DNA from: Escherichia coli | GTDB taxonomy: Bacteria > Pseudomonadota > Gammaproteobacteria > Enterobacterales > Enterobacteriaceae | Length of the DNA: 64,000 nucleotides | Assembly: GCF_044324785.1 (NCBI RefSeq) | Contig: NZ_CP172127.1 | Strand: one strand, 5' to 3' | Part shown: positions 1 to 64,000 of the stretch, one piece after another | Position numbering within the stretch: the first letter of the stretch is position 1 | Layout: each line of letters starts with the position of its first letter | Made by a program: the position numbers and the translations under genes | Notes under the pieces: generated by a model | The model's database searches: none | What the model was told of the DNA's origin: nothing | The model's input: the letters and a program-made list of their open reading frames with translations, nothing else

Positions 1-1
1 A

Positions 2-910
2 TCGCCTAAAGTTATAGAAAGAATTGAGTTTCTTTCTCAAAAAAAAGTATGCTTTCATGAAGGCGATATAAGAGATGAAAGATTTTTGAAATCTGTTTTT
101 AAGGAACATGTCATTACGACGGTAATTCATTTTGCTTCACTTAAATCTGTTTCTGAATCTATTTTAATGCCCATTGAATATTATGATAATAATATTTCTG
201 GAACTCTGACCTTGTTGAAGGTAATGAATTGTTTTGGTGTTAATAATTTTATCTTTAGTTCATCTGCAACAGTTTATGGTACTCCTTCTAGAATTCCGCT
301 TGATGAGTCGTGTGATACTGGAGATACTACAAATCCATATGGAACTTCAAAACATTTTTTGGAGCAGATATTGATTGATACACAACGTGCTAATCCTGCA
401 TTAAATATTATGCTACTGAGGTATTTTAATCCTGTCGGAGCCCATTCATCAGGTTTCATCGGCGAGGACCCGAATGGAATTCCAAATAATCTATTTCCAT
501 ATATTACCCAAGTGGCCATTGGAAGATTACCGAGGTTGTCAATATTTGGAGATGATTATCCAACCGAGGATGGCACTGGAGTAAGAGATTATATACATGT
601 TATGGATTTAGCATCTGGTCATGTTGCTGCTCTCAATAGACAGCCTGTTTTAACGGGATTGCGGTGTTACAATCTTGGCACAGGGAAAGGTTATTCAGTC
701 AAAGAGATTGTTGAAACTTTTCAAAAAATAACTGGAAAAAAAATACCATATATTGTTTCTGCACGTCGTCCCGGTGATATAGCAGAATGTTGGTCGTCAC
801 CAGAGTTAGCTAAAAAAGAACTTCATTGGGAAGCTAAGCGTAGTCTTGAGGATATGGTTATTGATGCTTGGAACTGGCAAAATAATAATCCAAATGGATA
901 TTTAGAATGA
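2..910 (+). CDS. UDP-glucose / UDP-GlcNAc 4-epimerase (GalE/Gne family); 5' end lies outside the window
   Basis: Frame of ORF 86..910 stays open back to nt 2. Translation (..FHEGDIRD..FSSSATVYG..LLRYFNPVGAH..DYPTEDGTGVRDYIHV..) matches the GalE short-chain epimerase family. AT-rich like O-antigen cluster genes, directly upstream of gnd. Confidence 0.8.
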   Translation, partial: SPKVIERIEFLSQKKVCFHEGDIRDERFLKSVFKEHVITTVIHFASLKSVSESILMPIEYYDNNISGTLTLLKVMNCFGVNNFIFSSSATVYGTPSRIPLDESCDTGDTTNPYGTSKHFLEQILIDTQRANPALNIMLLRYFNPVGAHSSGFIGEDPNGIPNNLFPYITQVAIGRLPRLSIFGDDYPTEDGTGVRDYIHVMDLASGHVAALNRQPVLTGLRCYNLGTGKGYSVKEIVETFQKITGKKIPYIVSARRPGDIAECWSSPELAKKELHWEAKRSLEDMVIDAWNWQNNNPNGYLE

Positions 911-1027
911 TGTTATATTATTTCTTTTAAAGGCAGTCTGCTACTATCAATATTTTGTTTGAAATAGTCTAATATATGATTCCAAAACCGCATACATCGC
1001 GGTGAACACCCCTGACAGGAGTAAACA

Positions 1028-2434
1028 ATGTCAAAGCAACAGATCGGCGTCGTCGGTATGGCAGTGATGGGGCGCAACCTTGCGCTCAACATCGAAAGCC
1101 GTGGTTATACCGTCTCTATTTTCAACCGTTCCCGTGAGAAAACGGAAGAAGTGATTGCCGAAAATCCAGGCAAGAAACTGGTTCCTTACTATACGGTGAA
1201 AGAGTTTGTTGAATCTCTGGAAACGCCTCGTCGCATCCTGTTAATGGTGAAAGCAGGTGCAGGCACGGATGCTGCTATTGATTCTCTCAAGCCATACCTC
1301 GATAAAGGCGACATCATCATTGATGGTGGTAACACCTTCTTCCAGGACACCATCCGTCGTAACCGTGAGCTTTCTGCTGAAGGCTTTAACTTCATTGGTA
1401 CCGGTGTCTCCGGTGGTGAGGAGGGCGCACTAAAAGGTCCTTCCATTATGCCTGGTGGGCAGAAAGAAGCCTATGAACTGGTTGCGCCGATCCTGACCAA
1501 AATCGCCGCAGTGGCTGAAGACGGTGAGCCATGCGTTACCTATATTGGTGCCGATGGTGCAGGTCACTATGTGAAGATGGTTCACAACGGTATTGAATAC
1601 GGCGATATGCAGCTGATTGCTGAAGCCTATTCTCTGCTTAAAGGTGGCCTGAATCTTTCCAACGAAGAACTGGCGCAGACCTTTACCGAGTGGAATAACG
1701 GTGAACTGAGCAGCTACCTGATCGACATCACCAAAGATATCTTCACCAAAAAAGATGAAGACGGTAACTACCTGGTTGATGTGATTCTGGATGAAGCAGC
1801 AAACAAAGGTACGGGCAAATGGACCAGCCAGAGTGCGCTGGATCTCGGCGAACCGCTGTCGCTGATTACCGAGTCTGTGTTTGCACGTTATATCTCTTCT
1901 CTGAAAGATCAGCGTGTTGCCGCATCTAAAGTTCTCTCTGGTCCGCAAGCACAGCCAGCAGGCGATAAGGCTGAGTTTATCGAAAAAGTTCGTCGTGCGC
2001 TGTATCTGGGCAAAATCGTTTCTTACGCTCAGGGCTTCTCTCAGCTGCGTGCGGCGTCTGAAGAGTACAACTGGGATCTGAACTACGGCGAAATCGCGAA
2101 GATTTTCCGTGCTGGCTGCATCATCCGTGCGCAGTTCCTGCAGAAAATCACCGATGCATATGCCGAAAATCCGCAGATCGCTAACCTGCTGCTGGCTCCG
2201 TACTTTAAACAAATTGCCGATGATTACCAGCAGGCGCTGCGTGATGTCGTTGCTTATGCAATACAGAACGGTATCCCGGTTCCGACCTTCGCCGCTGCGG
2301 TTGCCTATTATGACAGCTACCGTGCCGCTGTTCTGCCTGCGAACCTGATCCAAGCACAGCGTGACTATTTCGGTGCGCATACTTATAAGCGCATTGATAA
2401 AGATGGTGTGTTCCATACCGAATGGCTGGATTAA
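1028..2434 (+). CDS. gnd: 6-phosphogluconate dehydrogenase, decarboxylating
   Basis: 468 aa, [21 protein letters not shown].. recognised as Gnd; ATG with upstream AGGAG. Confidence 0.97.
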
Positions 2435-2462
2435 TCTGATTTAAATCAATTAATCAATGCAA

Positions 2463-2491
2463 GGCCCGGAGAAACCCTCCGGGCTTTTTTA
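2463..2491 (+). terminator. Rho-independent terminator after gnd
   Basis: GC hairpin ggcccggag-aaac-cctccgggc followed by a T run. Confidence 0.6.
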
Positions 2492-2682
2492 TTATACAAA
2501 GCGGCAGGTTATGGCCTTTTTTTATAATTTATAGTTAAAAACGCGATATAATACAGCGCCGCACAGCAGGATCGCTGCCTTGACAGTTCATCTACATCAG
2601 CGTTAAAAATCCCGCAGTAGATGAAGTTGTGGTGGTGGACTAATGACCACTCTAAATGTTTAACCGGAAGAAGTCAGAGCTA

Positions 2683-3849
2683 ATGAAAATAACAATTTCA
2701 GGAACAGGTTATGTTGGTCTTTCAAATGGTATTCTGATTGCGCAAAATCACGAAGTGGTTGCACTGGATATCGTTCAGGCCAAAGTGGACATGCTTAACA
2801 AGAAGCAGTCACCGATTGTTGATAAGGAGATTGAAGAGTATCTGGCGACTAAAGATCTCAATTTCCGCGCTACGACAGATAAGTATGACGCGTATAAAAA
2901 TGCCGATTACGTTATTATTGCCACGCCTACCGATTATGACCCGAAAACAAATTATTTTAATACCTCAAGCGTGGAAGCGGTCATTCGCGATGTGACAGAA
3001 ATTAATCCTAATGCTGTCATGGTGATTAAATCTACAATTCCGGTAGGTTTCACCAAATCAATTAAAGAACGTCTGGGTATCGATAACCTTATTTTCTCTC
3101 CGGAATTTCTCCGTGAAGGTAAAGCCCTTTACGATAATCTCCATCCTTCACGTATTGTCATTGGTGAGCGTTCAGAACGCGCAGAACGTTTTGCTGCGTT
3201 GTTACAGGAAGGGGCGATTAAGCAAAATATCCCGACCCTGTTCACCGATTCAACCGAAGCAGAAGCGATTAAACTTTTCGCTAATACCTATCTGGCGATG
3301 CGCGTAGCATACTTTAATGAACTGGATAGCTATGCAGAAAGTTTAGGTCTGAATACTCGCCAGATTATCGAAGGCGTTTGTCTCGATCCGCGTATTGGCA
3401 ACCATTACAACAATCCGTCGTTTGGTTATGGTGGTTATTGTCTGCCGAAAGATACCAAGCAGTTACTGGCGAACTACCAGTCTGTGCCGAATAACCTGAT
3501 TTCGGCAATTGTCGATGCTAACCGCACACGTAAAGACTTTATTGCCGATGCCATTTTGTCACGCAAACCGCAAGTGGTGGGTATTTATCGTCTGATTATG
3601 AAGAGCGGTTCAGATAACTTCCGTGCGTCTTCCATTCAGGGGATTATGAAGCGTATCAAGGCGAAAGGCGTTGAAGTGATCATCTACGAACCGGTGATGA
3701 AAGAAGACTCATTCTTCAACTCTCGCCTGGAACGTGATCTCGCGACCTTCAAACAACAAGCCGACGTCATTATCTCTAACCGTATGGCAGAAGAGCTTAA
3801 GGATGTGGCAGATAAGGTATACACCCGCGATCTCTTTGGCAGTGACTAA
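2683..3849 (+). CDS. ugd: UDP-glucose 6-dehydrogenase
   Basis: Starts [16 protein letters not shown] (388 aa) at an internal ATG of ORF 2656..3849; Rossmann GxGxxG motif. Confidence 0.95.
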
Positions 3850-3992
3850 CATCCTGTTATCAGGGCGATTTTCGCCCTGATTCTCTTATGTTCCCTTTGT
3901 AATAATTCATTATTTTTATCATTTATCCTATAGCATTCATGGCGATTATCGCTAAACTATGGCGACTTAAAATTATTTCGTCCGTTAGGGTA

Positions 3993-4973
3993 ATGATGAG
4001 AGTAGAAAATAATAATGTTTCTGGGCAAAACCATGACCCGGAACAGATTGATTTGATTGATTTACTGGTGCAGTTGTGGCGTGGCAAGATGACAATTATC
4101 ATCTCTGTCATTGTTGCTATTGCCCTGGCTATAGGGTATCTGGCCGTTGCCAAAGAAAAGTGGACTTCCACAGCTATCGTTACTCAACCTGATGTGGGGC
4201 AAATCGCTGGTTATACCAACGCGATGAATGTGATCTACGGATCGGCTGTACCGAAAGTCTCCGACATTCAGGCTTCACTTATCGGACGTTACAGCACTGC
4301 ATTCTCAGCATTAGCGGAAACGCTGGATAACCAGGAAGAAGCAGAAAAGCTGACCATTGAGCCTACCGTTAAAAATCAGTCATTACCTTTAGCGGTTTCT
4401 TATGTGGGTGAAACACCTGAAGGTGCGCAGAAACAGCTGGCGAAGTATATCCAGCAAGTTGACGACCAGGTAAACGAAGAACTGGAAAAAGACCTGAAAG
4501 ACAACATCGCGCTGCGTATGAAAAACTTGCAGGATTCGCTGAAGACCCAGGAAGTGGTCGCGCAGGAGCAGAAAGATCTGCGTATCCGTCAGATTCAGGA
4601 AGCGTTGCAGTATGCGAATCAGGCGCAGGTGACAAAGCCACAGGTTCAGCAGACTGAAGATGTGACACAAGACACGTTGTTCCTTTTGGGGAGCGAAGCG
4701 CTGGAGTCGATGATTAAGCATGAGGCGACCCGTCCGTTGGTGTTCTCGCCAAACTACTATCAGACTCGTCAAAACCTGCTGGATATCGAAAGCTTAAAAG
4801 TTGATGATCTTGATATTCATGCTTACCGTTATGTGATGAAACCGACGTTACCTATTCGTCGCGATAGTCCGAAAAAGGCAATCACCTTGATTCTGGCGGT
4901 GCTGCTGGGCGGCATGGTTGGCGCGGGGATTGTGCTGGGGCGTAACGCTCTGCGTAATTACAACGCGAAGTAA
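3993..4973 (+). CDS. wzzB: O-antigen chain length determinant (Wzz, polysaccharide co-polymerase)
   Basis: Translation MRVENNNVSGQNHDPEQIDLIDLL.. with C-terminal TM segment and proline/glycine motif; start chosen at the internal ATG pair of ORF 3939..4973. Confidence 0.9.
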   Translation: MMRVENNNVSGQNHDPEQIDLIDLLVQLWRGKMTIIISVIVAIALAIGYLAVAKEKWTSTAIVTQPDVGQIAGYTNAMNVIYGSAVPKVSDIQASLIGRYSTAFSALAETLDNQEEAEKLTIEPTVKNQSLPLAVSYVGETPEGAQKQLAKYIQQVDDQVNEELEKDLKDNIALRMKNLQDSLKTQEVVAQEQKDLRIRQIQEALQYANQAQVTKPQVQQTEDVTQDTLFLLGSEALESMIKHEATRPLVFSPNYYQTRQNLLDIESLKVDDLDIHAYRYVMKPTLPIRRDSPKKAITLILAVLLGGMVGAGIVLGRNALRNYNAK

Positions 4974-4995
4974 TCTTTTCGGTTTTAAAGAAAAA

Positions 4996-5028
4996 GGGCA
5001 GGGTGGTGACACCTTGCCCGTTTTTTTT
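4996..5028. terminator. Bidirectional intrinsic terminator between wzzB (+) and hisI (-)
   Basis: Hairpin gggcagggtggtgacaccttgccc flanked by a T run on the plus strand and an A run (T run on minus) upstream; a second inverted repeat follows at about 5029-5057. Confidence 0.55.
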
Positions 5029-5069
5029 GCCGGATGCGACAACAATATCGCATCCGCTTACCCCGCAAC

Positions 5070-5674
5070 TCACTGATGCCGTTTACGCAGGTTCTCAATC
5101 ACCGTCGTTAAATCCAGATCCTGATCCTGCAACAATACCAGCAGGTGATACATCAAGTCAGACGCCTCGTTGGTGAGTTCAAAGCGGTCATGTACCGTTG
5201 CTGCTAGTGCGGTTTCCACGCCTTCTTCGCCCACTTTCTGTGCAATGCGTTTGGTGCCGCTGGCATACAGTTTGGCGGTGTAGGAGGTTTCCGGGTCGGC
5301 AGATTTACGTTCGGCGAGCAGTTGTTCCAGTTGATACAGGAACAGCCACTGGTGAGCGGTGTCGCCGAAGCAGCTGCTGGTGCCTTTGTGGCAGGTTGGT
5401 CCGATAGGATTCGCCAGTACCAGTAGCGTGTCGTTGTCGCAGTCCGGCGCAATATTTACTACGTTGAGGAAATTGCCCGACGTTTCGCCTTTGGTCCACA
5501 GCCGTTGTTTAGTGCGCGAGAAGAAGGTGACTTTGCCGCTTTCGATGGTTTTGTCTAAAGCTTCCGGGTTCATATAGCCCAGCATTAGCACTTCACCGGA
5601 TACCGCGTGTTGCACAATCACCGGCATAAGTCCGTCGGTTTTTTCCCAGTCCAGTTCGCGACGTTGTTGTTCTG

Positions 5675-5681
<7 letters not shown>
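5070..5681 (-). CDS. hisI: Bifunctional phosphoribosyl-AMP cyclohydrolase / phosphoribosyl-ATP pyrophosphatase
   Basis: 203 aa, [25 protein letters not shown].. recognised as HisIE. Confidence 0.95.
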
Positions 5682-7759
<2,078 letters not shown>

Positions 7760-7760
<1 letters not shown>

Positions 7761-8826
7761 TACAGCACTCCTTTCGACGAGGGCAGGGTATCGCCTTCCA
7801 CGCGGATGGCCTGGCGCAGGGTGCGACCAAAGGCTTTGAACAGGCTCTCTACACGGTGGTGATCGTTTTTACCTTTGGTTTTCAGGTGCAACGTCACGCC
7901 CATGGTGTAAGAGAGCGAACGGAAGAAGTGCTCGATCATCTCGGTGCTGAGATCGCCGACGCGCTGGTAGGTAAATTCAGCTTTATATTCCAGGTGTGGG
8001 CGACCAGAGATATCCAGTGCACAGCGGGCAAGGCATTCGTCCATCGGCAGCACAAAACCAAAGCGGCAAATACCGCGTTTGTCACCGAGGGCAATTTTTA
8101 ATGCTTCGCCCAGCGCCAGGCCGGTATCTTCGACGGTGTGGTGATCGTCGATATAGAGGTCGCCTTTGACGTTGATTTCCATACGGAAACCGCCGTGGGT
8201 AGCGATCTGATCCAGCATGTGATCAAAGAAGCCAACGCCGGTGTTAATCTTGCTGCCACCTTCGCGATCCAGCCACACCTGGACGTCAATCTGCGTCTCT
8301 TTGGTGTTGCGCACTACATGGGCGTAACGGTCTCGTTTCGTGAGTTGCTCGCCAATCATCGGCCAGTTCAGGGTTTCGCGGTTGTAGCGTAAACCATTAA
8401 TGCCCATGTTTTCCGCCAGTTGAATGTCGGTCGCGCGATCGCCAATCACATAACTGTTGGCGCGATCCATCGCTTGCTCAGCCAGGTAACGCTCCACCAG
8501 TTTTACTTTCGGCTTACGGCAGTCGCACTCATCGGCGGGCAGGTGCGGACAAATCAGCACTTCATCAAACTGCACGCCTTGCGAGGTGAAGATCTGCATC
8601 ATCAGGTTGTGCGGGCCATCAAAATCCGCCTGCGGGAAACTTTGTGTTCCAAGACCATCCTGATTAGTGATCATCACCAGCTTGTAGCCCGCTTTTTGCA
8701 GCTTCAGCAGCTCCGGGATCACGCCTGGTTCAAAGGCGAGTTTGTCAAAACGGTCCACCTGAAAATCACTCGGCGGTTCGCTAATCAGGGTTCCATCGCG
8801 ATCGATAAAAAGATACTTCTGACTCA

Positions 8827-8827
<1 letters not shown>
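7760..8827 (-). CDS. hisB: Bifunctional histidinol-phosphatase / imidazoleglycerol-phosphate dehydratase
   Basis: [15 protein letters not shown].. HisB; second ATG of ORF 7760..8830 taken as start. Confidence 0.93.
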
Positions 8828-11198
<2,371 letters not shown>

Positions 11199-11203
11199 GG
11201 CGA

Positions 11204-12103
11204 TCACTCCATCATCTTCTCAATCGGCAGGACCAGGATTGAACTGGCACCCAGCGCTTTCAGTTTTTCCATCGTTTCCCAGAACAGGGTTTCGCTGCTG
11301 ACCATGTGCATCGCTACGCGCTGTTGATCACCCGCCAGCGGCAGAATGGTTGGGCGTTCGGCACCTGGCAGCAGGGCGATGACTTCATCCAGGCGTTCGG
11401 TCGGTGCGTGCATCATGATGTATTTTGATTCGCGCGCCTGGATCACACCCTGAATACGGGTCAGCAGTTTGTCGATCAGCTGCTGTTTAGATTCTTCCAT
11501 TTCTCCATCGCGCTGGATCAGGCAGGCTTTCGAGCGGTAGATAACTTCGACTTCGCGCAGGCCATTTGCTTCCAGCGTGGCACCGGTGGAAACCAGATCG
11601 CAAATCGCATCCGCCAGTCCGGCGCGCGGGGCGACTTCAACAGAACCGTTCAGTAAGCAGGATTTAAAAGAGATGCCTTTCTGGTCGAGATAACGCTTGA
11701 GCAGGTGAGGATAAGAGGTGGCGATACGTTTACCGTTTAAGGAGAGCGGACCGTCCCAGGCTTCATCAACCGGCGTTGCCAGCGAAAGGCGGCAGCCGCC
11801 GAAATCCAGTCGACGCAGGGTAAAGTAGCGCGGATCTTCACCCTGGGCGCGGCGGTTAAGCAGCTCTTCTTCCAGCACGTTTTCGCCGATAATCCCAAGG
11901 TCTACCACGCCGTCCATTACCAGACCGGGAATGTCGTCGTCACGCACGCGCAGAATATCAATCGGCATGTTTTCTGCCATCGCGATCAGGCGCTGGGTGT
12001 GAAGATTAATTTTAATGCCACAGCGCGCCAGTAATTCGCGTGAGTCATCACTTAAACGGCCGGATTTCTGCATAGCTATGCGTAAACGAGTGTTGTCTGT
12101 CAT
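11204..12103 (-). CDS. hisG: ATP phosphoribosyltransferase
   Basis: [25 protein letters not shown].. HisG (299 aa); internal ATG of ORF 11204..12142 taken as start. Confidence 0.93.
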
Positions 12104-12149
12104 TTTGTTATTCCTCTTTAAACCTGTCTGAACCGTTATCAACCGCGCA

Positions 12150-12186
12150 ATAAAAAAGCCCCCGGAAGGTGATCTTCCGGGGGCTT
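12150..12186 (-). terminator. his operon attenuator terminator
   Basis: On the minus strand agcccccggaag..cttccgggggct hairpin followed by a U run, located between hisL and hisG. Confidence 0.85.
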
Positions 12187-12248
12187 TCTCATGCGTTCAT
12201 GCACCACTGGAAGATCTGAATGTCTTCCAGCACACATCGCCTGAAAGA

Positions 12249-12299
12249 CTAGTCAGGATGATGGTGATGATGGTGGTGTTTAAATTGAACGCGTGTCAT
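12249..12299 (-). CDS. hisL: his operon leader peptide
   Basis: Minus-strand reading gives ATG ACA CGC GTT CAA TTT AAA (CAC/CAT)x7 CCT GAC TAG = MTRVQFKHHHHHHHPD; too short to appear in the ORF track. Confidence 0.95.
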   Translation of the reverse strand: MTRVQFKHHHHHHHPD

Positions 12300-12523
12300 A
12301 AAAGTCTCTGTGAATGTTTATTCAACTGATGTCATTTAACCTAAACCACTTTCACGTTAGAAAGCAAGGGCTTTTTTATATATTTTATGGCGATGGATTT
12401 GTTTAATGAATGAGCGGGGAAAGGTGGGGGCCAGGAGTGACTACGTTAGAAAAGTAATCGTGAAAATATGTCTTTAAAACCCTCAAGAACATTGTGTTCT
12501 GTAACTAAAGTGGGCTTTGTTCC

Positions 12524-12557
12524 TGCCGGATGCGGCGTGAATGCCTTATCAGGTCTA
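12524..12557. repeat. REP (repetitive extragenic palindromic) element
   Basis: gccggatgcggcgtgaatgccttatcaggtctac matches the E. coli REP consensus; lies in the hisL-yeeZ intergenic region. Confidence 0.6.
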
Positions 12558-12725
12558 CAAATGTTGCCTAAATTCAATATATTGATGTTTTTGTAGGACT
12601 GATAAGCGGAGCGCATCAGTCAATGGTATATTTGCTAACAGTTTCGATTTCATTCATAGAATGAATTGTCAGTTTTGATACGCTAGCGTAGCCTTATAGA
12701 TCTAAGGTGTATCAGGAGATAACGG

Positions 12726-13550
12726 ATGAAAAAGGTCGCAATTGTCGGGTTAGGGTGGTTAGGCATGCCGCTGGCGATGTCACTTTCAGCGCGAGGCTGG
12801 CAAGTCACCGGGAGTAAAACCACACAAGATGGTGTCGAAGCGGCCCGAATGAGTGGCATTGATAGCTATCTGCTTCGCATGGAGCCTGAGTTAGTTTGCG
12901 ATTCTGACGATCTGGATGCCCTGATGGATGCCGATGCGCTGGTCATTACGCTTCCGGCACGTCGTAGCGGCCCCGGCGATGAGTTCTATTTACAAGCGGT
13001 ACAAGAGTTAGTGGATAGCGCGCTGGCCCATCGTATTCCCCGCATTATTTTTACCAGCTCAACATCTGTCTATGGCGACGCGCAAGGCACGGTGAAAGAA
13101 ACCACCCCGCGTAATCCGGTGACCAACAGTGGACGAGTATTAGAAGAACTCGAAGACTGGTTGCACAATTTACCCGGTACTTCGGTCGATATTCTGCGTC
13201 TTGCGGGCCTGGTCGGGCCGGGACGTCATCCCGGACGTTTCTTTGCCGGAAAAACCGCCCCTGATGGTGAACATGGTGTTAATTTAGTCCATTTAGAAGA
13301 TGTTATTGGCGCTATCACTCTGTTGTTACAGGCACCTAAAGGCGGACACATCTATAATATATGTGCGCCAGCTCACCCTGCGCGTAATGTTTTCTACCCG
13401 CAGATGGCCCGTTTACTGGGGCTGGAACCTCCGCAGTTCAGAAATAGTCTGGACAGCGGCAAAGGTAAGATTATTGATGGCAGTCGGATTTGTAATGAAC
13501 TGGGATTTGAATACCAGTATCCCGATCCGCTGGTAATGCCGCTGGAGTAA
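12726..13550 (+). CDS. yeeZ: NAD-dependent epimerase/dehydratase-like protein
   Basis: 274 aa, MKKVAIVGLGWLGMPLAMSLSARGWQVTG.. recognised as YeeZ (Rossmann fold). Confidence 0.9.
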   Translation: MKKVAIVGLGWLGMPLAMSLSARGWQVTGSKTTQDGVEAARMSGIDSYLLRMEPELVCDSDDLDALMDADALVITLPARRSGPGDEFYLQAVQELVDSALAHRIPRIIFTSSTSVYGDAQGTVKETTPRNPVTNSGRVLEELEDWLHNLPGTSVDILRLAGLVGPGRHPGRFFAGKTAPDGEHGVNLVHLEDVIGAITLLLQAPKGGHIYNICAPAHPARNVFYPQMARLLGLEPPQFRNSLDSGKGKIIDGSRICNELGFEYQYPDPLVMPLE

Positions 13551-13595
13551 ACGATCACGCCAGCAGGACGCCGCATGCACTGCAAGGGGGCGTGT

Positions 13596-14525
13596 ATGAA
13601 ACCACTGCTGGATGTGTTGATGATCCTCGATGCCTTAGAAAAAGAGGGCAGTTTTGCGGCGGCGTCGGCTAAACTCTACAAGACGCCGTCCGCTCTGAGT
13701 TATACCGTTCACAAGCTGGAAAGCGACCTTAATATTCAATTGCTTGATCGTAGCGGACACCGCGCTAAATTCACCCGCACCGGAAAAATGTTATTAGAGA
13801 AAGGGCGGGAAGTTCTGCATACCGTGCGAGAACTGGAAAAGCAGGCGATCAAACTGCATGAAGGCTGGGAAAACGAGCTGGTGATTGGCGTGGACGACAC
13901 GTTTCCTTTTTCTCTGCTTGCGCCACTCATTGAAGCTTTTTATCAACATCATAGTGTGACGCGCCTGAAGTTTATCAATGGCGTACTCGGTGGCTCCTGG
14001 GATGCCCTGACTCAGGGTCGAGCGGATATTATTGTTGGCGCAATGCATGAGCCACCATCTTCCAGTGAGTTTGGTTTTTCACGGTTGGGCGATCTGGAAC
14101 AAGTCTTTGCGGTCGCGCCTCATCATCCGTTAGCCCTGGAAGAAGAACCGTTAAACCGTCGTATCATTAAACGATATCGGGCGATTGTGGTGGGGGACAC
14201 TGCACAGGCCGGCGCTTCTACGGCCTCACAACTTCTCGACGAACAAGAAGCTATTACCGTTTTCGATTTTAAAACCAAGCTGGAGCTGCAAATTAGCGGC
14301 CTCGGCTGCGGCTATTTACCCCGTTATCTGGCGCAACGTTTTCTCGATAGTGGCGCGTTAATCGAGAAGAAAGTAGTCGCCCAAACTCTCTTTGAACCCG
14401 TCTGGATTGGCTGGAACGAACAGACCGCAGGGCTTGCCAGCGGTTGGTGGCGAGATGAAATTTTAGCAAATAGTGCGATCGCCGGTGTTTATGCAAAATC
14501 TGATGACGGAAAATCAGCCATTTAA
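13596..14525 (+). CDS. yeeY: LysR-family transcriptional regulator
   Basis: MKPLLDVLMILDALEKEGSFAAASAKLYKTPSALSYTVHKLE.. (LysR HTH); internal ATG of ORF 13575..14525. Confidence 0.9.
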   Translation: MKPLLDVLMILDALEKEGSFAAASAKLYKTPSALSYTVHKLESDLNIQLLDRSGHRAKFTRTGKMLLEKGREVLHTVRELEKQAIKLHEGWENELVIGVDDTFPFSLLAPLIEAFYQHHSVTRLKFINGVLGGSWDALTQGRADIIVGAMHEPPSSSEFGFSRLGDLEQVFAVAPHHPLALEEEPLNRRIIKRYRAIVVGDTAQAGASTASQLLDEQEAITVFDFKTKLELQISGLGCGYLPRYLAQRFLDSGALIEKKVVAQTLFEPVWIGWNEQTAGLASGWWRDEILANSAIAGVYAKSDDGKSAI

Positions 14526-14791
14526 AGAAAAATTATTATGACAAGCCTCTCATTCTCTTGTCATTTCCCCCCCATTTAGGCACAATGCGCCGCTGTCAAA
14601 AAATGACTAAAAACCGACGTTTCATCAGCGTCGGTTATTTTTTGCTTCAAACCAATCATTCATACCAAGAGGCCGGGCTTCGTACCGGATAGATATTTAC
14701 TAAAAATCGACAGTTGTTGTCGCTGAGGAATCCAAAAAAATGGGGCAATTTTTTGCTTACGCGACGGTTATCACCGTAAAGGAGAATGACC

Positions 14792-16150
14792 ATGTCGCAT
14801 AACGTTACTCCAAACACCTCTCGCGTGGAATTGCGTAAAACGCTTACGTTAGTTCCGGTTGTAATGATGGGTCTTGCCTATATGCAGCCGATGACGCTGT
14901 TTGATACTTTTGGTATCGTTTCAGGCCTCACGGATGGTCATGTGCCGACAGCCTATGCGTTCGCATTGATTGCGATCCTGTTTACGGCTCTGAGCTACGG
15001 GAAGCTGGTTCGCCGCTATCCTTCTGCTGGCTCTGCATACACTTACGCCCAGAAATCCATTAGCCCGACTGTCGGCTTTATGGTGGGTTGGTCTTCTCTG
15101 CTCGACTATCTGTTCGCGCCGATGATCAACATTCTGCTGGCGAAAATCTATTTTGAAGCTCTGGTGCCTTCCATCCCATCGTGGATGTTTGTGGTGGCGC
15201 TGGTGGCCTTTATGACCGCCTTTAACCTGCGTAGTCTGAAATCCGTAGCGAACTTCAACACTGTAATCGTCGTGTTGCAGGTAGTGCTGATCGCGGTGAT
15301 TCTGGGCATGGTTGTTTATGGCGTATTTGAAGGTGAAGGCGCTGGTACGCTGGCGAGCACTCGTCCGTTCTGGTCTGGCGATGCGCATGTTATCCCGATG
15401 ATTACCGGGGCGACAATCCTGTGCTTCTCCTTTACCGGCTTTGACGGCATCAGCAACCTGTCGGAAGAAACCAAAGATGCAGAGCGCGTGATCCCGCGTG
15501 CGATTTTCCTGACCGCGCTGATCGGCGGCATGATCTTCATCTTTGCAACTTACTTCCTGCAACTGTATTTCCCGGATATCTCTCGCTTTAAAGATCCGGA
15601 TGCGTCACAGCCTGAAATCATGCTGTACGTTGCGGGTAAAGCGTTCCAGGTTGGCGCGCTGATCTTCTCCACCATTACCGTACTGGCGTCCGGTATGGCG
15701 GCGCACGCAGGCGTTGCGCGTCTGATGTACGTAATGGGGCGTGACGGTGTGTTCCCGAAAAGCTTCTTCGGTTATGTACACCCGAAATGGCGTACTCCGG
15801 CAATGAACATCATCCTGGTTGGCGCGATTGCCTTGCTGGCAATCAACTTCGACCTGGTAATGGCTACGGCGCTGATTAACTTTGGTGCGCTGGTGGCGTT
15901 CACCTTCGTTAACCTGTCGGTTATTTCGCAGTTCTGGATCCGTGAGAAGCGTAACAAGACGCTGAAAGATCACTTCCAGTATCTGTTCCTGCCGATGTGT
16001 GGTGCGCTGACCGTTGGTGCGCTGTGGGTTAACCTGGAAGAAAGCTCAATGGTTCTGGGTCTGATCTGGGCGGCTATCGGCCTGATTTACCTGGCTTGCG
16101 TCACCAAGAGCTTCCGTAACCCGGTTCCGCAGTACGAAGACGTTGCATAA
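14792..16150 (+). CDS. plaP: Putrescine importer (APC superfamily permease)
   Basis: [33 protein letters not shown].. PlaP/YeeF; ATG at 14792 has AAGGAG 7 nt upstream. Confidence 0.93.
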
Positions 16151-16168
16151 TCATCTTTTCTAATAATA

Positions 16169-16207
16169 AACCGGAGTCGAATGAATATTTGGCTCCGGTT
16201 TTTTTAT
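16169..16207 (+). terminator. Rho-independent terminator after plaP
   Basis: Hairpin aaccggag..ctccggtt followed by a run of 8 T. Confidence 0.65.
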
Positions 16208-16328
16208 TCTTTTTTATCGATATCCTCATTAATAACCATTTGTTCTAATTTAGAGAATTTGGTTATTGGTCTGCATTCCACCAGTCATGAATAATTTCCC
16301 TATTAACATTCATCTGGTTAATTAATTT

Positions 16329-17387
16329 ATGTTTTCAATGATATTAAGCGGGCTAATTTGTGGTGCTCTGCTGGGATTTGTCATGCAGCGTGGGCGTTTT
16401 TGCCTGACAGGTGGTTTTCGCGATATGTATATCGCAAAAAATAATCGCATGTTTTACGCCTTGCTGATTGCAATTTCGGTACAAAGCGTGGGGGTTTTTG
16501 CGTTAATTCAGGCGGGCCTACTGACTTACGAAGCCGGGGCGTTCCCGTGGCTTGGTACTGTTATAGGTGGGTATATCTTCGGGCTGGGAATTGTTCTGGC
16601 GGGTGGATGTGCCACCGGGACCTGGTATCGCGCGGGTGAGGGATTGATCGGCAGTTGGATCGCGCTTTTCACTTATATGGTGATGAGTGCGGTGATGCGT
16701 TCTCCACATGCCAGTGGTTTAAATCAAACCTTGCAGCACTACAGTACTGAACATAACTCTATTGCTGAGACTTTTAATTTGTCTGTGTGGCCGTTGGTTA
16801 CCGTTTTGCTGGTGATAACGCTCTGGGTGGTGATGAAAGAGTTGAAGAAGCCAAAACTCAAAGTCGCGACCTTACCGCCGCGCCGAACCGGGATCGCTCA
16901 TATTCTGTTTGAAAAACGCTGGCATCCCTTTGTCACTGCTGTACTCATCGGTTTGATTGCGCTTTTAGCCTGGCCCCTGAGTGAAGCAACCGGACGCATG
17001 TTTGGGTTAGGAATCACTTCCCCAACGGCCAATATTCTGCAATTTCTGGTCGCGGGTGACGTGAAATACATTAACTGGGGCGTTTTCCTGGTGTTAGGGA
17101 TCTTCGTGGGGTCATTTATTGCAGCCAAAGCGAGCCGTGAGTTCCGCGTTCGCGCAGCTGATGCACAAACAACATTACGTAGCGGGTTAGGTGGTGTACT
17201 GATGGGCTTCGGTGCCAGTATTGCAGGTGGTTGCTCTATCGGTAATGGACTGGTTATGACTGCAATGATGACCTGGCAGGGCTGGATTGGCCTTGTATTT
17301 ATGATTCTCGGAGTCTGGACTGCGTCCTGGCTTGTGTATGTTCGACCGCAGCGTAAGGCGCGACTGGCAACTGCTGCGGCAAATTAA
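16329..17387 (+). CDS. yeeE: Inner membrane transporter YeeE (thiosulfate uptake, TsuA-like)
   Basis: 352 aa, MFSMILSGLICGALLGFVMQRGRFCLTGGF.. YeeE/YedE family with conserved Cys motifs. Confidence 0.92.
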   Translation: MFSMILSGLICGALLGFVMQRGRFCLTGGFRDMYIAKNNRMFYALLIAISVQSVGVFALIQAGLLTYEAGAFPWLGTVIGGYIFGLGIVLAGGCATGTWYRAGEGLIGSWIALFTYMVMSAVMRSPHASGLNQTLQHYSTEHNSIAETFNLSVWPLVTVLLVITLWVVMKELKKPKLKVATLPPRRTGIAHILFEKRWHPFVTAVLIGLIALLAWPLSEATGRMFGLGITSPTANILQFLVAGDVKYINWGVFLVLGIFVGSFIAAKASREFRVRAADAQTTLRSGLGGVLMGFGASIAGGCSIGNGLVMTAMMTWQGWIGLVFMILGVWTASWLVYVRPQRKARLATAAAN

Positions 17388-17400
17388 GTAAGGTGTAAAG

Positions 17401-17628
17401 ATGGCGATTAAAAAGCTGGATGTGGTGACGCAGGTCTGTCCGTTTCCACTCATAGAAGCAAAAGCAGCACTGGCAGAAATGGCCAGCGGCGATGAGTTGG
17501 TAATTGAGTTTGATTGCACCCAGGCAACTGAAGCAATCCCACAGTGGGCGGCAGAAGAAGGACATGCCATCACCGATTATCAGCAGATTGGCGATGCAGC
17601 GTGGAGCATCACCGTTCAAAAAGCCTGA
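17401..17628 (+). CDS. yeeD: TusA-like sulfurtransferase YeeD
   Basis: 75 aa with CPFP motif (MAIKKLDVVTQVCPFPLIEAK..), immediately downstream of yeeE. Confidence 0.92.
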   Translation: MAIKKLDVVTQVCPFPLIEAKAALAEMASGDELVIEFDCTQATEAIPQWAAEEGHAITDYQQIGDAAWSITVQKA

Positions 17629-17670
17629 CTCAACATTGTCCTCCGCCGTACCAGCGGCGGAGGCTTCAAA

Positions 17671-19098
17671 TTAGACGATCTCTTCCGCGTACTGCCAAAG
17701 CGCTTTTAACAGCGCCACTTTCTCTTTGTTATCGGCATATTGTTGTGCCAGCATCTGCAATTCATCTGCATAACCCTGTAAAAACTCTGGCGTGAAGACC
17801 TGGCGGCGGTGCTCCAGCCAGCGTTGCTGCTCGGCATAATCCAGCGTCCCCGGGAAGTTGCGCGCCCGATAATTGAACAACAGCTTTTCAATTCGTTTAT
17901 CAACAAAAGTGATATCCAGTGCCGGTAAATTACGCGGCTCGGTTTCCAGCACAATTTTCATTGCTGCACGATCGGCGTCACTGAAAAAGCCATTATAAAG
18001 CTGTGCATCCACATTATCTGAAGGTGTAAACGGTTCGGCTTCCGCGAATATCGCTACCACTTTTTCACGCACTTGCGGATTTTCACGCAGAATTTTTAGG
18101 TTATCGAGGCAATGCTGACGATTAATTCCCAGTCGGTCGGCATCTTCCGGGCGTAGCGTATTCGCCTGGGCCAGTACCGGACATTTATTGATATGCACCA
18201 GCTTAACCGGAACGGCGGCGTTATCGCCAAGATCGGCTTTTGCGGTATATAAACGCTCGCGCAATGTGTCGCTATCCAGTTCCAGTAATGGCGAAATGTC
18301 TCCTGCCAAATCCACCATAATTACGGCATTGCGATTTTCAGGATGCCACGCCAGCGGTGCTACCCAGCTGGTATTGCCGCGCCATGCCCCAAACATTCCG
18401 GAAACGTGAACCAGGGGTTTCATCTGCGGAACATCAATCAACGCCATTAGTTTGTGTTTATTACGATGGGTAAAGAGATAATCAAACAGGCGCGGCTGGC
18501 GCGTTTTTACCAGTTTTGCCATCGCAATAGTGGCGTACACATCAGCCATCGCATCGTGTGCGTTGCTATGTTCAATACCATTCGCTTTGGTTAAATGCTC
18601 AAGGCGAAAGCTCGGTAGACCGTCATCATTTTCAGGCCAGTTTATTCCTTCCGGGCGCAGGGCATAACAGGCACGCATAACATCCAGCAAATCCCAGCGC
18701 GAGTTATCATGCTGCCAGCTCCAGGCGTAAGGATCGTAGAAATTACGATAAAAAACGTTGCGTGTGACTTCGTCGTCGAAACGCACATTGTTGTAGCCCA
18801 GAATACAGGTCTTCGGTACGGTAAAAAGCGAGTGAATACGGGCGGCAAACGCGGCTTCGTTTTCTCCTTTCGCCCGTGCTTCCTGCGGGGTAATACCGGT
18901 AATTAATACTGCTCCAGGCTGGGGTAAATAGTCATCCGCGGGCTTGCAGTAAAAGACTTCGGGTTCGCCGATGACATTGAATTCGCTATCGGTGCGAATG
19001 GCTGCGAACTGTGCAGGGCGATCTAACGCGGGGTGCGTGCCAAAGGTTTCGTAATCGTGAAACAAAAAGGTAGATTGTTGCTTACCGTCATTCATCAT
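17671..19098 (-). CDS. sbcB: Exodeoxyribonuclease I
   Basis: MMNDGKQQSTFLFHDYETFGTHPALDRPAQFAAIRTD.. SbcB (475 aa); internal ATG of ORF 17671..19146. Confidence 0.95.
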   Translation of the reverse strand: MMNDGKQQSTFLFHDYETFGTHPALDRPAQFAAIRTDSEFNVIGEPEVFYCKPADDYLPQPGAVLITGITPQEARAKGENEAAFAARIHSLFTVPKTCILGYNNVRFDDEVTRNVFYRNFYDPYAWSWQHDNSRWDLLDVMRACYALRPEGINWPENDDGLPSFRLEHLTKANGIEHSNAHDAMADVYATIAMAKLVKTRQPRLFDYLFTHRNKHKLMALIDVPQMKPLVHVSGMFGAWRGNTSWVAPLAWHPENRNAVIMVDLAGDISPLLELDSDTLRERLYTAKADLGDNAAVPVKLVHINKCPVLAQANTLRPEDADRLGINRQHCLDNLKILRENPQVREKVVAIFAEAEPFTPSDNVDAQLYNGFFSDADRAAMKIVLETEPRNLPALDITFVDKRIEKLLFNYRARNFPGTLDYAEQQRWLEHRRQVFTPEFLQGYADELQMLAQQYADNKEKVALLKALWQYAEEIV

Positions 19099-19306
19099 TA
19101 GGTTAAATCCGTTATTTCTGCTGTCTGCCAGAGTATCAAATATCACCGTGCTAATCAGCTTTAGCGCGACAATTTGACAGCGAGTGGCAACAAATCATGT
19201 CAGATAAAAATGAGAGGGTAGTCACATTTTCTTGCACTTTATTCCAGCCAGTTCATAAGTATTTCCGTAAAAAGAACAGCTATTTGAAACTCCTGAGGGT
19301 TTGCTG

Positions 19307-20473
19307 TTGAAACGCCGTCTTATTATTGCTGCTTCTTTGTTCGTTTTTAACTTATCGTCTGGTTTTGCGGCGGAAAACATTCCTTTTTCACCTCAGCCAC
19401 CAGAGATTCATGCCGGGTCCTGGGTACTGATGGATTACACCACCGGACAGATCCTCACCGCGGGTAATGAGCATCAACAGCGCAATCCCGCCAGCCTGAC
19501 AAAGCTGATGACGGGCTATGTCGTGGATCGCGCTATCGATAGTCATCGCATTACGCCAGACGATATTGTCACCGTGGGGCGCGATGCGTGGGCGAAAGAT
19601 AATCCGGTGTTTGTCGGTTCTTCACTGATGTTTTTGAAAGAGGGCGATCGCGTATCGGTACGTGATTTAAGCCGTGGTTTAATTGTGGATTCCGGAAATG
19701 ACGCTTGTGTTGCTCTGGCTGACTATATTGCCGGTGGGCAACGGCAGTTTGTTGAAATGATGAACAACTATGCCGAGAAGCTGCATCTCAAGGATACGCA
19801 TTTTGAAACAGTGCATGGTCTGGATGCACCTGACCAGCATAGCTCGGCTTATGATTTAGCCGTGCTTTCTCGCGCTATCATCCACGGCGAGCCCGAGTTT
19901 TATCATATGTACAGTGAGAAAAGCCTCACCTGGAACGGTATCACCCAGCAAAACCGTAACGGGTTATTGTGGGATAAGACCATGAATGTTGACGGCCTGA
20001 AAACGGGTCATACTTCTGGTGCCGGGTTTAATCTTATTGCTTCGGCTGTAGACGGGCAGCGTCGCCTCATTGCAGTGGTAATGGGTGCTGACAGCGCAAA
20101 AGGTCGTGAGGAAGAGGCAAGAAAATTACTGCGTTGGGGGCAACAAAACTTTACTACGGTGCAAATTTTGCACCGTGGGAAAAAGGTCGGTACGGAACGC
20201 ATCTGGTATGGTGATAAAGAAAATATCGCCCTGGGAACGGAACAAGAGTTCTGGATGGTGCTACCGAAAGCCGAAATTCCACATATCAAAGCCAAATATA
20301 CCCTTGATGGTAAAGAACTCACCGCGCCAATTAGCGCCCATCAACGGGTAGGGGAAATTGAACTTTACGACCGTGATAAACAGGTGGCGCACTGGCCGCT
20401 GGTTACCCTGGAATCTGTCGGGGAAGGCAGCATGTTTTCCCGGCTGAGTGATTATTTCCACCATAAGGCCTGA
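19307..20473 (+). CDS. dacD: D-alanyl-D-alanine carboxypeptidase (PBP6b)
   Basis: ..KRRLIIAASLFVFNLSSGFAAENIPF.. with SxxK motif (PASLTKLM); ORF-track start 19301 is TTG; the TTG at 19307 is better spaced from GAGGG. Confidence 0.9.
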   Translation: MKRRLIIAASLFVFNLSSGFAAENIPFSPQPPEIHAGSWVLMDYTTGQILTAGNEHQQRNPASLTKLMTGYVVDRAIDSHRITPDDIVTVGRDAWAKDNPVFVGSSLMFLKEGDRVSVRDLSRGLIVDSGNDACVALADYIAGGQRQFVEMMNNYAEKLHLKDTHFETVHGLDAPDQHSSAYDLAVLSRAIIHGEPEFYHMYSEKSLTWNGITQQNRNGLLWDKTMNVDGLKTGHTSGAGFNLIASAVDGQRRLIAVVMGADSAKGREEEARKLLRWGQQNFTTVQILHRGKKVGTERIWYGDKENIALGTEQEFWMVLPKAEIPHIKAKYTLDGKELTAPISAHQRVGEIELYDRDKQVAHWPLVTLESVGEGSMFSRLSDYFHHKA

Positions 20474-20591
20474 CCTTTCTTTTGCAGCAGACTGGCAGGA
20501 GTGCGAGTCTGCTCGCATAATCAACACTCATTCCTTGTGGTTTTAATATTGCAACTATACTGTATATAAAAACAGTATTAATGGAGGCGTC

Positions 20592-21065
20592 ATGAACTAC
20601 GAGATTAAGCAGGAAGATAAACGTACCGTTGCAGGTTTCCATCTTGTTGGCCCGTGGGAGCAGACGGTAAAGAAAGGTTTTAAGCAGTTGATGATGTGGG
20701 TAGATAGCAAAAATATCGTGCCGAAGGAGTGGGTTGCTGTCTATTACGACAATCCAGATGAAACACCCGCCGAAAAATTACGCTGCGACACCGTCGTGAC
20801 GGTACCGAATAACTTTACGCTCCCCGAAAACAGTGAGGGCGTCATTCTGACAGAAATTTCAGGTGGTCAGTATGCGGTGGCGGTGGCTCGTGTAGTCGGT
20901 GATGATTTTGCTAAACCCTGGTATCAGTTCTTTAATAGCCTCTTGCAGGACAGTGCTTATGAAATGTTACCAAAGCCCTGCTTCGAGGTTTACTTGAACA
21001 ATGGCGCGGAAGATGGGTACTGGGATATCGAAATGTATGTTGCGGTGCAGCCAAAACATCACTAA
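20592..21065 (+). CDS. sbmC: DNA gyrase inhibitor
   Basis: 157 aa, [30 protein letters not shown].. SbmC/GyrI; GGAGG SD. Confidence 0.93.
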
Positions 21066-21262
21066 TTCATCTCAGGGCGGTGTGTTAACGCGAAGACCAC
21101 TCTTTTTTTGAAAGTGAAAAGAGTAAGATGCGCCTTTCAAATTTTTCGCTCCTGCCGGGAAATTACACCGTTCCCGGTATGTCCGTCGGATAACTCAGAG
21201 GCGCGCCTTCTGGCCGACAGATGTGTTATGAGCGCTTTTAATCTTCATTACGGAGTTTCTGC

Positions 21263-22321
21263 GTGCGTGCCGATAAGTCATTAAGCCCGTTTGAAATCCG
21301 GGTATACCGCCATTACCGCATTGTGCATGGTACTCGGGTCGCGCTGGCATTCCTGCTCACTTTTCTCATTATCCGCCTGTTTACTATCCCGGAAAGTACC
21401 TGGCCGCTGGTCACCATGGTGGTGATTATGGGGCCAATCTCGTTCTGGGGTAACGTTGTCCCTCGTGCCTTCGAACGTATTGGCGGTACGGTGTTGGGTT
21501 CGATATTAGGTCTTATCGCTCTGCAACTGGAGTTAATCTCGTTACCGCTGATGTTAGTCTGGTGCGCGGCGGCCATGTTCCTTTGCGGTTGGCTGGCGCT
21601 GGGCAAGAAACCGTATCAAGGTTTATTGATTGGGGTGACGCTGGCAATTGTTGTGGGTTCCCCGACAGGTGAAATTGATACGGCGTTATGGCGAAGCGGC
21701 GATGTGATCCTCGGTTCTTTACTGGCAATGTTGTTTACCGGTATCTGGCCACAACGGGCGTTCATCCACTGGCGCATTCAACTGGCAAAAAGTCTGACCG
21801 AGTATAATCGGGTCTATCAATCTGCATTCTCACCGAACTTACTCGAACGCCCGCGTCTGGAAAGCCATCTACAAAAACTCCTGACCGATGCCGTGAAAAT
21901 GCGTGGGCTGATTGCGCCCGCCAGCAAAGAAACCCGTATTCCAAAATCGATATATGAAGGTATCCAGACCATTAATCGCAATCTGGTTTGTATGCTGGAG
22001 TTGCAAATCAATGCATACTGGGCCACGCGCCCCAGCCATTTCGTGTTATTGAATGCGCAAAAACTTCGTGATACCCAGCATATGATGCAGCAAATACTGC
22101 TGAGCCTTGTTCATGCGCTGTACGAAGGTAATCCGCAGCCGGTTTTTGCCAATACGGAAAAATTGAACGATGCTGTGGAAGAGCTGCGTCAGTTGCTGAA
22201 TAACCACCATGACCTGAAGGTTGTGGAAACACCAATCTATGGTTATGTGTGGCTGAACATGGAAACGGCACATCAGCTTGAGTTGCTATCGAATCTGATT
22301 TGCCGGGCCTTGCGCAAATAA
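21263..22321 (+). CDS. yeeA: Inner membrane protein YeeA (FUSC-like)
   Basis: 352 aa, GTG start, MRADKSLSPFEIRVYRHYRIVHGTRVALAFLLTFLI..; multiple TM segments. Confidence 0.88.
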   Translation: MRADKSLSPFEIRVYRHYRIVHGTRVALAFLLTFLIIRLFTIPESTWPLVTMVVIMGPISFWGNVVPRAFERIGGTVLGSILGLIALQLELISLPLMLVWCAAAMFLCGWLALGKKPYQGLLIGVTLAIVVGSPTGEIDTALWRSGDVILGSLLAMLFTGIWPQRAFIHWRIQLAKSLTEYNRVYQSAFSPNLLERPRLESHLQKLLTDAVKMRGLIAPASKETRIPKSIYEGIQTINRNLVCMLELQINAYWATRPSHFVLLNAQKLRDTQHMMQQILLSLVHALYEGNPQPVFANTEKLNDAVEELRQLLNNHHDLKVVETPIYGYVWLNMETAHQLELLSNLICRALRK

Positions 22322-22492
22322 TTCCTGAACTTCAGAATCATCTTGCTGCTGCTTCGATTCAGCAAGGATAAAGGGTATGATAGTGAAAAGGGATAAAAGC
22401 ATTGTCATCTGCGGCAGCTATGAGTAATGTTGGCCCTAACGAATAGCGGTTGCTTAAACGAATCCGACTCTCACATTATCAGGGGTATAAAA

Positions 22493-22822
22493 ATGGAAAC
22501 TACCAAGCCTTCATTCCAGGACGTACTGGAATTTGTTCGTCTGTTCCGTCGTAAGAACAAACTGCAACGTGAAATTCAGGACGTTGAGAAAAAGATCCGT
22601 GACAACCAGAAGCGCGTCCTGCTGCTGGACAACCTGAGCGATTACATCAAGCCGGGGATGAGCGTTGAAGCAATCCAGGGCATCATCGCCAGCATGAAAG
22701 GTGACTATGAAGATCGCGTTGACGATTACATCATCAAAAATGCCGAGCTCTCCAAAGAACGCCGCGATATCTCCAAAAAGCTGAAAGCTATGGGCGAAAT
22801 GAAAAACGGCGAAGCGAAGTAA
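22493..22822 (+). CDS. yeeX: UPF0265/DUF496 protein YeeX
   Basis: [39 protein letters not shown].. (109 aa); internal ATG of ORF 22427..22822. Confidence 0.9.
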
Positions 22823-22922
22823 TTCCTGTTTTATTCAATGAGGGTTGCCTGGCAACCCTCATTGCTCATTGATTCTTTTCTGTGCATCACCGTCATCATT
22901 CTCATCTGAGAACCTGTCGAAA

Positions 22923-23195
22923 TTAGCGACAGCCTTCTTCTGTATGCAGCAAGGCTAAAAGTTCTGCAACTCCATTGTTATTAACCGCACTGGTTACTAA
23001 CACGTTGTGCGCTCCAGCTTCCCGTAACCAACATTTCACCAAAGATATTTGTTCCATGTTGGCTAAATCTGCTTTGGTTACTACTCCAATGACCGGGCGA
23101 TTCATTGACGAGGTAAAGCCTGGCGAAAAAGGGGACCACGGTGCGTCCGCATTAAGCACCAGGGCGATAATGTCCGCTTCGCAGGCGCTGACCAA
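22923..23195 (-). pseudogene. EutP/PduV-like small GTPase, C-terminal fragment only (no P-loop-bearing N-terminus found)
   Basis: 90-aa ORF ..[52 protein letters not shown].. resembles the C-terminal half of EutP/PduV proteins; no upstream ORF encodes a Walker A motif. Confidence 0.45.
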
Positions 23196-23689
23196 CAGAG
23201 CACTGTAGAGGCTGCGGTTTTATCTGTGAGGACTGGCAGCAAGATTTCCAGCCTCTTGATGGTGGGCCTGTGCAATCGTTATCAGATGCGTATAGCGATT
23301 ATACAGTGCTGCTATTGATAGCAGCTGAAAGCGAGATATCCGTACCAGAATGGCTCGCTCATTCTGAAGGAACGACGGTAATTGTGATTGCAGAACACAA
23401 TGCCCGTTTGCTGACTGGTCCGGCTGGTGGGGCTGTAGCATTGATCCATTATCTGAATGAAATCTGTCATTCCAGAGAAACCGCTGTCAATGACGCATTT
23501 TGTCGTACGTTAACACGAGGAAGTCTGGCTATCCCGCAATGCCATCTTCTTTCGTAATGGATTGAGAATGCTGGATTTTTAATTATATTACGCGCAGTAT
23601 TAATCGCGTAAATGTTTTGCGGTCAGCAACGGTGGGGATCCATTGTTCTGTTCAATGAATACCATCATACAATTGAATCAGGAGTCGGT

Positions 23690-24235
23690 ATGATGATTTT
23701 GGTGACGGGGGGCGCACGGAGCGGGAAGAGTCGCCATGCAGAGGCGCTTATTGGGGACTCTTCACAGGTTCTGTATATCGCCACCTCTCAAATCCTTGAT
23801 GATGAGATGGCTGCACGGATAGAACATCATCGGCAAGGCCGCCCGGCGCACTGGCACACAGTGGAGCGCTGGCAACATCTTGATGAATTAATTCATGCAG
23901 ACATTAACCCGCATGAGGCTGTGTTGCTGGAATGCGTTACCACAATGGTGACTAATCTGTTGTTTGATTATGGCGGCGATAAAGACCCTGATGAATGGGA
24001 TTATCAGGCGATGGAACAGGCGATTAATGCTGAGATTCAGTCGTTGATTGCTGCCTGCCAACGTTGCCCCGCAAAGGTTGTATTAGTGACTAACGAAGTG
24101 GGAATGGGGATTGTGCCGGAGAGTCGTCTGGCACGACATTTTCGTGATATTGCCGGGCGGGTAAATCAGCAGCTGGCCGCTGCGGCAAATGAAGTGTGGC
24201 TGGTGGTTTCGGGTATTGGAGTAAAAATCAAATGA
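23690..24235 (+). CDS. cobU: Adenosylcobinamide kinase / adenosylcobinamide-phosphate guanylyltransferase
   Basis: [23 protein letters not shown].. (P-loop); internal ATG of ORF 23612..24235. Confidence 0.93.
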
Positions 24236-24975
24236 GTAAATTATTTTGGGCGATGCTCTCTTTTATTACGCGTCTGCCTGTGCCGCGTCGCTGGTCCCAG
24301 GGACTGGATTTCGAGCATTATTCTCGCGGTATTATTACTTTTCCTTTAATTGGTTTATTGCTTGGCGCGATTAGCGGGCTGGTCTTCATGGCGTTGCAGG
24401 CATGGTTTGGCGTACCACTGGCGGCACTGTTTAGCGTGCTGGTGCTGGCGCTTATGACCGGAGGATTCCACCTGGACGGCCTCGCCGATACCTGTGATGG
24501 CGTATTTTCTGCACGTAGCCGCGATCGCATGTTGGAAATCATGCGTGATAGCCGTTTAGGTACCCACGGCGGTCTGGCATTGATTTTTGTTGTACTGGCA
24601 AAGATTTTGGTGTTAAGCGAGTTGGCTCTGCGTGGCGAACCGATCCTTGCATCGCTGGCGGCAGCATGTGCGGTCAGCCGCGGGACTGCCGCATTATTGA
24701 TGTATCGTCATCGTTATGCCCGGGAAGAAGGGCTTGGCAATGTGTTCATTGGCAAAATTGATGGGCGACAAACCTGCGTCACACTCGGCTTAGCCGCTAT
24801 TTTTGCTGCCGTATTATTGCCGGGTATGCATGGTGTGGCTGCTATGGTGGTGACGATGATGGCGATTTTCATCCTCGGTCAGCTTCTCAAACGTACGCTG
24901 GGCGGGCAAACCGGCGATACGCTGGGAGCAGCCATAGAGCTTGGTGAACTGGTCTTCCTGCTGGCACTGCTATAA
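24232..24975 (+). CDS. cobS: Adenosylcobinamide-GDP ribazoletransferase (cobalamin synthase)
   Basis: [21 protein letters not shown].. CobS; ATG overlaps the cobU stop (ATGA). Confidence 0.93.
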
Positions 24976-24986
24976 AGAGACGTGAC

Positions 24987-26057
24987 ATGCAAATACTTGC
25001 CGATTTACTGAATACGATCCCAGCCATCGATCCTACCGCTATGTCGCGTGCACAACGGCATATTGACGGGTTACTCAAACCTGTTGGTAGCCTGGGAAAG
25101 CTGGAGGCGCTTGCCATACAACTGGCAGGAATGCCGGGGTTGAATGGAATACCGCATGTGGGCAAAAAAGCGGTACTGGTTATGTGTGCCGATCACGGCG
25201 TCTGGGAGGAAGGGGTTGCTATTTCTCCAAAAGAAGTCACAGCCATACAGGCTGAAAATATGACACGCGGAACAACCGGCGTGTGTGTGCTGGCAGCACA
25301 AGCGGGCGCTAACGTCCACGTAATTGATGTTGGTATTGATACTGCTGAGCCTATCCCCGGGCTTATCAACATGCGTGTCGCACGAGGTAGCGGCAATATT
25401 GCTTCAGCTCCGGCAATGAGTCGCCGTCAGGCTGAAAAGTTGCTTTTGGACGTCATATATTATACGCGGGAGCTGGCAAAAAACGGTGTCACGCTGTTTG
25501 GTGTAGGTGAACTGGGGATGGCAAACACGACACCGGCAGCGGCAATAGTCAGCACAATCACTGGCCGGGATCCTGAAGAAGTGGTTGGGATTGGCGCAAA
25601 CCTGCCGACAGATAAACTGGCTAATAAAATTTATGTTGTGCGTCGGGCGATTACGTTGAATCAACCAAATCCTCAGGATGGTGTTGATGTCCTGGCAAAA
25701 GTGGGTGGATTTGATTTGGTCGGAATAGCTGGAGTGATGTTAGGTGCTGCTTCCTGCGGTTTACCCGTGTTGCTGGATGGATTTCTTTCTTATGCTGCTG
25801 CGCTCGCAGCCTGCCAGATGTCTCCTGCAATCAAACCGTATCTCATTCCTTCTCACTTGTCGGCAGAAAAAGGGGCGCGTATAGCGCTGTCGCATTTGGG
25901 GCTGGAGCCTTTTCTCAATATGGATATGCGTTTAGGTGAGGGAAGTGGCGCAGCTCTGGCGATGCCCATCATCGAAGCTGCCTGTGCGATATACAACAGC
26001 ATGGGCGAACTTGCTGCCAGTAATATTGTTCTACCGGGGAATACGACTTCTGATTAG
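24987..26057 (+). CDS. cobT: Nicotinate-nucleotide--dimethylbenzimidazole phosphoribosyltransferase
   Basis: 356 aa, [40 protein letters not shown].. CobT. Confidence 0.95.
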
Positions 26058-26130
26058 AACAGTTAAAAACGAAAAGTCTGATAAAAGCTATACTTAACGG
26101 ATAGCTTTCGCGACATAGGAAAGGGACATG

Positions 26131-27063
26131 ATGCGTCGTGTAAATATTCTTTGCTCATTTGCTCTGCTTTTTGCCAGCCATACTAGCCTGGCGGTAACTT
26201 ATCCATTACCTCCAGAGGGTAGCCGTTTAGTGGGGCAGTCGCTTACTGTAACTGTTCCTGATCACAATACCCAGCCGCTGGAGACTTTTGCCGCACAATA
26301 CGGGCAAGGGTTAAGTAACATGCTGGAAGCGAATCCGGGCGCTGATGTCTTCTTACCGAAGTCAGGTTCGCAACTCACCATTCCGCAGCAACTGATTTTG
26401 CCCGCCACTGTTCGTAAAGGGATTGTGGTTAACGTCGCTGAGATGCGTCTTTATTACTACCCACCAGACAGTAATACTGTGGAAGTCTTTCCTATTGGTA
26501 TCGGCCAGGCTGGGCGAGAAACCCCGCGTAACTGGGTGACTACCGTTGAACGTAAACAAGAAGCACCAACCTGGACGCCAACGCCGAACACCCGGCGCGA
26601 ATATGCGAAACGAGGGGAGAGTTTGCCCGCATTTGTTCCTGCGGGGCCCGATAATCCCATGGGGCTGTACGCGATTTATATTGGCAGGTTGTATGCCATC
26701 CACGGTACCAATGCCAATTTTGGTATTGGGCTCCGGGTAAGTCAGGGCTGTATTCGTCTGCGCAATGACGATATCAAATATCTGTTTGATAATGTTCCTG
26801 TAGGTACTCGTGTACAAATTATTGATCAGCCAGTGAAATACACAACGGAACCGGATGGTTCAAAGTGGCTGGAAGTTCATGAGCCGCTGTCGCGCAATCG
26901 TGCTGAATATGAGTCTGACCGAAAAGTGCCATTGCCGGTAACCCCATCTTTGCGGGCGTTTATCAACGGGCAAGAAGTTGATGTGAATCGCGCAAATGCT
27001 GCGTTGCAACGTCGATCGGGAATGCCTGTGCAAATTAGTTCTGGTTCAAGACAGATGTTTTAA
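26131..27063 (+). CDS. ldtA: L,D-transpeptidase (ErfK/YbiS/YcfS/YnhG family)
   Basis: [21 protein letters not shown].. signal peptide plus YkuD domain (catalytic ..SQGCIRL..); second ATG of ORF 26128..27063. Confidence 0.92.
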
Positions 27064-27085
27064 GAACGTTGGTAATTAGAAAGCA

Positions 27086-27115
27086 AAAAGCCTGCTTGAA
27101 AGCAGGCTTTTTTGA
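27086..27115. terminator. Bidirectional terminator between ldtA (+) and asnV (-)
   Basis: Hairpin aaagcctgcttgaaagcaggcttt followed by a T run; lies immediately 3' of the tRNA on the minus strand. Confidence 0.6.
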
Positions 27116-27118
27116 ATT

Positions 27119-27194
27119 TGGCTCCTCTGACTGGACTCGAACCAGTGACATACGGATTAACAGTCCGCCGTTCTACCGACTGAACTACAGAGGA
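27119..27194 (-). tRNA. asnV: tRNA-Asn (GUU)
   Basis: Reverse complement is the 76-nt E. coli tRNA-Asn, UCCUCUGUAGUUCAGUCGGUAGAACGGCGGACUGUUAAUCCGUAUGUCACUGGUUCGAGUCCAGUCAGAGGAGCCA. Confidence 0.97.
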
Positions 27195-27520
27195 ATCGTG
27201 TGAACGGGGCGCATATTAATGGCAGTGCATGGTGATGTCAAAGGGTGAAATGCATTTTTTTGTTTGTTTGCTGTCAATTTCAACAAAGTGGTGAGCTTTC
27301 AATCTTATTGGGTAATGAACCATCGTGGTGCATACCCTCCTTTTATAGGGCAGGGGAACGCGACAGCTGATTAAAGGAGCCAATGACGAATCTATCATAA
27401 TCTCTTATTTGACAGTTGGTTAGCTTGTACATCAACGCCAAAATAAAACTGGCAAGCATCTTGCAATCTGGTTGTAAGTAATGGCGGCACTTGGGCCGAT
27501 TCTTAAAAACCGGAGGCAAC

Positions 27521-36880: not shown

Positions 36881-39800
36881 ATGAGCGGAAAACCGGCAGC
36901 ACGTCAGGGCGATGCCACAATGAAAGGTGGCCCGATAGTCCAGGGGTCGGCAGGCGTGAGGATTGGCGCGCCAACCGGCGTGGCCTGTTCAGTGTGCCCC
37001 GGCGGATTCACTTCCGGTAACCCGGTGAATCCGCTGCTCGGTGCAAAAGTACAGCCCGGCGAAACCGATTTCGCGCTGCCCGGCCCGTTACCGTTCGTGC
37101 TCTCCCGCACCTACAGCAGCTACCGGACGAAAACCCCTGCGCCCGTCGGTATCTTCGGTCCTGGCTGGAAAGCACCCTTTGATATCCGCTTACAGATACG
37201 CGATAACGAACTGATACTCAATGATAACGGTGGCAGAAGCATTCATTTTGAGCACCTGTTTCCCGGTGAGGATGGCTTCAGCCGCAGCGAATTATTCTGG
37301 CTGGTGCGCGGCGGCGTGGCGAAACTGAATGAAAGTCACCGTCTTGCCCCACTCTGGCAGGCTCTGCCGGAAGAACTCCGCATGAGTCCGCATATTTATC
37401 TGGCGACGAACAGTCCGCAGGGGCCGTGGTGGATACTCGGCTGGAGTGAGCGGGTACCGGGTGTGGATGAGGTGCTGCCTGCGCCATTGCCGCCGTACCG
37501 GGTGCTGACCGGCCTGGTGGACCGCTTCGGGCGTACCCTGACCTTCCGGCGTGAGGCAGTTGGCGAATTTACCGGGGAAATCACCGGCGTGACCGATGGC
37601 GCAGGCCGTCAGTTCCGCCTGGTGCTGACCACGCAGGCGCAGCGGGCGGAAGAGGCCCAGCAGCAGGCGGTTGCAGCCGGAGCAAAACGACCAGATATCC
37701 CGGTTTCATTGCCGGACTATACAGAATATGGCCGGGATAACGGCATCCGCCTGTCAGCGGTGTGGCTGGCGCATGACCCGGAATACCCGGAGAATTTACC
37801 TGCCGCGCCACTGGTGCGCTACGACTGGACGCCACGCGGTGAACTGGCGGCGGTGTATGACCGCAGCGGTACGCAGATGCGCCACTTTACTTACGATGAT
37901 AAATACCGGGGCCGGATGGTGGCGCACCGTTACGCAGGCAGGCCGGAGATGCGTTACCGCTACGACGACATCGGGCGCGTGACGGAACAACGTAATCCGG
38001 CGGGTTTAAGCTACACCTATCAGTATGAGAAAAACCGCATCATCATCACCGACAGCCTGAACCGGTGCGAGGTGCTGCATACAGAAGGCGAAGCCGGGCT
38101 GAAACGGGTGGTGAAAAAAGAGCACGCTGACGACAGCGTCACACAGAGTCAGTTCGATTCCATTGGCCGCCTTCAGTCACAGACGGATGCGGCAGGCCGG
38201 ACGACAGAATACAGTCCGAATGTGGTGACGGGTCTCGTCACACGCATCACCACGCCGGACGGCAGGAAATCGGAATTTTACTATAACAACCAGAACCAGT
38301 TAACCTCAGCATCCGGGCCTGACGGACTGGAAATGCGCAGGAAATATGATGAGTACGGGCGTCTGACGCAGGAAACCGCTCGCAACGGCGATATCACCCG
38401 CTACAGTTATGATAATCCGCACAGTGAATTACCCTCTGCAACTGAAGATGCGACGGGTAGCCGCAAGCAGATGACGTGGAGCCGTTACGGGCAGTTACTG
38501 ACTTTCACCGACTGCTCAGGCTACCAGACCCGTTATGAATACGACCGCTTTGGTCAGATGACGGCGGTCCACCGTGAGGAAGGTGTCAGTCTTTACCGCA
38601 GCTATGACAGCCGTGGTCAGTTAATCTCGGTGAAAGATACGCAGGGCCGTGAAACGCAGTATGAGTACAACGGTGCAGGCGACCTGACCGCCATTATCAC
38701 GCCAGACGACAACAGAAGCGAGACACAGTACGATGCGTGGGGAAAGGCCGTCAGTACCACGCAGGGCGGGCTGACGCGCAGCATGGAATACGACGTTGCC
38801 GGACGTGTCATCAGCCTGACCAACGAGAACGGCTGTCACAGCGACTTCAGTTACGATGTGCTCGACCGCCTGATACAGCAGAGCGGCTTTGACGGGCGGA
38901 CGCAACGTTACCGTTACGACCTGACCGGGAAACTCACGCAGAACGAGGATGAGGGGCTTGTCACCCTCTGGCACTACGACGAATCGGACCGTATCACACA
39001 CCGCACGGTGAACGGCGAACCGGCAGAGCAGTGGCGGTATAACGACCACGGCTGGCTGAAAGAAATCAGCCACCTGAGCGAAGGTCACCGGGTGGCGGTG
39101 CATTACGGCTATAACCGTAAGGGACGTCTCACCGGCGAGCGCCAGACGGTGCATAACCCGGAGACGGGGGAACTGCTCTGGCTGCATGAGACAAAACACG
39201 CCTACAACGAACAGGGTCTGGCAAACCGCGTCACGCCGGACTGCCTGCCTGCTGTGGAGTGGCTGACCTACGGCAGCGGTTACCTGGCGGGGATGAAGCT
39301 GGGCGACACGCCGCTGCTGGAGTACGCGCGCGACCGCCTGCACAGAGAAACGGTGCGCAGCTTTGGCAGCATGGCAGGCAGTAATGCCGCATACGAACTG
39401 ACCAGCACATACACCCCTGCAGGCCAGTTACAGAGCCAGCACCTGAACAGCCTGGTGTATGACCGTGACTACGGGTGGAATGACAACGGCGACCTGGTGC
39501 GCATCAGCGGCCCGCGACAGACGCGGGAATATGGCTACAGCGCCACGGGCAGGCTGGAGAGTGTGCGCACCCTCGCACCGGACCTGGACATCCGCATCCC
39601 GTATGCCACCGACCCGGCGGGCAACCGGCTGCCGGACCCGGAGCTGCACCCGGACAGTACACTCACGGCGTGGCCGGATAACCGCATCGCCGAAGACGCG
39701 CATTACCTGTACCGTTACGATGAATACGGCAGGCTGACGGAGAAGACGGACCGCATCCCGGCGGGTGTGATACGGACGGACGACGAGCGGACCCACCACT

Positions 39801-41062
39801 ACCACTACGACAGCCAGCACCGTCTGGTGTTCTACACGCGGATACAGCATGGCGAGCCACTGGTCGAGAGCCGCTACCTCTACGACCCGCTGGGACGGCG
39901 AATGGCGAAAAGGGTATGGCGGCGGGAGCGTGACCTGACGGGGTGGATGTCGCTGTCGCGTAAACCGGAGGAGACATGGTACGGGTGGGACGGCGACAGG
40001 CTGACGACGGTGCAGACTGACACCACGCGTATCCAGACGGTGTACCAGCCGGGAAGCTTCACGCCGCTCATCAGAATCGAAACAGACGTGACCGAACTGG
40101 AGAAAGCGCAGCGGCGAAGCCTGGCGGAGAAGTTACAGCAGGAAGGGAGTAAAGATGGTCACGGCGTGGTGTTCCCGCCTGAACTGGTGCGGCTGCTGGA
40201 CAGGCTGGAGGGGGAAATCCGGGCAGACCGTGTGAGTGACGAAAGCCGGGCGTGGCTTGCGCAGTGCGGGCTGACGGTGGAGCGGCTGGCGGCACAGATC
40301 GAGCCAGTTTATTTGCCTGAGCGAAAAATACATCTTTATCACTGCGACCACCGGGGACTGCCGCTGGCGCTTATCAGTACTGAAGGTGCAACGGAATGGC
40401 GTGGGGAGTATGACGAGTGGGGGAATCAGCTTAATGAGGAGAACCCGCATCATCTGTTCCAGCCATACCGCCTGCCGGGGCAGCAGTACGATGATGAATC
40501 GGGGCTGTGCTATAATCGTTATCGTTACTACGAGCCGTTACAAGGGAGGTATATTACACAGGACCCGATTGGGTTAAATGGGGGGTGGAATTTATATAAA
40601 TATCCGCTGAATCCAATAAATTATGCAGATCCTCTTGGCTTAGCCGTAGATATAAACCACTTCCCAGTCAACGAAGACATACGAAATTATGCAGAGAAAG
40701 TTTGGAATAATCCTAATATCATTACAATTGGAACACATGGTGATCCTCAATCAGTATATGATGAAAATTATAATAAGATAGATGTCAAGACATTAGCTAA
40801 TGAGGTTCGAAATCATCCTAAATTTAAACCTGGAATGTCAGTAAGACTGTTATCCTGTAATACAGGAAAAGGAAATAACTCTTTTGCACAGCAATTGGCA
40901 GATGAACTAGGTGTGAGAGTCTATGCTCCTGACCAATATGACTGGTACTATTCAAATGGTAAGGTAGAGCCTTGGGGAGGATTCTATGATGCAAACAATC
41001 AATTGCAAATGGACACGAATCAGCCTGGACATGAGTTTACATTCAAGCGAAGGAAACCATAG
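36881..41062 (+). CDS. Rhs-family polymorphic toxin: N-terminal PAAR-like domain, YD-repeat core, variable C-terminal toxin domain
   Basis: 1393 aa; N-terminus [38 protein letters not shown] (PAAR-like); many YD repeats (..RYRYDDIGR.., ..YEYDRFGQ..); core ends in the PxxxxDPxGL motif ([14 protein letters not shown]); SD AAGGAT upstream. Confidence 0.95.
40643..41059 (+). other. Variable C-terminal toxin domain of the Rhs protein (139 aa, low GC)
   Basis: Sequence after [144 protein letters not shown]. Clear drop in GC relative to the core. Confidence 0.8.
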
Positions 41063-41064
41063 GT

Positions 41065-41667
41065 ATGAGGTATTTTCTCTTTATATTTATAACAATCCCC
41101 CTTATCTCTGGAGGTCATATGAGTAATGATAGCGAAAAGATAATATCAACATATTCGCTCAATTTTTTATCACCAGATGATGTGAGGAAAGAAGAACTTA
41201 AGGCATCACAAGGTGATAGTGATGCTGCATTTAAATTGTACAAATATTACCTTTTTTGCGAGCCAAAATCATACAGAAAACAGCACGAATGGTTAATAAT
41301 ATCGGCAAATAATGGAAATGCTATAGCTCAATATAACTTATCAAGAGAACTTGAGTCAGAAGGAAAAGTAGATGAATCAATACAATGGCTGAAAAAATCA
41401 GCGGAACATGGTAATAATTATGCACAATATCAGATGTCAAAATATTTATTAAAAATAGGTGATATTAGAGGATCGGAATATTATCTAAACTTATCTGCGG
41501 ATAACGGATGTGTATTTGCAATAAAAGATATTATCAAAAATATGATGGATAGTGGAAGGTACGATGACGCCCTCATTTGGGTTGAAAAATTGAAAAAATT
41601 GTATCCTGACACAAATACCGAACTTTACATACAAAAAATAACGCAGAAAAAAAAGCAATCCAAATAA
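41065..41667 (+). CDS. Putative cognate Rhs immunity protein with Sel1-like repeats
   Basis: Starts 2 nt after the rhs stop; AT-rich; Sel1/TPR-like repeats (..GNAIAQYNLSRELESEGKV..SIQWLKKSAEHGNNYAQYQMSKYLL..). An alternative start ATG at 41119 has a strong GGAGG SD. Confidence 0.7.
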   Translation: MRYFLFIFITIPLISGGHMSNDSEKIISTYSLNFLSPDDVRKEELKASQGDSDAAFKLYKYYLFCEPKSYRKQHEWLIISANNGNAIAQYNLSRELESEGKVDESIQWLKKSAEHGNNYAQYQMSKYLLKIGDIRGSEYYLNLSADNGCVFAIKDIIKNMMDSGRYDDALIWVEKLKKLYPDTNTELYIQKITQKKKQSK

Positions 41668-41955
41668 TAATTATATATAATTACTCGCACAGAGTTACAG
41701 TATTGCAAGAAATATATCTAGCATATAAAGTCGCCGCCAGTAAAGATAAAGTACTGTGTAATCCTTCCTCCCATATAGGGGTAAAAACTTAGCATCCAGT
41801 GCCCTCGACTTAATTTTTAGTATTTTCTCTGTGAAGTGACACTTCGTAGGATTCAGTTCATGTTTACCAGAAAAAAGGTGGTCATTCTGGTGGTCTTGAC
41901 AATCTCGATTTTTTGTTTTAGCTTTCCAATCAGCCAATTAATGGCTACGGCGATC

Positions 41956-41975
41956 CCAGTCAGAGGAGCCAAATT
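41956..41975 (+). repeat. Island right-end direct repeat (attR): copy of the tRNA-Asn 3' end
   Basis: ccagtcagaggagccaaatt is identical to the 3' end of asnW plus 4 nt of flank (31412..31431). Confidence 0.8.
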
Positions 41976-42032
41976 TTAGTTTTGAGACATCTCTATGAGT
42001 CTCAAGACAGTTAAAAAATAAAAATTATTTTT

Positions 42033-42067
42033 ACCCGGTTACCTTGTAAAAAGTGACCGGGTTTTTT
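42033..42067 (+). terminator. Rho-independent terminator (probable ancestral asnW terminator, displaced by the island)
   Basis: Hairpin acccggttaccttgtaaaaagtgaccgggt followed by a run of 6 T, just after the attR repeat. Confidence 0.6.
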
Positions 42068-42419
42068 GATTTCTGTGTTTCGTGCGCTTAATCGAGTCTC
42101 ACGCTTCGGTGAGCAAATTGCCCCCCAACAGACATCACGATTCGCAAGGTCAAAAAATTCGTTCCGTGAAGTACCATACAAAGGTATAGAGAAAAATGCC
42201 TTATGCGGGATGTTGCTGTCGCGTTTTTATCGGGAAACTAAACGTAATTGCCACTTTGTCTTCTGTAATCAGAAAAAGAAAACCTGGAATTTTAATAAAT
42301 ATTATTTCTCTGGGGCCGGTATTTTTATAATCAATATGATGGGTTGAATATTATATTTTTTATAGGAATATATGAGATTAAAGAAATCTGCCATAAAGAC
42401 AGATTCCTTTAAAATATAA

Positions 42420-43136
42420 TTAGAGATTTGCGACGTTATGATAAACTTTTTGAACATCGTCGTCATCTTCAAGGGCATCAACAAGCCCTTCAAAGATTTC
42501 TAAATCTTCTGGGGAAAGCTCAACTTCAGATTGAGCAATCATTTCTAATTCTGTTGTTGAGAACTCAGTGATTCCAGCTGCTTTTAGAGCCGCGATTCCT
42601 TTATGAAGGTCAGTAGGTTCGGTATAAATAACAATGTTACCTTCTTCTTCAGTCACATCACGAACATCAACTTCAGCTTCAAGTAAAATTTCAAAAATAT
42701 GGTCAGGGTCTGTTCCTTTAAATACAATCACACCCGTATTGTCAAACATATAGCTGACAGAACCTGCCGCTCCGATATTGCCGCCTTTTTTATTGAAAAT
42801 TGTGCGAACGTTAGCAATCGTACGGTTAACATTGGAAGTCAAGGTCTCAGCGATAATCATTGAGCCATTAGGACCAAAGCCTTCATAACGGCCCTGCACG
42901 AACGTTTCATCTCCGCCGCCTTTGGCTTTATCAATTGCTTTATCAATAACATGCTTTGGAACTTGTGCCTGCTTTGCTCGTTCAATAACGAATTTTAAAG
43001 ATGTGTTTAATTCTGGATCGGGTTCACCTTGTTTGGCAGCGGCATAGATTTCTACACCGAATTTTGCATAAATTTTAGACGTCGCACCGTCTTTAGCCGT
43101 TTTTTTAGCAACAATATTGGCCCATTTACGTCCCAC
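42420..43136 (-). CDS. yeeN: YebC/PmpR-family probable transcriptional regulator YeeN
   Basis: 238 aa, [37 protein letters not shown].. YeeN. Confidence 0.93.
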
Positions 43137-43477
43137 TGGAATGATCTCCTCGAAAATTTATTTACATTACTGGTAAATCGTTAACATGTGTTAATTCGGA
43201 ATATTATATCATAACAGGAAAAATCTCGTCTATTAGAAATAAAAATATTCTAAAGCCATAATATTATATTTAATCTCATAAAAACTAATGTCGTTGGCGG
43301 ATTTTTTTATAATTGTGTTTTGAAAGCATACTTGCTTTTAATATGTGGAAATCATTAAGGCTAGAATAAAACTCGTATCCGCCCCAGGAAGCAAACAGCC
43401 TGCTTTATTGCAGGCTATTTGCTGGATGACTTACTAAATCCTTCACATCTATTCCTGATAAAAAGGAACAGAATTTA

Positions 43478-44932
43478 TTACCGGAACGGCGGCTCATTAA
43501 ATGTTCGTAATTTACGTGAATGCAGTCGGTCGCCTTCTGCGCGCAGCAAATCGATCGCCCGAATGCCAATTTGCAGGTGTTCGGAAATAGCGCCTTCATA
43601 AAAACGGTTAGCCTGACCGGGAAGTTTAATCTCACCATGCAACGGTTTATCTGAAACACACAATAGTGTCCCGTATGGCACGCGGAAACGATATCCTTGC
43701 GCGGCAATGGTTGCACTTTCCATATCAATTGCTACGGCCCGGCTTAAGTTAAAACGAAGTGCAGAAGCTGAGTAACGTAATTCCCAGTTCCTGTCATCTG
43801 TGGTTACCACAGTGCCAGTACGTAGCCGCTGTTTAACTTCCTCACCGGGCCTGCCGCTGACTAACTTGGTAGCGTCATAAAGCGCACGTTGCACTTCAGC
43901 AATGCTCGGAATAGGAATATCGGGCGGCAGTACCGCATCAAGAACGTGGTCATCGCGTAAATAAGCGTGTGCAAGTACATAATCTCCAATGGCCTGGCTT
44001 TCACGTAAGCCACCACAGTGACCAATCATCAACCAGACATCCGGGCGTAGCACCGCCAGATGATCGCAGATGGTTTTTGCATTTGACGGTCCCACGCCAA
44101 TATTCACCAGAGTAATACCCTGACCATCGGCGGTAATTAAATGCCATGCTGGCATCTGGTGTTTTTTCCATGCAAGGTCGGAAATGGCTTCTTCTGGCGC
44201 TTTGGTTTCGGCGGTGATCCAGTTCCCGCCAGCACAAGAAAGGGCAATGTAGGGACTATCAGGGTCGAGGATCTGGCTGCATCCCCAACGAACGAATTCA
44301 TCCACATAACGTGTGTAGTTGGTAAACAAGACGAACGGCTGAAAATGTTCAACTGGCGTACCGGTGTAATGGCGCAACCGCGCGAGGGAAAAATCGACGC
44401 GGCGCGCATCAAAATGCGATAGCGGGGAGAATTCCGTTGGATGATAAATGCCGTCTGCAGTTTCATCGCCAATTTGCGCCAGTTCTGTTGTCGGGAAGTA
44501 GCGAGTTAACCCAGCGCTCATTGAGCGATCAAGGGTCAATTCAGAGCCATCGATGACATAAGGATAAGGGATTTCATGCTGCGAGGGTTGCACCGAGATA
44601 TGCGCACCATAATCCTGATACAACAACGTAAGTTGTTCATTGAGATACGAACGAAAGAGAGTAGGGCGAGTAATCGTGGTGGTGTAGCTGCCTGCGTGGG
44701 TAAAGCGACCAAATGCGCGCGTTTTGGGGGGATTGGTTGTGCTACCGTCCCAGGTTACGGTCAGTGATGGATAGACAAAAAGACCTTGTTTGCGGGCGTT
44801 TTCATCAGGTAATTCGCCACTTGTAATATAGTTGCCAATGGCGTTGCGTAAAGCGACTACAGATTGCTCATACAACGCGTCGAGTTTATCCAGTGCCTGA
44901 GCTGGGGTCAGACCGGAGCCCTTATTATTCAT
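43478..44932 (-). CDS. amn: AMP nucleosidase
   Basis: MNNKGSGLTPAQALDKLDALYEQSVVALRNAIGNY.. Amn (484 aa); internal ATG of ORF 43478..45088, preceded by AGGAG. Confidence 0.93.
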   Translation of the reverse strand: MNNKGSGLTPAQALDKLDALYEQSVVALRNAIGNYITSGELPDENARKQGLFVYPSLTVTWDGSTTNPPKTRAFGRFTHAGSYTTTITRPTLFRSYLNEQLTLLYQDYGAHISVQPSQHEIPYPYVIDGSELTLDRSMSAGLTRYFPTTELAQIGDETADGIYHPTEFSPLSHFDARRVDFSLARLRHYTGTPVEHFQPFVLFTNYTRYVDEFVRWGCSQILDPDSPYIALSCAGGNWITAETKAPEEAISDLAWKKHQMPAWHLITADGQGITLVNIGVGPSNAKTICDHLAVLRPDVWLMIGHCGGLRESQAIGDYVLAHAYLRDDHVLDAVLPPDIPIPSIAEVQRALYDATKLVSGRPGEEVKQRLRTGTVVTTDDRNWELRYSASALRFNLSRAVAIDMESATIAAQGYRFRVPYGTLLCVSDKPLHGEIKLPGQANRFYEGAISEHLQIGIRAIDLLRAEGDRLHSRKLRTFNEPPFR

Positions 44933-45033
44933 GTGTGTCTCCTGTTCCATACAATTACCGCACATCCGATAGTATGTCACAGAAATGTGAAACAAAAGTG
45001 TAAGACGAAGATCGGATGATCTTCGCCAGGCTA

Positions 45034-46350
45034 TCAAGCGCGTTGATTGTCTTTCATCAACAAAGCGGTCATTGCGGAAATCAGGCATCCAGCCAGCAAA
45101 TAAATAGCGACGCTATGCCAGTTCCCGGCAAAGTAAGTGATGAGTGCAGCGGCAATAAAAGGTGTAAATCCACCGCCAACCACACTGGCAACCTGATAAC
45201 CGACTCCAGCACCACTGTAGCGATAACTGGCACCAAACATTTCGGTAAACATCGGTTGTTGCACACACACCACCATGTCATGCGCAATGTTTGCCAGCAT
45301 TATGGAGAAGAAAACTATCCAGAAAATAGATTGTGCTTCAAGCGCCATAAAGAAAGGAAATGCGCTCAACGTTCCGATCAACGCGCCTGTGATATAAACC
45401 CTGCGGCGACCAAAACGATCGGCAAGCCAGGCAAAACAGGGAATTGTCAGGCAGCTTAATCCACCGACCAGCAAACCAATATTAAGGAAAAGTTCGCGCG
45501 GTAACCCCATATTCTGGGTTGAATAATTAAGTGCGAAGGCGGTAACGATGTACATCGTCAGCAACTCGCACAGTCGTAGCGCAATAATCTTCAGGAAAGC
45601 ACCGGGATGTCGTAATAGTGCTTCGATAACCGGGATGCGTTTTTTCGCGGCCGCTTGATTATGTTGCTGTTGTTCAAATTCCGCGGACTCCTCCATGCCA
45701 TTGCGCACCCACAATGCTCCCAGTACCAGTACGATGCTAAACAGGAAAGGAATGCGCCAGCCCCAGCTTAAAAACTGTTCGTCAGTCGTCATCATACTGA
45801 TCAATGAAACCAGTCCAGTTGAAAGCAGTAAACCTACACCGTAGCCAACTTGTACACCGCTACTGTAAAAGGCTTTTTTATTTTTCGGAGCACTTTCAAC
45901 AGAAAGCAACGCTGCGCCTCCCCATTCGCCGCCGACGGCAAATCCCTGTATGGCACGCAGCGTCACCAGTAAAATGGGGGCCCACCACCCAATGGTCGAG
46001 AAGGAAGGAAGAATACCAATCAAGGCTGTCGCGATACCCATCATCCAGACGGTCAGCATTAACATGCGCTTACGTCCCAGTCGGTCGCCAAAGTGACCGA
46101 AAATGACACCGCCGAGTGGTCGGAAAAGGAAGCCGACACCAAAGGTGGCAAATGCGGCGAGCGTTCCCATCGCCGGGCTTACTTGCGGGAAAAACTCGCG
46201 ATTAAACACCAGTGCGGCGGTAATGCCATAGAGTAAAAAATCATACCAGTCGACGACGGCACCAGCGAAACTGCCGAACGCAGCTCGTCGGGCGCGACTT
46301 AACGAAAGCGTCCCTTCATCGGGACGAGTGGAGATGAGCGTGGAGTCCAT
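45034..46350 (-). CDS. shiA: Shikimate transporter (MFS)
   Basis: 438 aa, MDSTLISTRPDEGTLSLSRARRAAFGSFAGAVVDWYDFLLYG.. ShiA. Confidence 0.93.
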   Translation of the reverse strand: MDSTLISTRPDEGTLSLSRARRAAFGSFAGAVVDWYDFLLYGITAALVFNREFFPQVSPAMGTLAAFATFGVGFLFRPLGGVIFGHFGDRLGRKRMLMLTVWMMGIATALIGILPSFSTIGWWAPILLVTLRAIQGFAVGGEWGGAALLSVESAPKNKKAFYSSGVQVGYGVGLLLSTGLVSLISMMTTDEQFLSWGWRIPFLFSIVLVLGALWVRNGMEESAEFEQQQHNQAAAKKRIPVIEALLRHPGAFLKIIALRLCELLTMYIVTAFALNYSTQNMGLPRELFLNIGLLVGGLSCLTIPCFAWLADRFGRRRVYITGALIGTLSAFPFFMALEAQSIFWIVFFSIMLANIAHDMVVCVQQPMFTEMFGASYRYSGAGVGYQVASVVGGGFTPFIAAALITYFAGNWHSVAIYLLAGCLISAMTALLMKDNQRA

Positions 46351-46601
46351 AATGATCCTGTTTGTACTGTCTTTTTATAATTAGTATGGAAAAGGTAACT
46401 CACATTGCCGTCGATCTATAAACGAACCTTATGAGACTACCTCGACAGAGCGCATCTGCAAATGATTTTATGGCTGATTAGCGGCAACATGAAAAATTCG
46501 CTGGAAGATGAAAGCGCAGGAGTTGCTGGTGTTGTTTAAGGATTAAGCAGAGGACCCACAGGTTCGAGATATGAAACATAAAAGTCCGCATATGCACAAA
46601 A

Positions 46602-47716
46602 TTGCACCCTGATGATTCTGATAGACTGCATTGCATTATAACCAGTAGGGAGGCGAGGTTAGTTATGTTTTTAGTATCATTGTTGAGACGTATTGCATTT
46701 AGTTACTACGATTATAAAGCTTATAATTTTAATATTGAAAAAACAGACTTTGTTGTCATACATATCCCCGATCAGATTGGCGATGCTATGGCCATCTTTC
46801 CAGTTATTCGGGCGATTGAAATGCATAAAATAAAGCATCTTTTAATTGTTACTTCGACTATTAATTTAGAAGTCTTTAATTCGCTCAAACTTGAACAGAC
46901 TAAATTAACATTAGTCACAATGACTATGCAGGATCACGCAACATTAAAAGAAATAAAAGATTTAGCGAAGAACATAACACAGCAATACGGTACGCCGGAT
47001 CTTTGTATAGAGGCGATGCGTAAAAAGAACCTGAAAACGATGATATTTATCAGTCAGTTGAAAGCAAAAACGAATTTTCAGGTTGTTGGTTTAACCATGA
47101 AGTGCTATTCCCCTTTGTGTAAGAGCGCGTCCCGGATGGATCAGAATCTCCGGGCTCCTGTACCCATGACATGGGCATTTATGATGCGTGAGGCGGGTTT
47201 TCCAGCAGTCAGGCCAATATATGAATTGCCACTAAGTAAGGATGTACTCGATGAGGTGCGCGAGGAAATGCGATCGTTAGGATCTTACATTGCGCTTAAT
47301 TTAGAAGGTAGCTCGCAGGAACGTACATTTTCATTATTGATTGCAGAAAATCTAATAGCAAAAATTCAAAGTGAAACAGATATACCAATAGTGATCGTTC
47401 ATGGACCAAAAGGGGAAGATAAAGCAAGGGTATTAGTGGATTGTTATAATAATGTCTACCGTTTATCCTTATCACCCTCGATTAAACGTTCAGCAGCAAT
47501 CATAAAAGATGCTTATATCGCAATAACTCCTGACACCTCAATATTACATATGGCAAGTGCCTATAATACCCCGTTGTTGCAATTTATGCTGATTATAAAA
47601 CGCGATGGCCCGCAATGGCCAATGTTTCGGAGTCAGTCGTCGTTGGGCAAAAAATTGACAATATAAGTCTGGATGAATTCGCAAAGGCATTAAAAAGTGT
47701 TTTGGCGAGAATATGA
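46602..47716 (+). pseudogene. yeeL: YeeL-like glycosyltransferase (family 9 / heptosyltransferase-like), -1 frameshift near nt 47570
   Basis: ORF 46602..47666 (..PDLCIEAMRKKNLKTMIFISQL..ITPDTSILHMASAYNTP) switches frame in a C4 run (47569-47572); the alternative frame continues ..PVVAIYADYKTRWPAMANVSESVVVGQKIDNISLDEFAKALKSVLARI to a stop at 47714-47716. Confidence 0.6.
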
Positions 47717-48299
47717 AGCAGTACGTATGCAAAGTAATGCCGATCTGTTATGAACGGTGGTGTCATCAATACTCTGAGGCTGGTCAATCATCACAGAAAG
47801 CCAGCCTTTGGATCAAAGCTGTACTCACCGAAAATGATCATAGTCACACCGAACGCGATTCAGGTGGAACTAAAACAATGTAATGTATTTCACCATCATA
47901 AATAAGACAACCTGAACTTAAATCTCCGTTAACAGGCATACATTATTATGAGTGGTACTGATGTAATTTGTAATATTGAAATATGAACTGATATTGTTTG
48001 TTCGTCCTGACATATCTTCCTCCATGATGTAATTAGCTAAACATTAACGTAATTTGACTGCATAGCAACAATGATAGCCATCAAAAATAGCTCATGTACT
48101 TCGTTTTCCGCTGGCGTGGAACAGGTGGTTATACCATGTGTGAAAGCGTTTATTAAAAAAGAAAGGAGGCTCAACTATCTTCAGACTAACAGGGAGGTAT
48201 GGGAAAATGCAGGTATATTAATGGAGCGTTTGACAGCAAACGAATGTAAAAGGCAGAGCGCCCCGAATGGAGCACTCTGTAAGAAAATATAGCGAAAAA

Positions 48300-56915
<8,616 letters not shown>

Positions 56916-57112
56916 GCTTACCTTCCCTGAACGAGCTAACATAAATGCGCCCTTTCTAGCACAGCGAAAAAAAGTAAATCCTGATAGCAATATGATTGAA
57001 AATTAATAACTTTTCGTTAAGCAGTTTTGAGTGTGAGTTGCAAGAGGGGAGACTACTGAATTACTCAAGTTTTATAATCGAGGGGAAAATGGTGATGGCG
57101 TTCATAGCAAAA

Positions 57113-57140
57113 CGCCCTCAACCATAAAGGTTGAGGGCGC
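57113..57140 (-). terminator. Terminator downstream of asnT
   Basis: Hairpin gccctcaaccataaaggttgagggc with a T run on the minus strand. Confidence 0.5.
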
Positions 57141-57227
57141 TTAAGATGTCAAAAACCCGCTATCCGTTAAAAAGCAATGCTCAACTAAGATCAGTGACAT
57201 TGCGCTAAAAAGCGAATTTTTAGAATT

Positions 57228-57303
57228 TGGCTCCTCTGACTGGACTCGAACCAGTGACATACGGATTAACAGTCCGCCGTTCTACCGACTGAACTACAGA
57301 GGA
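57228..57303 (-). tRNA. asnT: tRNA-Asn (GUU)
   Basis: Fourth identical 76-nt tRNA-Asn copy, between yeeJ and mtfA. Confidence 0.97.
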
Positions 57304-57403
57304 ATCGTGTGAACGGGGCGCATATTACTTAGCGGTACCTTGTCTGTCAACACTAAATTTCATAAGCCATTTCAATTGGTTAATTAATCTGCAAAGTTGT
57401 TAA

Positions 57404-58201
57404 TTAATGAACATTCGTCGCCGAAAACGAGTCTGTATCATTAGCGTGATGCAGTCTCTGCAAAGGATCTTGTTGATAAAATTGGCAGAAACGTTGCCAC
57501 AATGAAGGGAAACGAGGAGCAAAAAGTTCTGGGGCGCTAAAGAAATATTCAGAAAGTACGGCAAAACACTCAGCAGGATCACTGGCAGCATAAGCATCGA
57601 TGCTCGCCGCATTCTCGCCAACTAATTCGATTTCTTCCTGAATGTTGTTCATTGCAGCATGAAGATCGTGTTCCCAGCCAGCAACCTCACGCAACGGAAT
57701 AAAGGGAACTCCGCTGGCGCGATCGCCGTTACGGGTGTCCAGCTTATGAGCGACTTCATGAATAATCAGGTTAAAACCAGAAGCATCAAAAGAATCTTGT
57801 ATATCCAACCAGTTCAAAACGATAGGCCCTTGCTGCCAGCTCTGACCTGACTGAACAATACGTTGGTTATGCACCAGACCGATATCGTCTTCCCATTCGT
57901 CATCGACCACAAATGGCGCAGGATAAATTAAGACTTCATGAAAACCATCCAGCCATTCCAGTCCTAACTCCAGAACGGGCAGGCAAAATAGAAGTGCTAT
58001 CCGGCAGCTTCTTAATGAATCCAGTTCAAAGCCCTGTAAAGGAACAAGCCGCTTTTGCTGTAAAAAACGTTCGGCAAGAGTGACTAATTTGCTTTGTTCC
58101 TGTTCCGTCAGACACGTTAAAAGGGGGATCGATAGTGCTTCCTGCCAGGGAAGGGCAGTTTGATGTGCTGATTCTTGTACTTTCCAGGGCCACTTAATCA
58201 T
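57404..58201 (-). CDS. mtfA: Mlc titration factor A (aminopeptidase-like)
   Basis: [31 protein letters not shown].. with HEVAH zinc motif (265 aa); internal ATG of ORF 57404..58240. Confidence 0.92.
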
Positions 58202-58294
58202 CGTTTTGCTCGCAAACTCGTCACTTGAACAAAATTGCACGGACAGGGACTGTTAAAATGCCAAATTTCCTGGCATCATGGCAACCATCTGAAC

Positions 58295-58384
58295 GGAGAG
58301 ATGCCGGAGCGGCTGAACGGACCGGTCTCGAAAACCGGAGTAGGGGCAACTCTACCGGGGGTTCAAATCCCCCTCTCTCCGCCA
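58295..58384 (+). tRNA. serU: tRNA-Ser (CGA)
   Basis: GGAGAGAUGCCGGAGCGGCUGAACGGACCGGUCUCGAAAACCGGAGUAGGGGCAACUCUACCGGGGGUUCAAAUCCCCCUCUCUCCGCCA, 90 nt with long variable arm. Confidence 0.95.
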
Positions 58385-58469
58385 CTTTATCAATGACTTA
58401 CGTCACTCACTTTTCACCGTCGATCCCCCTGTTAGAACGGACTTAGAATATTCACTTAGAATTAGACCG

Positions 58470-59498
58470 TCACGGGTTTCTGCTCAGAACTGTGACATCC
58501 AGCACCGGAATATCCAGAGTCGGAGTTACTGCGGGTTTGCGATCATACGTCAGCACTTGCGCCTCTGTTTTGTGACCAGAGAACAACTGCTTTTCTTTAC
58601 TGCTTCCGTCGTAGTCTGAGATCCCCTTCGCTTTTAAATCGTGAAACGTTCCCGTAATCGGGTAGCCCAGCTTTTCACTTGCCGCCGCCCTGGCTTTACG
58701 CCAGATATCGTTAAATCCGGTATAGCTGTATTGCCCGCCATATTTGTTACAGACCACGAAATGTTGTCCTCCCAACGATTTCGCCTGCTCAAGTGCGAAC
58801 GTCAGTCGCTCTGAATACTGTTTGATCTGCTTTTTGCCAGTCTTACCCTGTTGGATAAACAACCCCTTACTCATTACCTGATCCCACGTCAGCTTTCGTA
58901 TATCGCCGATCCGCGTGGCGCACAGATAGGCGATCTCCATCGCGCACTGTAAAACGGGAGATGCCTCCTGATAAATTGCGATATATTCCTCGTCCGTGAA
59001 ATAGTAGTCGCGGGGCTTGAGGGAAAATTTACTGACGCCCTGGCATGGATTCCCTTTTACGTATCCGCGTTCGTATCCCCAGCGGAATACTCGCGACATA
59101 CTGGCTTTTTCATGGTTCGCCTGTGTTTTGCTTTTCAGCCCCCGCTTGTCCATATACAGCCGCACGTGAGCAGGTTTTATGTTGTCGGCTTTCATTTTCC
59201 CGAACGCGGCGAGTAATTTCTTCTGGTGCTGCAGATAATCCTTTTGTGTACGCTGACCGAGTTCCAGATAGTAGGTGCTGTTGAGAAATTTGTTCCAGAG
59301 TTTACTGAACGTCATGACATCAATAGCATCATTCAGGATCTCTTCGTATTTCACCCATACCTGAGCAATTGACAGATCATTAATTTTACCCAGCGTAATA
59401 CACTCTCGGGGCGTTGGTTTGAAATAATAGCTGTATTTGTTTTTATAAACGCGGGGTGGCAGCTTATTATCTTCCGCGTTTTTTCGTGTTCTGCTCAT
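58470..59498 (-). CDS. int: Lambda-family tyrosine integrase
   Basis: 342 aa; N-terminus MSRTRKNAEDNKLPPRVYKNKYSYYFKPTPRE.. resembles the lambda Int arm-binding domain; C-terminal ..TGTFHDLKAKGISDYD.. catalytic region. Confidence 0.85.
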   Translation of the reverse strand: MSRTRKNAEDNKLPPRVYKNKYSYYFKPTPRECITLGKINDLSIAQVWVKYEEILNDAIDVMTFSKLWNKFLNSTYYLELGQRTQKDYLQHQKKLLAAFGKMKADNIKPAHVRLYMDKRGLKSKTQANHEKASMSRVFRWGYERGYVKGNPCQGVSKFSLKPRDYYFTDEEYIAIYQEASPVLQCAMEIAYLCATRIGDIRKLTWDQVMSKGLFIQQGKTGKKQIKQYSERLTFALEQAKSLGGQHFVVCNKYGGQYSYTGFNDIWRKARAAASEKLGYPITGTFHDLKAKGISDYDGSSKEKQLFSGHKTEAQVLTYDRKPAVTPTLDIPVLDVTVLSRNP

Positions 59499-59713
59499 CA
59501 GATTGCATCAAAATTAGGTTGTTCTTCTTCGGCTATCTGCGCGGGTCTGGCTCCGGACAGCGCGGCGTTTACATGCGTCCACGTGACGCGAGGTCGCCCG
59601 TCGCGGCGTTTTACATAAGAGATCCCGGCACGGGTCAGGGCACCGCATTGTTTTGACGGGAACTGGTAACCGGTCAGTTCAACCAGTTCCTGGTCTGTTA
59701 GCAGGTCGTTCAT
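59498..59713 (-). CDS. xis: Excisionase-like protein (DUF4224-type)
   Basis: 71 aa MNDLLTDQELVELTGYQFPSKQCGALTRAGISYVKRRDGRPRVTW.., immediately upstream of int with overlapping start/stop. Confidence 0.65.
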   Translation of the reverse strand: MNDLLTDQELVELTGYQFPSKQCGALTRAGISYVKRRDGRPRVTWTHVNAALSGARPAQIAEEEQPNFDAI

Positions 59714-59903
59714 GGTCTTTCCTCATAATGCGGTAAATCAGGTCATCTGCCGCCTTGCAGGCACGGGCAATATCAGACTCGGTCAAAGTCTGTTTCCTGA
59801 CGCTGGCCGAGAGTCGGCCAATTTTGATATCAAATGCGGAGAGCAGAGTTGCTCCCGGTTGCCATCGCAGCATTGTGATCCTCCGGTTACTGGTGAATCG
59901 CAA
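59679..59903 (-). CDS. Hypothetical prophage protein (74 aa)
   Basis: ORF in the prophage early-left region; no family recognised. Confidence 0.3.
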   Translation of the reverse strand: MRFTSNRRITMLRWQPGATLLSAFDIKIGRLSASVRKQTLTESDIARACKAADDLIYRIMRKDHERPANRPGTG

Positions 59904-59922
59904 TGCTAGCGATGGTGAGTTT

Positions 59923-60105
59923 TTATTTCTGATTAGGCGTAATCAGTTCTGGTGGGGGGAATGCCGATTTCTCCCGCGTGACCTTAATGTTTTCTGGCAG
60001 GTGTAGCCCAAGTTCGCAGCGGCTCCGTGCTTCAATAATGCCATTGGTACCATCGGCAAGTACCAGGTGAACCGCGTCACCACGCTTTAATGTGAGTTTA
60101 AGCAT
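59923..60105 (-). CDS. Hypothetical prophage protein (60 aa)
   Basis: ORF whose start abuts the stop of the upstream gene; no family recognised. Confidence 0.3.
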   Translation of the reverse strand: MLKLTLKRGDAVHLVLADGTNGIIEARSRCELGLHLPENIKVTREKSAFPPPELITPNQK

Positions 60106-60674
60106 TAGCGTACCCTCAGCGAACGTTCGCCGTGTTCCAGATGTGCGCCTGGTACCGGGTTTAATAATTCGGCTGGTGGTGTTTCTCCACGCGCCAGTAT
60201 TTCGGCGGCAACCGCCTCCGCAGATTCAATCACTTCTTTAATGGCTCGTTTGTTTGGTGTAATAACCGTTTCTACATCAACAAGTGACACGCCTTCATAC
60301 TCATCCGGGATCTTATCTTTGCTATCGATAATTACCCGGATAGCCCCCTGTGCATCAGTAAATGTGTTTTTTGCGGTTTTCAGTTTATCCAGGCCAGCAG
60401 CTTGCAGGCAGGCGAGCATATGCTTCCGAATTGCTTTTTCCTTGCCTTCAAAGGACGTCTTACGGGTAGCCAGGCGAGACATTTCTTCAGCGCAGGTACT
60501 GGCATTGCCCTGTAAATTACGGCAGATGACCATCATGGCGTCCAGTTTGTCTCCCAGTTCTCCTTCCATACCTTCAAGCGTGTCGGCGATCATCTCTGGC
60601 GTCAGTTCGTCGGAGGTTTCCAGCAGGTCAATCAGGCTGGCGTATTCTTTTGCAATAGCGATAGCGGTGCTCAT
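60105..60674 (-). CDS. Hypothetical prophage protein, possibly Siphovirus Gp157-like
   Basis: 189 aa, acidic with a coiled-coil-like N-terminus; sits directly downstream of the large gene whose C-terminus looks like a ssDNA-annealing protein. Family assignment is from memory only. Confidence 0.4.
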   Translation of the reverse strand: MSTAIAIAKEYASLIDLLETSDELTPEMIADTLEGMEGELGDKLDAMMVICRNLQGNASTCAEEMSRLATRKTSFEGKEKAIRKHMLACLQAAGLDKLKTAKNTFTDAQGAIRVIIDSKDKIPDEYEGVSLVDVETVITPNKRAIKEVIESAEAVAAEILARGETPPAELLNPVPGAHLEHGERSLRVR

Positions 60675-62884
60675 GCTGTTTGCTCCTGTGCGGCGGCGAG
60701 AGCGGCGAGGCGTTCGGTTTTGATTTCATTCAAACGGCGCAGGCGCGAACCAAGATAAGTTGAATACTCCTTATCACCTTTGGATTCTGCGGCCTTGCGG
60801 TGAACTTCTACTTCCCGCGCAATAAGGCCATAGACTTTATTAACTTCATTGGGGGTTACGGCTGCAGCCAGTGTTTTGGCAACACCTGAGAGTCGTTCAT
60901 CCAGTTCTTCACGCAGTCGGGTAGCATCCTCTACTTTCTCGCTTGCCTTCTTAATACCGTATTCTGTATTCAGCTCGGCGGTGTAGGCACTATCGTTATG
61001 CATATCCATATAAACATCTGCCGCAAATCCCAGATGAGATAGTGCTTTGACGGTGGCATCAGTAAGAGACTTTTTGGAGGCCTCTTTTTCCATTACCAGT
61101 GCCCCTTTGTTATTTTTTGATATGTAATCCGTGTGGCCATATGACGGAATAAATCCTTTCACTCCGTTCCAGATGTACCAGAGATCTATCCGGATGGTGT
61201 GTACTGACAGGCAGAACAGGGAACCGTCAGCATCCCTGACAGGTTTTTGTCCAATAATTTTCCCTGTCTGATCCTGTATAGGTTCAAGTAATGGCACACC
61301 GCGATCCACTCGCTCCTCCTTGATTTCAACTCCCCAACCAATGCCTTCCATTCCCAGCACTTCAGTCGCACGCATCAAAATATATTGTGCGCGTATGGAG
61401 TGCAGTCCTGCACCGTAATCATTATGTGTGACATACGCAGGATCGGTCCGCTGAACGCGATTCCAGATAGCCAAATTTGCTTTGCTCTGGTCATCATTCA
61501 TTGCTGACAGATAATGCTCCATGCGAATTGATGCAGTTTTTTCCTCGGCATGGATCCGCTCAACCAGCGCGTCAACGTTTTGCACCAGGTCTTTTACCTG
61601 CTCGCTAAGTTTTTCTTGTGGAGGAGTCTCTTCTGTCGGGGTAATAGCTGCAGGTTCCCTCTGTGATACTGCGTTATTTTCAGGTACGTCATACACATGG
61701 CGAGGCGTGACAAACTGCTCACGCAACTGCTGCAAACTACGTTCTCCAGCATTTGCTGCTTCGCTTTTTTCGCCCTGATTTGAGGGTGTTTCTGACATCA
61801 TTCCATCAATTGAGAATCGCCCGCCGCCGTGGTTGGTGACTTTTACATCATCCTTTGGTGCTGTTTCCTTTGGCTTCTCTTCAACAGCATTTGCATCACG
61901 CTGCCCGTTAGCTTGCAGCCAGTTGTCGATGTGACTGCGCAGGGATTGCGGGAAGTGGTACGTGTCTTTTGCGGGGGCGCTCTGAATAACACCGAATACT
62001 GATGCGCGGTCATAGGCAAGGATCTGATCCGTTGTGCGCAAGGCCATTGACCAGCGTTTAAAATCCTCCCGATCCTGGCTGATTATTTCGTCTGCCGCTT
62101 TCAGGACGCTGGGGGTGATTTTTTCCGGGCCAACGGGTAACAGGGCGCAGGCAATTTCACGATCCAGTGTGGCGTGAGTCTGTTTGTAAGGACGTGCGGA
62201 CGGTTTTACCTCCGGCAGCATTTCATCGCGTTTACCGGGATTCTCTACCCATTTTTTTATAAATTTGGAGATAGTCCAACTGGTCGGGTTTTGTTCCTGG
62301 GTATCGCAACTTGCCAAAATTGCATGTATCAGATTATTCAATCCAGCAATATGCATGTACTCGATGGGCTTACACGCCACCATGGCATCAAGAACGATGC
62401 GGTTAAACGCGTCAACCTCATCCTCACTGTCAGTATCACTGTTGTCGAGCATCTCCAGGTATTCACGCGTCTGCGCAAGCAATTCACTGTCGACTTCGTT
62501 GGCGTCGTGGCTGAACAGCAGAACGGCGGCGAATCGTTCACGAGCCGGCAGTTTCATCAGGTCGTTAACCTGTGCGATATCTGCTGAACCGCTATCTACA
62601 ACGGGGGTGTTAACTACCCATTTTTCGCCATCAAAACTGTGTTCTGTGGCGAACGTCTCATCAAACTCACCAACGCCTGGGCGCGGTTGGCCCGGGGCAT
62701 CTTCCCAGATTTTAGGTTTGAAATAGTTGTCGCCGTGGTCAGGGTAGGCTTCCCACAATTTGCCGATGATGATGTTCTCGGCAACTTTTTTGTTAGGGGC
62801 GTCGATGGCGATGGCCAGCGCCGGGATCGCGCCGTTTTTGAGCGCGCCTTTTTTCGCTTCTAACAAGCCGTTAAAAATGGTCAT
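60671..62884 (-). CDS. Large prophage early protein (737 aa); C-terminal third resembles Erf/Rad52-like ssDNA-annealing proteins
   Basis: Strong SD (GAGGAAAG) before the ATG; C-terminal region ..GIGWGVEIKEERV..KKSLTDATVKALSHLGFAADVY.. has the signature typical of phage SSAPs; N-terminal about 450 aa unassigned. Confidence 0.45.
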   Translation of the reverse strand: MTIFNGLLEAKKGALKNGAIPALAIAIDAPNKKVAENIIIGKLWEAYPDHGDNYFKPKIWEDAPGQPRPGVGEFDETFATEHSFDGEKWVVNTPVVDSGSADIAQVNDLMKLPARERFAAVLLFSHDANEVDSELLAQTREYLEMLDNSDTDSEDEVDAFNRIVLDAMVACKPIEYMHIAGLNNLIHAILASCDTQEQNPTSWTISKFIKKWVENPGKRDEMLPEVKPSARPYKQTHATLDREIACALLPVGPEKITPSVLKAADEIISQDREDFKRWSMALRTTDQILAYDRASVFGVIQSAPAKDTYHFPQSLRSHIDNWLQANGQRDANAVEEKPKETAPKDDVKVTNHGGGRFSIDGMMSETPSNQGEKSEAANAGERSLQQLREQFVTPRHVYDVPENNAVSQREPAAITPTEETPPQEKLSEQVKDLVQNVDALVERIHAEEKTASIRMEHYLSAMNDDQSKANLAIWNRVQRTDPAYVTHNDYGAGLHSIRAQYILMRATEVLGMEGIGWGVEIKEERVDRGVPLLEPIQDQTGKIIGQKPVRDADGSLFCLSVHTIRIDLWYIWNGVKGFIPSYGHTDYISKNNKGALVMEKEASKKSLTDATVKALSHLGFAADVYMDMHNDSAYTAELNTEYGIKKASEKVEDATRLREELDERLSGVAKTLAAAVTPNEVNKVYGLIAREVEVHRKAAESKGDKEYSTYLGSRLRRLNEIKTERLAALAAAQEQTA

Positions 62885-62914
62885 TGGTCTTTCCTCATTA
62901 CAGGTCAGTGGTCT

Positions 62915-63235
62915 TTAGTAGGGGATTTCATCAGTATCTGGCGTGTATTCGATGCAAAGTAACTGCTGGATTTTGTCATCGATAGCAGCAATACGCTGTT
63001 GGGCGTCGGCGACTGTTTTCTGTTTTTGTTCACGCAGCTGCTCGACCTGTAAACCGATGATGTCGATTGGCTGGGGCTGGTTGACGGTAATTTCAATTTC
63101 GCGGCTTTCCAGAAGGATGTACCTGTCTGGAAAATTTTTTGACATATCAACCGTCGCAATAAGCAGCTTTTCATGGCTGAAAGTTGAAGTTGCATAATGA
63201 ATAAAGAGTGTTACTGGGATGGTGCGCGCTTCCAT
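62915..63235 (-). CDS. Hypothetical prophage protein (106 aa)
   Basis: ORF MEARTIPVTLFIHYATSTFSHEKLLIATVDMSKNFPDRYILLESREIEITVNQ..; no family recognised. Confidence 0.35.
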   Translation of the reverse strand: MEARTIPVTLFIHYATSTFSHEKLLIATVDMSKNFPDRYILLESREIEITVNQPQPIDIIGLQVEQLREQKQKTVADAQQRIAAIDDKIQQLLCIEYTPDTDEIPY

Positions 63236-64000
63236 AGCGACTCCTTGGTGATGTATACTCGGGACCGATCAGCGAATATTGATCAGCTTCCATAGCGTCA
63301 GTGTCGTTGGTCTTTCCTCATCACAAGTTTGGTCACTTGTGATAAATCCGAATGGTTTGGTCGCCGTTCGGGGTAACTGGCCCGCCTTGTGCGGGTCTTT
63401 TGCTATCTAAAGGGTGCCGGTTACGTTTCCGGCGTCGTTATGTTTCCATCACGACCGTACGGGGCTGGTCTTTCCTGTTTTGAGCTGGTCAGGCTCATGG
63501 TCAACGCTGGTCAGGCGTGGTACTTCCTCCGGTCTTTCCCTGGTGTCACGCTGCGGGTTTGGCCTCTCCTGTTGGGGACTCAGGCACAGCGATAAAACCT
63601 GGCTGTGTGAAAAAATGGCCCATCGTGCGGACTGGGCAAAGACTAAACACAGCAAATTGATGATGGGCGCCCGGAATCGAACCGGGTAACGGGCAGGGAG
63701 TTCCCGTTAAACACCTGTTCACCACAACCGGGAGCGCACTCCGCCATTTCAAAATTTAACGACAAAGCTCAAAGTTGAGTCGATGAAGTGCGCTCTCGTG
63801 TTGTAGCCAGGACTCTTCCCTGGTGGTCACACCGTATCGCCTTGATGGTGAATCAATCGCTCATACCTGGCTGTGGCTTGCACATTCCGGCTACCTGCTA
63901 TGGAGACAACGCGTTAAGGCTCCGCTTCCATCCAGACCGCTTCGACACATGTGCCATATGCCGGTGAAGTCTTTCCCTCTGTCATCGTGCTGTCGGCGAC

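Follow-up and report, generated by a model that had tools for sequence, protein, structure and literature searches.

The first 910 positions of the 64,000-nt stretch of Escherichia coli DNA analysed here (contig NZ_CP172127.1; hereafter the window) hold the end of an epimerase gene lying directly before gnd. The locus raises three questions: which kind of 4-epimerase is encoded, to which O-antigen cluster the gene belongs, and which sugar of the O unit makes it necessary. The reading favoured here, to which a probability of about 85% is assigned, is that positions 2-910 are the distal 90% of the gne gene of serogroup O22, whose product would be an NAD+-dependent SDR-type epimerase of the GalE/Gne clade supplying UDP-GalNAc; from the sequence comparisons below we infer its substrate range and its role in vivo. 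The gene was already known and its earlier interpretation was correct. The details added are the assignment to serogroup O22, UDP-GalNAc as the sugar nucleotide and, within the 5' portion of gnd, a recombination junction. The O22 cluster, the O22 structure and the gne/gnu logic have all been published already.

The truncated gene and its predicted active site

On the plus strand, frame 2 is free of stop codons from base 2 until the TGA at 908-910, which gives 302 codons plus the stop (909 nt). The full-length orthologue has 338 amino acids; the 5' end of the gene, named galE by RefSeq, is cut by the window edge, so that 302 of the 338 codons (37-338) are inside the window and codons 1-36 fall before its base 1. 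The GGTGYIG NAD-binding motif, residues 7-13 in the 99.8%-identical orthologue, lies upstream of the window as well, and the start of intact gne reads MKILITGGTGYIGSH.... The first-pass annotation had described an AT-rich gene of the GalE/Gne family with a codon composition shifted against that of gnd, and both parts of this description are borne out. The window product scores 376.5 bits (E=8.6e-113) against the NCBIfam GalE equivalog model TIGR01179, with a curated cut-off of 262.3 bits, and, lacking codons 1-36, 409.5 bits against the subfamily model NF007956, with a cut-off of 394 bits; the Pfam families Epimerase and GDP_Man_Dehyd are also matched. The GC content of 2-910 is 35.5% with a GC3 of 22%, as compared with 50.2% and 52% in gnd and 49.3% GC in the entire window.

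The gne product aligns without gaps to residues 1-336 of E. coli GalE and, at 54-60% identity and likewise ungapped, to many solved GalE structures, of which Bifidobacterium longum GalE (6k0g), human GALE (1hzj) and the E. coli Y299C mutant (1lrk) score best. Conservation extends to S124, Y149 and K153 in the catalytic site and, in the pocket, to K84, N199 and the sugar-binding N179. In the alignment to E. coli GalE, the plus-strand codon of the catalytic Ser124 (TCT) is placed at 263-265 and the YxxxK catalytic motif at 338-352, with Tyr149 at 338-340 and Lys153 at 350-352. In the GalE family, Tyr149 together with Ser124 and Lys153 deprotonates the 4'-OH of the sugar, and the C4 hydride is passed to an NAD+ that the enzyme holds tightly; the 4-keto intermediate formed in this way rotates in the pocket before the hydride comes back on the opposite face. 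With the family thresholds passed and the catalytic residues present, the predicted product is a UDP-hexose 4-epimerase of GalE/Gne clade A (SDR1E).

The position that bears on the choice of substrate is residue 299, the gatekeeper of the sugar pocket, whose codon (TGT, plus strand, 788-790) was located in alignments to 1lrk, 1hzj and 6k0g. The gne product has Cys here, as do B. longum GalE (Cys299) and human GALE (Cys307), whereas E. coli GalE has Tyr299; among the 120 closest protein clusters of a large database, Cys stands at the equivalent position in 119 and Tyr in none. Two published studies (PMC6668579; PMC3682973) describe enzymes with Tyr or Leu at this position as acting on UDP-Glc/UDP-Gal only and those with Cys or Ser as accepting UDP-GlcNAc/UDP-GalNAc; they also report a roughly 230-fold gain on UDP-GalNAc for E. 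coli GalE Y299C and the loss of this activity in human C307Y. Because residue 299 is a small Cys and not a bulky Tyr, in line with the Cys or Ser of the Ishiyama group 2/3 pocket, the pocket should admit N-acetylated substrates. GalE and Gne enzymes are interleaved within one clade (PMC3682973), so the substrate range is not fixable from sequence alone. The identification of the gene as gne follows from the need of the O22 unit for UDP-GalNAc together with the content of its cluster.

Serogroup O22 and its need for UDP-GalNAc

The gene content just upstream of gnd had been called serotype-specific, the epimerase had been placed last in its O-antigen cluster, and a homology search had been proposed for assigning the serotype; the first two of these points are upheld by the genome comparison. 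Among 5,426 complete E. coli genomes, searched at a nucleotide identity of at least 95%, positions 1-1030 of the window are matched along their full length in nine only: six at 99.7-99.8%, the O22:H8 strain RM10809-3 among them, and three at 98.5%, including NCTC9022. In the remaining genomes the match begins only at about 985, in the conserved gnd leader, and the next-best E. coli DNA matches to gne do not exceed 66%. The gene of RM10809-3 (WP_050864005.1) is the same gene, with 99.8% nucleotide identity and one substitution in 909 nt; that of the reference strain NCTC9022 is 98.5% identical and occupies the same slot directly before gnd. Loci were inspected in seven of the nine carriers, and all seven have wzx and wzy genes of the 'O22 family' directly upstream of gne, in the order galF, GT4, GT, GT2, wzy ('O22 family'), acyltransferase, GT, wzx ('O22 family') and gne. 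In each of them gne is the terminal gene of the cluster, and gnd, ugd, wzzB and the his operon follow; in the window, the gnd ATG lies at 1028. In the three loci that were fetched with longer flanks, a Gnu-type Und-PP-GlcNAc 4-epimerase gene is found upstream of galF. With 99.8% identity to the gene that ends the O22 cluster, the gene at the window edge thus points to O22. The main text of Iguchi et al. (2015) makes no mention of O22. As the window includes neither the start of gne nor the remainder of the cluster, the O22 genotype and the intact copy in the window strain rest on this exclusive association in other genomes. This 0.9-kb fragment suffices for a provisional O22 assignment of the strain, and a requirement of the O unit for UDP-GalNAc can be predicted from it.

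Downstream of the cluster, 117 nt separate the gne stop from the gnd ATG. An AT-rich, O22-specific spacer at 911-984 (plus strand), defined by the point at which matches in non-O22 genomes begin, is followed by the conserved gnd leader at 985-1027 with its Shine-Dalgarno sequence AGGAG at 1017-1021. In comparison with both O22 reference alleles, one nucleotide is missing from a run of C in the leader (1008-1011; CCCC in place of CCCCC), about 5 nt before the Shine-Dalgarno sequence. A scan between gne and gnd found no terminator-like site; the terminator of gnd itself lies at 2461-2487. A promoter scan of the same interval found no strong promoter; its single weak match, at 861-889, is within chance expectation. 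The terminal gene of an O-antigen cluster is generally transcribed as part of the operon, and gne would be co-transcribed with the O-antigen cluster as its last gene.

The chemical structure of the antigen indicates why such a gene would be required. For the O polysaccharide of strain 4s, which is O22-like, a preprint (bioRxiv 10.1101/2021.06.09.447823) gives two GalpNAc, one Galp, one GlcpA and Glc, with O-acetylation at position 3 of one GalNAc; this strain has been described as an O22 with additional glucosylation. Table S2 of Cunneen et al. (2013) lists two main-chain GalNAc residues for O22 and marks it 'need gnu' as well as 'need gne', scoring each of the two genes as 'present and correct'. 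In the scheme of these authors, the initial Und-PP-GalNAc arises through WecA and Gnu, and a later GalNAc needs UDP-GalNAc supplied by a clade A Gne (Cunneen et al., 2013). The O22 cluster contains four glycosyltransferase genes and one acyltransferase gene, with ugd downstream for GlcA, and this content fits a five-sugar, O-acetylated unit. The earlier expectation of an O antigen with a 4-epimerised sugar is thus confirmed by the two GalNAc and one Gal of the O22-type unit, and the residue actually requiring gne can be narrowed down to what is probably the non-initial GalNAc. In the proposed mechanism, the gne product would interconvert UDP-GlcNAc and UDP-GalNAc; like enzymes of the group 2 type, it probably acts on the pair UDP-Glc/UDP-Gal too. 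The UDP-GalNAc would be required in vivo for that GalNAc of the repeat unit which is non-initial and 3-O-acetylated, while the initial GalNAc would be formed on the lipid carrier by WecA and Gnu, the gnu gene being located beyond the window, upstream of galF.

The presence of one Gal in the O22 unit, along with the RefSeq name 'UDP-glucose 4-epimerase GalE' and the GalE equivalog model being passed, could also be accounted for by a plain GalE that acts on UDP-Glc and UDP-Gal only and provides extra UDP-Gal for this single residue. This is unlikely, as residue 299 is Cys and not Tyr, E. coli already has a housekeeping galE in the gal operon, and the non-initial GalNAc needs UDP-GalNAc, for which the O22 cluster offers no other candidate gene. 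It is extremely improbable that the product is not a UDP-GlcNAc epimerase but a 4-epimerase of the lipid-linked Gnu type (Und-PP-GlcNAc) or of the uronic-acid type (GnaB/WbpP, Gla), even though one superfamily includes them all and the name 'Gne' was formerly used for each. With the Gnu whose gene precedes galF in the same O22 genome, the identity is 23%, the score against the TviC/GnaB-type model is 38.7 bits with a cut-off of 760, and the O22 unit has GlcA and neither GalA nor GalNAcA. On these grounds the plain-GalE, Gnu and GnaB readings were rejected in favour of a UDP-GalNAc-supplying Gne.

The window allele differs from that of the O22:H8 strain at two points, the substitution of A by C at nt 645 and the 1-nt deletion at about 1008. 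The former changes His251 to Pro (codon 644-646, plus strand) and is specific to the window. Residue 251 lies in a hypervariable, indel-prone surface loop, and on that account H251P is probably neutral. A non-functional gne copy in the window strain, through a lesion in the first 108 nt or upstream or through H251P itself, is very unlikely: the 302 visible codons are uninterrupted, the catalytic and pocket residues are intact, and the substituted residue belongs to the variable loop just described. The 5' end being outside the window, H251P being unique among the nine complete genomes, and the occurrence of frameshifted O22 clusters are the points in its favour. Decay of O22 clusters does occur, since frameshifts are found both in RM10809-3, where GT2 is affected (locus L001, 10865-11733), and in LD91-1 (locus L011, 6080-7741 and 11894-12909), where one glycosyltransferase gene is truncated and both GT2 and gne are frameshifted.

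The junction in gnd and the chromosomal background

The gnd gene (1028-2434, plus strand), encoding 6-phosphogluconate dehydrogenase, is the housekeeping flank of the O-antigen cluster. Over bases 1-1000 the window differs from RM10809-3 at a single position (0.1%), whereas from about 1141-1285 onward the divergence is 3-5% and continues through gnd, ugd, wzzB and the his operon. The two strains thus share gne, with the window allele carrying H251P, and differ in their gnd allele. Downstream, the window backbone is closest to strain N3, with 99.9% identity over 27001-52000 and 98.3-99.3% over 1008-27016; N3 itself has an unrelated O-antigen cluster with fnl/wecB-type genes. Over the first 25 kb, the best complete E. 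coli genome reaches about 97.6%. The jump in divergence from the O22:H8 strain, together with the N3-like downstream sequence, argues that the O22 cluster end including gne has been joined to a different chromosomal background, with the crossover placed by these alignments in the 5' part of gnd, at about 1045-1285. By the same alignments, the chromosome around the O-antigen locus appears as a mosaic. Hitch-hiking of gnd with the neighbouring cluster is a well-known pattern. The abrupt rise in divergence just inside gnd cleanly illustrates lateral O-antigen cluster exchange between E. coli lineages and is not new biology. As a separate observation, gnd itself looks like a mosaic of O22-lineage-like and N3-like segments.

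Because an O22-type gne is joined here to a gnd and a backbone of non-O22 lineage, the upstream cluster might also be hybrid or new. A strain of non-standard O22 type, in which only the terminal gne module is shared with O22, is quite unlikely, as is the alternative that H251P alters the properties of the enzyme, and a standard O22 cluster ending in gne is preferred.

Several other differences from the compared genomes, and some further features, were observed in the backbone. Between hisL and yeeZ (12442-12649) the yefM-yoeB toxin-antitoxin pair is absent and a spacer of about 200 bp that remained unmatched takes its place; at this site the pair is present in RM10809-3, NCTC9022 and LD91-1 and absent in N3. 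The region 16152-17673 with tsuA/tsuB (yeeE/yeeD; ORF 16329-17387) is present in RM10809-3 and LD91-1 and has no counterpart in N3 and NCTC9022. Four tRNA-Asn genes (27119, 29528, 31352 and 57228) and one tRNA-Ser(CGA) gene lie within 27119-58384. The window also contains an ORF for an RHS core protein (36881-41062), just upstream of which Rfam models place an EFASI RNA (34851-34978) and a C4 antisense RNA (36413-36501), and an ORF of 2,896 aa with Ig-like domains (48300-56990).

Comparison with known epimerases

The housekeeping GalE of the gal operon (1udc) has the same fold and length as the O22 gne product and an identical catalytic triad, and the two align ungapped over residues 1-336. 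The amino acid identity is, however, 54%, residue 299 is Tyr in GalE and Cys in the O22 enzyme, the GC content of the housekeeping gene is 54% as against 34% for gne, and galE sits with galT and galK, whereas gne is found in the O-antigen cluster before gnd. The location before gnd, Cys299 and the 54% identity rule out that the gene is the housekeeping galE. In their pocket residues, Lys84/85, Asn199/200 and Cys299/307, the bifunctional group 2 enzymes human GALE (1ek5/1hzj) and B. longum GalE (6k0g) agree with the O22 product at about 55-60% identity, but these are housekeeping or catabolic enzymes and not products of O-antigen cluster genes. Gnu (Z3206 type), an Und-PP-GlcNAc 4-epimerase, is a member of the same superfamily and is also needed for the O22 unit, for its initial GalNAc; it differs in belonging to clade D, in its lipid-linked substrate and in its locus upstream of galF.

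The first-pass annotation had raised the possibility that the closest homologues might be housekeeping galE genes and not genes of O-antigen clusters. This is not the case, since the nearest relatives outside O22, at 63-67% identity, also end O-antigen clusters before gnd, while GalE stands at 54%. Genomic context outside E. coli was read for two of these relatives. One (P0005, 67%) is located in a fully syntenic O22-like cluster that has the same gene order and ends in the epimerase before gnd, and the other (P0020, 63%), from Citrobacter sedlakii, is the terminal O-antigen cluster gene directly before gnd. The closest relatives with a readable context are thus terminal O-antigen cluster genes, with Cys or Ser at position 299. 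The contig that contains P0005 (L010, from Logan SRR24155040) carries at 1071-9014 a cluster that matches that of O22 completely, gene for gene, at 49-67% amino acid identity, with rmlB/rmlA-like genes between gnd and ugd. Its gnd is only 87% identical in DNA to that of the window, and therefore its host is taken to be another enterobacterium and not E. coli. This diverged cluster suggests that genera share an O22-like antigen, and, like the jump in divergence just inside gnd, it speaks for gne being inherited together with its cluster.

The systems most similar to O22 gne within the species are the galE paralogues of the O107/O117, O116, O128 and O89/O101/O162 clusters, which are likewise AT-rich and mostly the last gene before gnd. 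Together with an untyped gene that precedes gnd in strain B19374 and a further gene that neighbours ABC-transporter genes, they have 56-59% amino acid identity to the O22 gene product, 34-40% GC and Cys or Ser at position 299. The Gne enzymes of these other serogroups are nevertheless no closer than this to that of O22, each serogroup having its own deeply diverged allele.

Follow-up and report, generated by a model that had tools for sequence, protein, structure and literature searches.

A TA-free, BIME-bearing form of the hisL–yeeZ interval in Escherichia coli and its probable relation to the yefM–yoeB form of K-12

The horizontal transfer of toxin–antitoxin (TA) systems of E. coli is reportedly treated by Ramisetty and Santhosh (2016), and ccdO157, situated between folA and apaH, is a comparable variable TA insertion. 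For the variably present chromosomal type II TA cassettes of E. coli, the horizontally moving unit has been described as a promoter/operator together with the ORFs, without a terminator (PMC5120126). A second family of intergenic elements relevant here are the BIMEs: in the Bachellier/Gilson nomenclature, BIME-1 consists of one y and one z1 REP separated by a long L linker that often contains an IHF site, and occurs as a single copy; at the base of its palindromes it has the GTAG tetranucleotide typical of REPs, which reads CTAC where the copy is inverted (PMC3333891). Both kinds of element meet at one chromosomal site, as Iguchi et al. (PLoS One, 2011) found yoeB/yefM to be missing from the yeeZ–hisL gap of O157 Sakai, where a REP is present instead; the same study lists yeeZ–hisL among the REP-containing intergenic regions and depicts a yeeZ–hisG indel including REPs in its Figure 4B (PMC3158064).

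Here, we describe the same site in a 64-kb stretch of E. coli DNA (the window, whose positions are used below unless stated otherwise). It shows the same TA/REP contrast at the same locus as the O157 indel, and the polymorphism is thus already in the literature; the TA-less hisL–yeeZ allele is an ordinary, long-standing and previously known strain difference. However, the earlier comparison covered six O157 strains, without population frequencies, outgroup states, breakpoints or direction of change (PMC3158064). The present work adds incrementally to this how frequent the alleles are, where their breakpoints lie, which state the outgroups have, in which direction the change probably went and how the TA cassette relates to plasmid-borne ones.

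The his operon lies on the minus strand of the window (hisG, 11204–12103), and its leader/attenuator RNA is recognized at 12150–12273 on the same strand (Rfam RF00514, 131.6 bits, E = 2.6e-23). The left border of the interval is the leader peptide gene hisL (MTRVQFKHHHHHHHPD; 12249–12299, minus strand), which was read from the sequence and has the same annotated coordinates in strain N3; the right border is yeeZ (12726–13550, plus strand), a 274-aa ORF for an SDR-family oxidoreductase that is annotated as yeeZ in N3 and C600 (both WP_000754737.1). With these two genes as borders, the gap is placed exactly at 12300–12725, that is, 426 bp with a G+C content of 38 %. An earlier note on this DNA had seen no ORF in it, which is right in substance, as none reaches 60 aa and neither Pfam nor NCBIfam gave a match for any of the small ORFs, but not to the letter, as six ORFs with an ATG start (23–56 aa) are present. 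No RefSeq feature is annotated in 12300–12725 among the listed genomes carrying this allele, and an Rfam scan of 11800–13000 at E ≤ 1 yielded the His leader as the sole credible match, with no sRNA family in the interval. A promoter/terminator scan found no terminator-like site and three promoter-like sites against 1.4 expected, an uninformative number except for a candidate −10 hexamer of yeeZ: the promoter-like arrangement CTAACA-16-TAGAAT, recognized by consensus match only, lies upstream of yeeZ with its predicted −10 hexamer TAGAAT at 12657–12662. This hexamer is overlapped by the inverted repeat TTCATTC-ATA-GAATGAA (12649–12665), a candidate operator that is the same in 7/7 Escherichia sequences aligned and partly kept in other genera. 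Just 3' of yeeZ follows yeeY, which encodes a LysR-type regulator.

In C600, a K-12 derivative, the annotated order is hisL, 282 bp, yefM, yoeB, 82 bp, yeeZ, with both TA genes on the yeeZ strand and a total interval of 867 bp, in agreement with the gene order that the earlier note had given for K-12. Pairwise alignment with this interval reveals near-identical flanks at 12300–12437 and 12649–12725, the yeeZ-proximal one (plus strand) being 100 % identical to K-12 and the left one extending to approximately 12442 by BLAST. Between them, 211 bp of the window (12438–12648) face 652 bp of K-12 sequence that contain yefM–yoeB and are unrelated to the window segment. Short microhomologies (ACAG) leave the left breakpoint uncertain by about 5 nt and the right one by about 12 nt. 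As the middle segments of the two alleles are mutually dissimilar, the difference is a replacement and not a clean insertion or deletion. The view that a REP stands here instead of the TA genes should not be read as TA loss, the REP-bearing allele being the likelier ancestral state of the genus.

The absence of the TA genes themselves, as claimed before, was borne out. The tblastn search with K-12 YefM and YoeB, proposed for the whole genome and run on the 64-kb window, gave nothing better than E = 0.37 (YefM) and 1.3 (YoeB), and blastn with the K-12-specific 652 bp found no match within 12300–12725. Adjacent yefM and yoeB ORFs do not occur anywhere in the window. Paired TGTACA hexamers upstream of yefM are visible in the K-12 alignment and are what we take to be the E. 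coli operator feature; the hexamer is absent from all of 12300–12725. A structural peculiarity of the K-12 form is a perfect palindrome with 11-bp arms, GCTAAGAGGAC-T-GTCCTCTTAGC, located exactly at the left junction of the insert (L001:1731–1753, the C600 locus). Its left arm is resident flank, the matching shared flank ending at window position 12437; GCTAAGAG at the left-arm position is also found in E. albertii and Escherichia sp. MOD1-EC7003, whereas the E. whittamii version of the palindrome is less perfect. A structural element or the footprint of a fold-back repair event are both conceivable.

The 211 bp specific to the window allele begin with a single-copy, non-repeat part (12438–12522), for which blastn with 12380–12530 detected no paralogues in E. 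coli genomes (median one place per genome, highest two). It is followed by a y-type REP on the plus strand in inverted (iREP) orientation at 12525–12558 and by a z1-like REP on the minus strand at 12593–12621, which match their consensus at 31/34 and 26/29 positions, respectively, with zero matches expected for either in 100 shuffles. The strings used for scoring are taken to represent the y and z1-like consensus. Separate support for the REP identity of the two copies comes from an alignment with the BIME between cmoB and torZ (see below) and from the REP mapped in yeeZ–hisL (PMC3158064). The tetranucleotides CTAC (12555–12558) and GTAG (12593–12596) sit at the palindrome feet, both facing a 34-nt L-type linker (12559–12592). 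Since the y and z1-like REPs are inverted about this linker, the element is a BIME and not a lone REP; the REP-like palindrome of the earlier note was real. Both copies correspond to the 30–40-nt imperfect stem-loop expected of a REP, strongly so for the z1-like copy, whose hairpin is intact (fold of 12590–12624, −7.3 kcal/mol, z = −4.5), while the y copy is degenerate and folds weakly (12523–12560, −5.7 kcal/mol, z = −1.4). The homologous y copy of Escherichia sp. MOD1-EC7003 is nearer to the y consensus than that of the window.

In its architecture, the element closely resembles BIME-1 of E. coli, with a y and a z1 REP inverted relative to each other, GTAG/CTAC feet, a long linker with an IHF-like core, and no tandem repetition (PMC3333891). 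Its position is extragenic, and it is the sole copy found within the 64-kb window. It differs from BIME-1 in the decayed y copy, where three changes disrupt the stem, and in its location: it is flanked by two divergent promoters and does not follow the 3' end of a transcription unit, so that the function which REPs usually have at transcript 3' ends is unlikely here. Related BIMEs are found in 738 records at 80–90 % identity, and the one listed copy examined, between cmoB and torZ of E. coli H10, aligns with the window element at 82.5 % over about 100 nt, including the linker core, and shares AATTCAAT-N-TATTG within the linker. The core itself, AATTCAATATATTGATG at 12571–12587, fits 8/9 specified positions of WATCAANNNNTTR, a string that we take to be the IHF consensus. 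The BIME of hisL–yeeZ may bind IHF; most likely, it is a near-neutral relic.

Among 5,426 complete E. coli genomes, both forms are common, which supports the presence/absence polymorphism that had been suggested from the window alone, in which the form without the TA module contains a REP element. The BIME allele occurs in 1,193–1,196 genomes (~22 %), including O157:H7 and the BL21-derived C43(DE3), the count resting on the 211-bp segment at ≥80 % coverage (1,196 genomes). The TA allele is present in 4,212 genomes (77.6 %), including K-12, O55:H7, O121:H19 and strain '131'. Together, the two account for approximately 5,408 of the 5,426 genomes, consistent with near-perfect mutual exclusivity. 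Relocation of the TA module is rare, its 4,228 places being distributed over 4,218 genomes. Within E. coli, identity inside each allele is about 95–100 %, and this internal diversity of ~4–5 % in both indicates that both are old; the polymorphism may be shared across species. The allele of O157:H7 shares 98.0 % identity with the window across 601 bp. That O55:H7 carries the TA allele whereas O157:H7 carries the BIME allele fits the published replacement of ~130 kb around the O-antigen/his region in the O157:H7 lineage (PMC3158064).

One genome deserves separate mention. Strain HH97 (GCF_028201635.1, NZ_CP116409.1, L084:2325–2973) has a hisL–yeeZ interval of 649 bp with normal flanks, a singleton among the 5,426 genomes. 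In its middle part, 8-mers found only in K-12 and 8-mers found only in the window alternate in colinear order, in runs of mostly 7–37 nt, and ~48 % of positions agree with neither of the two. At 649 bp, the interval is about as long as the average of the 426- and 867-bp forms (646.5). We considered HH97 as a third allele or evolutionary intermediate and rejected this, as alternating short runs and a mean length are the pattern expected of a mixed-read consensus. Most probably, mixed reads were merged into one consensus during assembly.

To place the two alleles phylogenetically, one genome per species was scanned with YeeZ as query, which returned 80 loci; E. fergusonii, E. marmotae and E. ruysiae are not among them, and the genus is accordingly incompletely sampled. 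All 75 loci from outside Escherichia (including Citrobacter, Salmonella, Enterobacter, Klebsiella, Kluyvera and Raoultella) have a hisL–yeeZ interval of merely 155–188 bp with no YefM/YoeB match, and the BIME is absent from all nine non-Escherichia intervals aligned. What these short intervals of Citrobacter, Salmonella, Leclercia and others share with the window is the his promoter-side part at 12300–12395, which is conserved across Enterobacteriaceae; relative to the outgroups, Escherichia has some 250 extra bases starting near 12396. Within the genus, E. coli E69 (426 bp), E. albertii (425 bp), Escherichia sp. E1V33 (425 bp) and Escherichia sp. MOD1-EC7003 (424 bp) have the BIME allele and E. 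whittamii (866 bp) has the TA allele, so that among the 80 loci and the genomes compared TA at hisL–yeeZ is confined to E. coli and E. whittamii. A stretch of 42 bp (12396–12437) relates the two forms: K-12 and E. whittamii have it, as do E. albertii and the window, and it is missing in the nine aligned non-Escherichia intervals. Being specific to Escherichia yet common to the BIME and yefM–yoeB alleles, it implies that one allele derives from the other and that the two are not independent insertions into a short ancestral interval. The window and E. albertii share 88.6 % identity in the 211-bp segment, as compared to 92.2 % in yeeZ and 85.0 % in yeeY; a divergence in line with that of the neighbouring genes suggests that the segment is old and has been inherited vertically since the genus ancestor.

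A deviating record is that of 'E. coli' SY3626_hybrid (NZ_CP059283.1, L003), whose hisL–yeeZ interval measures 178 bp. The start of its hisL (…AACGCGGCTCAT) also occurs unchanged at several loci of Kluyvera, and across the His leader its identity to E. coli is no more than 88 %. Either the species label may be wrong, or foreign DNA may be present at hisL–yeeZ.

The TA allele has relatives on plasmids. The core of the K-12 insert is 83–86 % identical to plasmid-borne yefM–yoeB of Salmonella, Citrobacter and E. marmotae (pEM148), and this similarity is confined to L001:1819–2386, from 64 bp upstream of yefM to the stop codon of yoeB. On pEM148, a 149-kb plasmid, the cassette (L087:1501–2067, 83.5 % identical to K-12) adjoins type II secretion genes. 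In comparison with the variably present chromosomal type II TA cassettes of E. coli, the borders of the K-12 cassette fit the minimal mobile unit, and its site, too, is intergenic, belongs to the core genome and precedes a housekeeping gene; the present case is unlike them in that the window represents the TA-less state and in that the insertion also removed ~211 bp of resident sequence including a BIME (PMC5120126).

Taken together, the window carries a TA-free BIME allele, and we consider it likely that this REP-bearing form is ancestral and that the TA form of K-12 was derived from it by a later replacement. Anatomy, breakpoints, allele frequencies, outgroup states and plasmid similarity are observed; the direction of change, obtained by parsimony over six Escherichia genomes, and the origin in a single event are what we infer. 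The ancestral Enterobacteriaceae interval would have been short, and an Escherichia-specific expansion including the BIME would have produced the ~425-bp form, in which the his promoter region is followed by ~127 bp of single-copy DNA, one BIME-1-type repeat and the yeeZ promoter region. In the E. coli/E. whittamii lineage, a plasmid-type TA cassette would then have replaced ~211 bp of it, BIME included. Most likely, one illegitimate recombination event turned a BIME-type allele into the K-12 form, the incoming 652 bp consisting of ~80 bp at the left end plus the minimal plasmid-type cassette (promoter/operator, yefM, yoeB), whose last codon is the yoeB stop. The two forms would have coexisted in E. 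coli since then, with homologous recombination of the his/O-antigen flanks shuffling them between lineages.

The reverse course, in which the TA allele is ancestral and the window allele arose when yefM–yoeB was deleted and a BIME came in, mobilized for instance by TnpA-REP (RAYT), the transposase associated with REPs, appears unlikely. It would account for the TA allele being the majority form in E. coli and also occurring in E. whittamii, and BIMEs are known sources of intergenic polymorphism, TnpA-REP being able to cleave and recombine BIME DNA in vitro (PMC3333891). However, the replaced segment includes 85 + 26 bp (111 bp) of single-copy, non-REP DNA that mobilization of a REP does not supply, the BIME allele is present in E. 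albertii at species-level divergence, TA at hisL–yeeZ is found in no outgroup, and the likeness of the TA core to plasmid cassettes stops exactly at the cassette borders. Still less can be said for the 211 bp as a heavily decayed yefM–yoeB with HH97 as natural intermediate, which we regard as hardly credible: although the HH97 interval shares short colinear stretches with both alleles, it is a singleton with the alternating runs expected of a mixed-read assembly consensus, the K-12 insert has no detectable similarity to 12438–12648, and canonical y and z1 REPs cannot come from the decay of coding sequence.

A different kind of alternative concerns function rather than history, namely that the allele-specific segment contributes its own function as an alternative to that of the TA module, either through a 29-aa protein (12492..12403, minus strand) or through a regulator site at 12457–12498. 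The ORF is intact and of equal length in 5/5 Escherichia BIME alleles, and the three substitutions within its first 12 codons are all synonymous; the 42 nt of 12457–12498 vary at only three positions across five Escherichia sequences and partly overlap a palindrome with 6-bp arms, AGAACA-TTG-TGTTCT (12486–12500). Over the whole ORF, however, 6 synonymous stand against 13 non-synonymous changes, indistinguishable from the other five frames (4:15 to 7:12), there is no evident Shine–Dalgarno sequence upstream, and no Pfam, NCBIfam or Rfam match and no RefSeq annotation in the listed records support it, which makes an own function very improbable. As a gene, the 29-aa minus-strand ORF was rejected on account of its substitution count, no better than that of other frames, and the missing family match. 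The start codon of this ORF falls within the AGAACA-TTG-TGTTCT palindrome. Similarly improbable, if by a hair less so, is a broader version in which the alleles are not neutral: 12457–12498 would be a regulatory site or micro-gene lost in TA strains, or the left-junction palindrome of K-12 would be the footprint of fold-back repair at a break beside the BIME. If 12457–12498 were functional, expression of yeeZ or of the his operon would differ between the alleles, and selection would be maintaining the polymorphism. The replacement of an ancestral BIME allele by a TA cassette remains the preferred reading.

As to the surroundings of the locus, the window is 100 % identical to strain N3 over 12200–12800, 98.35 % over 1008–16152 and 99.74 % over 17673–51448. 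Its first ~1 kb is unlike N3, where the end of a glycosyltransferase gene adjoins gnd, and over 1–25000 the complete RefSeq genomes of E. coli reach at most 97.6 %. The region around the O-antigen/his locus is a recombination mosaic. Between plaP and sbcB (16153–17672), the window contains ~1.4 kb missing from N3, with a 352-aa membrane-protein ORF (16329–17387) and a 75-aa ORF with a CPFP motif (17401–17628); by position and size, these are most likely yeeE/yeeD (tsuA/tsuB). Strains without yeeD/yeeE have been noted before (PMC3158064).

For the organism, these results mean that the YoeB mRNA interferase is not encoded where it usually is on the chromosome, a condition that the strain has in common with about one fifth of sequenced E. 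coli and that is of relevance when K-12 results on TA systems, or on the K-12 multiple-TA-deletion strains, are transferred to other strains. Beyond this, the locus would represent a clean example of a minimal plasmid-type TA cassette that settled in a core intergenic region, displaced a BIME and was afterwards moved between lineages along with O-antigen switching.

What the first reader, a model, noticed from the sequence alone, without database searches (positions are those of the whole stretch)
22823..23689. yeeX-cobU interval is an empty prophage site with an EutP/PduV-like gene remnant
In K-12 the CP4-44 cryptic prophage (flu/Ag43 and neighbours) lies between cobU and yeeX. Here the interval is only about 870 bp and holds a C-terminal fragment of an EutP/PduV-like GTPase and a 95-aa unknown ORF (23270..23557), resembling an unoccupied state.
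Basis: partly seen in the sequence, partly recalled or inferred. Interest (0 to 1): 0.35.

Follow-up and report, generated by a model that had tools for sequence, protein, structure and literature searches.

The report
Deletion scar of the propanediol operon
The short gap between yeeX (tmaR) and cobU in this E. coli is what remains after one 17-kb deletion removed the propanediol-utilisation operon and its regulators, leaving two headless gene fragments; it is an ordinary, largely already-annotated strain polymorphism.

Summary
The yeeX(tmaR)–cobU interval is 867 bp (22823–23689). It contains a minus-strand C-terminal PduV/EutP fragment (22923–23219) and the reported 95-aa ORF (23270–23557).

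K-12 does carry CP4-44 here, and this window never held that island. However, K-12 lacks 280 bp (23106–23385) that the window keeps, so this is not a clean empty attachment site.

The "unknown" ORF is the 3' two-thirds of a 145-aa decayed cbiG N-terminal remnant. In pdu-positive E. coli this remnant lies between a cobalamin riboswitch and cobU.

The two fragments meet head-to-head at a 5-bp microhomology (GTTTT, 23217–23221). Relative to pdu+ E. coli, 17,254 bp are missing:
- pduV codons 1–49
- pduU through pduA
- pduF and pocR
- the B12 riboswitch
- cbiG' codons 1–34

The intact layout also occurs in loci carrying E. albertii- and E. marmotae-type cbiG', so deletion is the derived state.

Among 5,426 complete E. 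coli genomes:
- about 198–201 share this exact junction
- 648 are pdu+
- about 84% lack the junction region; sampled ones are K-12-like and carry an island

This is low-interest and essentially known biology. One side lead: the intact cbiG' ORF shows signs of weak purifying selection.

The parts
22493..22822 (+). yeeX / tmaR (DUF496), left flank of the interval
   Evidence: Pfam PF04363, E=2.3e-45. RefSeq annotates tmaR at the same place in matching genomes.
22836..22864 (.). 13-bp-stem hairpin between the converging 3' ends of yeeX and the pduV remnant. Probably a shared terminator (inference).
   Evidence: RNA fold -22.1 kcal/mol, z=-5.3 against shuffles. The simple terminator scan did not flag it because it lacks an adjacent T-run.
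22923..23219 (-). pduV pseudogene remnant: codons 50-147 plus the stop. The start codon, Walker A (GPSQCGKT, residues 8-15) and DTPGE (residues 42-46) are missing.
   Evidence: PF10662 E=6e-24. TIGR02528 E=2.5e-27, 95.8 bits, below the 138.35 cut-off. 97/98 identical to intact PduV residues 50-147. Intact sequence shown. PGAP annotates this as 'EutP/PduV family... missing N-terminus' in matching genomes.
23217..23221 (.). Deletion junction: the 5-bp microhomology GTTTT shared by the pduV-side and cbiG'-side parental sequences.
   Evidence: BLAST to pdu+ locus L005 gives window 22400-23221 = L005 1921-2742 and window 23217-24300 = L005 19992-21076, a 5-bp overlap. Pattern positions confirmed. 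Alignments.
23222..23557 (+). cbiG' remnant: codons 35-145 plus the stop of the 145-aa Escherichia cbiG N-terminal-like ORF. Its start codon, RBS and upstream riboswitch are deleted.
   Evidence: NF004463 CbiG: E=4.7e-5 for the window piece and 1.6e-19 for the 145-aa parent, positions 1-125 of 351. 96% identity to the parent. The parent is 36% identical to residues 1-119 of a 358-aa CbiG that has CbiG_N, mid and C domains.
23106..23385 (.). 280-bp segment spanning the junction. It is absent from K-12, which has CP4-44 in its place.
   Evidence: BLAST window against NC_000913.3 and alignment. 4,583 of 5,426 genomes have no match to a 101-bp probe (23170-23270) inside this segment.
23562..23589 (+). 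Sigma-70-like hexamers TTGAGA-16-TATATT, about 100 bp upstream of cobU. A candidate cobUST promoter retained in all allelic states (inference only).
   Evidence: Consensus scan found 1 site against 1.7 expected by chance, so it is not significant on its own. The region is retained in K-12.
23690..24235 (+). cobU, intact, right flank. It is followed by cobS and cobT.
   Evidence: PF02283, E=2.8e-64, full-length profile match. ORFs listed.

Best explanation
The interval is the scar of one microhomology-mediated deletion of about 17.25 kb.

**Ancestral layout.** The layout in Escherichia is yeeX - pduV...pduA (minus strand) - pduF - pocR - cobalamin riboswitch - cbiG' - cobUST. cbiG' is a 145-aa leftover of an older loss of the cbi genes.

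**The deletion.** Illegitimate recombination between two GTTTT pentamers, one in pduV codons 49-50 and one in cbiG' codons 33-34, removed everything between them. Two 5'-truncated, promoterless fragments now face away from a head-to-head junction at 23217-23221.

**Consequences.** Neither fragment should have a function. The PduV piece lacks its P-loop and start codon. The cbiG' piece lacks its start codon, RBS and riboswitch. The strain has lost 1,2-propanediol catabolism, PocR and riboswitch/PocR control of the cob leader. It keeps intact cobUST, presumably expressed from promoters in the last ~300 bp upstream of cobU, which K-12 also retains.

**Relation to CP4-44.** The CP4-44/PAI-cobU-type island seen in most E. 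coli is a separate event at the same locus, with different breakpoints (23105 and 23386). The window has never carried that island.

**Shown versus inferred.** Shown: fragment identities, junction, deletion size, polarity and population frequencies. Inferred: the repair mechanism, the lack of function of the fragments, and the source of cobUST expression.
For: - **Fragment identities:** for PduV; for CbiG-N. The fold search also puts the S. solfataricus CbiG homologue 3eeq as the best match by TM-score (0.51) and probability (0.94), although it is not significant.
- **Intact reference layout in pdu+ E. coli:**. The riboswitch RF00174 scores 107.8 bits in the pdu+ locus. No Rfam match was found in window 22300-24300.
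- **Junction:** the two flanks are collinear with L005 and overlap by 5 bp. The breakpoints are L005 2738 and 19992, giving 17,254 bp.
- **Single event:** the same junction occurs in divergent alleles with 89-99% identity.
- **Polarity:** loci encoding the E. albertii-named and E. marmotae-named cbiG' proteins have pdu-pduF-pocR-cbiG'-cob. The missing halves of both truncated genes exist only in the pdu+ state.
- **Independence from the K-12 island:** the breakpoints differ, and the window keeps 280 bp that K-12 lacks.
- **Frequencies:** 198-201 genomes carry the junction, 648 are pdu+, and 4,583 lack the junction region, out of 5,426.
Against: - Immediately 3' of the microhomology, the window reads ATCT where sampled pdu+ alleles read GTTG. 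The exact crossover point, or the parental allele, is therefore uncertain by a few bases. One junction-bearing strain reads ATTG, a single difference.
- The junction allele occurs in strains from varied hosts and with diverged flanks. This needs either an old polymorphism or spread by homologous recombination. I did not map it on a phylogeny.
- No expression data exist, so residual translation of the 95-aa ORF cannot be excluded.
- Species names for L008-L010 rest on source protein names, not on the records themselves.
Confidence: 0.9

Rival explanations
1. Simple unoccupied attachment site of the CP4-44-type island. On this view the window shows the pre-insertion target and the fragments are incidental.
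For: The island is absent. K-12 has CP4-44 here. cobU-yeeX is a listed insertion site, and several ExPEC strains carry a PAI-cobU. The window contains both K-12 breakpoints intact, so it could represent the substrate into which an island inserted.
Against: K-12 lacks 280 bp that are present here, so the insertion was a replacement. No direct repeat of 8 bp or more lies at the island ends, and those ends abut transposase fragments. The main content of the locus, in Escherichia species and in 648 E. coli genomes, is the pdu block. The island could equally have replaced a pdu+ locus.
Confidence: 0.1
2. The short state is ancestral, and pdu+ strains acquired the 17-kb pdu-pocR block by insertion.
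For: The pdu operon is reported to be gained and lost repeatedly within E. coli lineages such as ST372 (PMC9997745). pdu+ genomes are a minority, 12%.
Against: An insertion cannot supply the exact missing 5' halves of two genes whose 3' halves already sit at the site. PduV residues 50-147 are 97/98 identical and cbiG' codons 35-145 are in frame. Loci with E. albertii- and E. marmotae-type cbiG' show the pdu+ layout. Reported re-acquisition in lineages is best explained by homologous replacement of the whole locus.
Confidence: 0.03
3. The window state arose by excision or deletion of a K-12-like island.
For: Island-bearing genomes are the majority. The islands carry IS elements that can mediate deletions.
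Against: The window retains 280 bp (23106-23385) that island-bearing genomes lack. Those 280 bp are collinear with pdu+ genomes. A deletion cannot restore lost sequence.
Confidence: 0.02
4. One or both fragments are still functional small genes. Candidates are the 95-aa ORF from GTG 23270 and the 90-aa minus-strand ORF from TTG 23195.
For: Both frames are still open. The intact cbiG' parent shows dN/dS of 0.32-0.40 rather than about 1. PGAP calls a CDS over the cbiG' part in matching genomes.
Against: The PduV piece lacks its P-loop and G3 motif. The cbiG' piece lacks its start, RBS, riboswitch and 34 conserved N-terminal codons. About 84% of E. coli genomes have lost the region around the junction, and SC467-type strains delete nearly all of both fragments. 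Open frames are expected shortly after a deletion.
Confidence: 0.05

Closest known systems
K-12 yoeF and the right-hand boundary of CP4-44
   Same: Same locus and same pseudogene. K-12 YoeF ends with the C-terminal ~60 residues of PduV, immediately next to yeeX/tmaR and the same hairpin.
   Different: In K-12 the PduV remnant is cut at window position 23105 by a transposase fragment and fused to island sequence. In the window it extends 114 bp further (to 23219) and is fused directly to cbiG' with no mobile DNA.
Intact pdu locus of pdu+ E. coli (for example 2015C-3107, ETEC1748) and of other Escherichia species
   Same: The flanks are collinear at about 98.5% identity. pduV and cbiG' are the parental genes of the two fragments.
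   Different: The window lacks 17,254 bp: pduV codons 1-49 through pduA, pduF, pocR, the cobalamin riboswitch and cbiG' codons 1-34.
Loss of the cob-pdu cluster in E. coli and S. bongori (Lawrence & Roth 1996, as cited in PMC3158058)
   Same: The same kind of event. An enteric lineage deletes the B12-dependent propanediol and B12-synthesis cluster and keeps only end fragments. S. bongori retains fragments of cobT and pduX.
   Different: Here cobUST is intact. The cbi genes were already gone, apart from cbiG', before this deletion. The event is a within-species polymorphism, not a species-wide loss. The E. coli operon ends at pduV, with no pduW or pduX next to yeeX.
PAI-cobU / GI-cobU of ExPEC and the CP4-44 family of islands
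   Same: They use the same cobU-yeeX interval.
   Different: The window carries no island. The island alleles have other breakpoints (23105 and 23386 or 23431) and IS-derived ends.

Membership tests
EutP/PduV small GTPase family (PF10662, TIGR02528) | Significant match to the family profile | tested here: met
   PF10662 scores 84.9 bits against a gathering score of 21, E=6e-24, but only over profile positions 59-142 of 143. TIGR02528 scores 95.8 bits, below its 138.35 cut-off because of the truncation.
EutP/PduV small GTPase family (PF10662, TIGR02528) | N-terminal Walker A P-loop (GxxxxGK[ST]) and G3 DxxG motif in a complete ORF of about 145 aa | tested here: not met
   Intact E. coli PduV has GPSQCGKT at residues 8-15 and DTPGE at 42-46. 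The window copy starts at residue 50 and has no start codon. It is a pseudogene fragment, not a family member in the functional sense.
EutP/PduV small GTPase family (PF10662, TIGR02528) | Location at the end of a microcompartment (pdu or eut) operon | tested here: not met
   No pdu genes lie in the window interval. At the orthologous position in pdu+ strains the gene follows pduU. The EutP equivalog NF012011 scores only 46.8 bits against a cut-off of 258 for the intact protein, so the gene is PduV rather than EutP.
CbiG, cobalt-precorrin-5A hydrolase | Three-domain architecture CbiG_N + CbiG_mid + CbiG_C (about 350 aa), reaching the NCBIfam equivalog cut-off | tested here: not met
   No Pfam CbiG domain is detected, even at E<=10. 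NF004463 scores 22.7 bits for the window piece and 70.3 bits for the 145-aa parent, against a cut-off of 546. True CbiG hits P0055 and P0068 have all three domains.
CbiG, cobalt-precorrin-5A hydrolase | Homology to the CbiG N-terminal region | tested here: met
   The 145-aa parent is 36% identical to residues 1-119 of the 358-aa CbiG P0055, E=2e-19. The profile search recovers full-length CbiG aligned from residue 1. The fold search is weak: 3eeq has TM 0.51 and probability 0.94 but E=0.17.
Unoccupied attachment site of a CP4-44-type integrative island | Sequence equals the two island-flanking sequences joined, with a single copy of the repeat that flanks the island | tested here: not met
   The window has 280 bp that K-12 lacks. 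No direct repeat of 8 bp or more lies within +/-150 bp of the K-12 island ends. The island ends are transposase or IS fragments.
Unoccupied attachment site of a CP4-44-type integrative island | Island absent from the interval | tested here: met
   The 867-bp interval is fully accounted for by the pduV-side and cbiG'-side sequences.
Microhomology-mediated (illegitimate-recombination) deletion scar | Both flanks collinear with an intact reference, overlapping by a few bases, with no filler or mobile-element DNA and with truncated genes on both sides | tested here: met
   5-bp GTTTT overlap and 17,254 bp missing. Both genes are 5'-truncated. No transposase similarity was found in the interval ORFs.
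Microhomology-mediated (illegitimate-recombination) deletion scar | Intact state is ancestral (present in outgroups) | tested here: met
   pdu-pduF-pocR-cbiG'-cob is found in loci encoding the E. albertii- and E. marmotae-named cbiG' proteins. Flanking genes have dS of 0.35-1.3 against E. coli.

The most novel reading that the evidence does not exclude
In pdu+ Escherichia, the 145-aa cbiG' ORF is not dead debris but a retained, riboswitch-controlled gene. The window keeps only its headless 3' two-thirds. cbiG' could be a stand-alone CbiG-N-like protein. Alternatively it could be a leader ORF whose translation couples the cobalamin riboswitch to cobUST expression.

On this reading, the window deletion and the K-12-type island both uncouple B12 salvage from B12 sensing.

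Evidence that does not exclude this:
- dN/dS is 0.32-0.40, not about 1.
- ORF length is kept at 144-145 codons in three species. A substitutions-only neutral simulation keeps the frame open in only 5-7% of runs per branch at 0.2-0.25 substitutions per site.
- The best AlphaFold model has pLDDT 77.6, although the five models disagree.
Probability: 0.2. Interest if true: 0.35.

Novelty: already known. Interest (0 to 1): 0.13.

Why it matters
It matters little. The result clarifies that the cobU-yeeX hot spot in E. coli has at least four allelic states:
- pdu+
- this 17-kb deletion scar
- an island replacement, as in K-12
- a smaller secondary deletion

The 'hypothetical' ORF and K-12 yoeF are leftovers of cbiG and pduV. 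This is useful for annotation, since both should be flagged as pseudogene remnants, and for typing pdu presence or absence. pdu has been linked to host and diet adaptation and to AIEC.

For the strain itself, the result predicts no 1,2-propanediol catabolism, and cobinamide salvage (cobUST) without the riboswitch and PocR leader.

Tried and rejected
1. **cbiP hypothesis.** From the Salmonella gene order, my first guess was that the 95-aa ORF was a cbiP C-terminal remnant. I rejected this. The only family hit is CbiG N-terminus, and profile and BLASTP comparisons align it to residue 1 onward of full-length CbiG.
2. **Pfam.** Scans of the 95-, 111- and 145-aa translations gave nothing, even at E<=10.
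3. **Word-indexed homologue search.** It returned only short Escherichia/Shigella proteins. The exhaustive profile search was needed to reach true CbiG.
4. **Rfam.** A scan of 22300-24300 at E<=1 found nothing, so no riboswitch or sRNA lies in the interval.
5. **Promoter and terminator scan.** Results were at chance level.
6. **att-like repeats.** I found none at the K-12 island ends.
7. **PDB fold search.** The cbiG' model gave no significant match. 3eeq (a CbiG homologue) is best by TM-score only.
8. **Literature.** Lawrence & Roth 1995/1996 are not held in the library, so I cite them only second-hand through PMC3158058 and PMC5282855.
9. **Other remnants.** I did not test whether the non-CbiG tail of cbiG' (residues ~120-145), or the 133-bp spacer before cobU, derives from cbiP.

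Full report
**1. What is in the sequence**

yeeX (now tmaR; DUF496, E=2.3e-45) ends at 22822. cobU (PF02283, E=2.8e-64) starts at 23690. The interval is therefore exactly 22823-23689, 867 bp.

Fourteen bases after the yeeX stop lies a strong 13-bp-stem hairpin at 22836-22864 (-22.1 kcal/mol, z=-5.3).

On the minus strand, 22923-23219 encodes 98 codons plus a stop. These match the PduV/EutP family (PF10662 E=6e-24; TIGR02528 E=2.5e-27), but only over the C-terminal two-thirds of the profiles.

**2. Identity of the window**

The window is E. coli chromosome. A 24-kb stretch around the finding is 99.6% identical to strain N3 and 98.5-98.9% identical to a group of mainly canine and human isolates.

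RefSeq/PGAP annotates the same two pieces in those genomes. One is 'EutP/PduV family microcompartment system protein, incomplete, missing N-terminus'. The other is a 111-aa 'hypothetical protein' or 'cobalamin biosynthesis protein'.

**3. What normally fills the interval**

Searching the 867 bp against 5,426 complete E. coli genomes shows several states.

In one class the match breaks at query position 395-404, which is window ~23217-23226. In these genomes (for example ETEC1748 and 2015C-3107) the locus reads as follows:
- tmaR
- pduV (147 aa, minus strand), then pduU, T, S, Q, P, O, N, M, L, K, J, H, G, E, D, C, B, A
- pduF
- pocR
- cobalamin riboswitch
- a 145-aa ORF
- cobU, cobS, cobT

The riboswitch is real: RF00174 scores 107.8 bits. 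Nothing from Rfam matches the window interval.

The window's PduV piece is 97/98 identical to residues 50-147 of the intact protein. The intact protein's Walker A (GPSQCGKT, residues 8-15) and DTPGE (residues 42-46) are in the missing part.

**4. The 'unknown' ORF**

The 145-aa ORF of pdu+ strains has no Pfam hit. It does match the NCBIfam CbiG equivalog NF004463 over positions 1-125 of 351 (E=1.6e-19). The window's 111-aa version matches positions 41-125 (E=4.7e-5).

An exhaustive profile search built from Escherichia copies recovers full-length CbiG proteins aligned from their first residue. These carry CbiG_N, CbiG_mid and CbiG_C domains. BLASTP gives 36% identity over 119 residues.

The ORF is therefore a decayed 5' remnant of cbiG, which I call cbiG'. 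It is not cbiP, as I had first guessed from the Salmonella order pocR-cbiABCDETFGHJKLMNQOP-cobUST (order quoted in PMC5282855).

The window keeps codons 35-145.

**5. The junction**

Both flanks of the window are collinear with the pdu+ locus L005:
- window 22400-23221 = L005 1921-2742
- window 23217-24300 = L005 19992-21076

The two alignments overlap by 5 bp, GTTTT at 23217-23221 (pattern positions; alignment). The missing segment is 17,254 bp. There is no filler and no mobile-element sequence.

The geometry is two genes truncated at their 5' ends and joined head-to-head. Together with the 5-bp microhomology, this indicates a single illegitimate-recombination deletion. The mechanism is inferred.

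Three of the four bases after the microhomology differ from the sampled pdu+ alleles (ATCT against GTTG). One junction-bearing strain reads ATTG. The exact crossover is therefore uncertain by a few bases.

**6. Polarity and age**

The pdu-pduF-pocR-cbiG'-cob layout is also found in loci encoding the cbiG' proteins that NCBI names as E. albertii and E. marmotae. Flanking genes there have dS of 0.35-1.3 against E. coli.

The pdu+, cbi-less layout therefore predates E. coli, and the window state is derived.

Six junction-type sequences, the window and five genomes, with clearly different flanking alleles all show the same junction. A 101-bp junction probe is covered in one piece in 198 genomes, at 89-99% identity. 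A Shigella dysenteriae protein (P0033) reads across the same chimeric junction. This points to one event, later diversified and/or moved by homologous recombination.

**7. Relation to CP4-44**

K-12 has CP4-44 annotated between cobU and tmaR. K-12 matches the window only up to 23105 on the yeeX side and from 23386 on the cobU side. It has 12,688 bp where the window has 280 bp.

O157:H7 shares the 23105 breakpoint. On the cobU side it is cut further, to 23431, by ISEc8.

The K-12 island ends abut transposase fragments and share no direct repeat of 8 bp or more.

K-12 YoeF is a chimera whose last ~60 residues are the PduV C-terminus.

Three conclusions follow:
- The window was never derived from an island-bearing allele, because it keeps sequence those alleles lack.
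- It is not a clean 'empty att site'.
- The island is a separate replacement event at the same hot spot, which the literature calls cobU-yeeX / PAI-cobU (PMC3032704, PMC7545054).

A fourth state is an independent ~408-bp deletion of window ~23100-23507, seen in SC467.

**8. Frequencies among 5,426 complete genomes**

| State | Genomes | Share |
|---|---|---|
| Junction allele | 198-201 | 3.7% |
| pdu+ (2-kb pduV-pduS probe) | 648 | 11.9% |
| No match to the junction probe | 4,583 | 84.5% |

The 843 genomes that match the junction probe equal 198 plus 645, which is consistent with the first two rows. In an evenly spaced sample of the ranking, the genomes in the last row show K-12-like breakpoints.

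Gain and loss of pdu within E. coli lineages is already reported, for example in ST372 (PMC9997745). Loss of cob-pdu in E. coli and S. bongori is textbook (PMC3158058, citing Lawrence & Roth 1996).

**9. Consequences (inferred)**

The strain lacks the Pdu microcompartment pathway, PduF, PocR and the cob-leader riboswitch. It keeps intact cobUST.

The last ~300 bp upstream of cobU are common to all states, including K-12. They contain one sigma-70-like site (23562-23589), which is not above chance. cobUST expression presumably comes from this stretch.

Neither fragment is expected to be functional.

**10. Side lead**

Between species, the intact cbiG' has dN/dS of 0.32-0.40, against 0.02-0.11 for its neighbours. 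This is strongly relaxed but not neutral.

The ORF stays 144-145 codons long in three species. A substitutions-only neutral simulation keeps it open in only 5-7% of runs per branch at 0.2-0.25 substitutions per site.

The AlphaFold result is ambiguous: best model pLDDT 77.6, the other four 38.6-61.0. The PDB fold search has no significant hit; the CbiG homologue 3eeq is top by TM-score.

This hints that cbiG' may be maintained in pdu+ Escherichia, possibly as the translated first ORF behind the riboswitch. It does not affect the verdict on the window, where the ORF is decapitated.

**11. Verdict**

The finding is real but ordinary. It is a pseudogene-bearing deletion scar at a well-known variable locus, already annotated as such in RefSeq. 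The better description is 'pdu-pocR deletion scar, never occupied by the CP4-44-type island'.

Noticed in passing
L005 19895-20332 (also L004 19904-20341, L008/L009/L010 10001-10435); truncated copy at window 23222-23557: The 145-aa cbiG' remnant behind the cobalamin riboswitch keeps an open frame of 144-145 codons in E. coli and in E. albertii- and E. marmotae-type loci. Its dN/dS is 0.32-0.40, against 0.02-0.11 for neighbouring genes. A neutral simulation keeps the ORF open in only about 5-7% of runs per branch. It may be a maintained leader ORF or small protein rather than pure debris.
   Followed up: partly
L003 (NC_000913.3) 17576-17932: K-12 yoeF, annotated as 'putative uncharacterized protein', is a chimera. 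Its N-terminal half is read from IS/island-derived sequence, and its last ~60 residues are the PduV C-terminus. The CP4-44 right boundary (L003 17749) coincides exactly with the breakpoint at window 23105.
   Followed up: yes
L006 (E. coli SC467) 1501-1958: An independent, smaller allele of the interval (458 bp). It lacks window ~23100-23507 and removes most of both remnants, with a 2-bp overlap at its junction. The spread sample suggests it occurs in a few percent of genomes.
   Followed up: partly
L008 and L009 10436-11900: In the E. albertii-type loci no cobU gene is called between cbiG' and cobS, and cobS is followed directly by ldtA with no cobT. The cobUST salvage operon may be decaying there even though pdu is present.
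   Followed up: no
L004 3805-5150: In the pdu+ strain ETEC1748 the pduS homologue (4Fe-4S dicluster protein) is annotated as frameshifted. Some 'pdu+' genomes counted by DNA similarity may therefore not be functionally Pdu+.
   Followed up: no
window 31352-43400: Next to the third tRNA-Asn (31352-31427) lies a small island. It has a truncated tyrosine integrase (32029-32850; Phage_integrase E=6e-17, N-terminally short) and a 1,393-aa RHS-repeat protein (36881-41062). A similar integrase/RHS island sits by tRNA-Asn in the pdu+ loci L004 and L005.
   Followed up: partly
window 48300-56990 (-): A 2,896-aa inverse autotransporter (IAT_beta domain plus 18 Big_1 and 15 Invasin_D3 repeats) lies beside the fourth tRNA-Asn (57228-57303). 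It is probably the YeeJ-type adhesin, longer than I recall for K-12. That length comparison is from memory and was not checked.
   Followed up: no
window 23386-23689 versus K-12 L003 4766-5061: The cbiG' tail retained upstream of cobU in K-12-like genomes is only about 91.5% identical to the window and has a 9-bp deletion. pdu+ and junction alleles are 97-99% identical. The island-bearing haplotype is therefore markedly more diverged in this stretch.
   Followed up: no

What the first reader, a model, noticed from the sequence alone, without database searches (positions are those of the whole stretch)
36881..41062. PAAR-Rhs effector with no type VI secretion genes anywhere in the 64-kb window
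The N-terminal PAAR-like domain normally caps a VgrG spike for T6SS delivery, yet no tss/vgrG/hcp genes are seen here and the locus sits in a small tRNA island. Either a T6SS is encoded elsewhere, or the protein acts by another route or is silent.
Basis: partly seen in the sequence, partly recalled or inferred. Interest (0 to 1): 0.5.

Follow-up and report, generated by a model that had tools for sequence, protein, structure and literature searches.

The report
Stand-alone E. coli Rhs toxin gene
This is an ordinary stand-alone copy of an E. coli Rhs toxin gene with its immunity gene, carried on a small mobile island; every sequenced strain checked that has it also encodes the type VI secretion machinery elsewhere on the chromosome.

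Summary
The ORF is real: 36881..41062 (+), 1393 aa, a full-length "RHS element core protein" (NCBIfam 2592 bits, cutoff 2000). No tss, hcp or vgrG gene lies in the 64-kb window.

The gene sits in a 10.5-kb island at tRNA-Asn asnW, flanked by a 20-bp direct repeat. K-12 has the empty site.

The "PAAR-like domain" is a single PAAR repeat (aa 2-29). It matches the last third of PAAR models and scores far below their thresholds.

The absence of nearby T6SS genes is not unusual:
- The closest complete genome (E. coli N3, rhs 100% identical) has a T6SS-2 cluster at aspV. There hcp-vgrG is followed by an Rhs with the same N-terminus.
- All 53 listed complete genomes carrying this toxin/immunity module also carry T6SS-2 genes.
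- The toxin domain (41% identity) and immunity protein (29%) are homologous to the pair directly after vgrG in the O157 Sakai T6SS-2 island.

The toxin domain is predicted to be a clan-CD, CPD-like cysteine protease (His1286/Cys1326).

"Neighbourless" Rhs genes related to T6SS2-Rhs are already described in E. coli. Verdict: a conventional orphan T6SS effector, a new member of a known kind, of low interest. The source strain's own genome could not be checked.

The parts
36881..41062 (+). rhs gene, 1393 aa: RHS element core protein with a C-terminal toxin
   Evidence: ORF. NF041261 at 2592.6 bits against a cutoff of 2000, full-length. Pfam DUF6531, RHS repeats and PF03527.
36881..37015 (+). N-terminal 45 aa: a single PAAR repeat (aa 2-29) followed by the conserved [14 protein letters not shown] segment
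   Evidence: Matches only the last third of PAAR models, below thresholds. No Pfam PAAR hit. Nearly invariant across the family. The AF2 model is uninformative, with pLDDT below 30.
37016..37249 (+). DUF6531 region (aa 46-123), starting with NPVNPLLG
   Evidence: Pfam E 1.2e-19. aa 48-169 align with the first residues (PVNPMLG...) of the Tse5 chain in PDB 8cp6_B, E 1.6e-15. That NPVNPLLG is the N-terminal autocleavage site is my inference from that alignment and recalled knowledge of Tse5 processing.
37250..40642 (+). YD/RHS-repeat shell and Rhs-associated core, ending in DPLGL (aa 1250-1254); 59.8% GC
   Evidence: Similarity to the island in strain CH4790 ends exactly at nt 40642.
40643..41059 (+). 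C-terminal toxin domain (aa 1255-1393): predicted clan-CD (CPD/C80-like) cysteine protease with His1286 and Cys1326; 37% GC
41065..41667 (+). Putative immunity gene, a Sel1/TPR-like repeat protein. RefSeq starts it at 41119 (182 aa), behind a GGAGG motif. The longer ORF from 41065 gives 200 aa.
   Evidence: 29% identity, E 1e-19, to Sakai ECs_0238, which follows the vgrG-linked Rhs. Always found with the CT: 91 genomes, one copy each. Pfam repeat hits are only weak.
31352..31427 (+). tRNA-Asn (asnW), the integration site; attL is its 3' end at 31412-31431
31428..41971 (.). 10.5-kb genomic island carrying the rhs-immunity pair; attR repeat at 41956-41975
   Evidence: 20-bp direct repeat and the K-12 empty site. 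A 90-93% identical island lies at asnT in strain CH4790.
31487..32850 (+). Disrupted P4-type tyrosine integrase, split into two ORFs
   Evidence: NF007246 matches are split over two ORFs. Annotated as frameshifted in N3.
35713..36359 (-). Island backbone genes: a 153-aa hypothetical protein and a 62-aa SfsB/Ner-like HTH regulator

Best explanation
This is a conventional 'neighbourless' (orphan) Rhs polymorphic toxin of E. coli with its cognate immunity gene. It is carried as cargo on a small integrase-type island inserted in tRNA-Asn asnW.

Proposed mechanism, all inferred:
1. The protein folds into an Rhs shell that encloses its 139-aa C-terminal toxin.
2. It is mounted through its short, conserved N-terminal region on the VgrG spike of the T6SS-2 apparatus encoded at the aspV locus of the same chromosome.
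3. It is fired into neighbouring bacteria.
4. The toxin is released by autocleavage at DPLGL and acts as a clan-CD cysteine protease (His1286/Cys1326) on an unknown cytoplasmic target.
5. The Sel1/TPR-like protein encoded just downstream protects sibling cells.

Shown here: gene integrity, family membership, island structure, presence of T6SS-2 in carrier genomes, homology to a vgrG-linked Rhs/immunity pair, and the predicted protease fold.

Not shown: loading on VgrG, secretion, killing, protease activity, and neutralisation by the immunity protein.
For: - The gene is an intact, full-length Rhs core protein.
- In E. coli N3, whose rhs locus is 100% identical, the aspV island encodes tssB, C, E, F, G, tagH, tssJ, K, L, H, vasI, tssA, tssM, vasL and hcp. 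Divergent from these lies hcp-vgrG-rhs.
- That vgrG-linked Rhs starts [11 protein letters not shown]...[14 protein letters not shown], like ours. The O157 Sakai vgrG-linked Rhs is 80% identical over the first 200 aa.
- A chimeric query combining the CT-immunity module with tssC, tssK, tssH and tssM segments gave 4-5 places in all 53 listed carriers. About 3,500 of 5,426 genomes (65%) carry some T6SS-2 sequence, and 2,029 (37%) hold at least 80% of the 19-kb cluster.
- The CT is 41% identical (E 5e-37) and the immunity protein 29% identical (E 1e-19) to Sakai ECs_0237/ECs_0238, which lie immediately after vgrG.
- aa 48-169 are homologous to the T6SS Rhs effector Tse5.
- The toxin fold is CPD-like and resembles the T6SS effector Tce1.
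- Literature: neighbourless Rhs-CTs are related to T6SS2-Rhs. Rhs-CT3 killing depends on ClpV2, and the orphan Rhs-CT5 of O157 is active (PMC6730261, summarising Ma et al. 2017). Orphan rhs genes in EHEC are regarded as T6SS substrates (PMC7216683, PMC13141884).
Against: - The source strain's own genome is not in the complete-genome set. Flanks are only 98-99.6% identical to N3, so its T6SS status is inferred from relatives.
- In N3, tssA and vasL are flagged frameshifted, and in Sakai tssA is a pseudogene. The N3 flags may be assembly errors.
- The N-terminus is only one PAAR repeat, below all PAAR thresholds. How it would bind VgrG is therefore unclear.
- No EagR/DUF1795 chaperone or vgrG lies nearby.
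- For the O157 homologue, no secretion or killing could be obtained even after promoter replacement (PMC13141884).
- Co-occurrence counts are not corrected for shared ancestry.
Confidence: 0.75

Rival explanations
1. Silent reserve cassette. The gene is intact but essentially not expressed, for example because it is H-NS-silenced. Its main roles would be as a recombination reservoir of toxin/immunity modules and as a source of immunity against neighbours that fire the same toxin. It would not be an actively delivered weapon.
For: - A 240-bp very AT-rich stretch lies directly upstream of the start codon.
- No promoter-like site was found on the + strand upstream.
- The O157 T6SS-2 and its Rhs are H-NS-repressed and undetectable in vitro (PMC13141884).
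- Porcine ETEC carriers keep the immunity gene, while rhs is annotated only as a C-terminal fragment or not at all.
- The CT/immunity pair is swapped in the related island of strain CH4790.
Against: - The 4.2-kb ORF is intact, with a good AAGGA ribosome-binding site.
- The CT-immunity module is at least 99% conserved in all 91 genomes that carry it, and 85 of them cover at least 80% of a 5.4-kb query spanning rhs.
- The catalytic His and Cys are retained.
- This reading does not exclude conditional T6SS delivery.
Confidence: 0.15
2. T6SS-independent function. The toxin/immunity pair would act inside the producer as an addiction module that stabilises the island or as an abortive-infection defence. 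Alternatively, the Rhs would leave the cell by a route other than T6SS.
For: - The locus is on a mobile island with no T6SS gene nearby.
- The N-terminus is not a complete PAAR domain.
Against: - No signal peptide and no SpvB/TcdB-type, CDI or LXG delivery domain was found.
- There is no PADLOC defence match.
- The N-terminus is 80% identical to that of an Rhs encoded directly after vgrG.
- Every carrier examined has T6SS-2.
Confidence: 0.05
3. Decaying remnant: a non-functional gene on a dead island.
For: - The island's integrase and a second integrase-like gene are disrupted.
- Rhs genes are frameshifted in some relatives: the aspV copy in N3 and the CH4790 copy.
Against: - Here the ORF is uninterrupted and matches the whole 1261-position family model.
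- The toxin model is very confident and keeps its catalytic residues.
- The immunity gene is intact.
Confidence: 0.05

Closest known systems
E. coli 'neighbourless' Rhs-CT effectors (Rhs-Nb) and the classic Rhs elements RhsA-E of K-12
   Same: - Same NCBIfam equivalog (RHS element core protein).
- Same short N-terminus, [11 protein letters not shown]...
- GC-rich core (59.8%) with an AT-rich CT and immunity gene (31-37%).
- DPxGL boundary, with an immunity gene immediately downstream.
- Located away from T6SS genes.
   Different: - The core is only 80-90% identical in DNA to the common Rhs copies.
- It sits in an integrase island at asnW rather than at the classic Rhs sites.
- Its CT is a CPD-like protease domain rather than a nuclease.
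Rhs of the O157:H7 T6SS-2 island (Sakai ECs_0237 / EDL933 z0268, called 'PAAR') with ECs_0238/z0269
   Same: - The first 200 aa are 80% identical.
- The CT is homologous (41%) and the immunity protein is homologous (29%).
- Both CTs resemble the RtxA cysteine protease domain (PMC7216683).
   Different: - The O157 gene lies 75 bp downstream of vgrG inside the T6SS cluster. This one is 1.85 Mb away in strain N3.
- The two CT/immunity pairs show no detectable DNA similarity.
Structurally characterised T6SS Rhs effectors (P. aeruginosa Tse5, Photorhabdus Rhs1/Tre23, P. protegens RhsA)
   Same: DUF6531 entry into the shell, RHS-repeat cocoon, and C-terminal autocleavage motif.
   Different: From my knowledge of these systems, and for P. 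protegens RhsA from PMC7773334 and PMC8765631, those proteins have a prePAAR motif, transmembrane helices, a complete PAAR domain, and an Eag chaperone. Here there is a single PAAR repeat, no transmembrane region, and no chaperone gene.
Clan-CD cysteine protease domains: MARTX/TcdA/TcdB CPD (peptidase C80) and P. aeruginosa T6SS effectors Tce1/Tce2
   Same: Same fold, with a His-Gly ... Cys dyad placed after consecutive beta-strands.
   Different: - The domain is only 139 aa, against about 200-250 aa for the CPD chains in the PDB.
- No significant Pfam C80 hit for this sequence.
- It would be delivered inside an Rhs shell rather than in an Hcp ring.
- It has a dedicated immunity protein, which suggests an antibacterial target. 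Tce2 is reported as anti-eukaryotic (PMC13323088).

Membership tests
Rhs/YD-repeat polymorphic toxin (RHS element core protein, NF041261) | Full-length match above the curated cutoff | tested here: met
   2592.6 bits against a cutoff of 2000; aa 1-1254 cover profile positions 1-1261 of 1261.
Rhs/YD-repeat polymorphic toxin (RHS element core protein, NF041261) | YD/RHS repeats plus an Rhs-associated core ending in DPxGL | tested here: met
   Pfam RHS_repeat in many copies, PF03527, TIGR03696 and TIGR01643. DPLGL at aa 1250-1254.
Rhs/YD-repeat polymorphic toxin (RHS element core protein, NF041261) | Variable C-terminal toxin with a cognate immunity gene directly downstream (C-terminal displacement) | tested here: met
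   - The CT-immunity module is single-copy in 91 genomes.
- A related island carries a different CT and immunity gene, with the similarity break exactly at DPLGL.
- The immunity protein is homologous to ECs_0238.
- The toxin-immunity interaction itself was not tested.
PAAR domain (Pfam PF05488; NCBIfam NF033420) | Match to the domain model at or above its threshold | tested here: not met
   No Pfam PAAR hit at E<=10. NF033420 scores 15.4 bits against a cutoff of 124. No listed homologue carries a PAAR (PF05488) annotation among its precomputed Pfam domains; all carry DUF6531.
PAAR domain (Pfam PF05488; NCBIfam NF033420) | Three PAAR repeats forming the conical fold | tested here: not met
   Only aa 2-29 align, always to the last repeat: profile positions 68-94 of 94, and residues 67-93 of 4jiv. 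Only 45 aa precede DUF6531.
PAAR domain (Pfam PF05488; NCBIfam NF033420) | PAAR-like three-dimensional fold | tested here: inconclusive
   In the AF2 model of aa 1-130, aa 1-57 all score pLDDT below 50, and the 10-residue block means over aa 1-50 are 28-30. The alignment was shallow.
PAAR domain (Pfam PF05488; NCBIfam NF033420) | Binding to the tip of the VgrG trimer | not testable with these tools
   Needs a pull-down, cryo-EM, or a multimer model.
T6SS VgrG-dependent effector | Genetic linkage to vgrG, hcp, tss or chaperone genes at the locus | tested here: not met
   None in the 64-kb window.
T6SS VgrG-dependent effector | A close paralogue with the same N-terminus encoded directly after vgrG in a T6SS cluster | tested here: met
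   N3 aspV island. Sakai, 80% identity over 200 aa.
T6SS VgrG-dependent effector | A T6SS encoded in the same genome | tested here: met
   Met for carriers: 53 of 53 listed complete genomes with this module have 3-4 of the 4 T6SS-2 segments, and N3 has the whole cluster. The source strain's own genome was not available.
T6SS VgrG-dependent effector | T6SS-dependent secretion and killing, neutralised by the immunity protein | not testable with these tools
   Requires an experiment.
Clan CD cysteine peptidase (C80/CPD-like) | Caspase-like alpha/beta fold | tested here: met
Clan CD cysteine peptidase (C80/CPD-like) | Conserved His-Gly ... Cys catalytic dyad | tested here: met
   H32, G33 and C72 of the domain (His1286, Cys1326) are invariant in 30 homologues. 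A profile aligns them with the legumain dyad at non-significant E values of 0.18-1.3.
Clan CD cysteine peptidase (C80/CPD-like) | Significant match to a Pfam family of the clan | tested here: not met
   None for this sequence. Relatives give only weak DUF4347, C80 and C13 hits.
Clan CD cysteine peptidase (C80/CPD-like) | Proteolytic activity and substrate | not testable with these tools
   Requires an experiment.
tRNA-integrated genomic island | Direct repeat of the tRNA 3' end at both borders, an integrase next to the tRNA, and an empty site in a relative | tested here: met
   20-bp repeat at 31412 and 41956. The integrase is present but split. K-12 has only 452 bp between yeeN and asnW. The same island lies at asnT in strain CH4790.

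The most novel reading that the evidence does not exclude
The whole E. coli 'RHS element core protein' family may not use a canonical PAAR cone. Its strictly conserved 45-residue N-terminus holds only one PAAR repeat plus a [14 protein letters not shown] motif. It might cap the three-fold VgrG tip as a homotrimer, putting three Rhs cages on one spike, or it might dock by an undescribed mode that uses the two cysteines. That would be a new way of mounting effectors on T6SS-2. It could also bear on why secretion by this system has been hard to reconstitute.
Probability: 0.1. Interest if true: 0.55.

Novelty: new member of a known kind. Interest (0 to 1): 0.15.

Why it matters
The main value is in closing the question. 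An Rhs gene far from T6SS genes is the normal state in E. coli, so this locus needs no new delivery route.

Three smaller points are of some use:
- This Rhs travels on an integrase island that targets tRNA-Asn genes (asnW here, asnT in another strain) and swaps its toxin/immunity end.
- The toxin is a compact CPD-like cysteine protease domain. It belongs to a large, mostly unannotated family with more than 1,200 cluster representatives and an unknown target.
- The 'PAAR' of this widespread E. coli Rhs family is only a third of a PAAR domain, which the literature generally glosses over.

Tried and rejected
- **Finding the source genome.** The rhs locus is 100% identical to E. coli N3, but the flanks are 98.3-99.6% identical. 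The O-antigen end and the prophage end have no match above 98.2% in any of the 5,426 complete genomes. The strain's own T6SS content therefore could not be read.
- **AF2 model of the N-terminus (aa 1-130).** Mean pLDDT was 42.9, and aa 1-57 all score below 50. It was not used for a fold search.
- **Word-indexed protein search with the toxin domain.** It returned only 2 near-identical fragments. The exhaustive representative search was needed instead.
- **Pfam on the toxin and immunity proteins.** Nothing significant.
- **PADLOC on Rhs, the immunity protein and two backbone proteins.** No defence-system match.
- **Locating the aspV T6SS of an O121:H19 carrier by assuming K-12-like coordinates.** The guess landed in the slp-rpoH region and was abandoned.
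- **A shared tssA frameshift in N3 and Sakai.** I considered whether it was a conserved feature. The shifts are at different positions, so it is not.
- **Ma et al. 2017 (Environ Microbiol).** The paper is not held. Its content is cited only through PMC6730261 and PMC7216683.
- **Literature link between Rhs and asnW.** None found.
Full report
**What is in the sequence**

- It matches the NCBIfam equivalog NF041261, 'RHS element core protein', over its whole length. aa 1-1254 cover profile positions 1-1261 of 1261, at 2592.6 bits against a curated cutoff of 2000.
- Pfam finds DUF6531 at aa 46-123, a long series of RHS repeats, and the 'RHS protein' motif at aa 1150-1186.
- The core ends in DPLGL at aa 1250-1254, nt 40628-40642.
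- The core is 59.8% G+C. The last 139 codons are 37% and the next gene is 31.5%. This is the classic GC-rich core with an AT-rich extension seen in Rhs elements (recalled from the classic Rhs literature, not checked here).
- Two bases after the stop codon a 200-aa ORF begins (41065..41667). RefSeq starts it at 41119, behind a GGAGG motif, which gives 182 aa.

**Genomic setting**

The window is Escherichia coli chromosome. Its order is: O-antigen end, gnd, ugd, wzzB, his operon, yeeZ...sbcB, cobUST, ldtA, asnV, nac, cbl, asnU, yeeO, asnW, island, yeeN, amn, shiA, yeeJ, asnT, mtfA, serU, prophage.
- K-12 has only 452 bp between yeeN and asnW.
- The K-12 sequence aligns to the window up to 31439 and again from 41956. 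The 20-bp string CCAGTCAGAGGAGCCAAATT, the 3' end of the tRNA, occurs at 31412 and 41956.
- So rhs and its neighbour are cargo of a 10.5-kb island (31428-41971) integrated in asnW.
- The island's P4-type integrase next to the tRNA is split into two ORFs.
- The backbone also holds a second broken integrase-like gene, an EFASI RNA, a Ner/SfsB-like HTH gene, a 153-aa gene and a C4 antisense RNA.
- No tss, hcp, vgrG or Eag gene is annotated anywhere in the collinear N3 stretch or found in the non-collinear ends.

**The 'PAAR-like domain'**

- Pfam reports no PAAR hit even at E<=10.
- All 120 listed homologues of the N-terminus carry DUF6531, and none carries PAAR, among their precomputed Pfam domains.
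- With the first 56-61 residues alone, three independent libraries give weak matches, all to the same piece. The PDB PAAR proteins 4jiv, 9rce and 4jiw align aa 2-29 to their last repeat, with best E 0.024. NCBIfam T6SS_PAAR_dom scores 15.4 bits against a cutoff of 124, aligned to profile positions 68-94 of 94. PHROG_281 'PAAR motif' gives E 2e-4.
- Only 45 residues precede DUF6531. The protein therefore carries one PAAR repeat, about a third of the cone, followed by a nearly invariant [14 protein letters not shown] segment.
- An AF2 model of aa 1-130 was uninformative, with aa 1-57 all below pLDDT 50.
- From aa 48 onward the protein is homologous to the T6SS Rhs effector Tse5, E 1.6e-15. The Tse5 shell chain in the PDB begins at the equivalent PVNPMLG.

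**Is a T6SS encoded elsewhere?**

The source strain itself is not among the 5,426 complete E. coli genomes. The rhs locus is 100% identical to strain N3, but the flanks are 98.3-99.6% identical and the two window ends differ. I therefore examined carriers of the locus.
- In N3, 1.85 Mb from the island, the aspV site holds a T6SS-2 cluster: tssB, C, E, F, G, tagH, tssJ, K, L, H, vasI, tssA, tssM, vasL and hcp. Divergent from these lies hcp-vgrG-'RHS element core protein'.
- That vgrG-linked Rhs begins [42 protein letters not shown], the same short N-terminus as ours.
- In O157:H7 Sakai the same arrangement is present. The Rhs starts 75 bp after vgrG and is 80% identical to ours over the first 200 residues.
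- The toxin-plus-immunity DNA (40660-41667) occurs once each in 91 genomes, always at 99% identity or more.
- A chimeric query joined that module to 600-bp pieces of N3 tssC, tssK, tssH and tssM. It listed 53 carriers, and every one had 4 or 5 separate places. Each therefore carries the module plus three or four T6SS-2 segments.
- For comparison, about 65% of all genomes have some T6SS-2 sequence, and 37% have at least 80% of the 19-kb cluster.
- These counts are not corrected for shared ancestry.

**Link to a vgrG-adjacent effector**

- The C-terminal domain is 41% identical (E 5e-37) to that of Sakai ECs_0237 (EDL933 z0268), the Rhs inside the T6SS-2 island.
- The downstream protein is 29% identical (E 1e-19) to ECs_0238/z0269.
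- Our module is thus a diverged variant of an effector-immunity pair that sits directly behind vgrG in another lineage.

**What the toxin probably is**

- An exhaustive search finds 1,268 cluster representatives with this domain. They lie at the C-termini of Rhs-like and other polymorphic-toxin proteins, and in 2-5 matched copies (3-6 stretches by the search's own count) inside proteins of about 700-6,800 aa.
- His32-Gly33 and Cys72 of the domain, which are His1286 and Cys1326, are invariant in 30 diverse members.
- The AF2 model is very confident: pLDDT 97.5, pTM 0.90.
- Foldseek's first 14 hits are all CPDs.
- A sequence profile weakly aligns the dyad with that of legumain.
- The O157 homologue was earlier likened to the RtxA CPD by threading (PMC7216683). 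Tce1 and Tce2 are described as putative cysteine-protease T6SS effectors (PMC13323088).
- I therefore predict a compact clan-CD cysteine protease.
- The homologous O157 immunity protein has a hydrophilic N-terminus, and the favoured start at 41119 gives no signal peptide. I infer a cytoplasmic immunity protein and hence a cytoplasmic target.
- The immunity protein has only weak TPR/Sel1 Pfam hits, though RefSeq names it a TPR/Sel1 protein.

**The island is mobile and polymorphic**

- The backbone (31428-36880) is present at 80% coverage or more in 269 genomes, more than the 91 that carry this toxin.
- In strain CH4790 a 90-93% identical island lies at asnT, bounded by the same repeat.
- Similarity to our window runs through the Rhs core and stops exactly at nt 40642, the DPLGL boundary. 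Beyond it lie a different toxin containing a HELGH (HExxH-type) motif and a different small gene.
- This is the standard C-terminal displacement of Rhs genes, here on a tRNA-Asn-targeting island.

**Comparison with what is known**

- E. coli genomes have a median of 6 places matching this Rhs query, and up to 13. From my own knowledge, K-12 has five Rhs elements and no functional T6SS.
- The review PMC6730261 summarises Ma et al. 2017. Besides vgrG/EagR-linked Rhs-CTs there are 'neighbourless' Rhs-CTs (Rhs-Nb), which share ancestry with the T6SS2-encoded Rhs. Rhs-CT3 killing required ClpV2, and the orphan Rhs-CT5 of O157 mediates antagonism.
- The EHEC papers list four orphan rhs genes as presumed T6SS substrates (PMC7216683, PMC13141884).
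- The present locus fits this class in every tested respect.
- It differs from the structurally studied T6SS Rhs effectors, which have a prePAAR motif, transmembrane helices, a complete PAAR domain and an Eag chaperone. That description rests on PMC7773334 and PMC8765631 for P. protegens RhsA, and on my own knowledge for Tse5 and Rhs1.

**Caveats**

- T6SS-2 activity is not guaranteed. N3 has tssA and vasL flagged as frameshifted, and Sakai has a tssA pseudogene at a different position.
- The N3 flags may be assembly errors. Its amn is also flagged, but amn is intact in the window.
- The O157 system is H-NS-repressed, and neither secretion nor killing could be obtained even after promoter swapping (PMC13141884).
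- A very AT-rich stretch lies just upstream of our rhs, and no consensus promoter was found there. Conditional silence is therefore a live, non-exclusive alternative.
- No PADLOC defence model matches, and no alternative export signal is present.

**Verdict**

The puzzle is resolved in the conventional direction.
- This is an orphan T6SS-2-type Rhs effector with its immunity gene on a small tRNA-Asn island.
- The secretion apparatus and a matching vgrG are encoded elsewhere in every carrier genome examined.
- It is a new member of a known kind, of low interest.
- The one thread that could be more than routine concerns the whole E. coli Rhs family rather than this locus: how a one-third PAAR mounts on VgrG.

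Noticed in passing
window 36413-36501 (-) and 34851-34978 (-): Two Rfam RNAs above gathering score lie inside the island backbone. A C4 antisense RNA (62 bits) lies just upstream of the 153-aa/HTH gene pair. An EFASI RNA (101 bits) lies next to the broken integrase-like gene.
   Followed up: no
L008 (E. coli CH4790) 8984-19669: A 90-93% identical island is integrated at asnT instead of asnW, with the same repeat at both borders. Its Rhs carries a different C-terminal toxin with a HELGH (HExxH-type) motif and a different downstream gene. Similarity to the window ends exactly at the DPLGL codons.
   Followed up: partly
proteins P0006-P0031: The toxin domain family occurs in 2-5 matched copies (3-6 stretches by the search's count) inside proteins of about 700-6,800 aa with non-Rhs N-termini. 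Most members have no Pfam annotation beyond weak DUF4347/C80 hits.
   Followed up: partly
L002 11963-13377 and 16931-18341 (N3); L006 23971-25382 (Sakai): The T6SS-2 tssA gene is interrupted in both N3 and O157 Sakai, but at different positions. N3 vasL is also shifted near its end. This could be real decay of T6SS-2 or, for N3, assembly error.
   Followed up: partly
hits H134-H148 (porcine ETEC and O139:H1 strains): These carriers keep the immunity gene at 99.8% identity. Their rhs is annotated only as a C-terminal 'RHS repeat-associated core domain' fragment or not at all, and they show 4 rather than 5 places in the chimeric search. This may be immunity retention after loss of the toxin.
   Followed up: no
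window 58400-64000: Downstream of serU the window diverges from N3 and carries prophage genes: a tyrosine integrase at 58470-59498 and an exonuclease VIII-like gene at 60671-62884. The best matches in complete genomes are only 98.2% identical.
   Followed up: no
window 1-1008 and 16152-17673: Two further differences from N3. One is a galE-type epimerase at the O-antigen end of the window. The other is a tsuA/yeeE thiosulfate transporter gene (16329-17387) that is absent from the N3 annotation between plaP and sbcB.
   Followed up: no
window 43478-45088 (-): amn is intact in the window but flagged as frameshifted in N3. This suggests the N3 assembly is prone to single-base indels.
   Followed up: partly
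L003 1001-1910 (N3, thrW site): A hypothetical-protein gene followed by an HTH-domain gene lies beside an integrase remnant at tRNA-Thr in N3. By gene order and annotation it resembles the island's 153-aa/HTH pair, which hints at a common backbone module of such islands. The sequences were not compared.
   Followed up: no

Follow-up and report, generated by a model that had tools for sequence, protein, structure and literature searches.

What kind of toxin is carried by an Rhs protein whose C-terminal tip the initial annotation did not recognise, and what would protect the cell that makes it? The protein is encoded in a 64,000-nucleotide stretch of Escherichia coli DNA (hereafter the window). 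On the evidence below, we consider it likely that this is an Rhs toxin with a clan CD peptidase tip, which would reach its targets through a type VI secretion system (T6SS), act in the cell envelope and be neutralised by the Sel1-repeat product of the adjacent gene.

Core and tip of the Rhs protein

The rhs gene and its parts are as follows.

36881–41062, + strand: rhs gene, 1393 aa, Rhs core with a swapped-in toxin tip (list of open reading frames and translation)
36881–40642, + strand: Rhs core, residues 1–1254 (NCBIfam RHS_core and Rhs_assc_core, Pfam DUF6531 and RHS_repeat)
40628–40642, + strand: DPLGL motif, core/tip boundary and presumed Rhs self-cleavage site (read directly; the RHS_core model stops here)
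40643–41059, + strand: 139-aa toxin tip, residues 1255–1393, predicted minimal clan CD (C80/DUF4347-like) cysteine peptidase domain (stop codon at 41060–41062)
40736–40741, + strand: His32-Gly33 of the tip (His1286-Gly1287 of the full protein), predicted general base (family conservation; follows strand 26–30; His codon 40736–40738)
40856–40858, + strand: Cys72 of the tip (Cys1326), predicted nucleophile and sole cysteine of the tip (family conservation; follows strand 66–70)

The product corresponds to WP_116836501.1, annotated in RefSeq as 'RHS element core protein' (strain N3, DNA 100% identical). Its core runs from a short PAAR-like N-terminus (weak, partial PAAR_motif match at residues 3–26, E = 0.26) through a DUF6531 plug (Pfam, residues 46–123) and YD/RHS repeats (several Pfam RHS_repeat matches) to the Rhs-associated core at its end (NCBIfam Rhs_assc_core, residues 1177–1254). 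The core is 80% identical to that of K-12 RhsA and 69% identical to that of O157 ECs_0237, N-terminus included. The NCBIfam RHS_core equivalog NF041261 (2592 bits) aligned residues 1–1254 with model positions 1–1261 of 1261 and stopped at the final Leu of DPLGL, in agreement with the initial annotation, which had ended the core at a DPxGL motif at about 40628–40642. The sharp fall in GC content that it described at the tip was likewise measurable, at about 0.60 to 0.33: in 200-base windows, GC content fell from 0.60–0.65 at 40000–40400 to 0.33–0.34 at 40600–40900, and remained low across the downstream gene. The locus therefore has the form of an Rhs swapped tip: the conserved core closes with PxxxxDPxGL, and the variable tip beyond it differs in base composition. 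Among the C-terminal-class members of the tip family described below, at least 48 of 114 begin immediately past DPxG[LWIVM]. The tip has the start and the 139-aa length first given for it and ends at 41059, the earlier end coordinate of 41062 having taken in the stop codon. A scan for promoters and terminators across 36300–42500 returned nothing above shuffled expectation.

Predicted fold and family of the tip

The description of the tip as an unrecognised domain held in sequence searches. As a single sequence, it gave only LRR_10 at E = 0.068 in Pfam (nothing usable), no match in NCBIfam, no match to PF11713 (Peptidase C80) at E ≤ 10 and a best E value of 0.26, to an unrelated protein, among PDB sequences. 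A profile of seven tip sequences had no match in the PDB, and a 41-sequence family profile had marginal matches only; the top one, EtpA, was dismissed as a repeat artefact. PF11713 matched 3 of the 41 family members at E ≤ 0.1 (best 1.5e-3).

Clan CD includes caspases, legumains, gingipains, separase and C80 domains, peptidases with strict P1 specificity in peptide-bond hydrolysis. An AlphaFold model of the tip (pLDDT 86) had structural matches to clan CD peptidases only, and on this model the tip is predicted to be a small caspase-fold cysteine protease, as the initial annotation had suggested from motifs. The best matches were the cysteine protease domains (CPDs) of MARTX and TcdA, with modest TM-scores of 0.42–0.43 against solved CPDs, followed by gingipain, the DUF4347 effector Tce1, CHAT, legumain and caspases; GPI transamidase and the asparaginyl ligase OaAEP1 were also present. 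The predicted structure has the alpha/beta/alpha sandwich of the clan, and in both sequence and model strands a His(-Gly) and then a Cys each lie just past a hydrophobic beta-strand. These are the two motifs previously noticed about 40 residues apart; His32 and Cys72 are separated by exactly this distance and are near-invariant in relatives. An alignment with AEP1, there a legumain-family sequence, placed the tip His against SNHGGP and the Cys against LEACESG in register; at E of about 1 we counted it as weak support. Nuclease and deaminase folds and a papain-like or transglutaminase Cys-His fold, the kind of assignment that a structure or profile search might have produced instead, were set aside, with none among the matches.

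A word-indexed homologue search gave nine proteins only, and we defined the family by exhaustive profile search, which matched 3534 protein clusters. Conservation of the predicted dyad was counted on 203 domains from the best 150 of these 3534 matches. In the C-terminal-tip class, His was present in 108 of 109 domains and Cys in all 109; in the internal-copy class the counts were 86 and 85 of 94, respectively. Such near-invariance across these domains indicates that the motif pair is more than chance. The family domain occupies the extreme C-terminus of proteins of the Rhs, HINT-containing and filamentous-haemagglutinin types, and also occurs in orphan cassettes of toxin/immunity arrays; these positions are the grounds on which we assign it a putative toxin role. 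Carriers were found in Proteobacteria, Bacteroidales, actinobacterial-looking proteins and one Streptococcus relative.

C80 domains are about 200–250 residues long, lie inside their toxins, cut themselves and are activated by host InsP6. Compared with the C80 domains of Vibrio cholerae RtxA and Clostridioides difficile TcdA/TcdB, the window tip is shorter (139 residues), terminal and immunity-paired, and lacks conserved basic residues. No Lys/Arg column reached 60% conservation across the 203 domains, and the tip has a pI of 6.1 (15 K+R versus 17 D+E). Judged by residue conservation and composition, a basic InsP6-binding pocket is unlikely.

The initial annotation had regarded a caspase-like protease as an unusual activity for an Rhs scaffold, a view that needs tempering. 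Tox-Caspase, a domain with a caspase-like fold and conserved H and C, was predicted in 2012 at the C-terminus of RHS-repeat/T6SS polymorphic toxins and also as an internal releasing peptidase (Zhang, de Souza, Anantharaman, Iyer, Aravind; PMC3482391), and paralogous tips are common in E. coli, including K-12 yibJ. Both Tox-Caspase architectures, terminal tip and internal copy, are seen in the family of the window tip. The immunity families given for Tox-Caspase are Imm36 and Imm57, the latter linked to it in gamma-proteobacteria (PMC3482391), whereas the window locus has a Sel1 protein. The window tip fits the description of Tox-Caspase in print, for which Pfam and NCBIfam contain no model. 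The Imm57 link agrees with the content of the K-12 RhsA element, whose yibV gene is of the Imm57 family. Our literature search found the term Tox-Caspase in the 2012 paper only, with no experimental follow-up, and no functional study under the tip peptide, the WP accessions, C80 with Rhs, or yibJ/yibG; one 'C80' match was a cluster label. We regard the window tip as a further member of a predicted, experimentally uncharacterised kind of toxin.

Within E. coli, the closest points of reference are K-12 yibJ (a pseudogene) with yibG, and O157 ECs_0237 with ECs_0238 (z0268/z0269), which share the tip family, the Sel1 immunity family and the Rhs core of the window locus. With the family profile, the yibJ and ECs_0237 tips score 79.8 and 129 bits, and they are 40% and 38% identical to the window tip; YibG and ECs_0238 are 28–29% identical to the window immunity protein (E from 1e-13 to 2e-19). 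The two tips are nonetheless sequence variants distinct from that of the window, each presumably with its own cognate immunity, and in K-12 the orphan yibJ is interrupted by an in-frame stop. The distribution of the tip, a check suggested with the initial annotation, differs by variant. The query matched 2849 genomes, mostly at 80–90% identity and with neither the tip nor the immunity gene covered. Among the 5426 complete E. coli genomes, only 88 carry the window's tip variant with its immunity gene, 370 carry the O157 T6SS-island Rhs tip and 3428 (about 63%) a yibJ-type tip.

The downstream Sel1-repeat gene

The rhs gene is followed at once by a second open reading frame.

41065–41667, + strand: probable immunity gene, 200-aa Sel1-like repeat protein (homology to genes after related tips; Sel1 matches in the PDB; AF2 model)
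41065–41118, + strand: predicted signal peptide or N-terminal anchor MRYFLFIFITIPLISGGH, absent from the RefSeq call (hydrophobicity; homologue N-termini)

Its product is homologous to those of genes directly after related tips at nine other loci, and in 10 of the 12 Rhs-type loci examined the gene immediately after the toxin encodes a Sel1-like homologue; identity to the protein at locus L016, for example, is 34% (E = 5e-15). At the sequence level, the downstream gene co-varies with the tip, as a cognate immunity gene should. Matches of the single sequence to Pfam Sel1 and TPR were weak, and a profile of the immunity protein matched Sel1-repeat structures in the PDB at E values of 8e-41 (4bwr) and 4e-38 (6ok3), ranging to 2e-14. 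The AF2 model, mostly above pLDDT 90 from residue 41, has ten paired helices of 12–15 residues between residues 37 and 199. The protein thus fits the pattern of Sel1-like repeats, in which tandem antiparallel helix pairs of about 36–44 residues match Sel1 profiles, and it is probably the immunity protein that blocks the tip.

The start of this gene bears on where the pair would act. RefSeq calls it at 41119–41667 (182 aa), from a start behind a strong GGAGG that would yield a cytoplasmic protein. One alternative takes this leaderless form as the immunity protein and has the same clan CD toxin, with the same Sel1 immunity, act in the cytoplasm, as most well-studied Rhs tips do, being cytoplasmic nucleases or ADP-ribosyltransferases. 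It would suit the Sel1 homologues that have neither a signal peptide nor a hydrophobic N-terminus, namely ECs_0238 of the O157 T6SS-island paralogue and those at L013 and L016. We nevertheless consider it unlikely. An ATG at 41065 lies only 2 bases past the rhs stop codon, and the Delftia and L003 homologues likewise start at or overlapping the toxin stop. The 18 residues gained, MRYFLFIFITIPLISGGH, resemble the N-termini of homologues from Delftia (MMRYIFILFMLVTMTNIANS) and K-12 (YibG, MKACLLLFFYFSFICQLHGA) and at loci L003, L014 (with a lipobox), L019 and L020, and they raise the best 12-residue Kyte–Doolittle mean at the N-terminus to 2.57, versus 0.82 from the RefSeq start. The most likely start of the gene is therefore this ATG, 54 bases before the one called by RefSeq, which adds a predicted signal peptide.

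A signal peptide or lipobox was predicted in 7 of the 10 Sel1 immunity homologues, YibG among them, and a lipoprotein gene follows a Bacteroidales homologue. The tip itself has a single cysteine and no space for a separate entry domain with which to cross the inner membrane, an observation that we counted toward the periplasm. From the predicted signal peptide of the window immunity protein, together with the homologues predicted to be exported, the lipoprotein and this lack of room, we infer that the window toxin acts in the periplasm or cell envelope. The compartment may differ between variants of the family: in contrast to YibG and the window protein, ECs_0238 lacks a predicted signal peptide, as do the L013 and L016 homologues, and in one non-Rhs subfamily the neighbour is a zinc-ribbon protein of cytoplasmic appearance.

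Mode of action and relation to known toxins

We propose that the Rhs core encloses the tip and that the core's own cleavage after DPLGL probably frees it. The Rhs protein would probably be carried into neighbouring bacteria by a T6SS, by analogy with related loci: the O157 paralogue, with which the core shares the 69% identity given above, lies directly after hcp and vgrG in a T6SS island, and locus L013 has the order VgrG-DUF2169-PAAR-like-Rhs-tip. Within the annotated region inspected, to about 57 kb of the window, neither vgrG nor another T6SS gene lies beside the rhs gene. Once in the periplasm or cell envelope, the predicted His1286/Cys1326 dyad would cut one or more target proteins or peptides, and the producer and kin with the same gene would be protected by the Sel1-repeat protein, most likely through its signal peptide-bearing form. 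A purely self-releasing role for the tip was rejected, with nothing downstream of it to free and a cleavage site already present in the core.

Two further readings keep the fold and change the activity or the target. The dyad might work as a transpeptidase or ligase, like GPI transamidase and asparaginyl ligases, or cleave or modify a non-protein peptide such as the peptidoglycan stem. GPI transamidase and OaAEP1 are indeed among the structural matches, and the predicted export of most immunity homologues suggests an envelope substrate; in addition, Imm57 is listed with both Tox-LD-peptidase and Tox-Caspase (PMC3482391), and yibV, in the Rhs element of yibJ, is an Imm57 gene. The best matches, however, are hydrolytic endopeptidases (CPDs and gingipain), no sequence feature singles out a ligase, and the Imm57 link may merely reflect neighbours in a locus with several immunity genes, so that we find this reading quite improbable. 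We give almost no credence to an effector aimed at eukaryotes rather than bacteria, like P. aeruginosa H3-T6SS Tce2, Shigella OspB or the MARTX/Tcd CPDs. It is true that the closest solved relatives all come from host-directed toxins or effectors, but a dedicated immunity gene co-conserved in many lineages and the orphan cassettes are hallmarks of interbacterial toxins, whereas Tce1 and Tce2 have no immunity gene (PMC13323088), and residue conservation in the family and the composition of the tip argue against a C80-type basic InsP6 pocket. Tce1 and Tce2 (DUF4347, PF14252) differ also in being free-standing Hcp3 cargo of the H3-T6SS, while the window domain is Rhs-fused and immunity-paired. 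PA0256 (Tce1) was reported in 2021 to be toxic in E. coli (PMC8262886); in a 2026 study neither Tce1 nor Tce2 was markedly toxic in E. coli, and Tce2 was toxic to yeast (PMC13323088).

An envelope-acting clan CD peptidase blocked by a Sel1-repeat protein thus remains the reading we prefer, and it has partial counterparts. The P. aeruginosa Sel1-repeat proteins PA5087 and PA5088 are periplasmic. They bind and inhibit a T6SS effector, as cited in PMC7216683; they neutralise phospholipase D effectors, whereas the window protein is paired with a predicted peptidase. Cpe1 and StbD-CT resemble the proposed toxin in being contact-dependent antibacterial toxins with a Cys/His active site and a cognate immunity block. 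Their folds belong to clan CA. Cpe1 is papain-like and StbD-CT a C39 peptidase, folds different from clan CD, and the two attack GyrB and ParE in the cytoplasm (PMC12136450).

Cpe1 and StbD-CT, both of which cut topoisomerases in the cytoplasm, are the characterised interbacterial cysteine protease toxins that we found, and among clan CD toxins the literature search turned up none that has been characterised and is directed at bacteria. We therefore suggest, tentatively, that the window tip may prove to be the first characterised caspase-fold interbacterial toxin, one that would attack an envelope protein or peptidoglycan-linked peptide in the periplasm, be blocked there by a secreted Sel1 inhibitor and need no InsP6-like activator. 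Paralogues of the tip are present in most E. coli genomes, the model strain K-12 included, and the Sel1 immunity proteins, most of them predicted to be exported, suggest a substrate in the envelope; should this be correct, the family would represent a new mode of killing and possibly reveal a new weak point of the Gram-negative envelope. The window pair would also provide a protein that naturally inhibits a clan CD protease. The yibJ/yibG pair, at its frequency among complete genomes, would rank as the most frequent Rhs toxin/immunity pair in E. coli, and two K-12 genes without an assigned function would gain a role.

The rhs gene, its tip and their genomic setting

The window is chromosomal DNA of E. 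coli, and within it 40300–41700 matches strain N3 and numerous further isolates at 100% identity. Read directly from the sequence, the D-P-L-G-L codons of the rhs gene lie at 40628–40642, and because the match to the NCBI RHS_core equivalog model covers residues 1–1254 and ends at the Leu of DPLGL, the tip was taken as residues 1255–1393 (40643–41059). GC content, in 200-base windows, falls from 0.60–0.65 to 0.33–0.34 across the core/tip junction and is still near 0.30–0.35 in the gene downstream of rhs. Within the tip, 40 residues separate His32 from Cys72 (tip numbering), which is the sole cysteine there. The initial annotation of 40643–41062, which noted DPxGL, the drop in GC content and the His-Gly and Cys motifs, was borne out in every detail.

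Features around the rhs gene in the window
27121–27196, minus strand, tRNA-Asn
29529–29604, minus strand, tRNA-Asn
31353–31428, plus strand, tRNA-Asn, followed by a frameshifted tyrosine integrase
31590–32851, the frameshifted tyrosine integrase
34215–34796, second integrase fragment
34851–34978, minus strand, EFASI RNA (Rfam, 100.8 bits, above gathering score)
36413–36501, minus strand, C4 antisense RNA (Rfam, 62.2 bits, above gathering score)
36881–41062, plus strand, rhs, encoding the 1393-aa Rhs protein
41065–41667, plus strand, predicted Sel1-like immunity gene, the next ORF, beginning 2 bases past the rhs stop

The rhs island is small; it borders on a tRNA-Asn gene and on integrase genes that are frameshifted, and lies upstream of yeeN, amn and shiA. 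Its cargo is the rhs–immunity pair, and the island, now decayed, had inserted at tRNA-Asn. The C4 and EFASI RNA matches, located between the degraded integrase genes and rhs, suggest that a P4-like or phage-like mobile element has left a remnant here. We also observed that amn (43478–45088, minus strand) is one long ORF of 536 codons in the window; the annotation of the identical strain N3 gives it as frameshifted.

A predicted caspase fold in a large domain family

The tip alone had no sequence match in Pfam, NCBIfam or PDB. A first homologue search returned a few proteins, 40–47% identical to the tip, in whose alignment a His-Gly, SCNTG, FAQQLA, V-x-A-P and one Trp were conserved. When 1.84 billion cluster representatives were searched exhaustively with a profile, 3534 proteins matched at E ≤ 0.001 (1490 at E ≤ 1e-10); the family is therefore large and the tip no orphan.

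The AlphaFold2 model of the tip (pLDDT 86, pTM 0.81), built from only seven sequences, places His32 right behind strand 26–30 and Cys72 right behind strand 66–70. Its best structural matches were the V. cholerae RTX cysteine protease domain (score 8.5), the TcdA cysteine protease domain and Gingipain K (both 7.7), and the P. aeruginosa type VI secretion system (T6SS) effector Tce1 (DUF4347) and SAVED-CHAT (both 7.5), with TcdB, Craspase CHAT, asparaginyl endopeptidase/legumain, gingipain R, caspase-9, GPI transamidase, separase, metacaspase-4 and caspase-3 at 5.0–6.6. Foldseek was concordant (RTX CPD, E 7.9e-4, probability 1.00). AFDB50 holds independent AlphaFold models of this E. coli tip, which superpose with TMq 0.89–0.93; relatives with 27–45% identity there have been named automatically as 'Peptidase C80 family protein' or 'DUF4347 domain-containing protein'. 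A Pfam scan of 41 diverse family members at E ≤ 0.1 gave DUF4347 (7), Peptidase_C80 (3), CHAT (2) and Peptidase_C13 (1). The family profile aligned weakly (E about 1) with asparaginyl endopeptidase, 'ggHGsp' falling on SNHGGP and 'LlsCntG' on LEACESG, which we take to be the C13 catalytic motifs. The model, the structure and Foldseek matches and the weak sequence matches to DUF4347, C80, CHAT and C13 support, at fold level, the caspase-like guess first made from the motifs, and we describe the tip as a predicted caspase-fold cysteine peptidase domain with putative catalysis.

Class counts and conservation were taken from the best 150 of the 3534 profile matches. Within these, His32, Gly33, Cys72 and Gly75 are nearly invariant, and two classes occur: a terminal class (109 segments; His in 108/109, Cys in 109/109), in which the domain is last in its protein or stands in a short orphan cassette, and an internal class (94 segments; His in 86/94, Cys in 85/94), with 2 to 7 copies inside giant proteins of 2000–6800 residues. 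In at least 48 of 114 terminal-class proteins the domain begins directly behind DPxG[LWIVM], typically as (G)VD[IL]NLF. Carriers of single members include an Rhs core plus HINT/intein module (P0077), filamentous-haemagglutinin repeats (P0152) and a XopAI-like ADP-ribosyltransferase (P0042); the closest homologue (P0003, 47% identity) stands as an orphan cassette in an array that also contains DUF4329 and Imm26 genes, and a Delftia genome has an orphan cassette in a comparable array made up of Rhs fragments. Such carriers and cassettes are typical polymorphic toxin domain behaviour, and for the internal copies a self-releasing peptidase role is more likely. One giant protein, P0010 (3184 aa), combines tip-family domains with five SCO1664-family (TIGR03843) modules. 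It and the giant proteins P0011–P0016 (3000–6800 residues, actinobacterial-looking) have 5–7 domain copies each. This suggests that P0010–P0016 are MARTX-like polyproteins whose own clan CD domains cleave them into several effectors. The same terminal/internal duality was given for 'Tox-Caspase', in contexts including RHS repeats and T6SS (Zhang et al. 2012, PMC3482391).

The predicted Sel1-like immunity gene and the probable compartment of action

A homologous Sel1-like gene lies downstream of the tip in 10 of the 12 Rhs-type loci examined, among them, directly behind related tips, a marine contig (L003), Delftia (L010), L013, L014, L016, L019, L020, O157 Sakai and K-12. The proteins share the motif A-x-G-D-x-x-A-x-F-R-L-Y-x-Y-Y ... 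W-L-x-x-S-A-x-x-G; the window's is 34% identical to that of L016 (E 5e-15), the family profile matches solved Sel1-repeat proteins (E 8e-41 at best), and AlphaFold predicts a solenoid of ten helices with pLDDT mostly above 90. That toxin and immunity protein are conserved together in hosts so far apart strongly supports their being a cognate pair directed against other bacteria.

In RefSeq the immunity gene begins at 41119 (WP_001578539.1, 182 aa), and gene callers disagree on the protein's length (182, 200 or 224 aa). An ATG at 41065, 54 bases upstream, adds a hydrophobic leader, MRYFLFIFITIPLISGGH (41065–41118), that resembles the signal peptides of homologues; the Delftia L010 and L003 genes likewise begin at or overlap the toxin stop.

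N-termini of immunity homologues
Delftia L010: MMRYIFILFMLVTMTNIANS
K-12 YibG: MKACLLLFFYFSFICQLHGA
L003: MNKWFVTVFMLILLFVLG
L019: MKLFFLIILVTTMTGFNA
L020: hydrophobic leader
L014: lipoprotein box LAGC

The best 12-residue hydropathy mean is 2.3–3.3 in leader-bearing proteins versus −0.2 to 0.8 in L013, L016 and the O157 homologue ECs_0238. In Bacteroidales, one homologue has next to it, downstream, a lipoprotein without Sel1 character. Because export is predicted for 7 of 10 Sel1 immunity proteins, the window's gene probably starts at 41065, the RefSeq start being 54 bases too far downstream, and we lean towards a periplasmic or envelope site of action for this toxin variant. The single cysteine, the absence of an extra entry domain and, among the best 150 of 3534 matches, the lack of conserved basic residues able to form a C80-type InsP6 pocket all fit such a site.

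A non-Rhs subfamily (L007/L008, 1234–2068; 163-aa proteins P0007–P0009) has AHGG replacing GxHG, and its domain is followed by a 117-aa zinc-ribbon protein without signal peptide instead of a Sel1 protein. This neighbour suggests that immunity is achieved differently there, the target perhaps being in the cytoplasm. Since three Sel1 immunity proteins are leaderless and this subfamily has its zinc-ribbon neighbour, the compartment may differ between variants.

Delivery, E. coli paralogues and known systems

In the N-terminal 500 residues of the Rhs protein, Pfam finds DUF6531 and RHS repeats, with a weak, partial PAAR match (E 0.26), and in the portion of the window's annotation that was inspected no T6SS gene lies near rhs. 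Over its whole length, with the N-terminus, the core shares 80% identity with K-12 RhsA and 69% with O157 ECs_0237, which lies directly behind hcp and vgrG in a T6SS island; another family member sits in a VgrG–DUF2169–PAAR-like–Rhs operon. By this homology, the window's Rhs would be delivered by a T6SS.

The tip family is common in E. coli.

Tip variants in 5426 complete E. coli genomes
Window's tip variant: profile query; 100% identity; 88/5426
O157 ECs_0237 (z0268) tip: family profile 129 bits, E 1.7e-41; 38% identity to window tip; 370/5426
K-12 yibJ pseudogene tip: family profile 79.8 bits; 40% identity to window tip; 3428/5426

In O157:H7 Sakai (L017, 27080–31908), ECs_0237 carries a paralogous clan CD tip within the T6SS island, and ECs_0238 (annotated yibG) is the Sel1-like immunity homologue, with a (GE)n low-complexity N-terminus and, unlike most homologues, no signal peptide. 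In the RhsA element of K-12 MG1655 (L018, 6186–7639), yibJ is an orphan clan CD-family tip with an in-frame stop past ...GKGQNSFAS; yibG, directly behind the yibJ-type tip, is a Sel1-like immunity gene with a clear signal peptide, and the yibJ/yibG pair is the one present in 3428 genomes. In some O157 strains the yibJ-type tip is not an orphan and lies within the span of a gene whose annotation reads RHS element core protein. Near yibJ/yibG in K-12, yibV is Imm57.

In an in-silico paper of 2020, 3HO6 served as template for the EDL933 RhsA tip and 3fzy for the z0268 tip; the paper also remarked on a Sel1-like 'RhsAI' and read the 3HO6 match via the GTPase-inactivating activity of TcdA (PMC7216683), although 3HO6 is the protease domain of TcdA. 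In P. aeruginosa, Hcp3 carries the putative C80-like proteases Tce1 and Tce2, which have no immunity gene, and Tce2 toxicity to yeast depends on Cys115 (PMC13323088). The characterised antibacterial cysteine protease toxins Cpe1 (papain-like) and StbD-CT (a C39 peptidase), which cut GyrB and ParE, have folds unlike that of the tip. Our literature search found no functional study of yibJ, yibG, the window tip or 'Tox-Caspase'.

The tip domain is thus no new kind of toxin domain; it adds one more sequence variant to a class so far known from computational prediction and not from experiment. Its interest lies in the bacterial substrate that a predicted caspase-fold toxin would cut, in its likely periplasmic site of action, and in a family that accounts for yibJ/yibG, a gene pair widespread in E. 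coli and without an assigned function.

Follow-up and report, generated by a model that had tools for sequence, protein, structure and literature searches.

The window, the whole 64,000-nt stretch of E. coli DNA that was analysed, carries on its plus strand an rhs ORF of 1393 aa (36881-41062; stop codon TAG at 41060-41062). Directly downstream lies an ORF of 200 aa in the same orientation (41065-41667), the ATG of which follows the rhs stop by 2 nt. The Rhs protein is a canonical "RHS element core protein" (NCBIfam) with a DUF6531 domain at residues 46-123. Since the NCBIfam core ends at residue 1254, in DPLGL, the C-terminal toxin tip was delimited as residues 1255-1393 (40643-41059). The GC content is 0.55-0.67 in the Rhs core, 0.35-0.38 over the tip and 0.31-0.35 over positions 41000-41750. 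An initial annotation of this DNA had placed the start of the downstream gene 2 nt after the rhs stop and had described the gene as AT-rich like the tip; the coordinates and the GC profile confirm both statements. The chance of a 200-codon open frame in DNA of such AT content is about 1e-8, as estimated from base composition. The features of the locus are as follows.

31412..31431, plus strand: 20-bp direct repeat, left copy, CCAGTCAGAGGAGCCAAATT; exact repeat, at the 3' end of tRNA-Asn
36881..40642, plus strand: Rhs core (residues 1-1254), with the DPLGL cleavage motif at its end; matches the NCBIfam equivalog RHS_core with 2592 bits
40643..41062, plus strand: toxin tip at the Rhs C-terminus, residues 1255-1393 and the stop codon; putative cysteine protease of caspase-like type (clan CD)
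41051..41056, plus strand: moderate Shine-Dalgarno (SD) sequence AAGGAA of the long-form start (duplex energy -5.7 kcal/mol; AAGGAG in a variant allele)
41065..41667, plus strand: candidate immunity gene in its long form; 200 aa, predicted exported precursor (ORF listing, translation, cluster P0001)
41065..41115, plus strand: leader, residues 1-17, MRYFLFIFITIPLISGG; signal-peptide-like, with His18 at the position of the relatives' lipobox Cys
41110..41115, plus strand: strong internal SD GGAGGT, in the Gly16-Gly17 codons; equivalent SD in 7 other homologues
41119..41667, plus strand: short form without the leader, a Sel1-like repeat protein of 182 aa (PGAP CDS WP_001578539.1, cluster P0002)
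41647..41654, plus strand: A8 homopolymer close to the gene's 3' end, the likely site of frameshift variants with altered C-termini
41956..41975, plus strand: 20-bp direct repeat, right copy and island end, about 290 bp past the gene

The downstream ORF exhibits two in-frame ATG codons. The first, at 41065, encodes the N-terminus MRYFLFIFITIPLISGGH, and translation confirms the hydrophobic character that had been ascribed to it. The second, at 41119, follows GGAGGT and yields a product of 182 aa. The SD/anti-SD duplex energy amounts to -10.0 kcal/mol for GGAGGU at the internal start against -5.7 kcal/mol, a moderate value, for AAGGAA at the first; all 1036 ATGs of the window, taken as background, average -2.0 kcal/mol, and 2.1% of them reach -8 or below. 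The much stronger GGAGG sequence previously claimed for the internal ATG, together with its 182-aa product, is thus borne out. In RefSeq (PGAP) the 182-aa form alone is annotated, as WP_001578539.1, under the name "tetratricopeptide repeat protein" or "sel1 repeat family protein". Other gene callers are divided, with 183 member sequences in the 200-aa cluster P0001 and 431 in the 182-aa cluster P0002. Promoter and terminator predictions at the junction were no more numerous than in shuffled sequences. A hairpin sequestering the internal SD found no support, the junction RNA folding no better than its shuffles (z = +0.87).

Both genes belong to a 10.5-kb island inserted at a tRNA-Asn gene (31352-31427), with two integrase pseudogenes adjoining the left repeat. 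DNA in the right part of 40500-42100 is common to 5420 of 5426 E. coli genomes, and the region tested is 100% identical to the chromosome of E. coli strain N3. Of 5426 complete E. coli genomes, 91 carry the tip and the downstream ORF, each at 99% identity or more and always chromosomal, and the two are never found apart (91 of 91 carriers); N3 and an O121:H19 strain are among the carriers. Comparison of a 141-nt junction in these 91 genomes revealed no indel. Seventeen of the genomes fall in a band of 98.6% identity over the junction, from which strain 1190 was read. Its leader exhibits one change, which is synonymous (Ile11, ATC to ATT), and an A-to-G substitution at 41055 converts AAGGAA to AAGGAG, a stronger upstream SD.

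The Rhs tip and its downstream partners

The tip belongs to no Pfam or NCBIfam family and has no solved relative detectable by sequence; the Pfam search gave no C80 or DUF4347 match and, at E <= 10, just two unrelated weak matches. Its homologues (n = 18) share the pattern GxHG ... LLSCNTG ... FAQxLA ... VxAP ... W, in which His and Cys are invariant, and the candidate catalytic residues in E. coli are His1286 (40736-40738) and Cys1326 (40856-40858). The AlphaFold2 (AF2) model of the tip (pLDDT 93.3) exhibits a caspase-like alpha/beta fold with the His before the Cys, as in clan CD. The tip is modelled confidently as a putative cysteine protease of minimal size and caspase-like (clan CD) type, nearest to the CPD of MARTX and TcdA, and by the Pfam C80 model it lies outside the peptidase C80 (CPD) family proper. 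In MARTX RtxA and in C. difficile TcdA/TcdB the CPD (peptidase C80) is an internal domain of 210-250 aa that carries out self-processing once activated by InsP6, whereas the tip is terminal, 139 aa long and paired with a candidate immunity gene.

Several protease toxins invite comparison. Caspase-fold His/Cys domains at the C-termini of polymorphic toxins, including Rhs proteins, have been described as predicted toxins under the name Tox-Caspase (Zhang et al. 2012, PMC3482391). By their description the immunity families of Tox-Caspase are Imm36 and Imm57 (PMC3482391), whereas the partners here are Sel1-like or Zn-ribbon proteins. A recent description of the P. aeruginosa T6SS effectors Tce1 and Tce2 presents them as putative cysteine proteases that lack immunity genes (PMC13323088). 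They differ from the tip studied here in being loaded on Hcp and apparently anti-eukaryotic. Cpe1, a toxin of the papain-like cysteine protease type, is delivered by T6SS/CDI and neutralised by direct binding of the small cognate protein Cpi1 (PMC12136450). The present pair would resemble it as an interbacterial cysteine protease toxin with a cognate partner, both roles being putative here. Cpe1 differs in its papain-like (C39-like) fold, its Cys-His-Asp triad and its cytoplasmic targets GyrB and ParE; Cpi1 is cytosolic and has no repeats. As for the delivery of the tip, one of the E. coli carriers, strain PCN033, has been reported with a functional T6SS (PMC4882540). Pfam lends no support to a genuine PAAR domain in the N-terminal part of Rhs, its match having an i-E of only 0.35; because this match is weak, the T6SS remains a presumed route.

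To find more members of the toxin family, we searched for degenerate DNA encoding SCNTG..FAQ.LA, a pattern for which we estimate about one chance match. This identified 66 loci in species-representative genomes and at least 120 in metagenomes. The family is seen in Proteobacteria, Firmicutes and Actinobacteria, carried by Rhs and by other polymorphic toxins. The gene downstream encodes a leaderless Zn-ribbon protein of about 115 aa at 113 or more of the loci listed (the named ones are mostly Firmicutes), a different protein of about 134 aa in Lentzea (Actinobacteria), and in Proteobacteria a helical-repeat Sel1-like homologue of the E. coli protein, found at about 19 non-redundant loci among the matches listed. 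At Xanthomonadales-type loci (L018, L042, L050, L104, L153, L155, L163, L167 and L183) a remote homologue follows the toxin; these lipoproteins of about 140 aa match the Sel1-like partner with an hhalign probability of 95.9% (E = 5.5e-9). A word-indexed protein search returned near-identical E. coli copies of the downstream protein only. Its distant relatives came from an exhaustive HMMER search, most of the 6804 matches of which are generic long Sel1-repeat proteins. The relatives include tandem and multi-module arrays, as is typical of immunity genes. One of them, P0040, lies behind a variant Rhs tip, and its repeats enclose a copy of the toxin-like domain that has Ser in place of both His and Cys.

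The downstream gene thus exhibits the usual marks of an immunity gene: it is co-oriented with a variable tip, it is inherited with that tip, and the pairing recurs in unrelated genomes. With the fused model presented below, the 19 or so proteobacterial pairings and the co-inheritance in all 91 carriers lend strong support to the earlier proposal, and the gene is very probably the cognate immunity gene of the Rhs tip toxin. It might instead encode some other Sel1-like partner of this toxin (an adaptor or a chaperone) or be an unrelated gene of the island, given that Sel1/TPR repeats are generic protein-binding scaffolds, that the immunity role is here deduced from sequence and models, and that an over-expressed Klebsiella Sel1-domain protein has been reported to be toxic (PMC12469244). 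We regard this as highly improbable in view of the position directly behind the variable tip in the same orientation, the change of partner type with lineage (Sel1-like, Zn-ribbon, other), as in immunity genes, the tandem and multi-module arrays and the confidence of the fused AF2 model. Known T6SS chaperones, moreover, are encoded upstream and bind N-terminal regions.

The protein had been described initially as built of Sel1-like repeats. Significant sequence matches to solved SLR proteins in the PDB and the fold, an SLR alpha-solenoid, uphold this assignment; Pfam significance does not, the best match to Sel1 (PF08238) having an i-E of 0.7 and the TPR-clan matches all an i-E of 0.13 or more. 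NCBIfam likewise offered no usable family for the protein. Rhs toxin-immunity pairs and Sel1-like immunity proteins are already known. In P. aeruginosa, PA5086/PA5087/PA5088 (Tli5b) are Sel1-like repeat immunity proteins of the T6SS effector PldB. PldB is a phospholipase D, whereas the toxin here is an Rhs-borne putative protease; Tli5b has no detectable specific sequence relationship to the present protein past the repeat type, and no dual start has been described for it.

To model the pair, the E. coli tip was fused through a (G4S)6 linker to residues 19-200 of the partner, using an alignment that pairs eight natural toxin/partner couples. AF2 returned a model with a pLDDT of 87.3 and a pTM of 0.80 (for such a linker fusion an indirect measure of tip-immunity contact), with disorder confined to the linker. 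The partner is all-helical in this model except for a short beta-strand at residues 26-28. Its N-terminus carries a conserved motif, P-x-S-x-x-S-x-Y-x-L, corresponding to KIISTYSLNFL (residues 24-34) in E. coli. Since a strand needs a neighbouring strand and the toxin alone has strands, we infer from the model that the N-terminal motif packs against the sheet of the toxin. In that case KIISTYSLNFLS, the motif just behind Met19, would act with the first repeats to bind and block the toxin.

Leader and internal start in the relatives

An in-frame hydrophobic N-terminal leader is present in all of the approximately 19 proteobacterial partners among the matches listed. Thirteen of them exhibit a Cys at the lipobox position, such as MTKKFFVLLAVFAIILGGC in L078 and ...LLAAC in L042. 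The leader of six others (E. coli, L066 with MKIAFICLALLIIMVDSSFGG, L081, L009, L145 and L173) has no Cys and would be a signal peptide or an anchor. Leaders homologous to that of E. coli are found in L078 (lipobox ILGGC), L066, L081, L005 and L009. The alignment with L078, the closest relative, sets ISGGH-MSNDSEKIIST against ILGGC-QMNDEPPVST, from which it follows that His18 replaces the lipidated Cys. The E. coli sequence at this site is L-I-S-G-G-His18, where L078, L018, L042, L050 and others have the Cys of a lipoprotein; because of this His the long form would not be a lipoprotein.

Read by rule, the E. coli leader has its positive charge at Arg2 and an h-region of 12 residues (Y3-I14); Pro stands at -6, and the small residues Ser15 and Gly17 occupy -3 and -1. 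Such an arrangement agrees with a Sec signal peptide of the cleavable kind, and the segment appears too short for a stable anchor. The initial annotation had posed the choice of start as one between a membrane-anchored and a cytosolic protein. The two starts are indeed real and they matter, but a 12-residue stretch suits a cleavable signal and not an anchor. In the relatives this segment is a signal peptide of the lipoprotein or secretory type, so that export of the long form to the periplasm is probable. With a length of 17 aa and the lipobox Cys of the relatives gone, the leader may also be a decaying relic. That a leader can be lost is indicated by Cupriavidus (L003), the in-frame leader of which has distant upstream ATGs only and no nearby start codon. 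An ATG overlapping the Cupriavidus toxin stop was tried as the leader start and ruled out, being out of frame.

The E. coli-type clade keeps a Met after the leader, with an SD in front of it, in 8 of 9 genes. The sequences and duplex energies are:

E. coli: GGAGGU, -10.0 kcal/mol
L066: GGAGGU, -10.6 kcal/mol
L078: GGAGGU, -10.0 kcal/mol
L081: GGAGG, -9.3 kcal/mol
L112: GAGGU, -7.1 kcal/mol
L005: GAGG, -5.9 kcal/mol
L003: GGAG, -5.6 kcal/mol
L145: post-leader SD (energy only), -4.9 kcal/mol

The codons that make up the SD vary with the gene, encoding Gly-Gly, Met-Glu-Ala, Asn-Gly-Ala or Ala-Arg-Gln. Nucleotides rather than residues therefore look conserved, the in-frame ATG and its SD apparently being kept independently of the amino acids encoded. 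Other in-frame Met codons mostly have no SD; the exceptions come from relatives with three modules, apparently tandem immunity genes that have fused, and lie there at the module 2 and module 3 boundaries. Leaderless module copies also exist as separate genes (L081b and P0044), L081b lying directly behind a leader-bearing gene. The Xanthomonadales-type partners have no Met after the leader. Met37 of L153 is a case of a strong SD (-10.7 kcal/mol) and an ATG occurring by chance inside a gene of that type. The relatives are non-independent samples, so that a combined probability is overstated.

The internal SD might nevertheless be incidental. The true start would then be the ATG at 41065, the RefSeq start would be wrong, and the product would be exported against a toxin of the periplasm or envelope. 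Such a reading draws on the universal leader of the proteobacterial partners (13 with Cys at the lipobox position), on the Xanthomonadales-type partners without post-leader Met and on a start next to the toxin stop or overlapping with it, the arrangement of coupled toxin-immunity genes; Gly-Gly and similar small residues are expected ahead of a cleavage site and could give GGAGG by coincidence. However, the SD is made of non-Gly codons in L081, L003, L005 and L112, the synonymous choice GGA GGT recurs in three genes whose proteins are just about 30-35% identical, and the module boundaries of multi-module relatives keep a Met with an SD. We therefore consider exclusive use of the first start improbable. 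As the leader and the internal SD with its ATG are both conserved, it may be wrong to set one start against the other. Their treatment as mutually exclusive in the initial annotation calls for revision, and both may be used.

Two proposed forms and the compartment of neutralisation

The explanation that we prefer, with a probability of roughly one half for the whole, is an immunity gene with two isoforms, one exported and one cytosolic. The Sel1-like alpha-helical repeat protein would be the cognate immunity protein of the caspase-like Rhs toxin. A 200-aa precursor would be translated from the ATG at 41065, coupled to translation of the end of rhs, and its 17-residue leader would route it via Sec to the periplasm and be cleaved off. 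A leaderless 182-aa cytosolic form would arise from the ATG at 41119, driven by GGAGGU, and the two isoforms together would neutralise the toxin on either side of the inner membrane. The parts of this explanation differ in strength. Synthesis of the short form is highly probable and synthesis and export of the long form is fairly likely, while for the production of both the balance is about even. More tentatively, and at slightly less than even odds, a single immunity gene with two conserved starts serving two compartments would be a conserved feature of the proteobacterial Sel1-like partners of CPD-type toxins.

The main rival holds that just the cytosolic 182-aa protein is made, that the upstream 54 nt are the relic of a lipoprotein signal and that the toxin acts in the cytoplasm. 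The much stronger internal SD (-10.0 versus -5.7 kcal/mol) agrees with it, as do PGAP and most gene calls, which pick 41119 (431 versus 183 cluster members). Loss of the leader's function would be in keeping with the His in place of the lipobox Cys, with the Cupriavidus remnant without a nearby start and with the leaderless modules L081b and P0044. The partners of the Firmicutes toxins are, besides, cytosolic Zn-ribbon proteins. Against this rival, the leader frame is open from an ATG 2 nt past the rhs stop with an SD of its own, and it retains the full n/h/c layout of a signal peptide; the one polymorphism read in the leader is synonymous, and the same allele betters the upstream SD. Leaders are intact in all other proteobacterial partners. 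Exclusive use of the internal start is possible on this evidence, and in our judgement rather unlikely.

As to the compartment in which the toxin acts, judged from the sequences of the partners, the universal proteobacterial leaders point to the periplasm, and the leaderless Gram-positive partners to the cytoplasm. That the Firmicutes partners are leaderless Zn-ribbon proteins argues for a cytoplasmic target, which makes an exported immunity form puzzling. Immunity on both sides of a membrane has a precedent in S. aureus, where the toxin EsxX is neutralised on either side by ExiAB and ExiCD in a compartment-specific manner (PMC12744356). Those are two unrelated families encoded by separate genes, whereas one gene with two start codons is proposed here; EsxX is moreover a membrane-depolarising toxin of a T7SS, unlike the putative protease of the present locus. 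If both starts are used, a single gene would confer the compartment-specific immunity that has so far been shown with separate proteins only (EsxX/ExiAB/ExiCD).

A literature search found no study of the tip or of its Sel1-like partner, and the pair of a caspase-like CPD-type toxin and a Sel1-like protein appears to be uncharacterised in the searchable literature. The conserved leader combined with an internal start is an unusual and testable feature, since the choice of start decides where the toxin is neutralised and hence where it acts. If the preferred explanation is true, it would give a function to a protein that RefSeq labels merely as a "tetratricopeptide repeat protein" and would define an uncharacterised toxin-immunity family, with a minimal caspase-like protease and a lineage-specific type of immunity protein. 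The RefSeq start of the protein family may in that case hide an exported isoform. Through the substrate of the toxin, an essential target that is new for interbacterial proteases could come to light.

Variation was also observed in the length of the gene product. A 224-aa variant, P0003, diverges from the E. coli sequence at the A8 homopolymer (41647-41654), and a metagenome locus, L175, carries a variant of the gene encoding 204 aa.

Toxin domain family and a second type of partner

The Rhs tip (window 40643-41059) belongs to a widespread, unnamed family of caspase-like (CPD-type) toxin domains. Polymorphic toxins that end in such a domain occur in Firmicutes, Actinobacteria, Proteobacteria, Planctomycetes and cyanobacteria (loci L012-L077 from species-representative genomes and L085-L204 from metagenomes). 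Directly 3' of the toxin, at least 113 loci within these two sets encode a protein of about 115 aa with an N-terminal CxxC...CxxC zinc ribbon. We regard this protein as a second candidate immunity family, unrelated to the Sel1-like one.

Multi-module and composite relatives of the candidate immunity protein

The following relatives of the immunity protein were noted:
L078 1402-2490, P0005, a three-module protein, among the closest relatives
L081 2111-3136, P0009, a three-module protein, among the closest relatives
L081 3168-3548, a leaderless 126-aa paralogue of the immunity module, adjoining the leader-bearing three-module gene on its 3' side
L079 1207-2385, P0040, a 392-aa lipoprotein

The second and third modules of P0005 and P0009 each start with a methionine after a Shine-Dalgarno (SD)-like sequence (anti-SD duplex energies of -7.2, -5.6 and -4.3 kcal/mol), an arrangement that resembles a fusion of tandem immunity genes into a single reading frame. 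At locus L081, a leader-bearing gene lies beside a leaderless paralogue; exported and cytosolic versions are therefore predicted to be encoded by separate genes of one locus.

In P0040, the Sel1-like repeats are interrupted by a toxin-like domain copy in which each of the two candidate catalytic residues is substituted (GASG instead of GxHG, and LLSSNAG instead of LLSCNTG). The Rhs tip encoded 5' of P0040 is also a variant, with AGYG and IACDLG.

Allelic variation of the candidate immunity gene

At the rhs/immunity junction, the strain 1190 allele exhibits an A-to-G change at window position 41055, through which the upstream SD becomes AAGGAG instead of AAGGAA and Lys1392 of Rhs becomes Arg. 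A second change (window 41097) is synonymous at Ile11 of the leader. The 98.6% identity band of strain 1190 comprises 17 of the 91 E. coli carriers, the allele itself having been read in strain 1190.

Near the 3' end of the immunity gene lies a homopolymer:
41647-41654, A8 run

Some publicly available variants differ at the C-terminus, apparently through frameshifts; among them are the 224-aa P0003, which diverges at the A8 run, and L175, which is 204 aa long. A truncated 76-aa form (L115) carries a frameshift at a different site.

The island and its surroundings

The rhs and immunity genes reside on an island in the following setting:
31412-41975, 10.5-kb island at tRNA-Asn
27119-27194, 29528-29603, 31352-31427 and 57228-57303, the four tRNA-Asn genes of the window
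41836-41979, 47-codon ORF for a hydrophobic peptide (MFTRKKVVILVVLTISIFCF...), spanning the right-hand island repeat

In E. coli, tRNA-Asn genes are known hot spots for integration; of the four, only the third carries an island in the window. A 20-bp direct repeat flanks the island, which contains two integrase genes, both frameshifted. The 47-codon ORF lacks a RefSeq annotation and is probably not a gene. In strain USDA-ARS-USMARC-49610, a truncated Rhs (labeled "DUF8616 domain-containing protein" by PGAP) adjoins cbl, a junction unlike that in the window.

Follow-up and report, generated by a model that had tools for sequence, protein, structure and literature searches.

The closest described counterpart of the locus analysed here is the end of ICEKp1 of Klebsiella pneumoniae, an element of the high-pathogenicity island (HPI) family carried in tRNA-Asn (Liu et al., Nucleic Acids Res 2026; PMC13023037). 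According to that study, ICEKp1 has a conserved 3' end with a sigma-70 promoter, P3'end, nearby. In the excised circle, transcription of int starts 15 bp 5' of attP, and point mutations in the -35 and -10 boxes led to a loss of activity, which supports P3'end as the int promoter (PMC13023037). The same study states that P3'end drives int only in the excised circle, in ICEKp1 as well as in ICEEc1, that ICEEc1 of E. coli (ED1a) behaves like ICEKp1, and that the 15 bp counteract termination within the int 5' flank (PMC13023037). As a precedent for an outward-facing promoter, it cites Pcirc of ICEclc (Pseudomonas, tRNA-Gly) (PMC13023037).

Here, we describe the corresponding end of a genomic island in the window, the 64,000-nucleotide stretch of E. 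coli DNA that was analysed, together with a 39-codon ORF that spans its right junction (Table 1). Comparison across many copies of this region indicates that the ORF arises by accident over a DNA control element that is conserved, and that it is not the gene of a small membrane protein. By the same evidence, the underlying DNA is strongly conserved across Enterobacterales for a non-coding reason, which is hidden from a reading of this one sequence. The segment 41877–41975 is very probably the int-distal arm and core of an asn-tRNA island of the HPI/ICEKp1/ICEEc1 family, with the ORF as a by-product.

Table 1. Positions in the window of the island, its two ends, the ORF and the matches to published ICEKp1 oligonucleotides.
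Feature	Position	Strand	Remarks
tRNA-Asn gene asnW	31352–31427	+	Entry 31352–31431; 3' end is the attL core, 31412–31431
Int-proximal att arm block	31538–31588	+	Invariant across the HPI family; ends at the int ATG (31589)
P4/HPI-type tyrosine integrase gene, frameshifted	31589–32850	+	Arm-DNA-bind_3, Phage_int_M and Phage_integrase domains, divided between two reading frames
Island cargo	36881–41667	+	Rhs core protein, 36881–41062; TPR/Sel1-like protein, 41119–41667
39-codon ORF	41860–41979	+	Translation MFTRKKVVILVVLTISIFCFSFPISQLMATAIPVRGAKF*; judged an accidental frame over the att arm
ICEKp1 primer F6	41873–41892		GATTGGTGGTCATTCTGGTG; 17/20 positions match
GGTGGTC direct repeats	41877–41895	+	41877–41883 and 41889–41895, 12 bp apart; conservation starts here
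Sigma-70 promoter signature toward the core	41896–41924	+	TTGACA 41896–41901; spacer 41902–41918; TAGCTT 41919–41924
ICEKp1 primer F_attR	41915–41944		GGTTTAGCTTACTTATTAGCCAGTTATTGG; 23/30 positions match
Core-proximal conserved block	41928–41955	+	IHF-like site, palindrome and the 15 nt before the core
ICEKp1 attR/P probe	41945–41971		CAAAGGCGATCCCAGTCAGAGGAGCCA; 25/27 positions match
attR core	41956–41975	+	20-bp direct repeat: last 16 nt of tRNA-Asn plus AATT
Chromosomal flank of attR	41976–42170	+	Fossil int-proximal arm and truncated integrase start of a second asn-tRNA island type

The window covers the asn-tRNA cluster of E. coli, with asnV at 27119 (- strand), asnU at 29528 (-) and asnW at 31352 (+), and further tRNA genes at 57228 (asnT, -) and 58295 (serU, +). 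The island occupies 10.5 kb in the tRNA-Asn gene asnW, between asnW and yeeN, and is delimited by the 20-bp direct repeat of the attL and attR cores. A preliminary description had placed an attR repeat and an island junction at this point, and both were borne out: CCAGTCAGAGGAGCCA is present at 41956–41971 and again at 31412–31427, the tRNA-Asn gene's 3' end. The N-terminal fragment of the integrase is 65% identical to the HPI integrase over 146 amino acids. At the other end of the island, the TPR/Sel1-like gene, whose product is presumed to be the Rhs immunity protein, is the last gene before the arm. A 401-nt query across the right junction (41660–42060) was matched at 100% identity in strain N3 (NZ_CP031609.1), where RefSeq annotates the island with a frameshifted tyrosine integrase by the tRNA, a further integrase-like pseudogene, one small winged-helix and one hypothetical protein, a 1393-aa Rhs core protein and the TPR/Sel1-like protein. 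Pfam agrees with the RefSeq assignments of the island genes. Because the integrase of this island is frameshifted, its att-arm module is, most likely, a relic with no function or a residual one.

On the integrase side, the 160 nt between asnW and the int ATG are homologous to the matching flank of the E. coli HPI, and this int-proximal arm had matches in 2812 of the 5426 E. coli genomes, among them HPI copies that lie beside ybtS. Its conserved block carries GGTGGTCA (31540), GGGGTCA (31553) and an inverted GGGGTCA (31579–31585). Past attR, ~200 nt of the chromosomal flank align with an intact island of the second type, over its int-proximal arm and first integrase codons, with the start-codon region deleted. 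The fossil, which 5354 of 5426 E. coli genomes carry, supplies the TAG stop of the ORF. The flank (fold z = -4.8) also contains two strong hairpins (41979–42008 and 42033–42062), the second of which is followed by a T-run (42063–42068) in a terminator-like arrangement.

The conserved module of the integrase-distal arm is 79 bp long and consists of the two GGTGGTC repeats, TTGACA-N17-TAGCTT and the core-proximal block, with the tRNA-derived core next to it. Over 97 distinct copies its consensus reads GGTGGTCAtTcTGGtGGTCTTGACAg, ~8 hypervariable nt, TTcagg, TTTAGCTTAnttaTtAGCCAgTTAcTGGCaAaGGCGATC and then the core, with capitals for the positions that at least 90% of the copies share. The GGTGGTC repeats are putative arm-type sites for the N-terminal domain of the integrase, a reading suggested by the occurrence of the same heptamer in both arms together with a heterobivalent integrase that has an Arm-DNA-bind_3 domain; a literature search for integrase binding to GGTGGTC, or for arm-site footprints in this family, found none. 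Next to the repeats, TTGACA is exact in 85 of the 97 distinct copies and TAGCTT in 82. The two are spaced 17 nt apart in 68 of the 75 copies that have both, and the sequence of the spacer is saturated with changes. Two fixed hexamers around a spacer of fixed length and free sequence form the classical signature of a sigma-70 promoter, so we read TTGACA-N17-TAGCTT as a putative outward-facing promoter of this type, pointing at the att core. A generic promoter scan did not flag it and called no site in the arm, as TAGCTT matches just three of the six positions of the -10 consensus.

In the core-proximal block, AATCAGCCAATTA (41928–41940) of the window copy is a full match to the IHF consensus, WATCARNNNNTTR. 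In the family's majority class, the conserved C of this site is mismatched. A palindrome, AGCCAATTAATGGCT, lies at 41932–41946, and the 15 nt ATGGCTACGGCGATC at 41941–41955 are homologous to the '15-bp' stretch of ICEKp1 that runs from the int transcription start to attP. From these features we infer IHF and core-type roles for the block.

It is possible, although we would bet against it, that ~41925–41955 is conserved mainly for an RNA role and not for the binding of proteins to DNA: int transcripts made from the excised circle would have it as their 5' leader, and its last 15 nt would pair with a stem-loop of the int 5'-UTR and relieve termination. The high conservation of the core-proximal block is in line with such a role, as are two results given in the ICEKp1 study, in which deletion of the 15 bp abolished reporter activity of the full excised-state fragment, and the same 15 bp restored a heterologous promoter placed 5' of the int 5' flank (PMC13023037). 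The pairing, however, is described there as the authors' own proposal, awaiting validation (PMC13023037). Moreover, the palindrome, the IHF-like match and the position by the crossover core fit DNA-level roles equally well, and a permissive Rfam search over the region returned sub-threshold chance matches only (best, manA-II with 30.9 bits, where the gathering score is 100), with no family above threshold. An RNA leader would in any case complement the att-arm explanation and not exclude it.

The matches of the ICEKp1 oligonucleotides (F6, F_attR and the attR/P probe) are colinear along the arm of the window (Table 1). A further E. coli copy of the module agrees with F_attR at 29/30 positions and with the attR/P probe at 27/27, and intermediates between the window module and the ICEKp1 type form a graded series. 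The colinear matches, together with the near-complete ones on that further copy, place the window module in the same island-end family as ICEKp1, as judged from the published primer and probe sequences. TTGACA and TAGCTT are candidates for the actual P3'end hexamers, and two estimates of the transcription start lie ~10 nt apart: the start predicted from TTGACA-N17-TAGCTT falls at ~41931, and the published '15 bp' map it to ~41941, inside the ORF, if attP is the 17-bp repeat.

The distribution of the module was assessed by searching with the island side of the junction (41668–41955). The whole stretch was found in ~91 E. coli genomes, as near-identical copies of the same island, and ~300 further E. 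coli genomes matched 41869–41955 only, at 77–95% identity. These shorter matches are the right ends of unrelated islands at asnT, asnU and asnW, whose cargo includes VgrG/PAAR in one, another Rhs in one, and ISAs1 with hypothetical genes in one. When the window is aligned with these unrelated islands, similarity begins abruptly at AAGGTGGTCA; the ATG of the ORF and everything 5' of it are unrelated.

A pattern scan of one genome per species identified the module in 23 loci and in 22 other Enterobacterales species, the genera including Citrobacter, Klebsiella, Enterobacter, Pectobacterium, Erwinia, Pantoea, Lonsdalea, Rouxiella and Limnobaculum, among others. All of these copies adjoin a tRNA-Asn core, except for one Morganella copy with a tRNA-Phe-type core. 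Because the scan forced the arm repeats and TTGACA, this sample is unfit to measure their conservation, and a weak hint of third-position excess that it gave in 13 codons was gone in a second, core-anchored sample. The latter was anchored on the core junction alone (GGCGATC plus core) in metagenomes, and gave 120 loci with 97 distinct 95-nt right ends, in which conservation starts sharply at the first GGTGGTC. An origin of the arm in a P4-like satellite or phage was considered too and is unsupported, since the arm had no match in a phage collection or in viral contigs.

Turning to the ORF, translation of the + strand gave the 39-aa product reported in the preliminary description, with the hydrophobic stretch claimed for it (maximum 19-residue Kyte-Doolittle mean of 2.56) and with a tRNA-derived C-terminus, the last eight codons being tRNA/att-core sequence. 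The stop (TAG, 41977–41979) lies just beyond the attR repeat, in the chromosomal flank. The ORF thus begins in unique island DNA and ends 4 nt past the 20-bp repeat.

The length of the ORF is explained by chance, as the window has 254 ATG-initiated ORFs of at least 39 aa in six frames, compared with 238 ± 15 in composition-preserving shuffles, and at least one occurs in 38% of the shuffles made from the local 393-nt non-coding stretch. About a dozen other short ORFs (20–93 codons) overlap on both strands of the intergenic region; among these, the reverse-strand ORFs at 41695–41937 and 41853–41972 were examined and showed nothing above noise. None of the listed genomes that carry the region has a RefSeq annotation over the ORF. 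The hydrophobicity of the peptide also has a source in the DNA: GGTGGTC-ATT-CTG-GTG-GTC-TTG and the T-rich spacer are read in this frame with T at second codon positions, which makes the product of this conserved T-rich DNA hydrophobic.

A real small membrane peptide specific to this lineage, perhaps a toxic one, translated by read-through of the Rhs-immunity operon, is in our view a very unlikely product of the ORF. The lineage may translate the frame to some extent, given a plausible Shine-Dalgarno sequence (AGGA, 8 nt 5' of the ATG) and the result of a terminator scan, which found no terminator-like site on the + strand between the end of the TPR gene (41667) and the ORF (41860). The 19-residue stretch is also strongly hydrophobic, and the MFTRKK start is kept in the ~91 E. 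coli genomes (right end at least 97% identical) and in the predicted proteins P0001–P0003. These ~91 genomes are, however, near-identical copies of one island, so that retention of MFTRKK is uninformative on selection.

Comparative coding tests, carried out on the 97 distinct metagenomic right ends and, for the spacer and the hydrophobic core, on the 84 copies of canonical length, argue against such a gene. Entropy summed by codon position was flat over the 97 copies (12.83, 12.05 and 13.26 for first, second and third positions), and outside the spacer it was highest at first positions (7.37, 5.93 and 6.2). There was no third-position excess across the 97 right ends, i.e. no codon periodicity. 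An in-frame stop fell inside the element in 20 of the 97 copies. Among the 77 with an open frame, 51 had no upstream ATG, and the 26 that had one gave ORFs of 33–109 aa spanning the element. Spacer stops were found in the ORF frame in 17 of 84 copies, compared with 7 and 10 in the other two frames and with 22.6 ± 3.8 expected from shuffles, which indicates no avoidance of stops in the ORF frame. As a side observation, open frames in 77 of 97 copies could by themselves be taken for conservation; the stop counts are the measure that shows no avoidance.

The uncharged middle of the 'TM' segment was kept in 9 of 84 copies, with charged residues or stops interrupting it in the other 75, and the codons of the spacer change radically between copies (ISIFCF, RRECWF, KRKFRI, TSEFRF). 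In other islands the ORF region is conserved only from codon 6 onward, and as DNA, the ATG at 41860 being confined to this island lineage. Even within the lineage the C-terminus shifts with the insertion site, giving 39, 45 or 56 aa: the same island lineage at asnU has a 45-aa product with a different tail, since the flank differs, and the last eight residues in the window are set by the tRNA sequence. One variant of the lineage has a 3-nt (one-codon) deletion and one is internally frameshifted.

When the 47-aa GTG-extended frame was used as a query against 5.8 billion proteins, 30 sporadic, domain-free 'hypothetical proteins' of 38–82 aa were recovered. They have only the translated module in common, their N- and C-termini being unrelated, and one of the 30 reads the arm in another frame. 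The peptide had no match in Pfam or NCBIfam.

Conservation in other islands was the check that the preliminary description had proposed, taking its absence as evidence against a gene, and protein-level conservation was indeed absent. The suggestion of a small membrane peptide is not supported, in that start, stop, length, frame integrity and hydrophobicity are all unconserved. The caution in the same description that the ORF may be accidental agrees with the results on length, annotation, conservation, periodicity, stops and the hydrophobic core.

Slightly less probable again is a dual-coding frame, in which a lineage- or state-specific membrane peptide would be made, so that the arm would be recombination site, promoter and peptide gene at once. 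Such a peptide could come, for example, from read-through of the Rhs-immunity operon in this island or, in the excised circle, from an extended frame running across attP. An equally improbable idea, that the conserved segment is a mere degenerate tRNA remnant (pseudo-tRNA) kept by descent and functionless, has in its favour a weak similarity for 5 nt past the exact repeat (CGATC vs CGAGT) and a palindrome, AGCCAGTTAATGGCT, loosely like the Asn anticodon arm, including GTTAA, but it was rejected, as ARAGORN finds no tRNA there and Rfam nothing, the GGTGGTC/TTGACA part also stands beside the tRNA-Phe-type core in Morganella, and a mostly near-invariant block in 84 canonical-length distinct copies, including 22 other Enterobacterales species, adjacent to a cargo side and a 14-nt spacer saturated with changes, argues for selection and not drift.

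The explanation that we favour, an int-distal att arm and core over which the ORF is a by-product, would work as follows. One of the three forward frames of the T-rich conserved arm DNA happens to be stop-free; an unconserved ATG 17 nt 5' of the arm in this island lineage provides the start, and whatever chromosomal DNA follows attR the stop. The GGTGGTC repeats would be bound by the Arm-DNA-binding domain of the integrase, matching GGTGGTCA/GGGGTCA in the other arm, and the block between the repeats and the core would bend or position the DNA via its IHF-like site and palindrome. After excision and circularisation, the TTGACA-N17-TAGCTT promoter would read across attP into int and so favour re-integration, a circle-dependent step that is experimental in the homologous ICEKp1 and ICEEc1 3' ends and is proposed by homology in this island. 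While the island is integrated, any transcript that starts at this promoter would enter the flank and meet the hairpin and T-run at 42033–42068, where outward transcripts from the arm probably end before reaching the convergent yeeN.

A feature of this kind has already been described; what is new is the breadth of its distribution, its block anatomy, and an explanation of spurious small-protein calls. In Enterobacterales, the conserved att arm is a recurrent source of false 'hypothetical protein' calls (38–82 aa), and the hydrophobicity and apparent 'homologs' of such arm ORFs could mislead small-protein screens. The module of ICEKp1 and ICEEc1, in which arm repeats overlap a -35 box and are joined by a fixed-length spacer and a core-proximal block, recurs across many genera in many asn-tRNA islands that are non-conjugative and decayed. 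It offers a convenient marker of the true right boundary of such islands and, wherever it is not followed by a terminator, may drive outward transcription into host genes.

Among known systems, E. coli has small hydrophobic type I toxins and membrane peptides (Hok, Ldr, Ibs, TisB and ShoB), which the ORF resembles in being short, hydrophobic, intergenic on a mobile element and below annotation cut-offs. The ORF differs from them in that the frame, its start and its hydrophobic core are unconserved, it has no family match, and no cognate antisense RNA was identified.

A second comparison is with the P' arm of lambda attP, which contains the arm-type sites P'1–P'3 and the IHF site H'. As in lambda, the integrase is of the heterobivalent kind and has its arm-binding domain at the N-terminus, both arms contain short direct repeats at some tens of bp from the core, and an IHF-consensus match stands between the repeats and the core in the window. 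Unlike the lambda P' arm, to which it has no sequence relationship, the window arm has two repeats rather than three, and binding to them is putative. No promoter that drives int across attP is known in the lambda P' arm.

ICEclc Pcirc, reportedly described by Sentchilo et al. in 2003, shares with the window module the principle of a far-end promoter that is joined to int only on circularisation. The two are unrelated in sequence, integrase subfamily and tRNA target, and the distance to attP is 80 bp for Pcirc versus 15 bp.

The nearest likeness is to the P3'end region of ICEKp1 and ICEEc1. The window element differs from these in being no ICE but a 10.5-kb decayed Rhs island with a frameshifted integrase, and its core-proximal block belongs to a 'CCAATCAGCC...GGCTACGG' subclass, as opposed to the 'CTTATTAGCC...GGCAAAGG' subclass of ICEKp1 (23/30 identity). 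With them it shares the integrase family and the int-proximal arm, and at the int-distal end of the island, abutting a tRNA-Asn-derived core, it carries a module with a sigma-70-like signature directed toward that core.

Inside the decayed element at asnW, a second integrase remnant, which is annotated as frameshifted in RefSeq and is unrelated to the first, suggests that the island is a nested or composite element. The two direct repeats are found between these integrase pseudogenes, in an AT-rich, gene-poor part of the island. The Rhs core protein carried as cargo (1393 aa; DUF6531, RHS repeats and RHS core) is orphan-looking, and is followed by a TPR/Sel1-like protein of 182–200 aa that is presumed to be its immunity protein. 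Other Rhs or VgrG/PAAR cargo was seen at related right ends in two other islands (L003 and L004). Islands of this family thus seem to act as carriers that move modules for contact-dependent toxins around.

Features of the island, its flank and the comparison loci
Feature	Location	Strand	Remarks
Two 131-nt direct repeats	window 33052-33182 and 33280-33410		73% identity to each other
42-nt imperfect palindrome	window 33076-33161
Second integrase remnant	window 34388-34795	-	Phage_int_SAM_2 and Integrase_1 domains
Winged-helix HTH_35 gene	window 35713-35901		Adjoins second integrase remnant
Rhs core protein and TPR/Sel1-like protein	window 36881-41667		Island cargo
Fossil of another island type	window 41972-42170		Directly outside attR; similarity to integrase arm
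Intact arm and first codons of the corresponding asn-tRNA integrase	L002 (another island):6511-6700
GGTGGTC-N5-GGTGGTCTTGACAA arm module	L025 (Morganella morganii):178-290		Same module as in window

Beyond attR, the fossil region shares ~80% identity with the arm next to the tRNA, and with the opening codons of the integrase, in a different type of asn-tRNA island; the start codon has been lost through a 14-nt deletion. Of 5426 complete E. coli genomes, 5354 have the fossil part of this region, which would thus seem to date back to the ancestor of the species.

A single database protein (P0016) matched by the translated arm frame reads MFTRKKGGHSGGLDNLDFCFSFPISQ...; its arm repeats are translated out of frame with the ORF, whose frame is regained afterwards. 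This switch and return implies that the arm of one genome either contains paired indels or was sequenced with errors.

The right ends of one Rhs island lineage were 99% identical between the window (31352-41975) and strain 2015C-3107 (L154). In the window this lineage occupies asnW, while in strain 2015C-3107 it occupies asnU, adjoining cbl. Insertion of the Rhs island has therefore not been confined to a single asn tRNA gene, despite the frameshifted integrase in the window. In Morganella morganii, the arm module adjoins a core resembling the 3' end of tRNA-Phe (CCGAGTCCGGGCACCA), and an 18-nt spacer separates TTGACA from TATCAT downstream. This arrangement suggests that a design of arm repeats plus putative outward promoter is also common to phe-tRNA islands.

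Follow-up and report, generated by a model that had tools for sequence, protein, structure and literature searches.

The yeeL gene in the stretch of Escherichia coli DNA analysed here (64,000 nucleotides, hereafter the window) is very probably a young, clone-specific and fixed frameshift pseudogene. In the proposed course of events, an ancestor of an E. coli clone lost one C from a run of five Cs, with replication slippage as the most likely cause. Translation then leaves the native frame after Pro303 and runs through 30 unrelated residues to a stop, and the product is without its last 47 residues; in the intact enzyme these are predicted to supply two beta-strands, the last of the nucleotide-sugar-binding domain, and the C-terminal helix. 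The lesion has since passed unchanged to many isolates. This is an ordinary case of a well-known type of event, and yeeL is already a known pseudogene in the reference strain.

The yeeL locus and the break in its reading frame

The gene lies on the E. coli chromosome in the order amn, shiA, yeeL and yeeJ, which is also found in K-12 and other strains. In the window, amn (43478–45088), shiA (45034–46350) and yeeJ (48300–56990), a large inverse-autotransporter gene, are on the minus strand, and yeeL is on the plus strand. The initial annotation had started yeeL at 46602. Its start should be placed at the ATG at 46665, because this position matches the starts of the RefSeq coding sequences in strains N3, O157 and PCN033 and because only the 333-amino-acid product of the ATG start is present in the public protein collection, from which the 354-amino-acid product of a TTG start is absent. 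Position 46602 is merely the first TTG of the mechanical open reading frame, and the segment from 46602 to 46664 (plus strand) is a 5′ extension of that frame which falls outside the gene, in the divergent intergenic region between shiA and yeeL.

Codons 1 to 303, identical to those of N3 yeeL, occupy positions 46665–47573 of the plus strand; for a predicted GT9-family glycosyltransferase, they encode an intact N-terminal domain and the greater part of the C-terminal domain. Positions 47568–47573 read A-CCCC-G, and the frame opened by the ATG at 46665 passes through the lesion as AAT ACC CCG TTG TTG (N301 T302 P303 L L). Comparison with N3, O157, PCN033 and K-12 places the one-base deletion, from an ancestral C5 to C4, in the run at 47569–47572 (plus strand); Pro303 is kept, and the first wrong residue is 304. 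The 30 out-of-frame codons (LLQFMLIIKRDGPQWPMFRSQSSLGKKLTI) and a premature TAA (47664–47666) follow at 47574–47666 on the same strand. The resulting product of 333 amino acids has residues 1–303 of the native protein and then the 30 wrong residues, and residues 304–350 are lost.

The missing part of the gene is still present in the DNA. The next frame, read from 47573 on the plus strand, encodes VVAIYADYKTRWPAMANVSESVVVGQKIDNISLDEFAKALKSVLARI with a stop ending at 47716; these 47 codons and their TGA, stranded in the wrong frame relative to the start, correspond to residues 304–350 of N3 YeeL, and their translation agrees residue for residue with the C-terminus of the intact 350-amino-acid N3 protein (WP_116836502.1). 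N3 (CP031609) is the closest complete genome, and all 1053 bp of its yeeL are identical to the window except that the run reads CCCCC. Judged from the sequences, the match of the out-of-frame tail to the native C-terminus is far beyond chance, because 12 positions of the tail do not vary in an alignment of 22 family members with identities as low as 52%. The comparison with N3 thus confirmed two proposals of the initial annotation, namely that the frame breaks at a C4 run at about 47569–47572 and that the downstream frame carries a conserved-looking C-terminus to 47716.

Reality, direction and inheritance of the deletion

A sequencing or assembly error, in which the true run has five Cs and one base was dropped by a homopolymer miscall, was suspected first because homopolymer indels were as many as SNPs. 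Over a near-identical 19 kb (29.5–48.5 kb) the window and N3 differ by three one-base homopolymer indels and two SNPs, and such an excess of homopolymer indels is a pattern typical of long-read assemblies. The window also carries a private G5 to G4 change at 23633, and a frameshift in N3 amn (G6 to G5) was found in none of the 18 other contigs read. Against this explanation, the identical 333-amino-acid frameshift product is present on 110 public contigs (119 index blocks) from NCBI, ENA and Logan assemblies. These contigs belong to several independent projects and run series (SRR311…, SRR8095891, SRR24949975, ERZ2188333x, GCA_958309045.1), and they are mostly short-read assemblies, some made with SPAdes at ~50x. 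All nine C4 contigs whose DNA was checked read CCCC, and one of them, the independent assembly L007, shows no indel and a single SNP relative to the window across 21 kb. Furthermore, the window has the seven-SNP haplotype that is linked to C4 (see below), so that C4 is expected by descent. The occurrence of the product on 110 independent contigs ruled out an error, for which we see almost no remaining probability: the deletion of the C is real, and the sequencing error that the initial annotation had listed among its options was not borne out.

Several other positions at which the window and its relatives differ were recorded. With PCN033 and GMF054 as outgroups, two further changes proved specific to the window, at 23633 and 35573, and there are also deletions specific to N3. 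The G5 to G4 change at 23633 is intergenic, upstream of cobU, and N3, PCN033 and GMF054 agree against the window at this site. At 35573 the window has an extra G (GCGCGGC, compared with GCGCGC in N3 and PCN033) in an island near an integrase remnant. Neither change breaks an annotated gene, and the idea that the extra G repairs a gene was dropped, since it alters just a short unannotated open reading frame. The island (~31500–42000) lies beside a tRNA-Asn gene, between yeeO and yeeN, and carries a tyrosine recombinase, integrase remnants, a 1393-amino-acid RHS-element core protein and a TPR protein; it is common to N3, PCN033 and GMF054 and is absent from K-12 at this site. At 44726, in amn, G6 is found in the window and in each of the 18 other contigs read. 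N3 has G5 (position 45708 of its contig), which makes its amn a "frameshifted" RefSeq pseudogene; this G5 probably concerns N3 alone, as an assembly error or a private mutation, and not the window. Between yeeN and amn, the window alone has an A at 43200, where the 19 related contigs all have C.

The direction of the yeeL change was read from other alleles. The site is CCCCC in N3, O157:H7, PCN033 and GMF054 and CCCCT, which is in frame, in K-12; a five-base in-frame tract was found in every other E. coli allele examined, and all 22 aligned full-length homologues, from five genera, are ungapped and in frame through the site. Because the other E. coli alleles have the five-base tract and the 22 homologues read through ungapped, we take C5 as the ancestral state and the frame in the window as disrupted relative to its intact orthologues. 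The comparison with intact yeeL homologues which the initial annotation had proposed as a check therefore gave a consistent answer, with the intact alleles in frame at the site and C5 in N3. The exact 60-mer with C4 occurs in 0 of 5426 complete genomes, in a search at 98% identity in which C4 with an additional SNP is indistinguishable from C5 and which gives no frequency for other alleles. A full-length copy of yeeL is present in 4934 of the 5426 complete E. coli genomes.

To describe inheritance of the deletion, a region of 11.7 kb (40300–52000) was compared among the window, nine contigs with the frameshift product and 10 contigs with the intact product. The intact 350-amino-acid product of the same allele had been found on 10 contigs (26 blocks) by the same exact-sequence look-up that found the frameshift product; of the 119 frameshift-product blocks, 24 were read and nine places are shown, a sample that a rare revertant could escape. 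At positions 48441, 49062, 49578, 49603, 49668, 49776 and 50324, the window and the nine C4 contigs have G, G, T, C, A, G and T, whereas all 10 C5 contigs have A, A, A, G, G, A and C. Tract length is thus perfectly linked to seven SNPs located 0.9–2.8 kb from the tract in the 19 contigs and the window, among which neither a revertant on the C4 haplotype nor a new slip on the C5 haplotype was seen. The product look-up would retrieve both kinds of exception, as a C4-haplotype revertant would have the intact product and a C5-haplotype slip the frameshift product. The C4 group also carries private and subgroup SNPs, such as the A at 46510 in three contigs, which show that it has diversified after the deletion without reverting.

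These observations bear on phase variation, the reading in which the C run is a contingency tract that switches YeeL on and off in the population. The site is a homopolymer, the allele occurs in nature with either C4 or C5 and no other difference, and Neisseria, Haemophilus and Campylobacter offer typical examples of phase variation in genes for surface-glycan transferases. As in lgtA, lgtC and lgtD of Neisseria and lic2A and lgtC of Haemophilus, a glycosyltransferase frame is broken here by a change in homopolymer length. Unlike those genes, yeeL has a tract of only four to five bases, in two states that are strictly tied to the flanking haplotype, and the perfect linkage implies that no recurrent switching was sampled among the 19 contigs and the window. 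Only C4 and C5 were found for this allele, and the products expected for C2, C3, C6, C7 and C8 are absent from ~15 billion proteins. Contingency tracts are usually seven or more bases long, and in many E. coli alleles, K-12 included, the run is interrupted by a synonymous T (CCCCT). Moreover, phase variation in E. coli normally operates through DNA inversion or Dam methylation. Phase variation, another option of the initial annotation, is accordingly very improbable. The linkage, the 110 contigs and the ancestral C5 instead favor the remaining option, a fixed pseudogene, and the sequences indicate that yeeL C4 is one stably inherited mutation and not a switch.

From 40300 to 47568 the C4 and C5 haplotypes are identical apart from the indel. 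Downstream, the seven differing sites fall in the 3′ part of yeeJ, and many more follow in the Ig-like repeats (beyond 52000); this distribution suggests that recombination or gene conversion left a boundary shortly after yeeL. The yeeJ gene itself is intact in the window, with a mechanical open reading frame of 2896 amino acids (2880 called in relatives).

Family, fold and the part of YeeL that is lost

The assignment of the gene in the initial annotation to yeeL, a GT9-family glycosyltransferase, was upheld by Pfam and by a model of the intact protein. The intact N3 allele matches Pfam PF01075 from residue 233 onward with 29 bits (E 8e-7), above the gathering threshold of 22 bits. The 333-amino-acid product of the window scores 16.3 bits, below that threshold, because the match is cut at residue 305. 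A PDB search with the single YeeL sequence gave no match and a family profile aligned ITPDTSILH of YeeL with VSVDTGLSH of WaaC only weakly (E 0.07), and the fold was therefore placed by structure prediction and Foldseek. The AlphaFold2 model of the intact protein has a mean pLDDT of 85.6 and a pTM of 0.84, and its best PDB matches in Foldseek are 3TOV (GT9), 1PSW (WaaF) and 2GT1, 2H1H and 6DFE (WaaC), with TM of 0.62–0.72 and E of 7e-13 to 5e-10. On the model, the intact protein has a two-domain GT-B fold like that of solved GT9 enzymes.

YeeL shares with WaaC and WaaF (PDB 2GT1, 2H1H, 1PSW) the GT-B fold (TM 0.62–0.69, probability 1.00), the Pfam family and a common D-T-x-x-x-H nucleotide-sugar loop, but its sequence identity to them is 13–15% and it lies outside the waa cluster. 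In this loop (D-T/S-G-x-x-H), D290, T291 and H295 of YeeL do not vary within the family, and S takes the place of G at the third position. Orthology to WaaC, WaaF or WaaQ, the heptosyltransferases of the LPS core, was considered and rejected, as the NCBIfam equivalog scores are far under their cutoffs: 36.5 against 185.3 for TIGR02193 (HepI), 19.5 against 134.6 for TIGR02195 (HepII), 17.4 against 170.2 for TIGR02201 (HepIII) and 15.6 against 467 for RfaQ (NF007742). Collectively, profile and model point to intact YeeL as a distant sugar transferase of the GT9 family. A literature search for yeeL yielded author-name noise and no paper on YeeL function or activity and no phenotype; the yeeJ–yeeL interval is mentioned just as an integration or phage attachment site.

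The frameshift falls directly after the segment PDTSILH...NTP, which the profile search aligns with the ADP-heptose loop of WaaC, VSVDTGLSH...DRP (residues 258–274). In the model, the lost residues 304–350 form two strands (304–308 and 322–326) and a helix (336–349). Twelve positions of this tail are invariant in the 22-sequence alignment, namely A306, Y308, K312, T313, R314, W315, M318, E323, V327, G328, E338 and F339. The C-terminal helix of GT-B proteins packs back onto the N-terminal domain. Because the 12 invariant positions, two core strands and the C-terminal helix are lost, the truncated YeeL is very probably inactive or unfolded, as judged from the alignment and the model.

Homologues of YeeL with 52–73% identity are found in E. 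albertii, Pseudocitrobacter, Erwinia and Rosenbergiella. The nr database also has a "glutathione transporter" assigned to Rattus norvegicus that shares 74% identity with YeeL across 88% of the length; contamination by bacterial sequence or wrong labelling almost certainly explains this entry. The proximity of yeeJ raised a role for YeeL as the glycosyltransferase partner of the YeeJ adhesin, of the Aah/TibC type. This was rejected, as the two genes do not stay linked outside Escherichia: in Pseudocitrobacter the order is amn-shiA-yeeL-mtfA and yeeJ is missing, the Rosenbergiella homologue has an MFS transporter gene upstream and no adhesin gene adjacent, and no adhesin gene neighbors the Erwinia homologue. 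No TibC-type structure is among the 50 best Foldseek matches of the YeeL model. In Erwinia aphidicola (CP188307, L026 8001–9134), a 60%-identical homologue lies inside a P2-like prophage, between tail tube/tape-measure genes and tail-fibre/baseplate genes. This position is typical of lysogenic-conversion cargo and, by analogy, hints that the family modifies a surface glycan.

Repeated inactivation of yeeL and its meaning

K-12 MG1655 has the same yeeL gene (b4497) in the same setting (amn-shiA-yeeL-yeeJ), and there too it is inactive, being a pseudogene in the reference annotation, but the two lesions differ. In K-12 the tract is CCCCT and the lesion is a nonsense change from CAA to TAA at codon 235 (window position 47367, where the window has CAA); in the window the lesion is the change from C5 to C4 at codon 303. 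Since the K-12 pseudogene carries a different lesion, yeeL has decayed repeatedly, with the K-12 and window inactivations independent of each other. Up to 765 of 5426 complete genomes contain the exact K-12 61-mer with the nonsense codon, which marks the K-12-type nonsense change, on sequence grounds, as a second, much commoner and independent knock-out of the gene.

Two explanations accept the deletion as real and differ from the preferred one in what it does to the gene or to the clone. The gene might still work, either through a −1 ribosomal slip at ACC-CCG or through reassembly of the 303-residue piece with a 33-amino-acid peptide that starts at the ATG at 47615. In principle, the tRNA-Pro in the P site could re-pair from CCG to the overlapping CCC, and the downstream open reading frame of 33 amino acids exists and is called as a gene on one contig. 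However, ACC CCG TTG contains no slippery heptamer of the X XXY YYZ type, and the sister lineage and all orthologues are in frame, which implies that there is no conserved recoding signal; programmed ribosomal frameshifting was rejected on these two grounds. The 33-amino-acid frame, in turn, is without strand 304–308 and the invariant YxxYKTRW motif. Continued function of the gene by either route is extremely unlikely. The other explanation is that the loss is adaptive, the knock-out of YeeL being of benefit to the clone (for example, because phages or the host would no longer meet a surface glycan that they recognize), so that C4 came to outnumber C5. The frameshift form is indeed ~4–11 times commoner than the intact form in public data (110 compared with 10 contigs; 119 compared with 26 blocks), up to 765 complete genomes carry the independent inactivation of the K-12-type lineage, and the Erwinia homologue is cargo among P2-like prophage tail genes, a typical place for surface-modifying conversion genes. 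These archive counts, however, reflect sampling of a successful clone and are explained equally well by hitch-hiking; most complete E. coli genomes (4934 of 5426) keep full-length yeeL, and the literature holds no phenotype for the gene. An adaptive loss is on balance improbable, although it deserves some weight. That the repeated inactivation of yeeL (by the C-run deletion, the K-12-type nonsense change and possibly truncated Shigella forms) was selected and not neutral is likewise doubtful, and slightly more so.

No further yeeL mutations were found within the C4 group, so that relaxed selection is not yet visible in the sequence; their lack also fits a recent event. For annotation, yeeL in the window should be treated as a frameshifted pseudogene, and neither as an assembly error to be polished away nor as a phase-variable locus. 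A convenient marker for the clone is available in the combination of the C4 allele with the linked yeeJ SNPs.

For the biology of E. coli, yeeL is dispensable, and the species seems able to lose it freely. If the loss were selected after all, YeeL would be adding a sugar to the surface at a cost to cells exposed to phages or the host, and the homologue in the P2-like prophage of Erwinia would fit such a surface-modifying role. The frameshift in the window contributes one more independent knock-out of yeeL and may be mildly useful for finding the role of YeeL.
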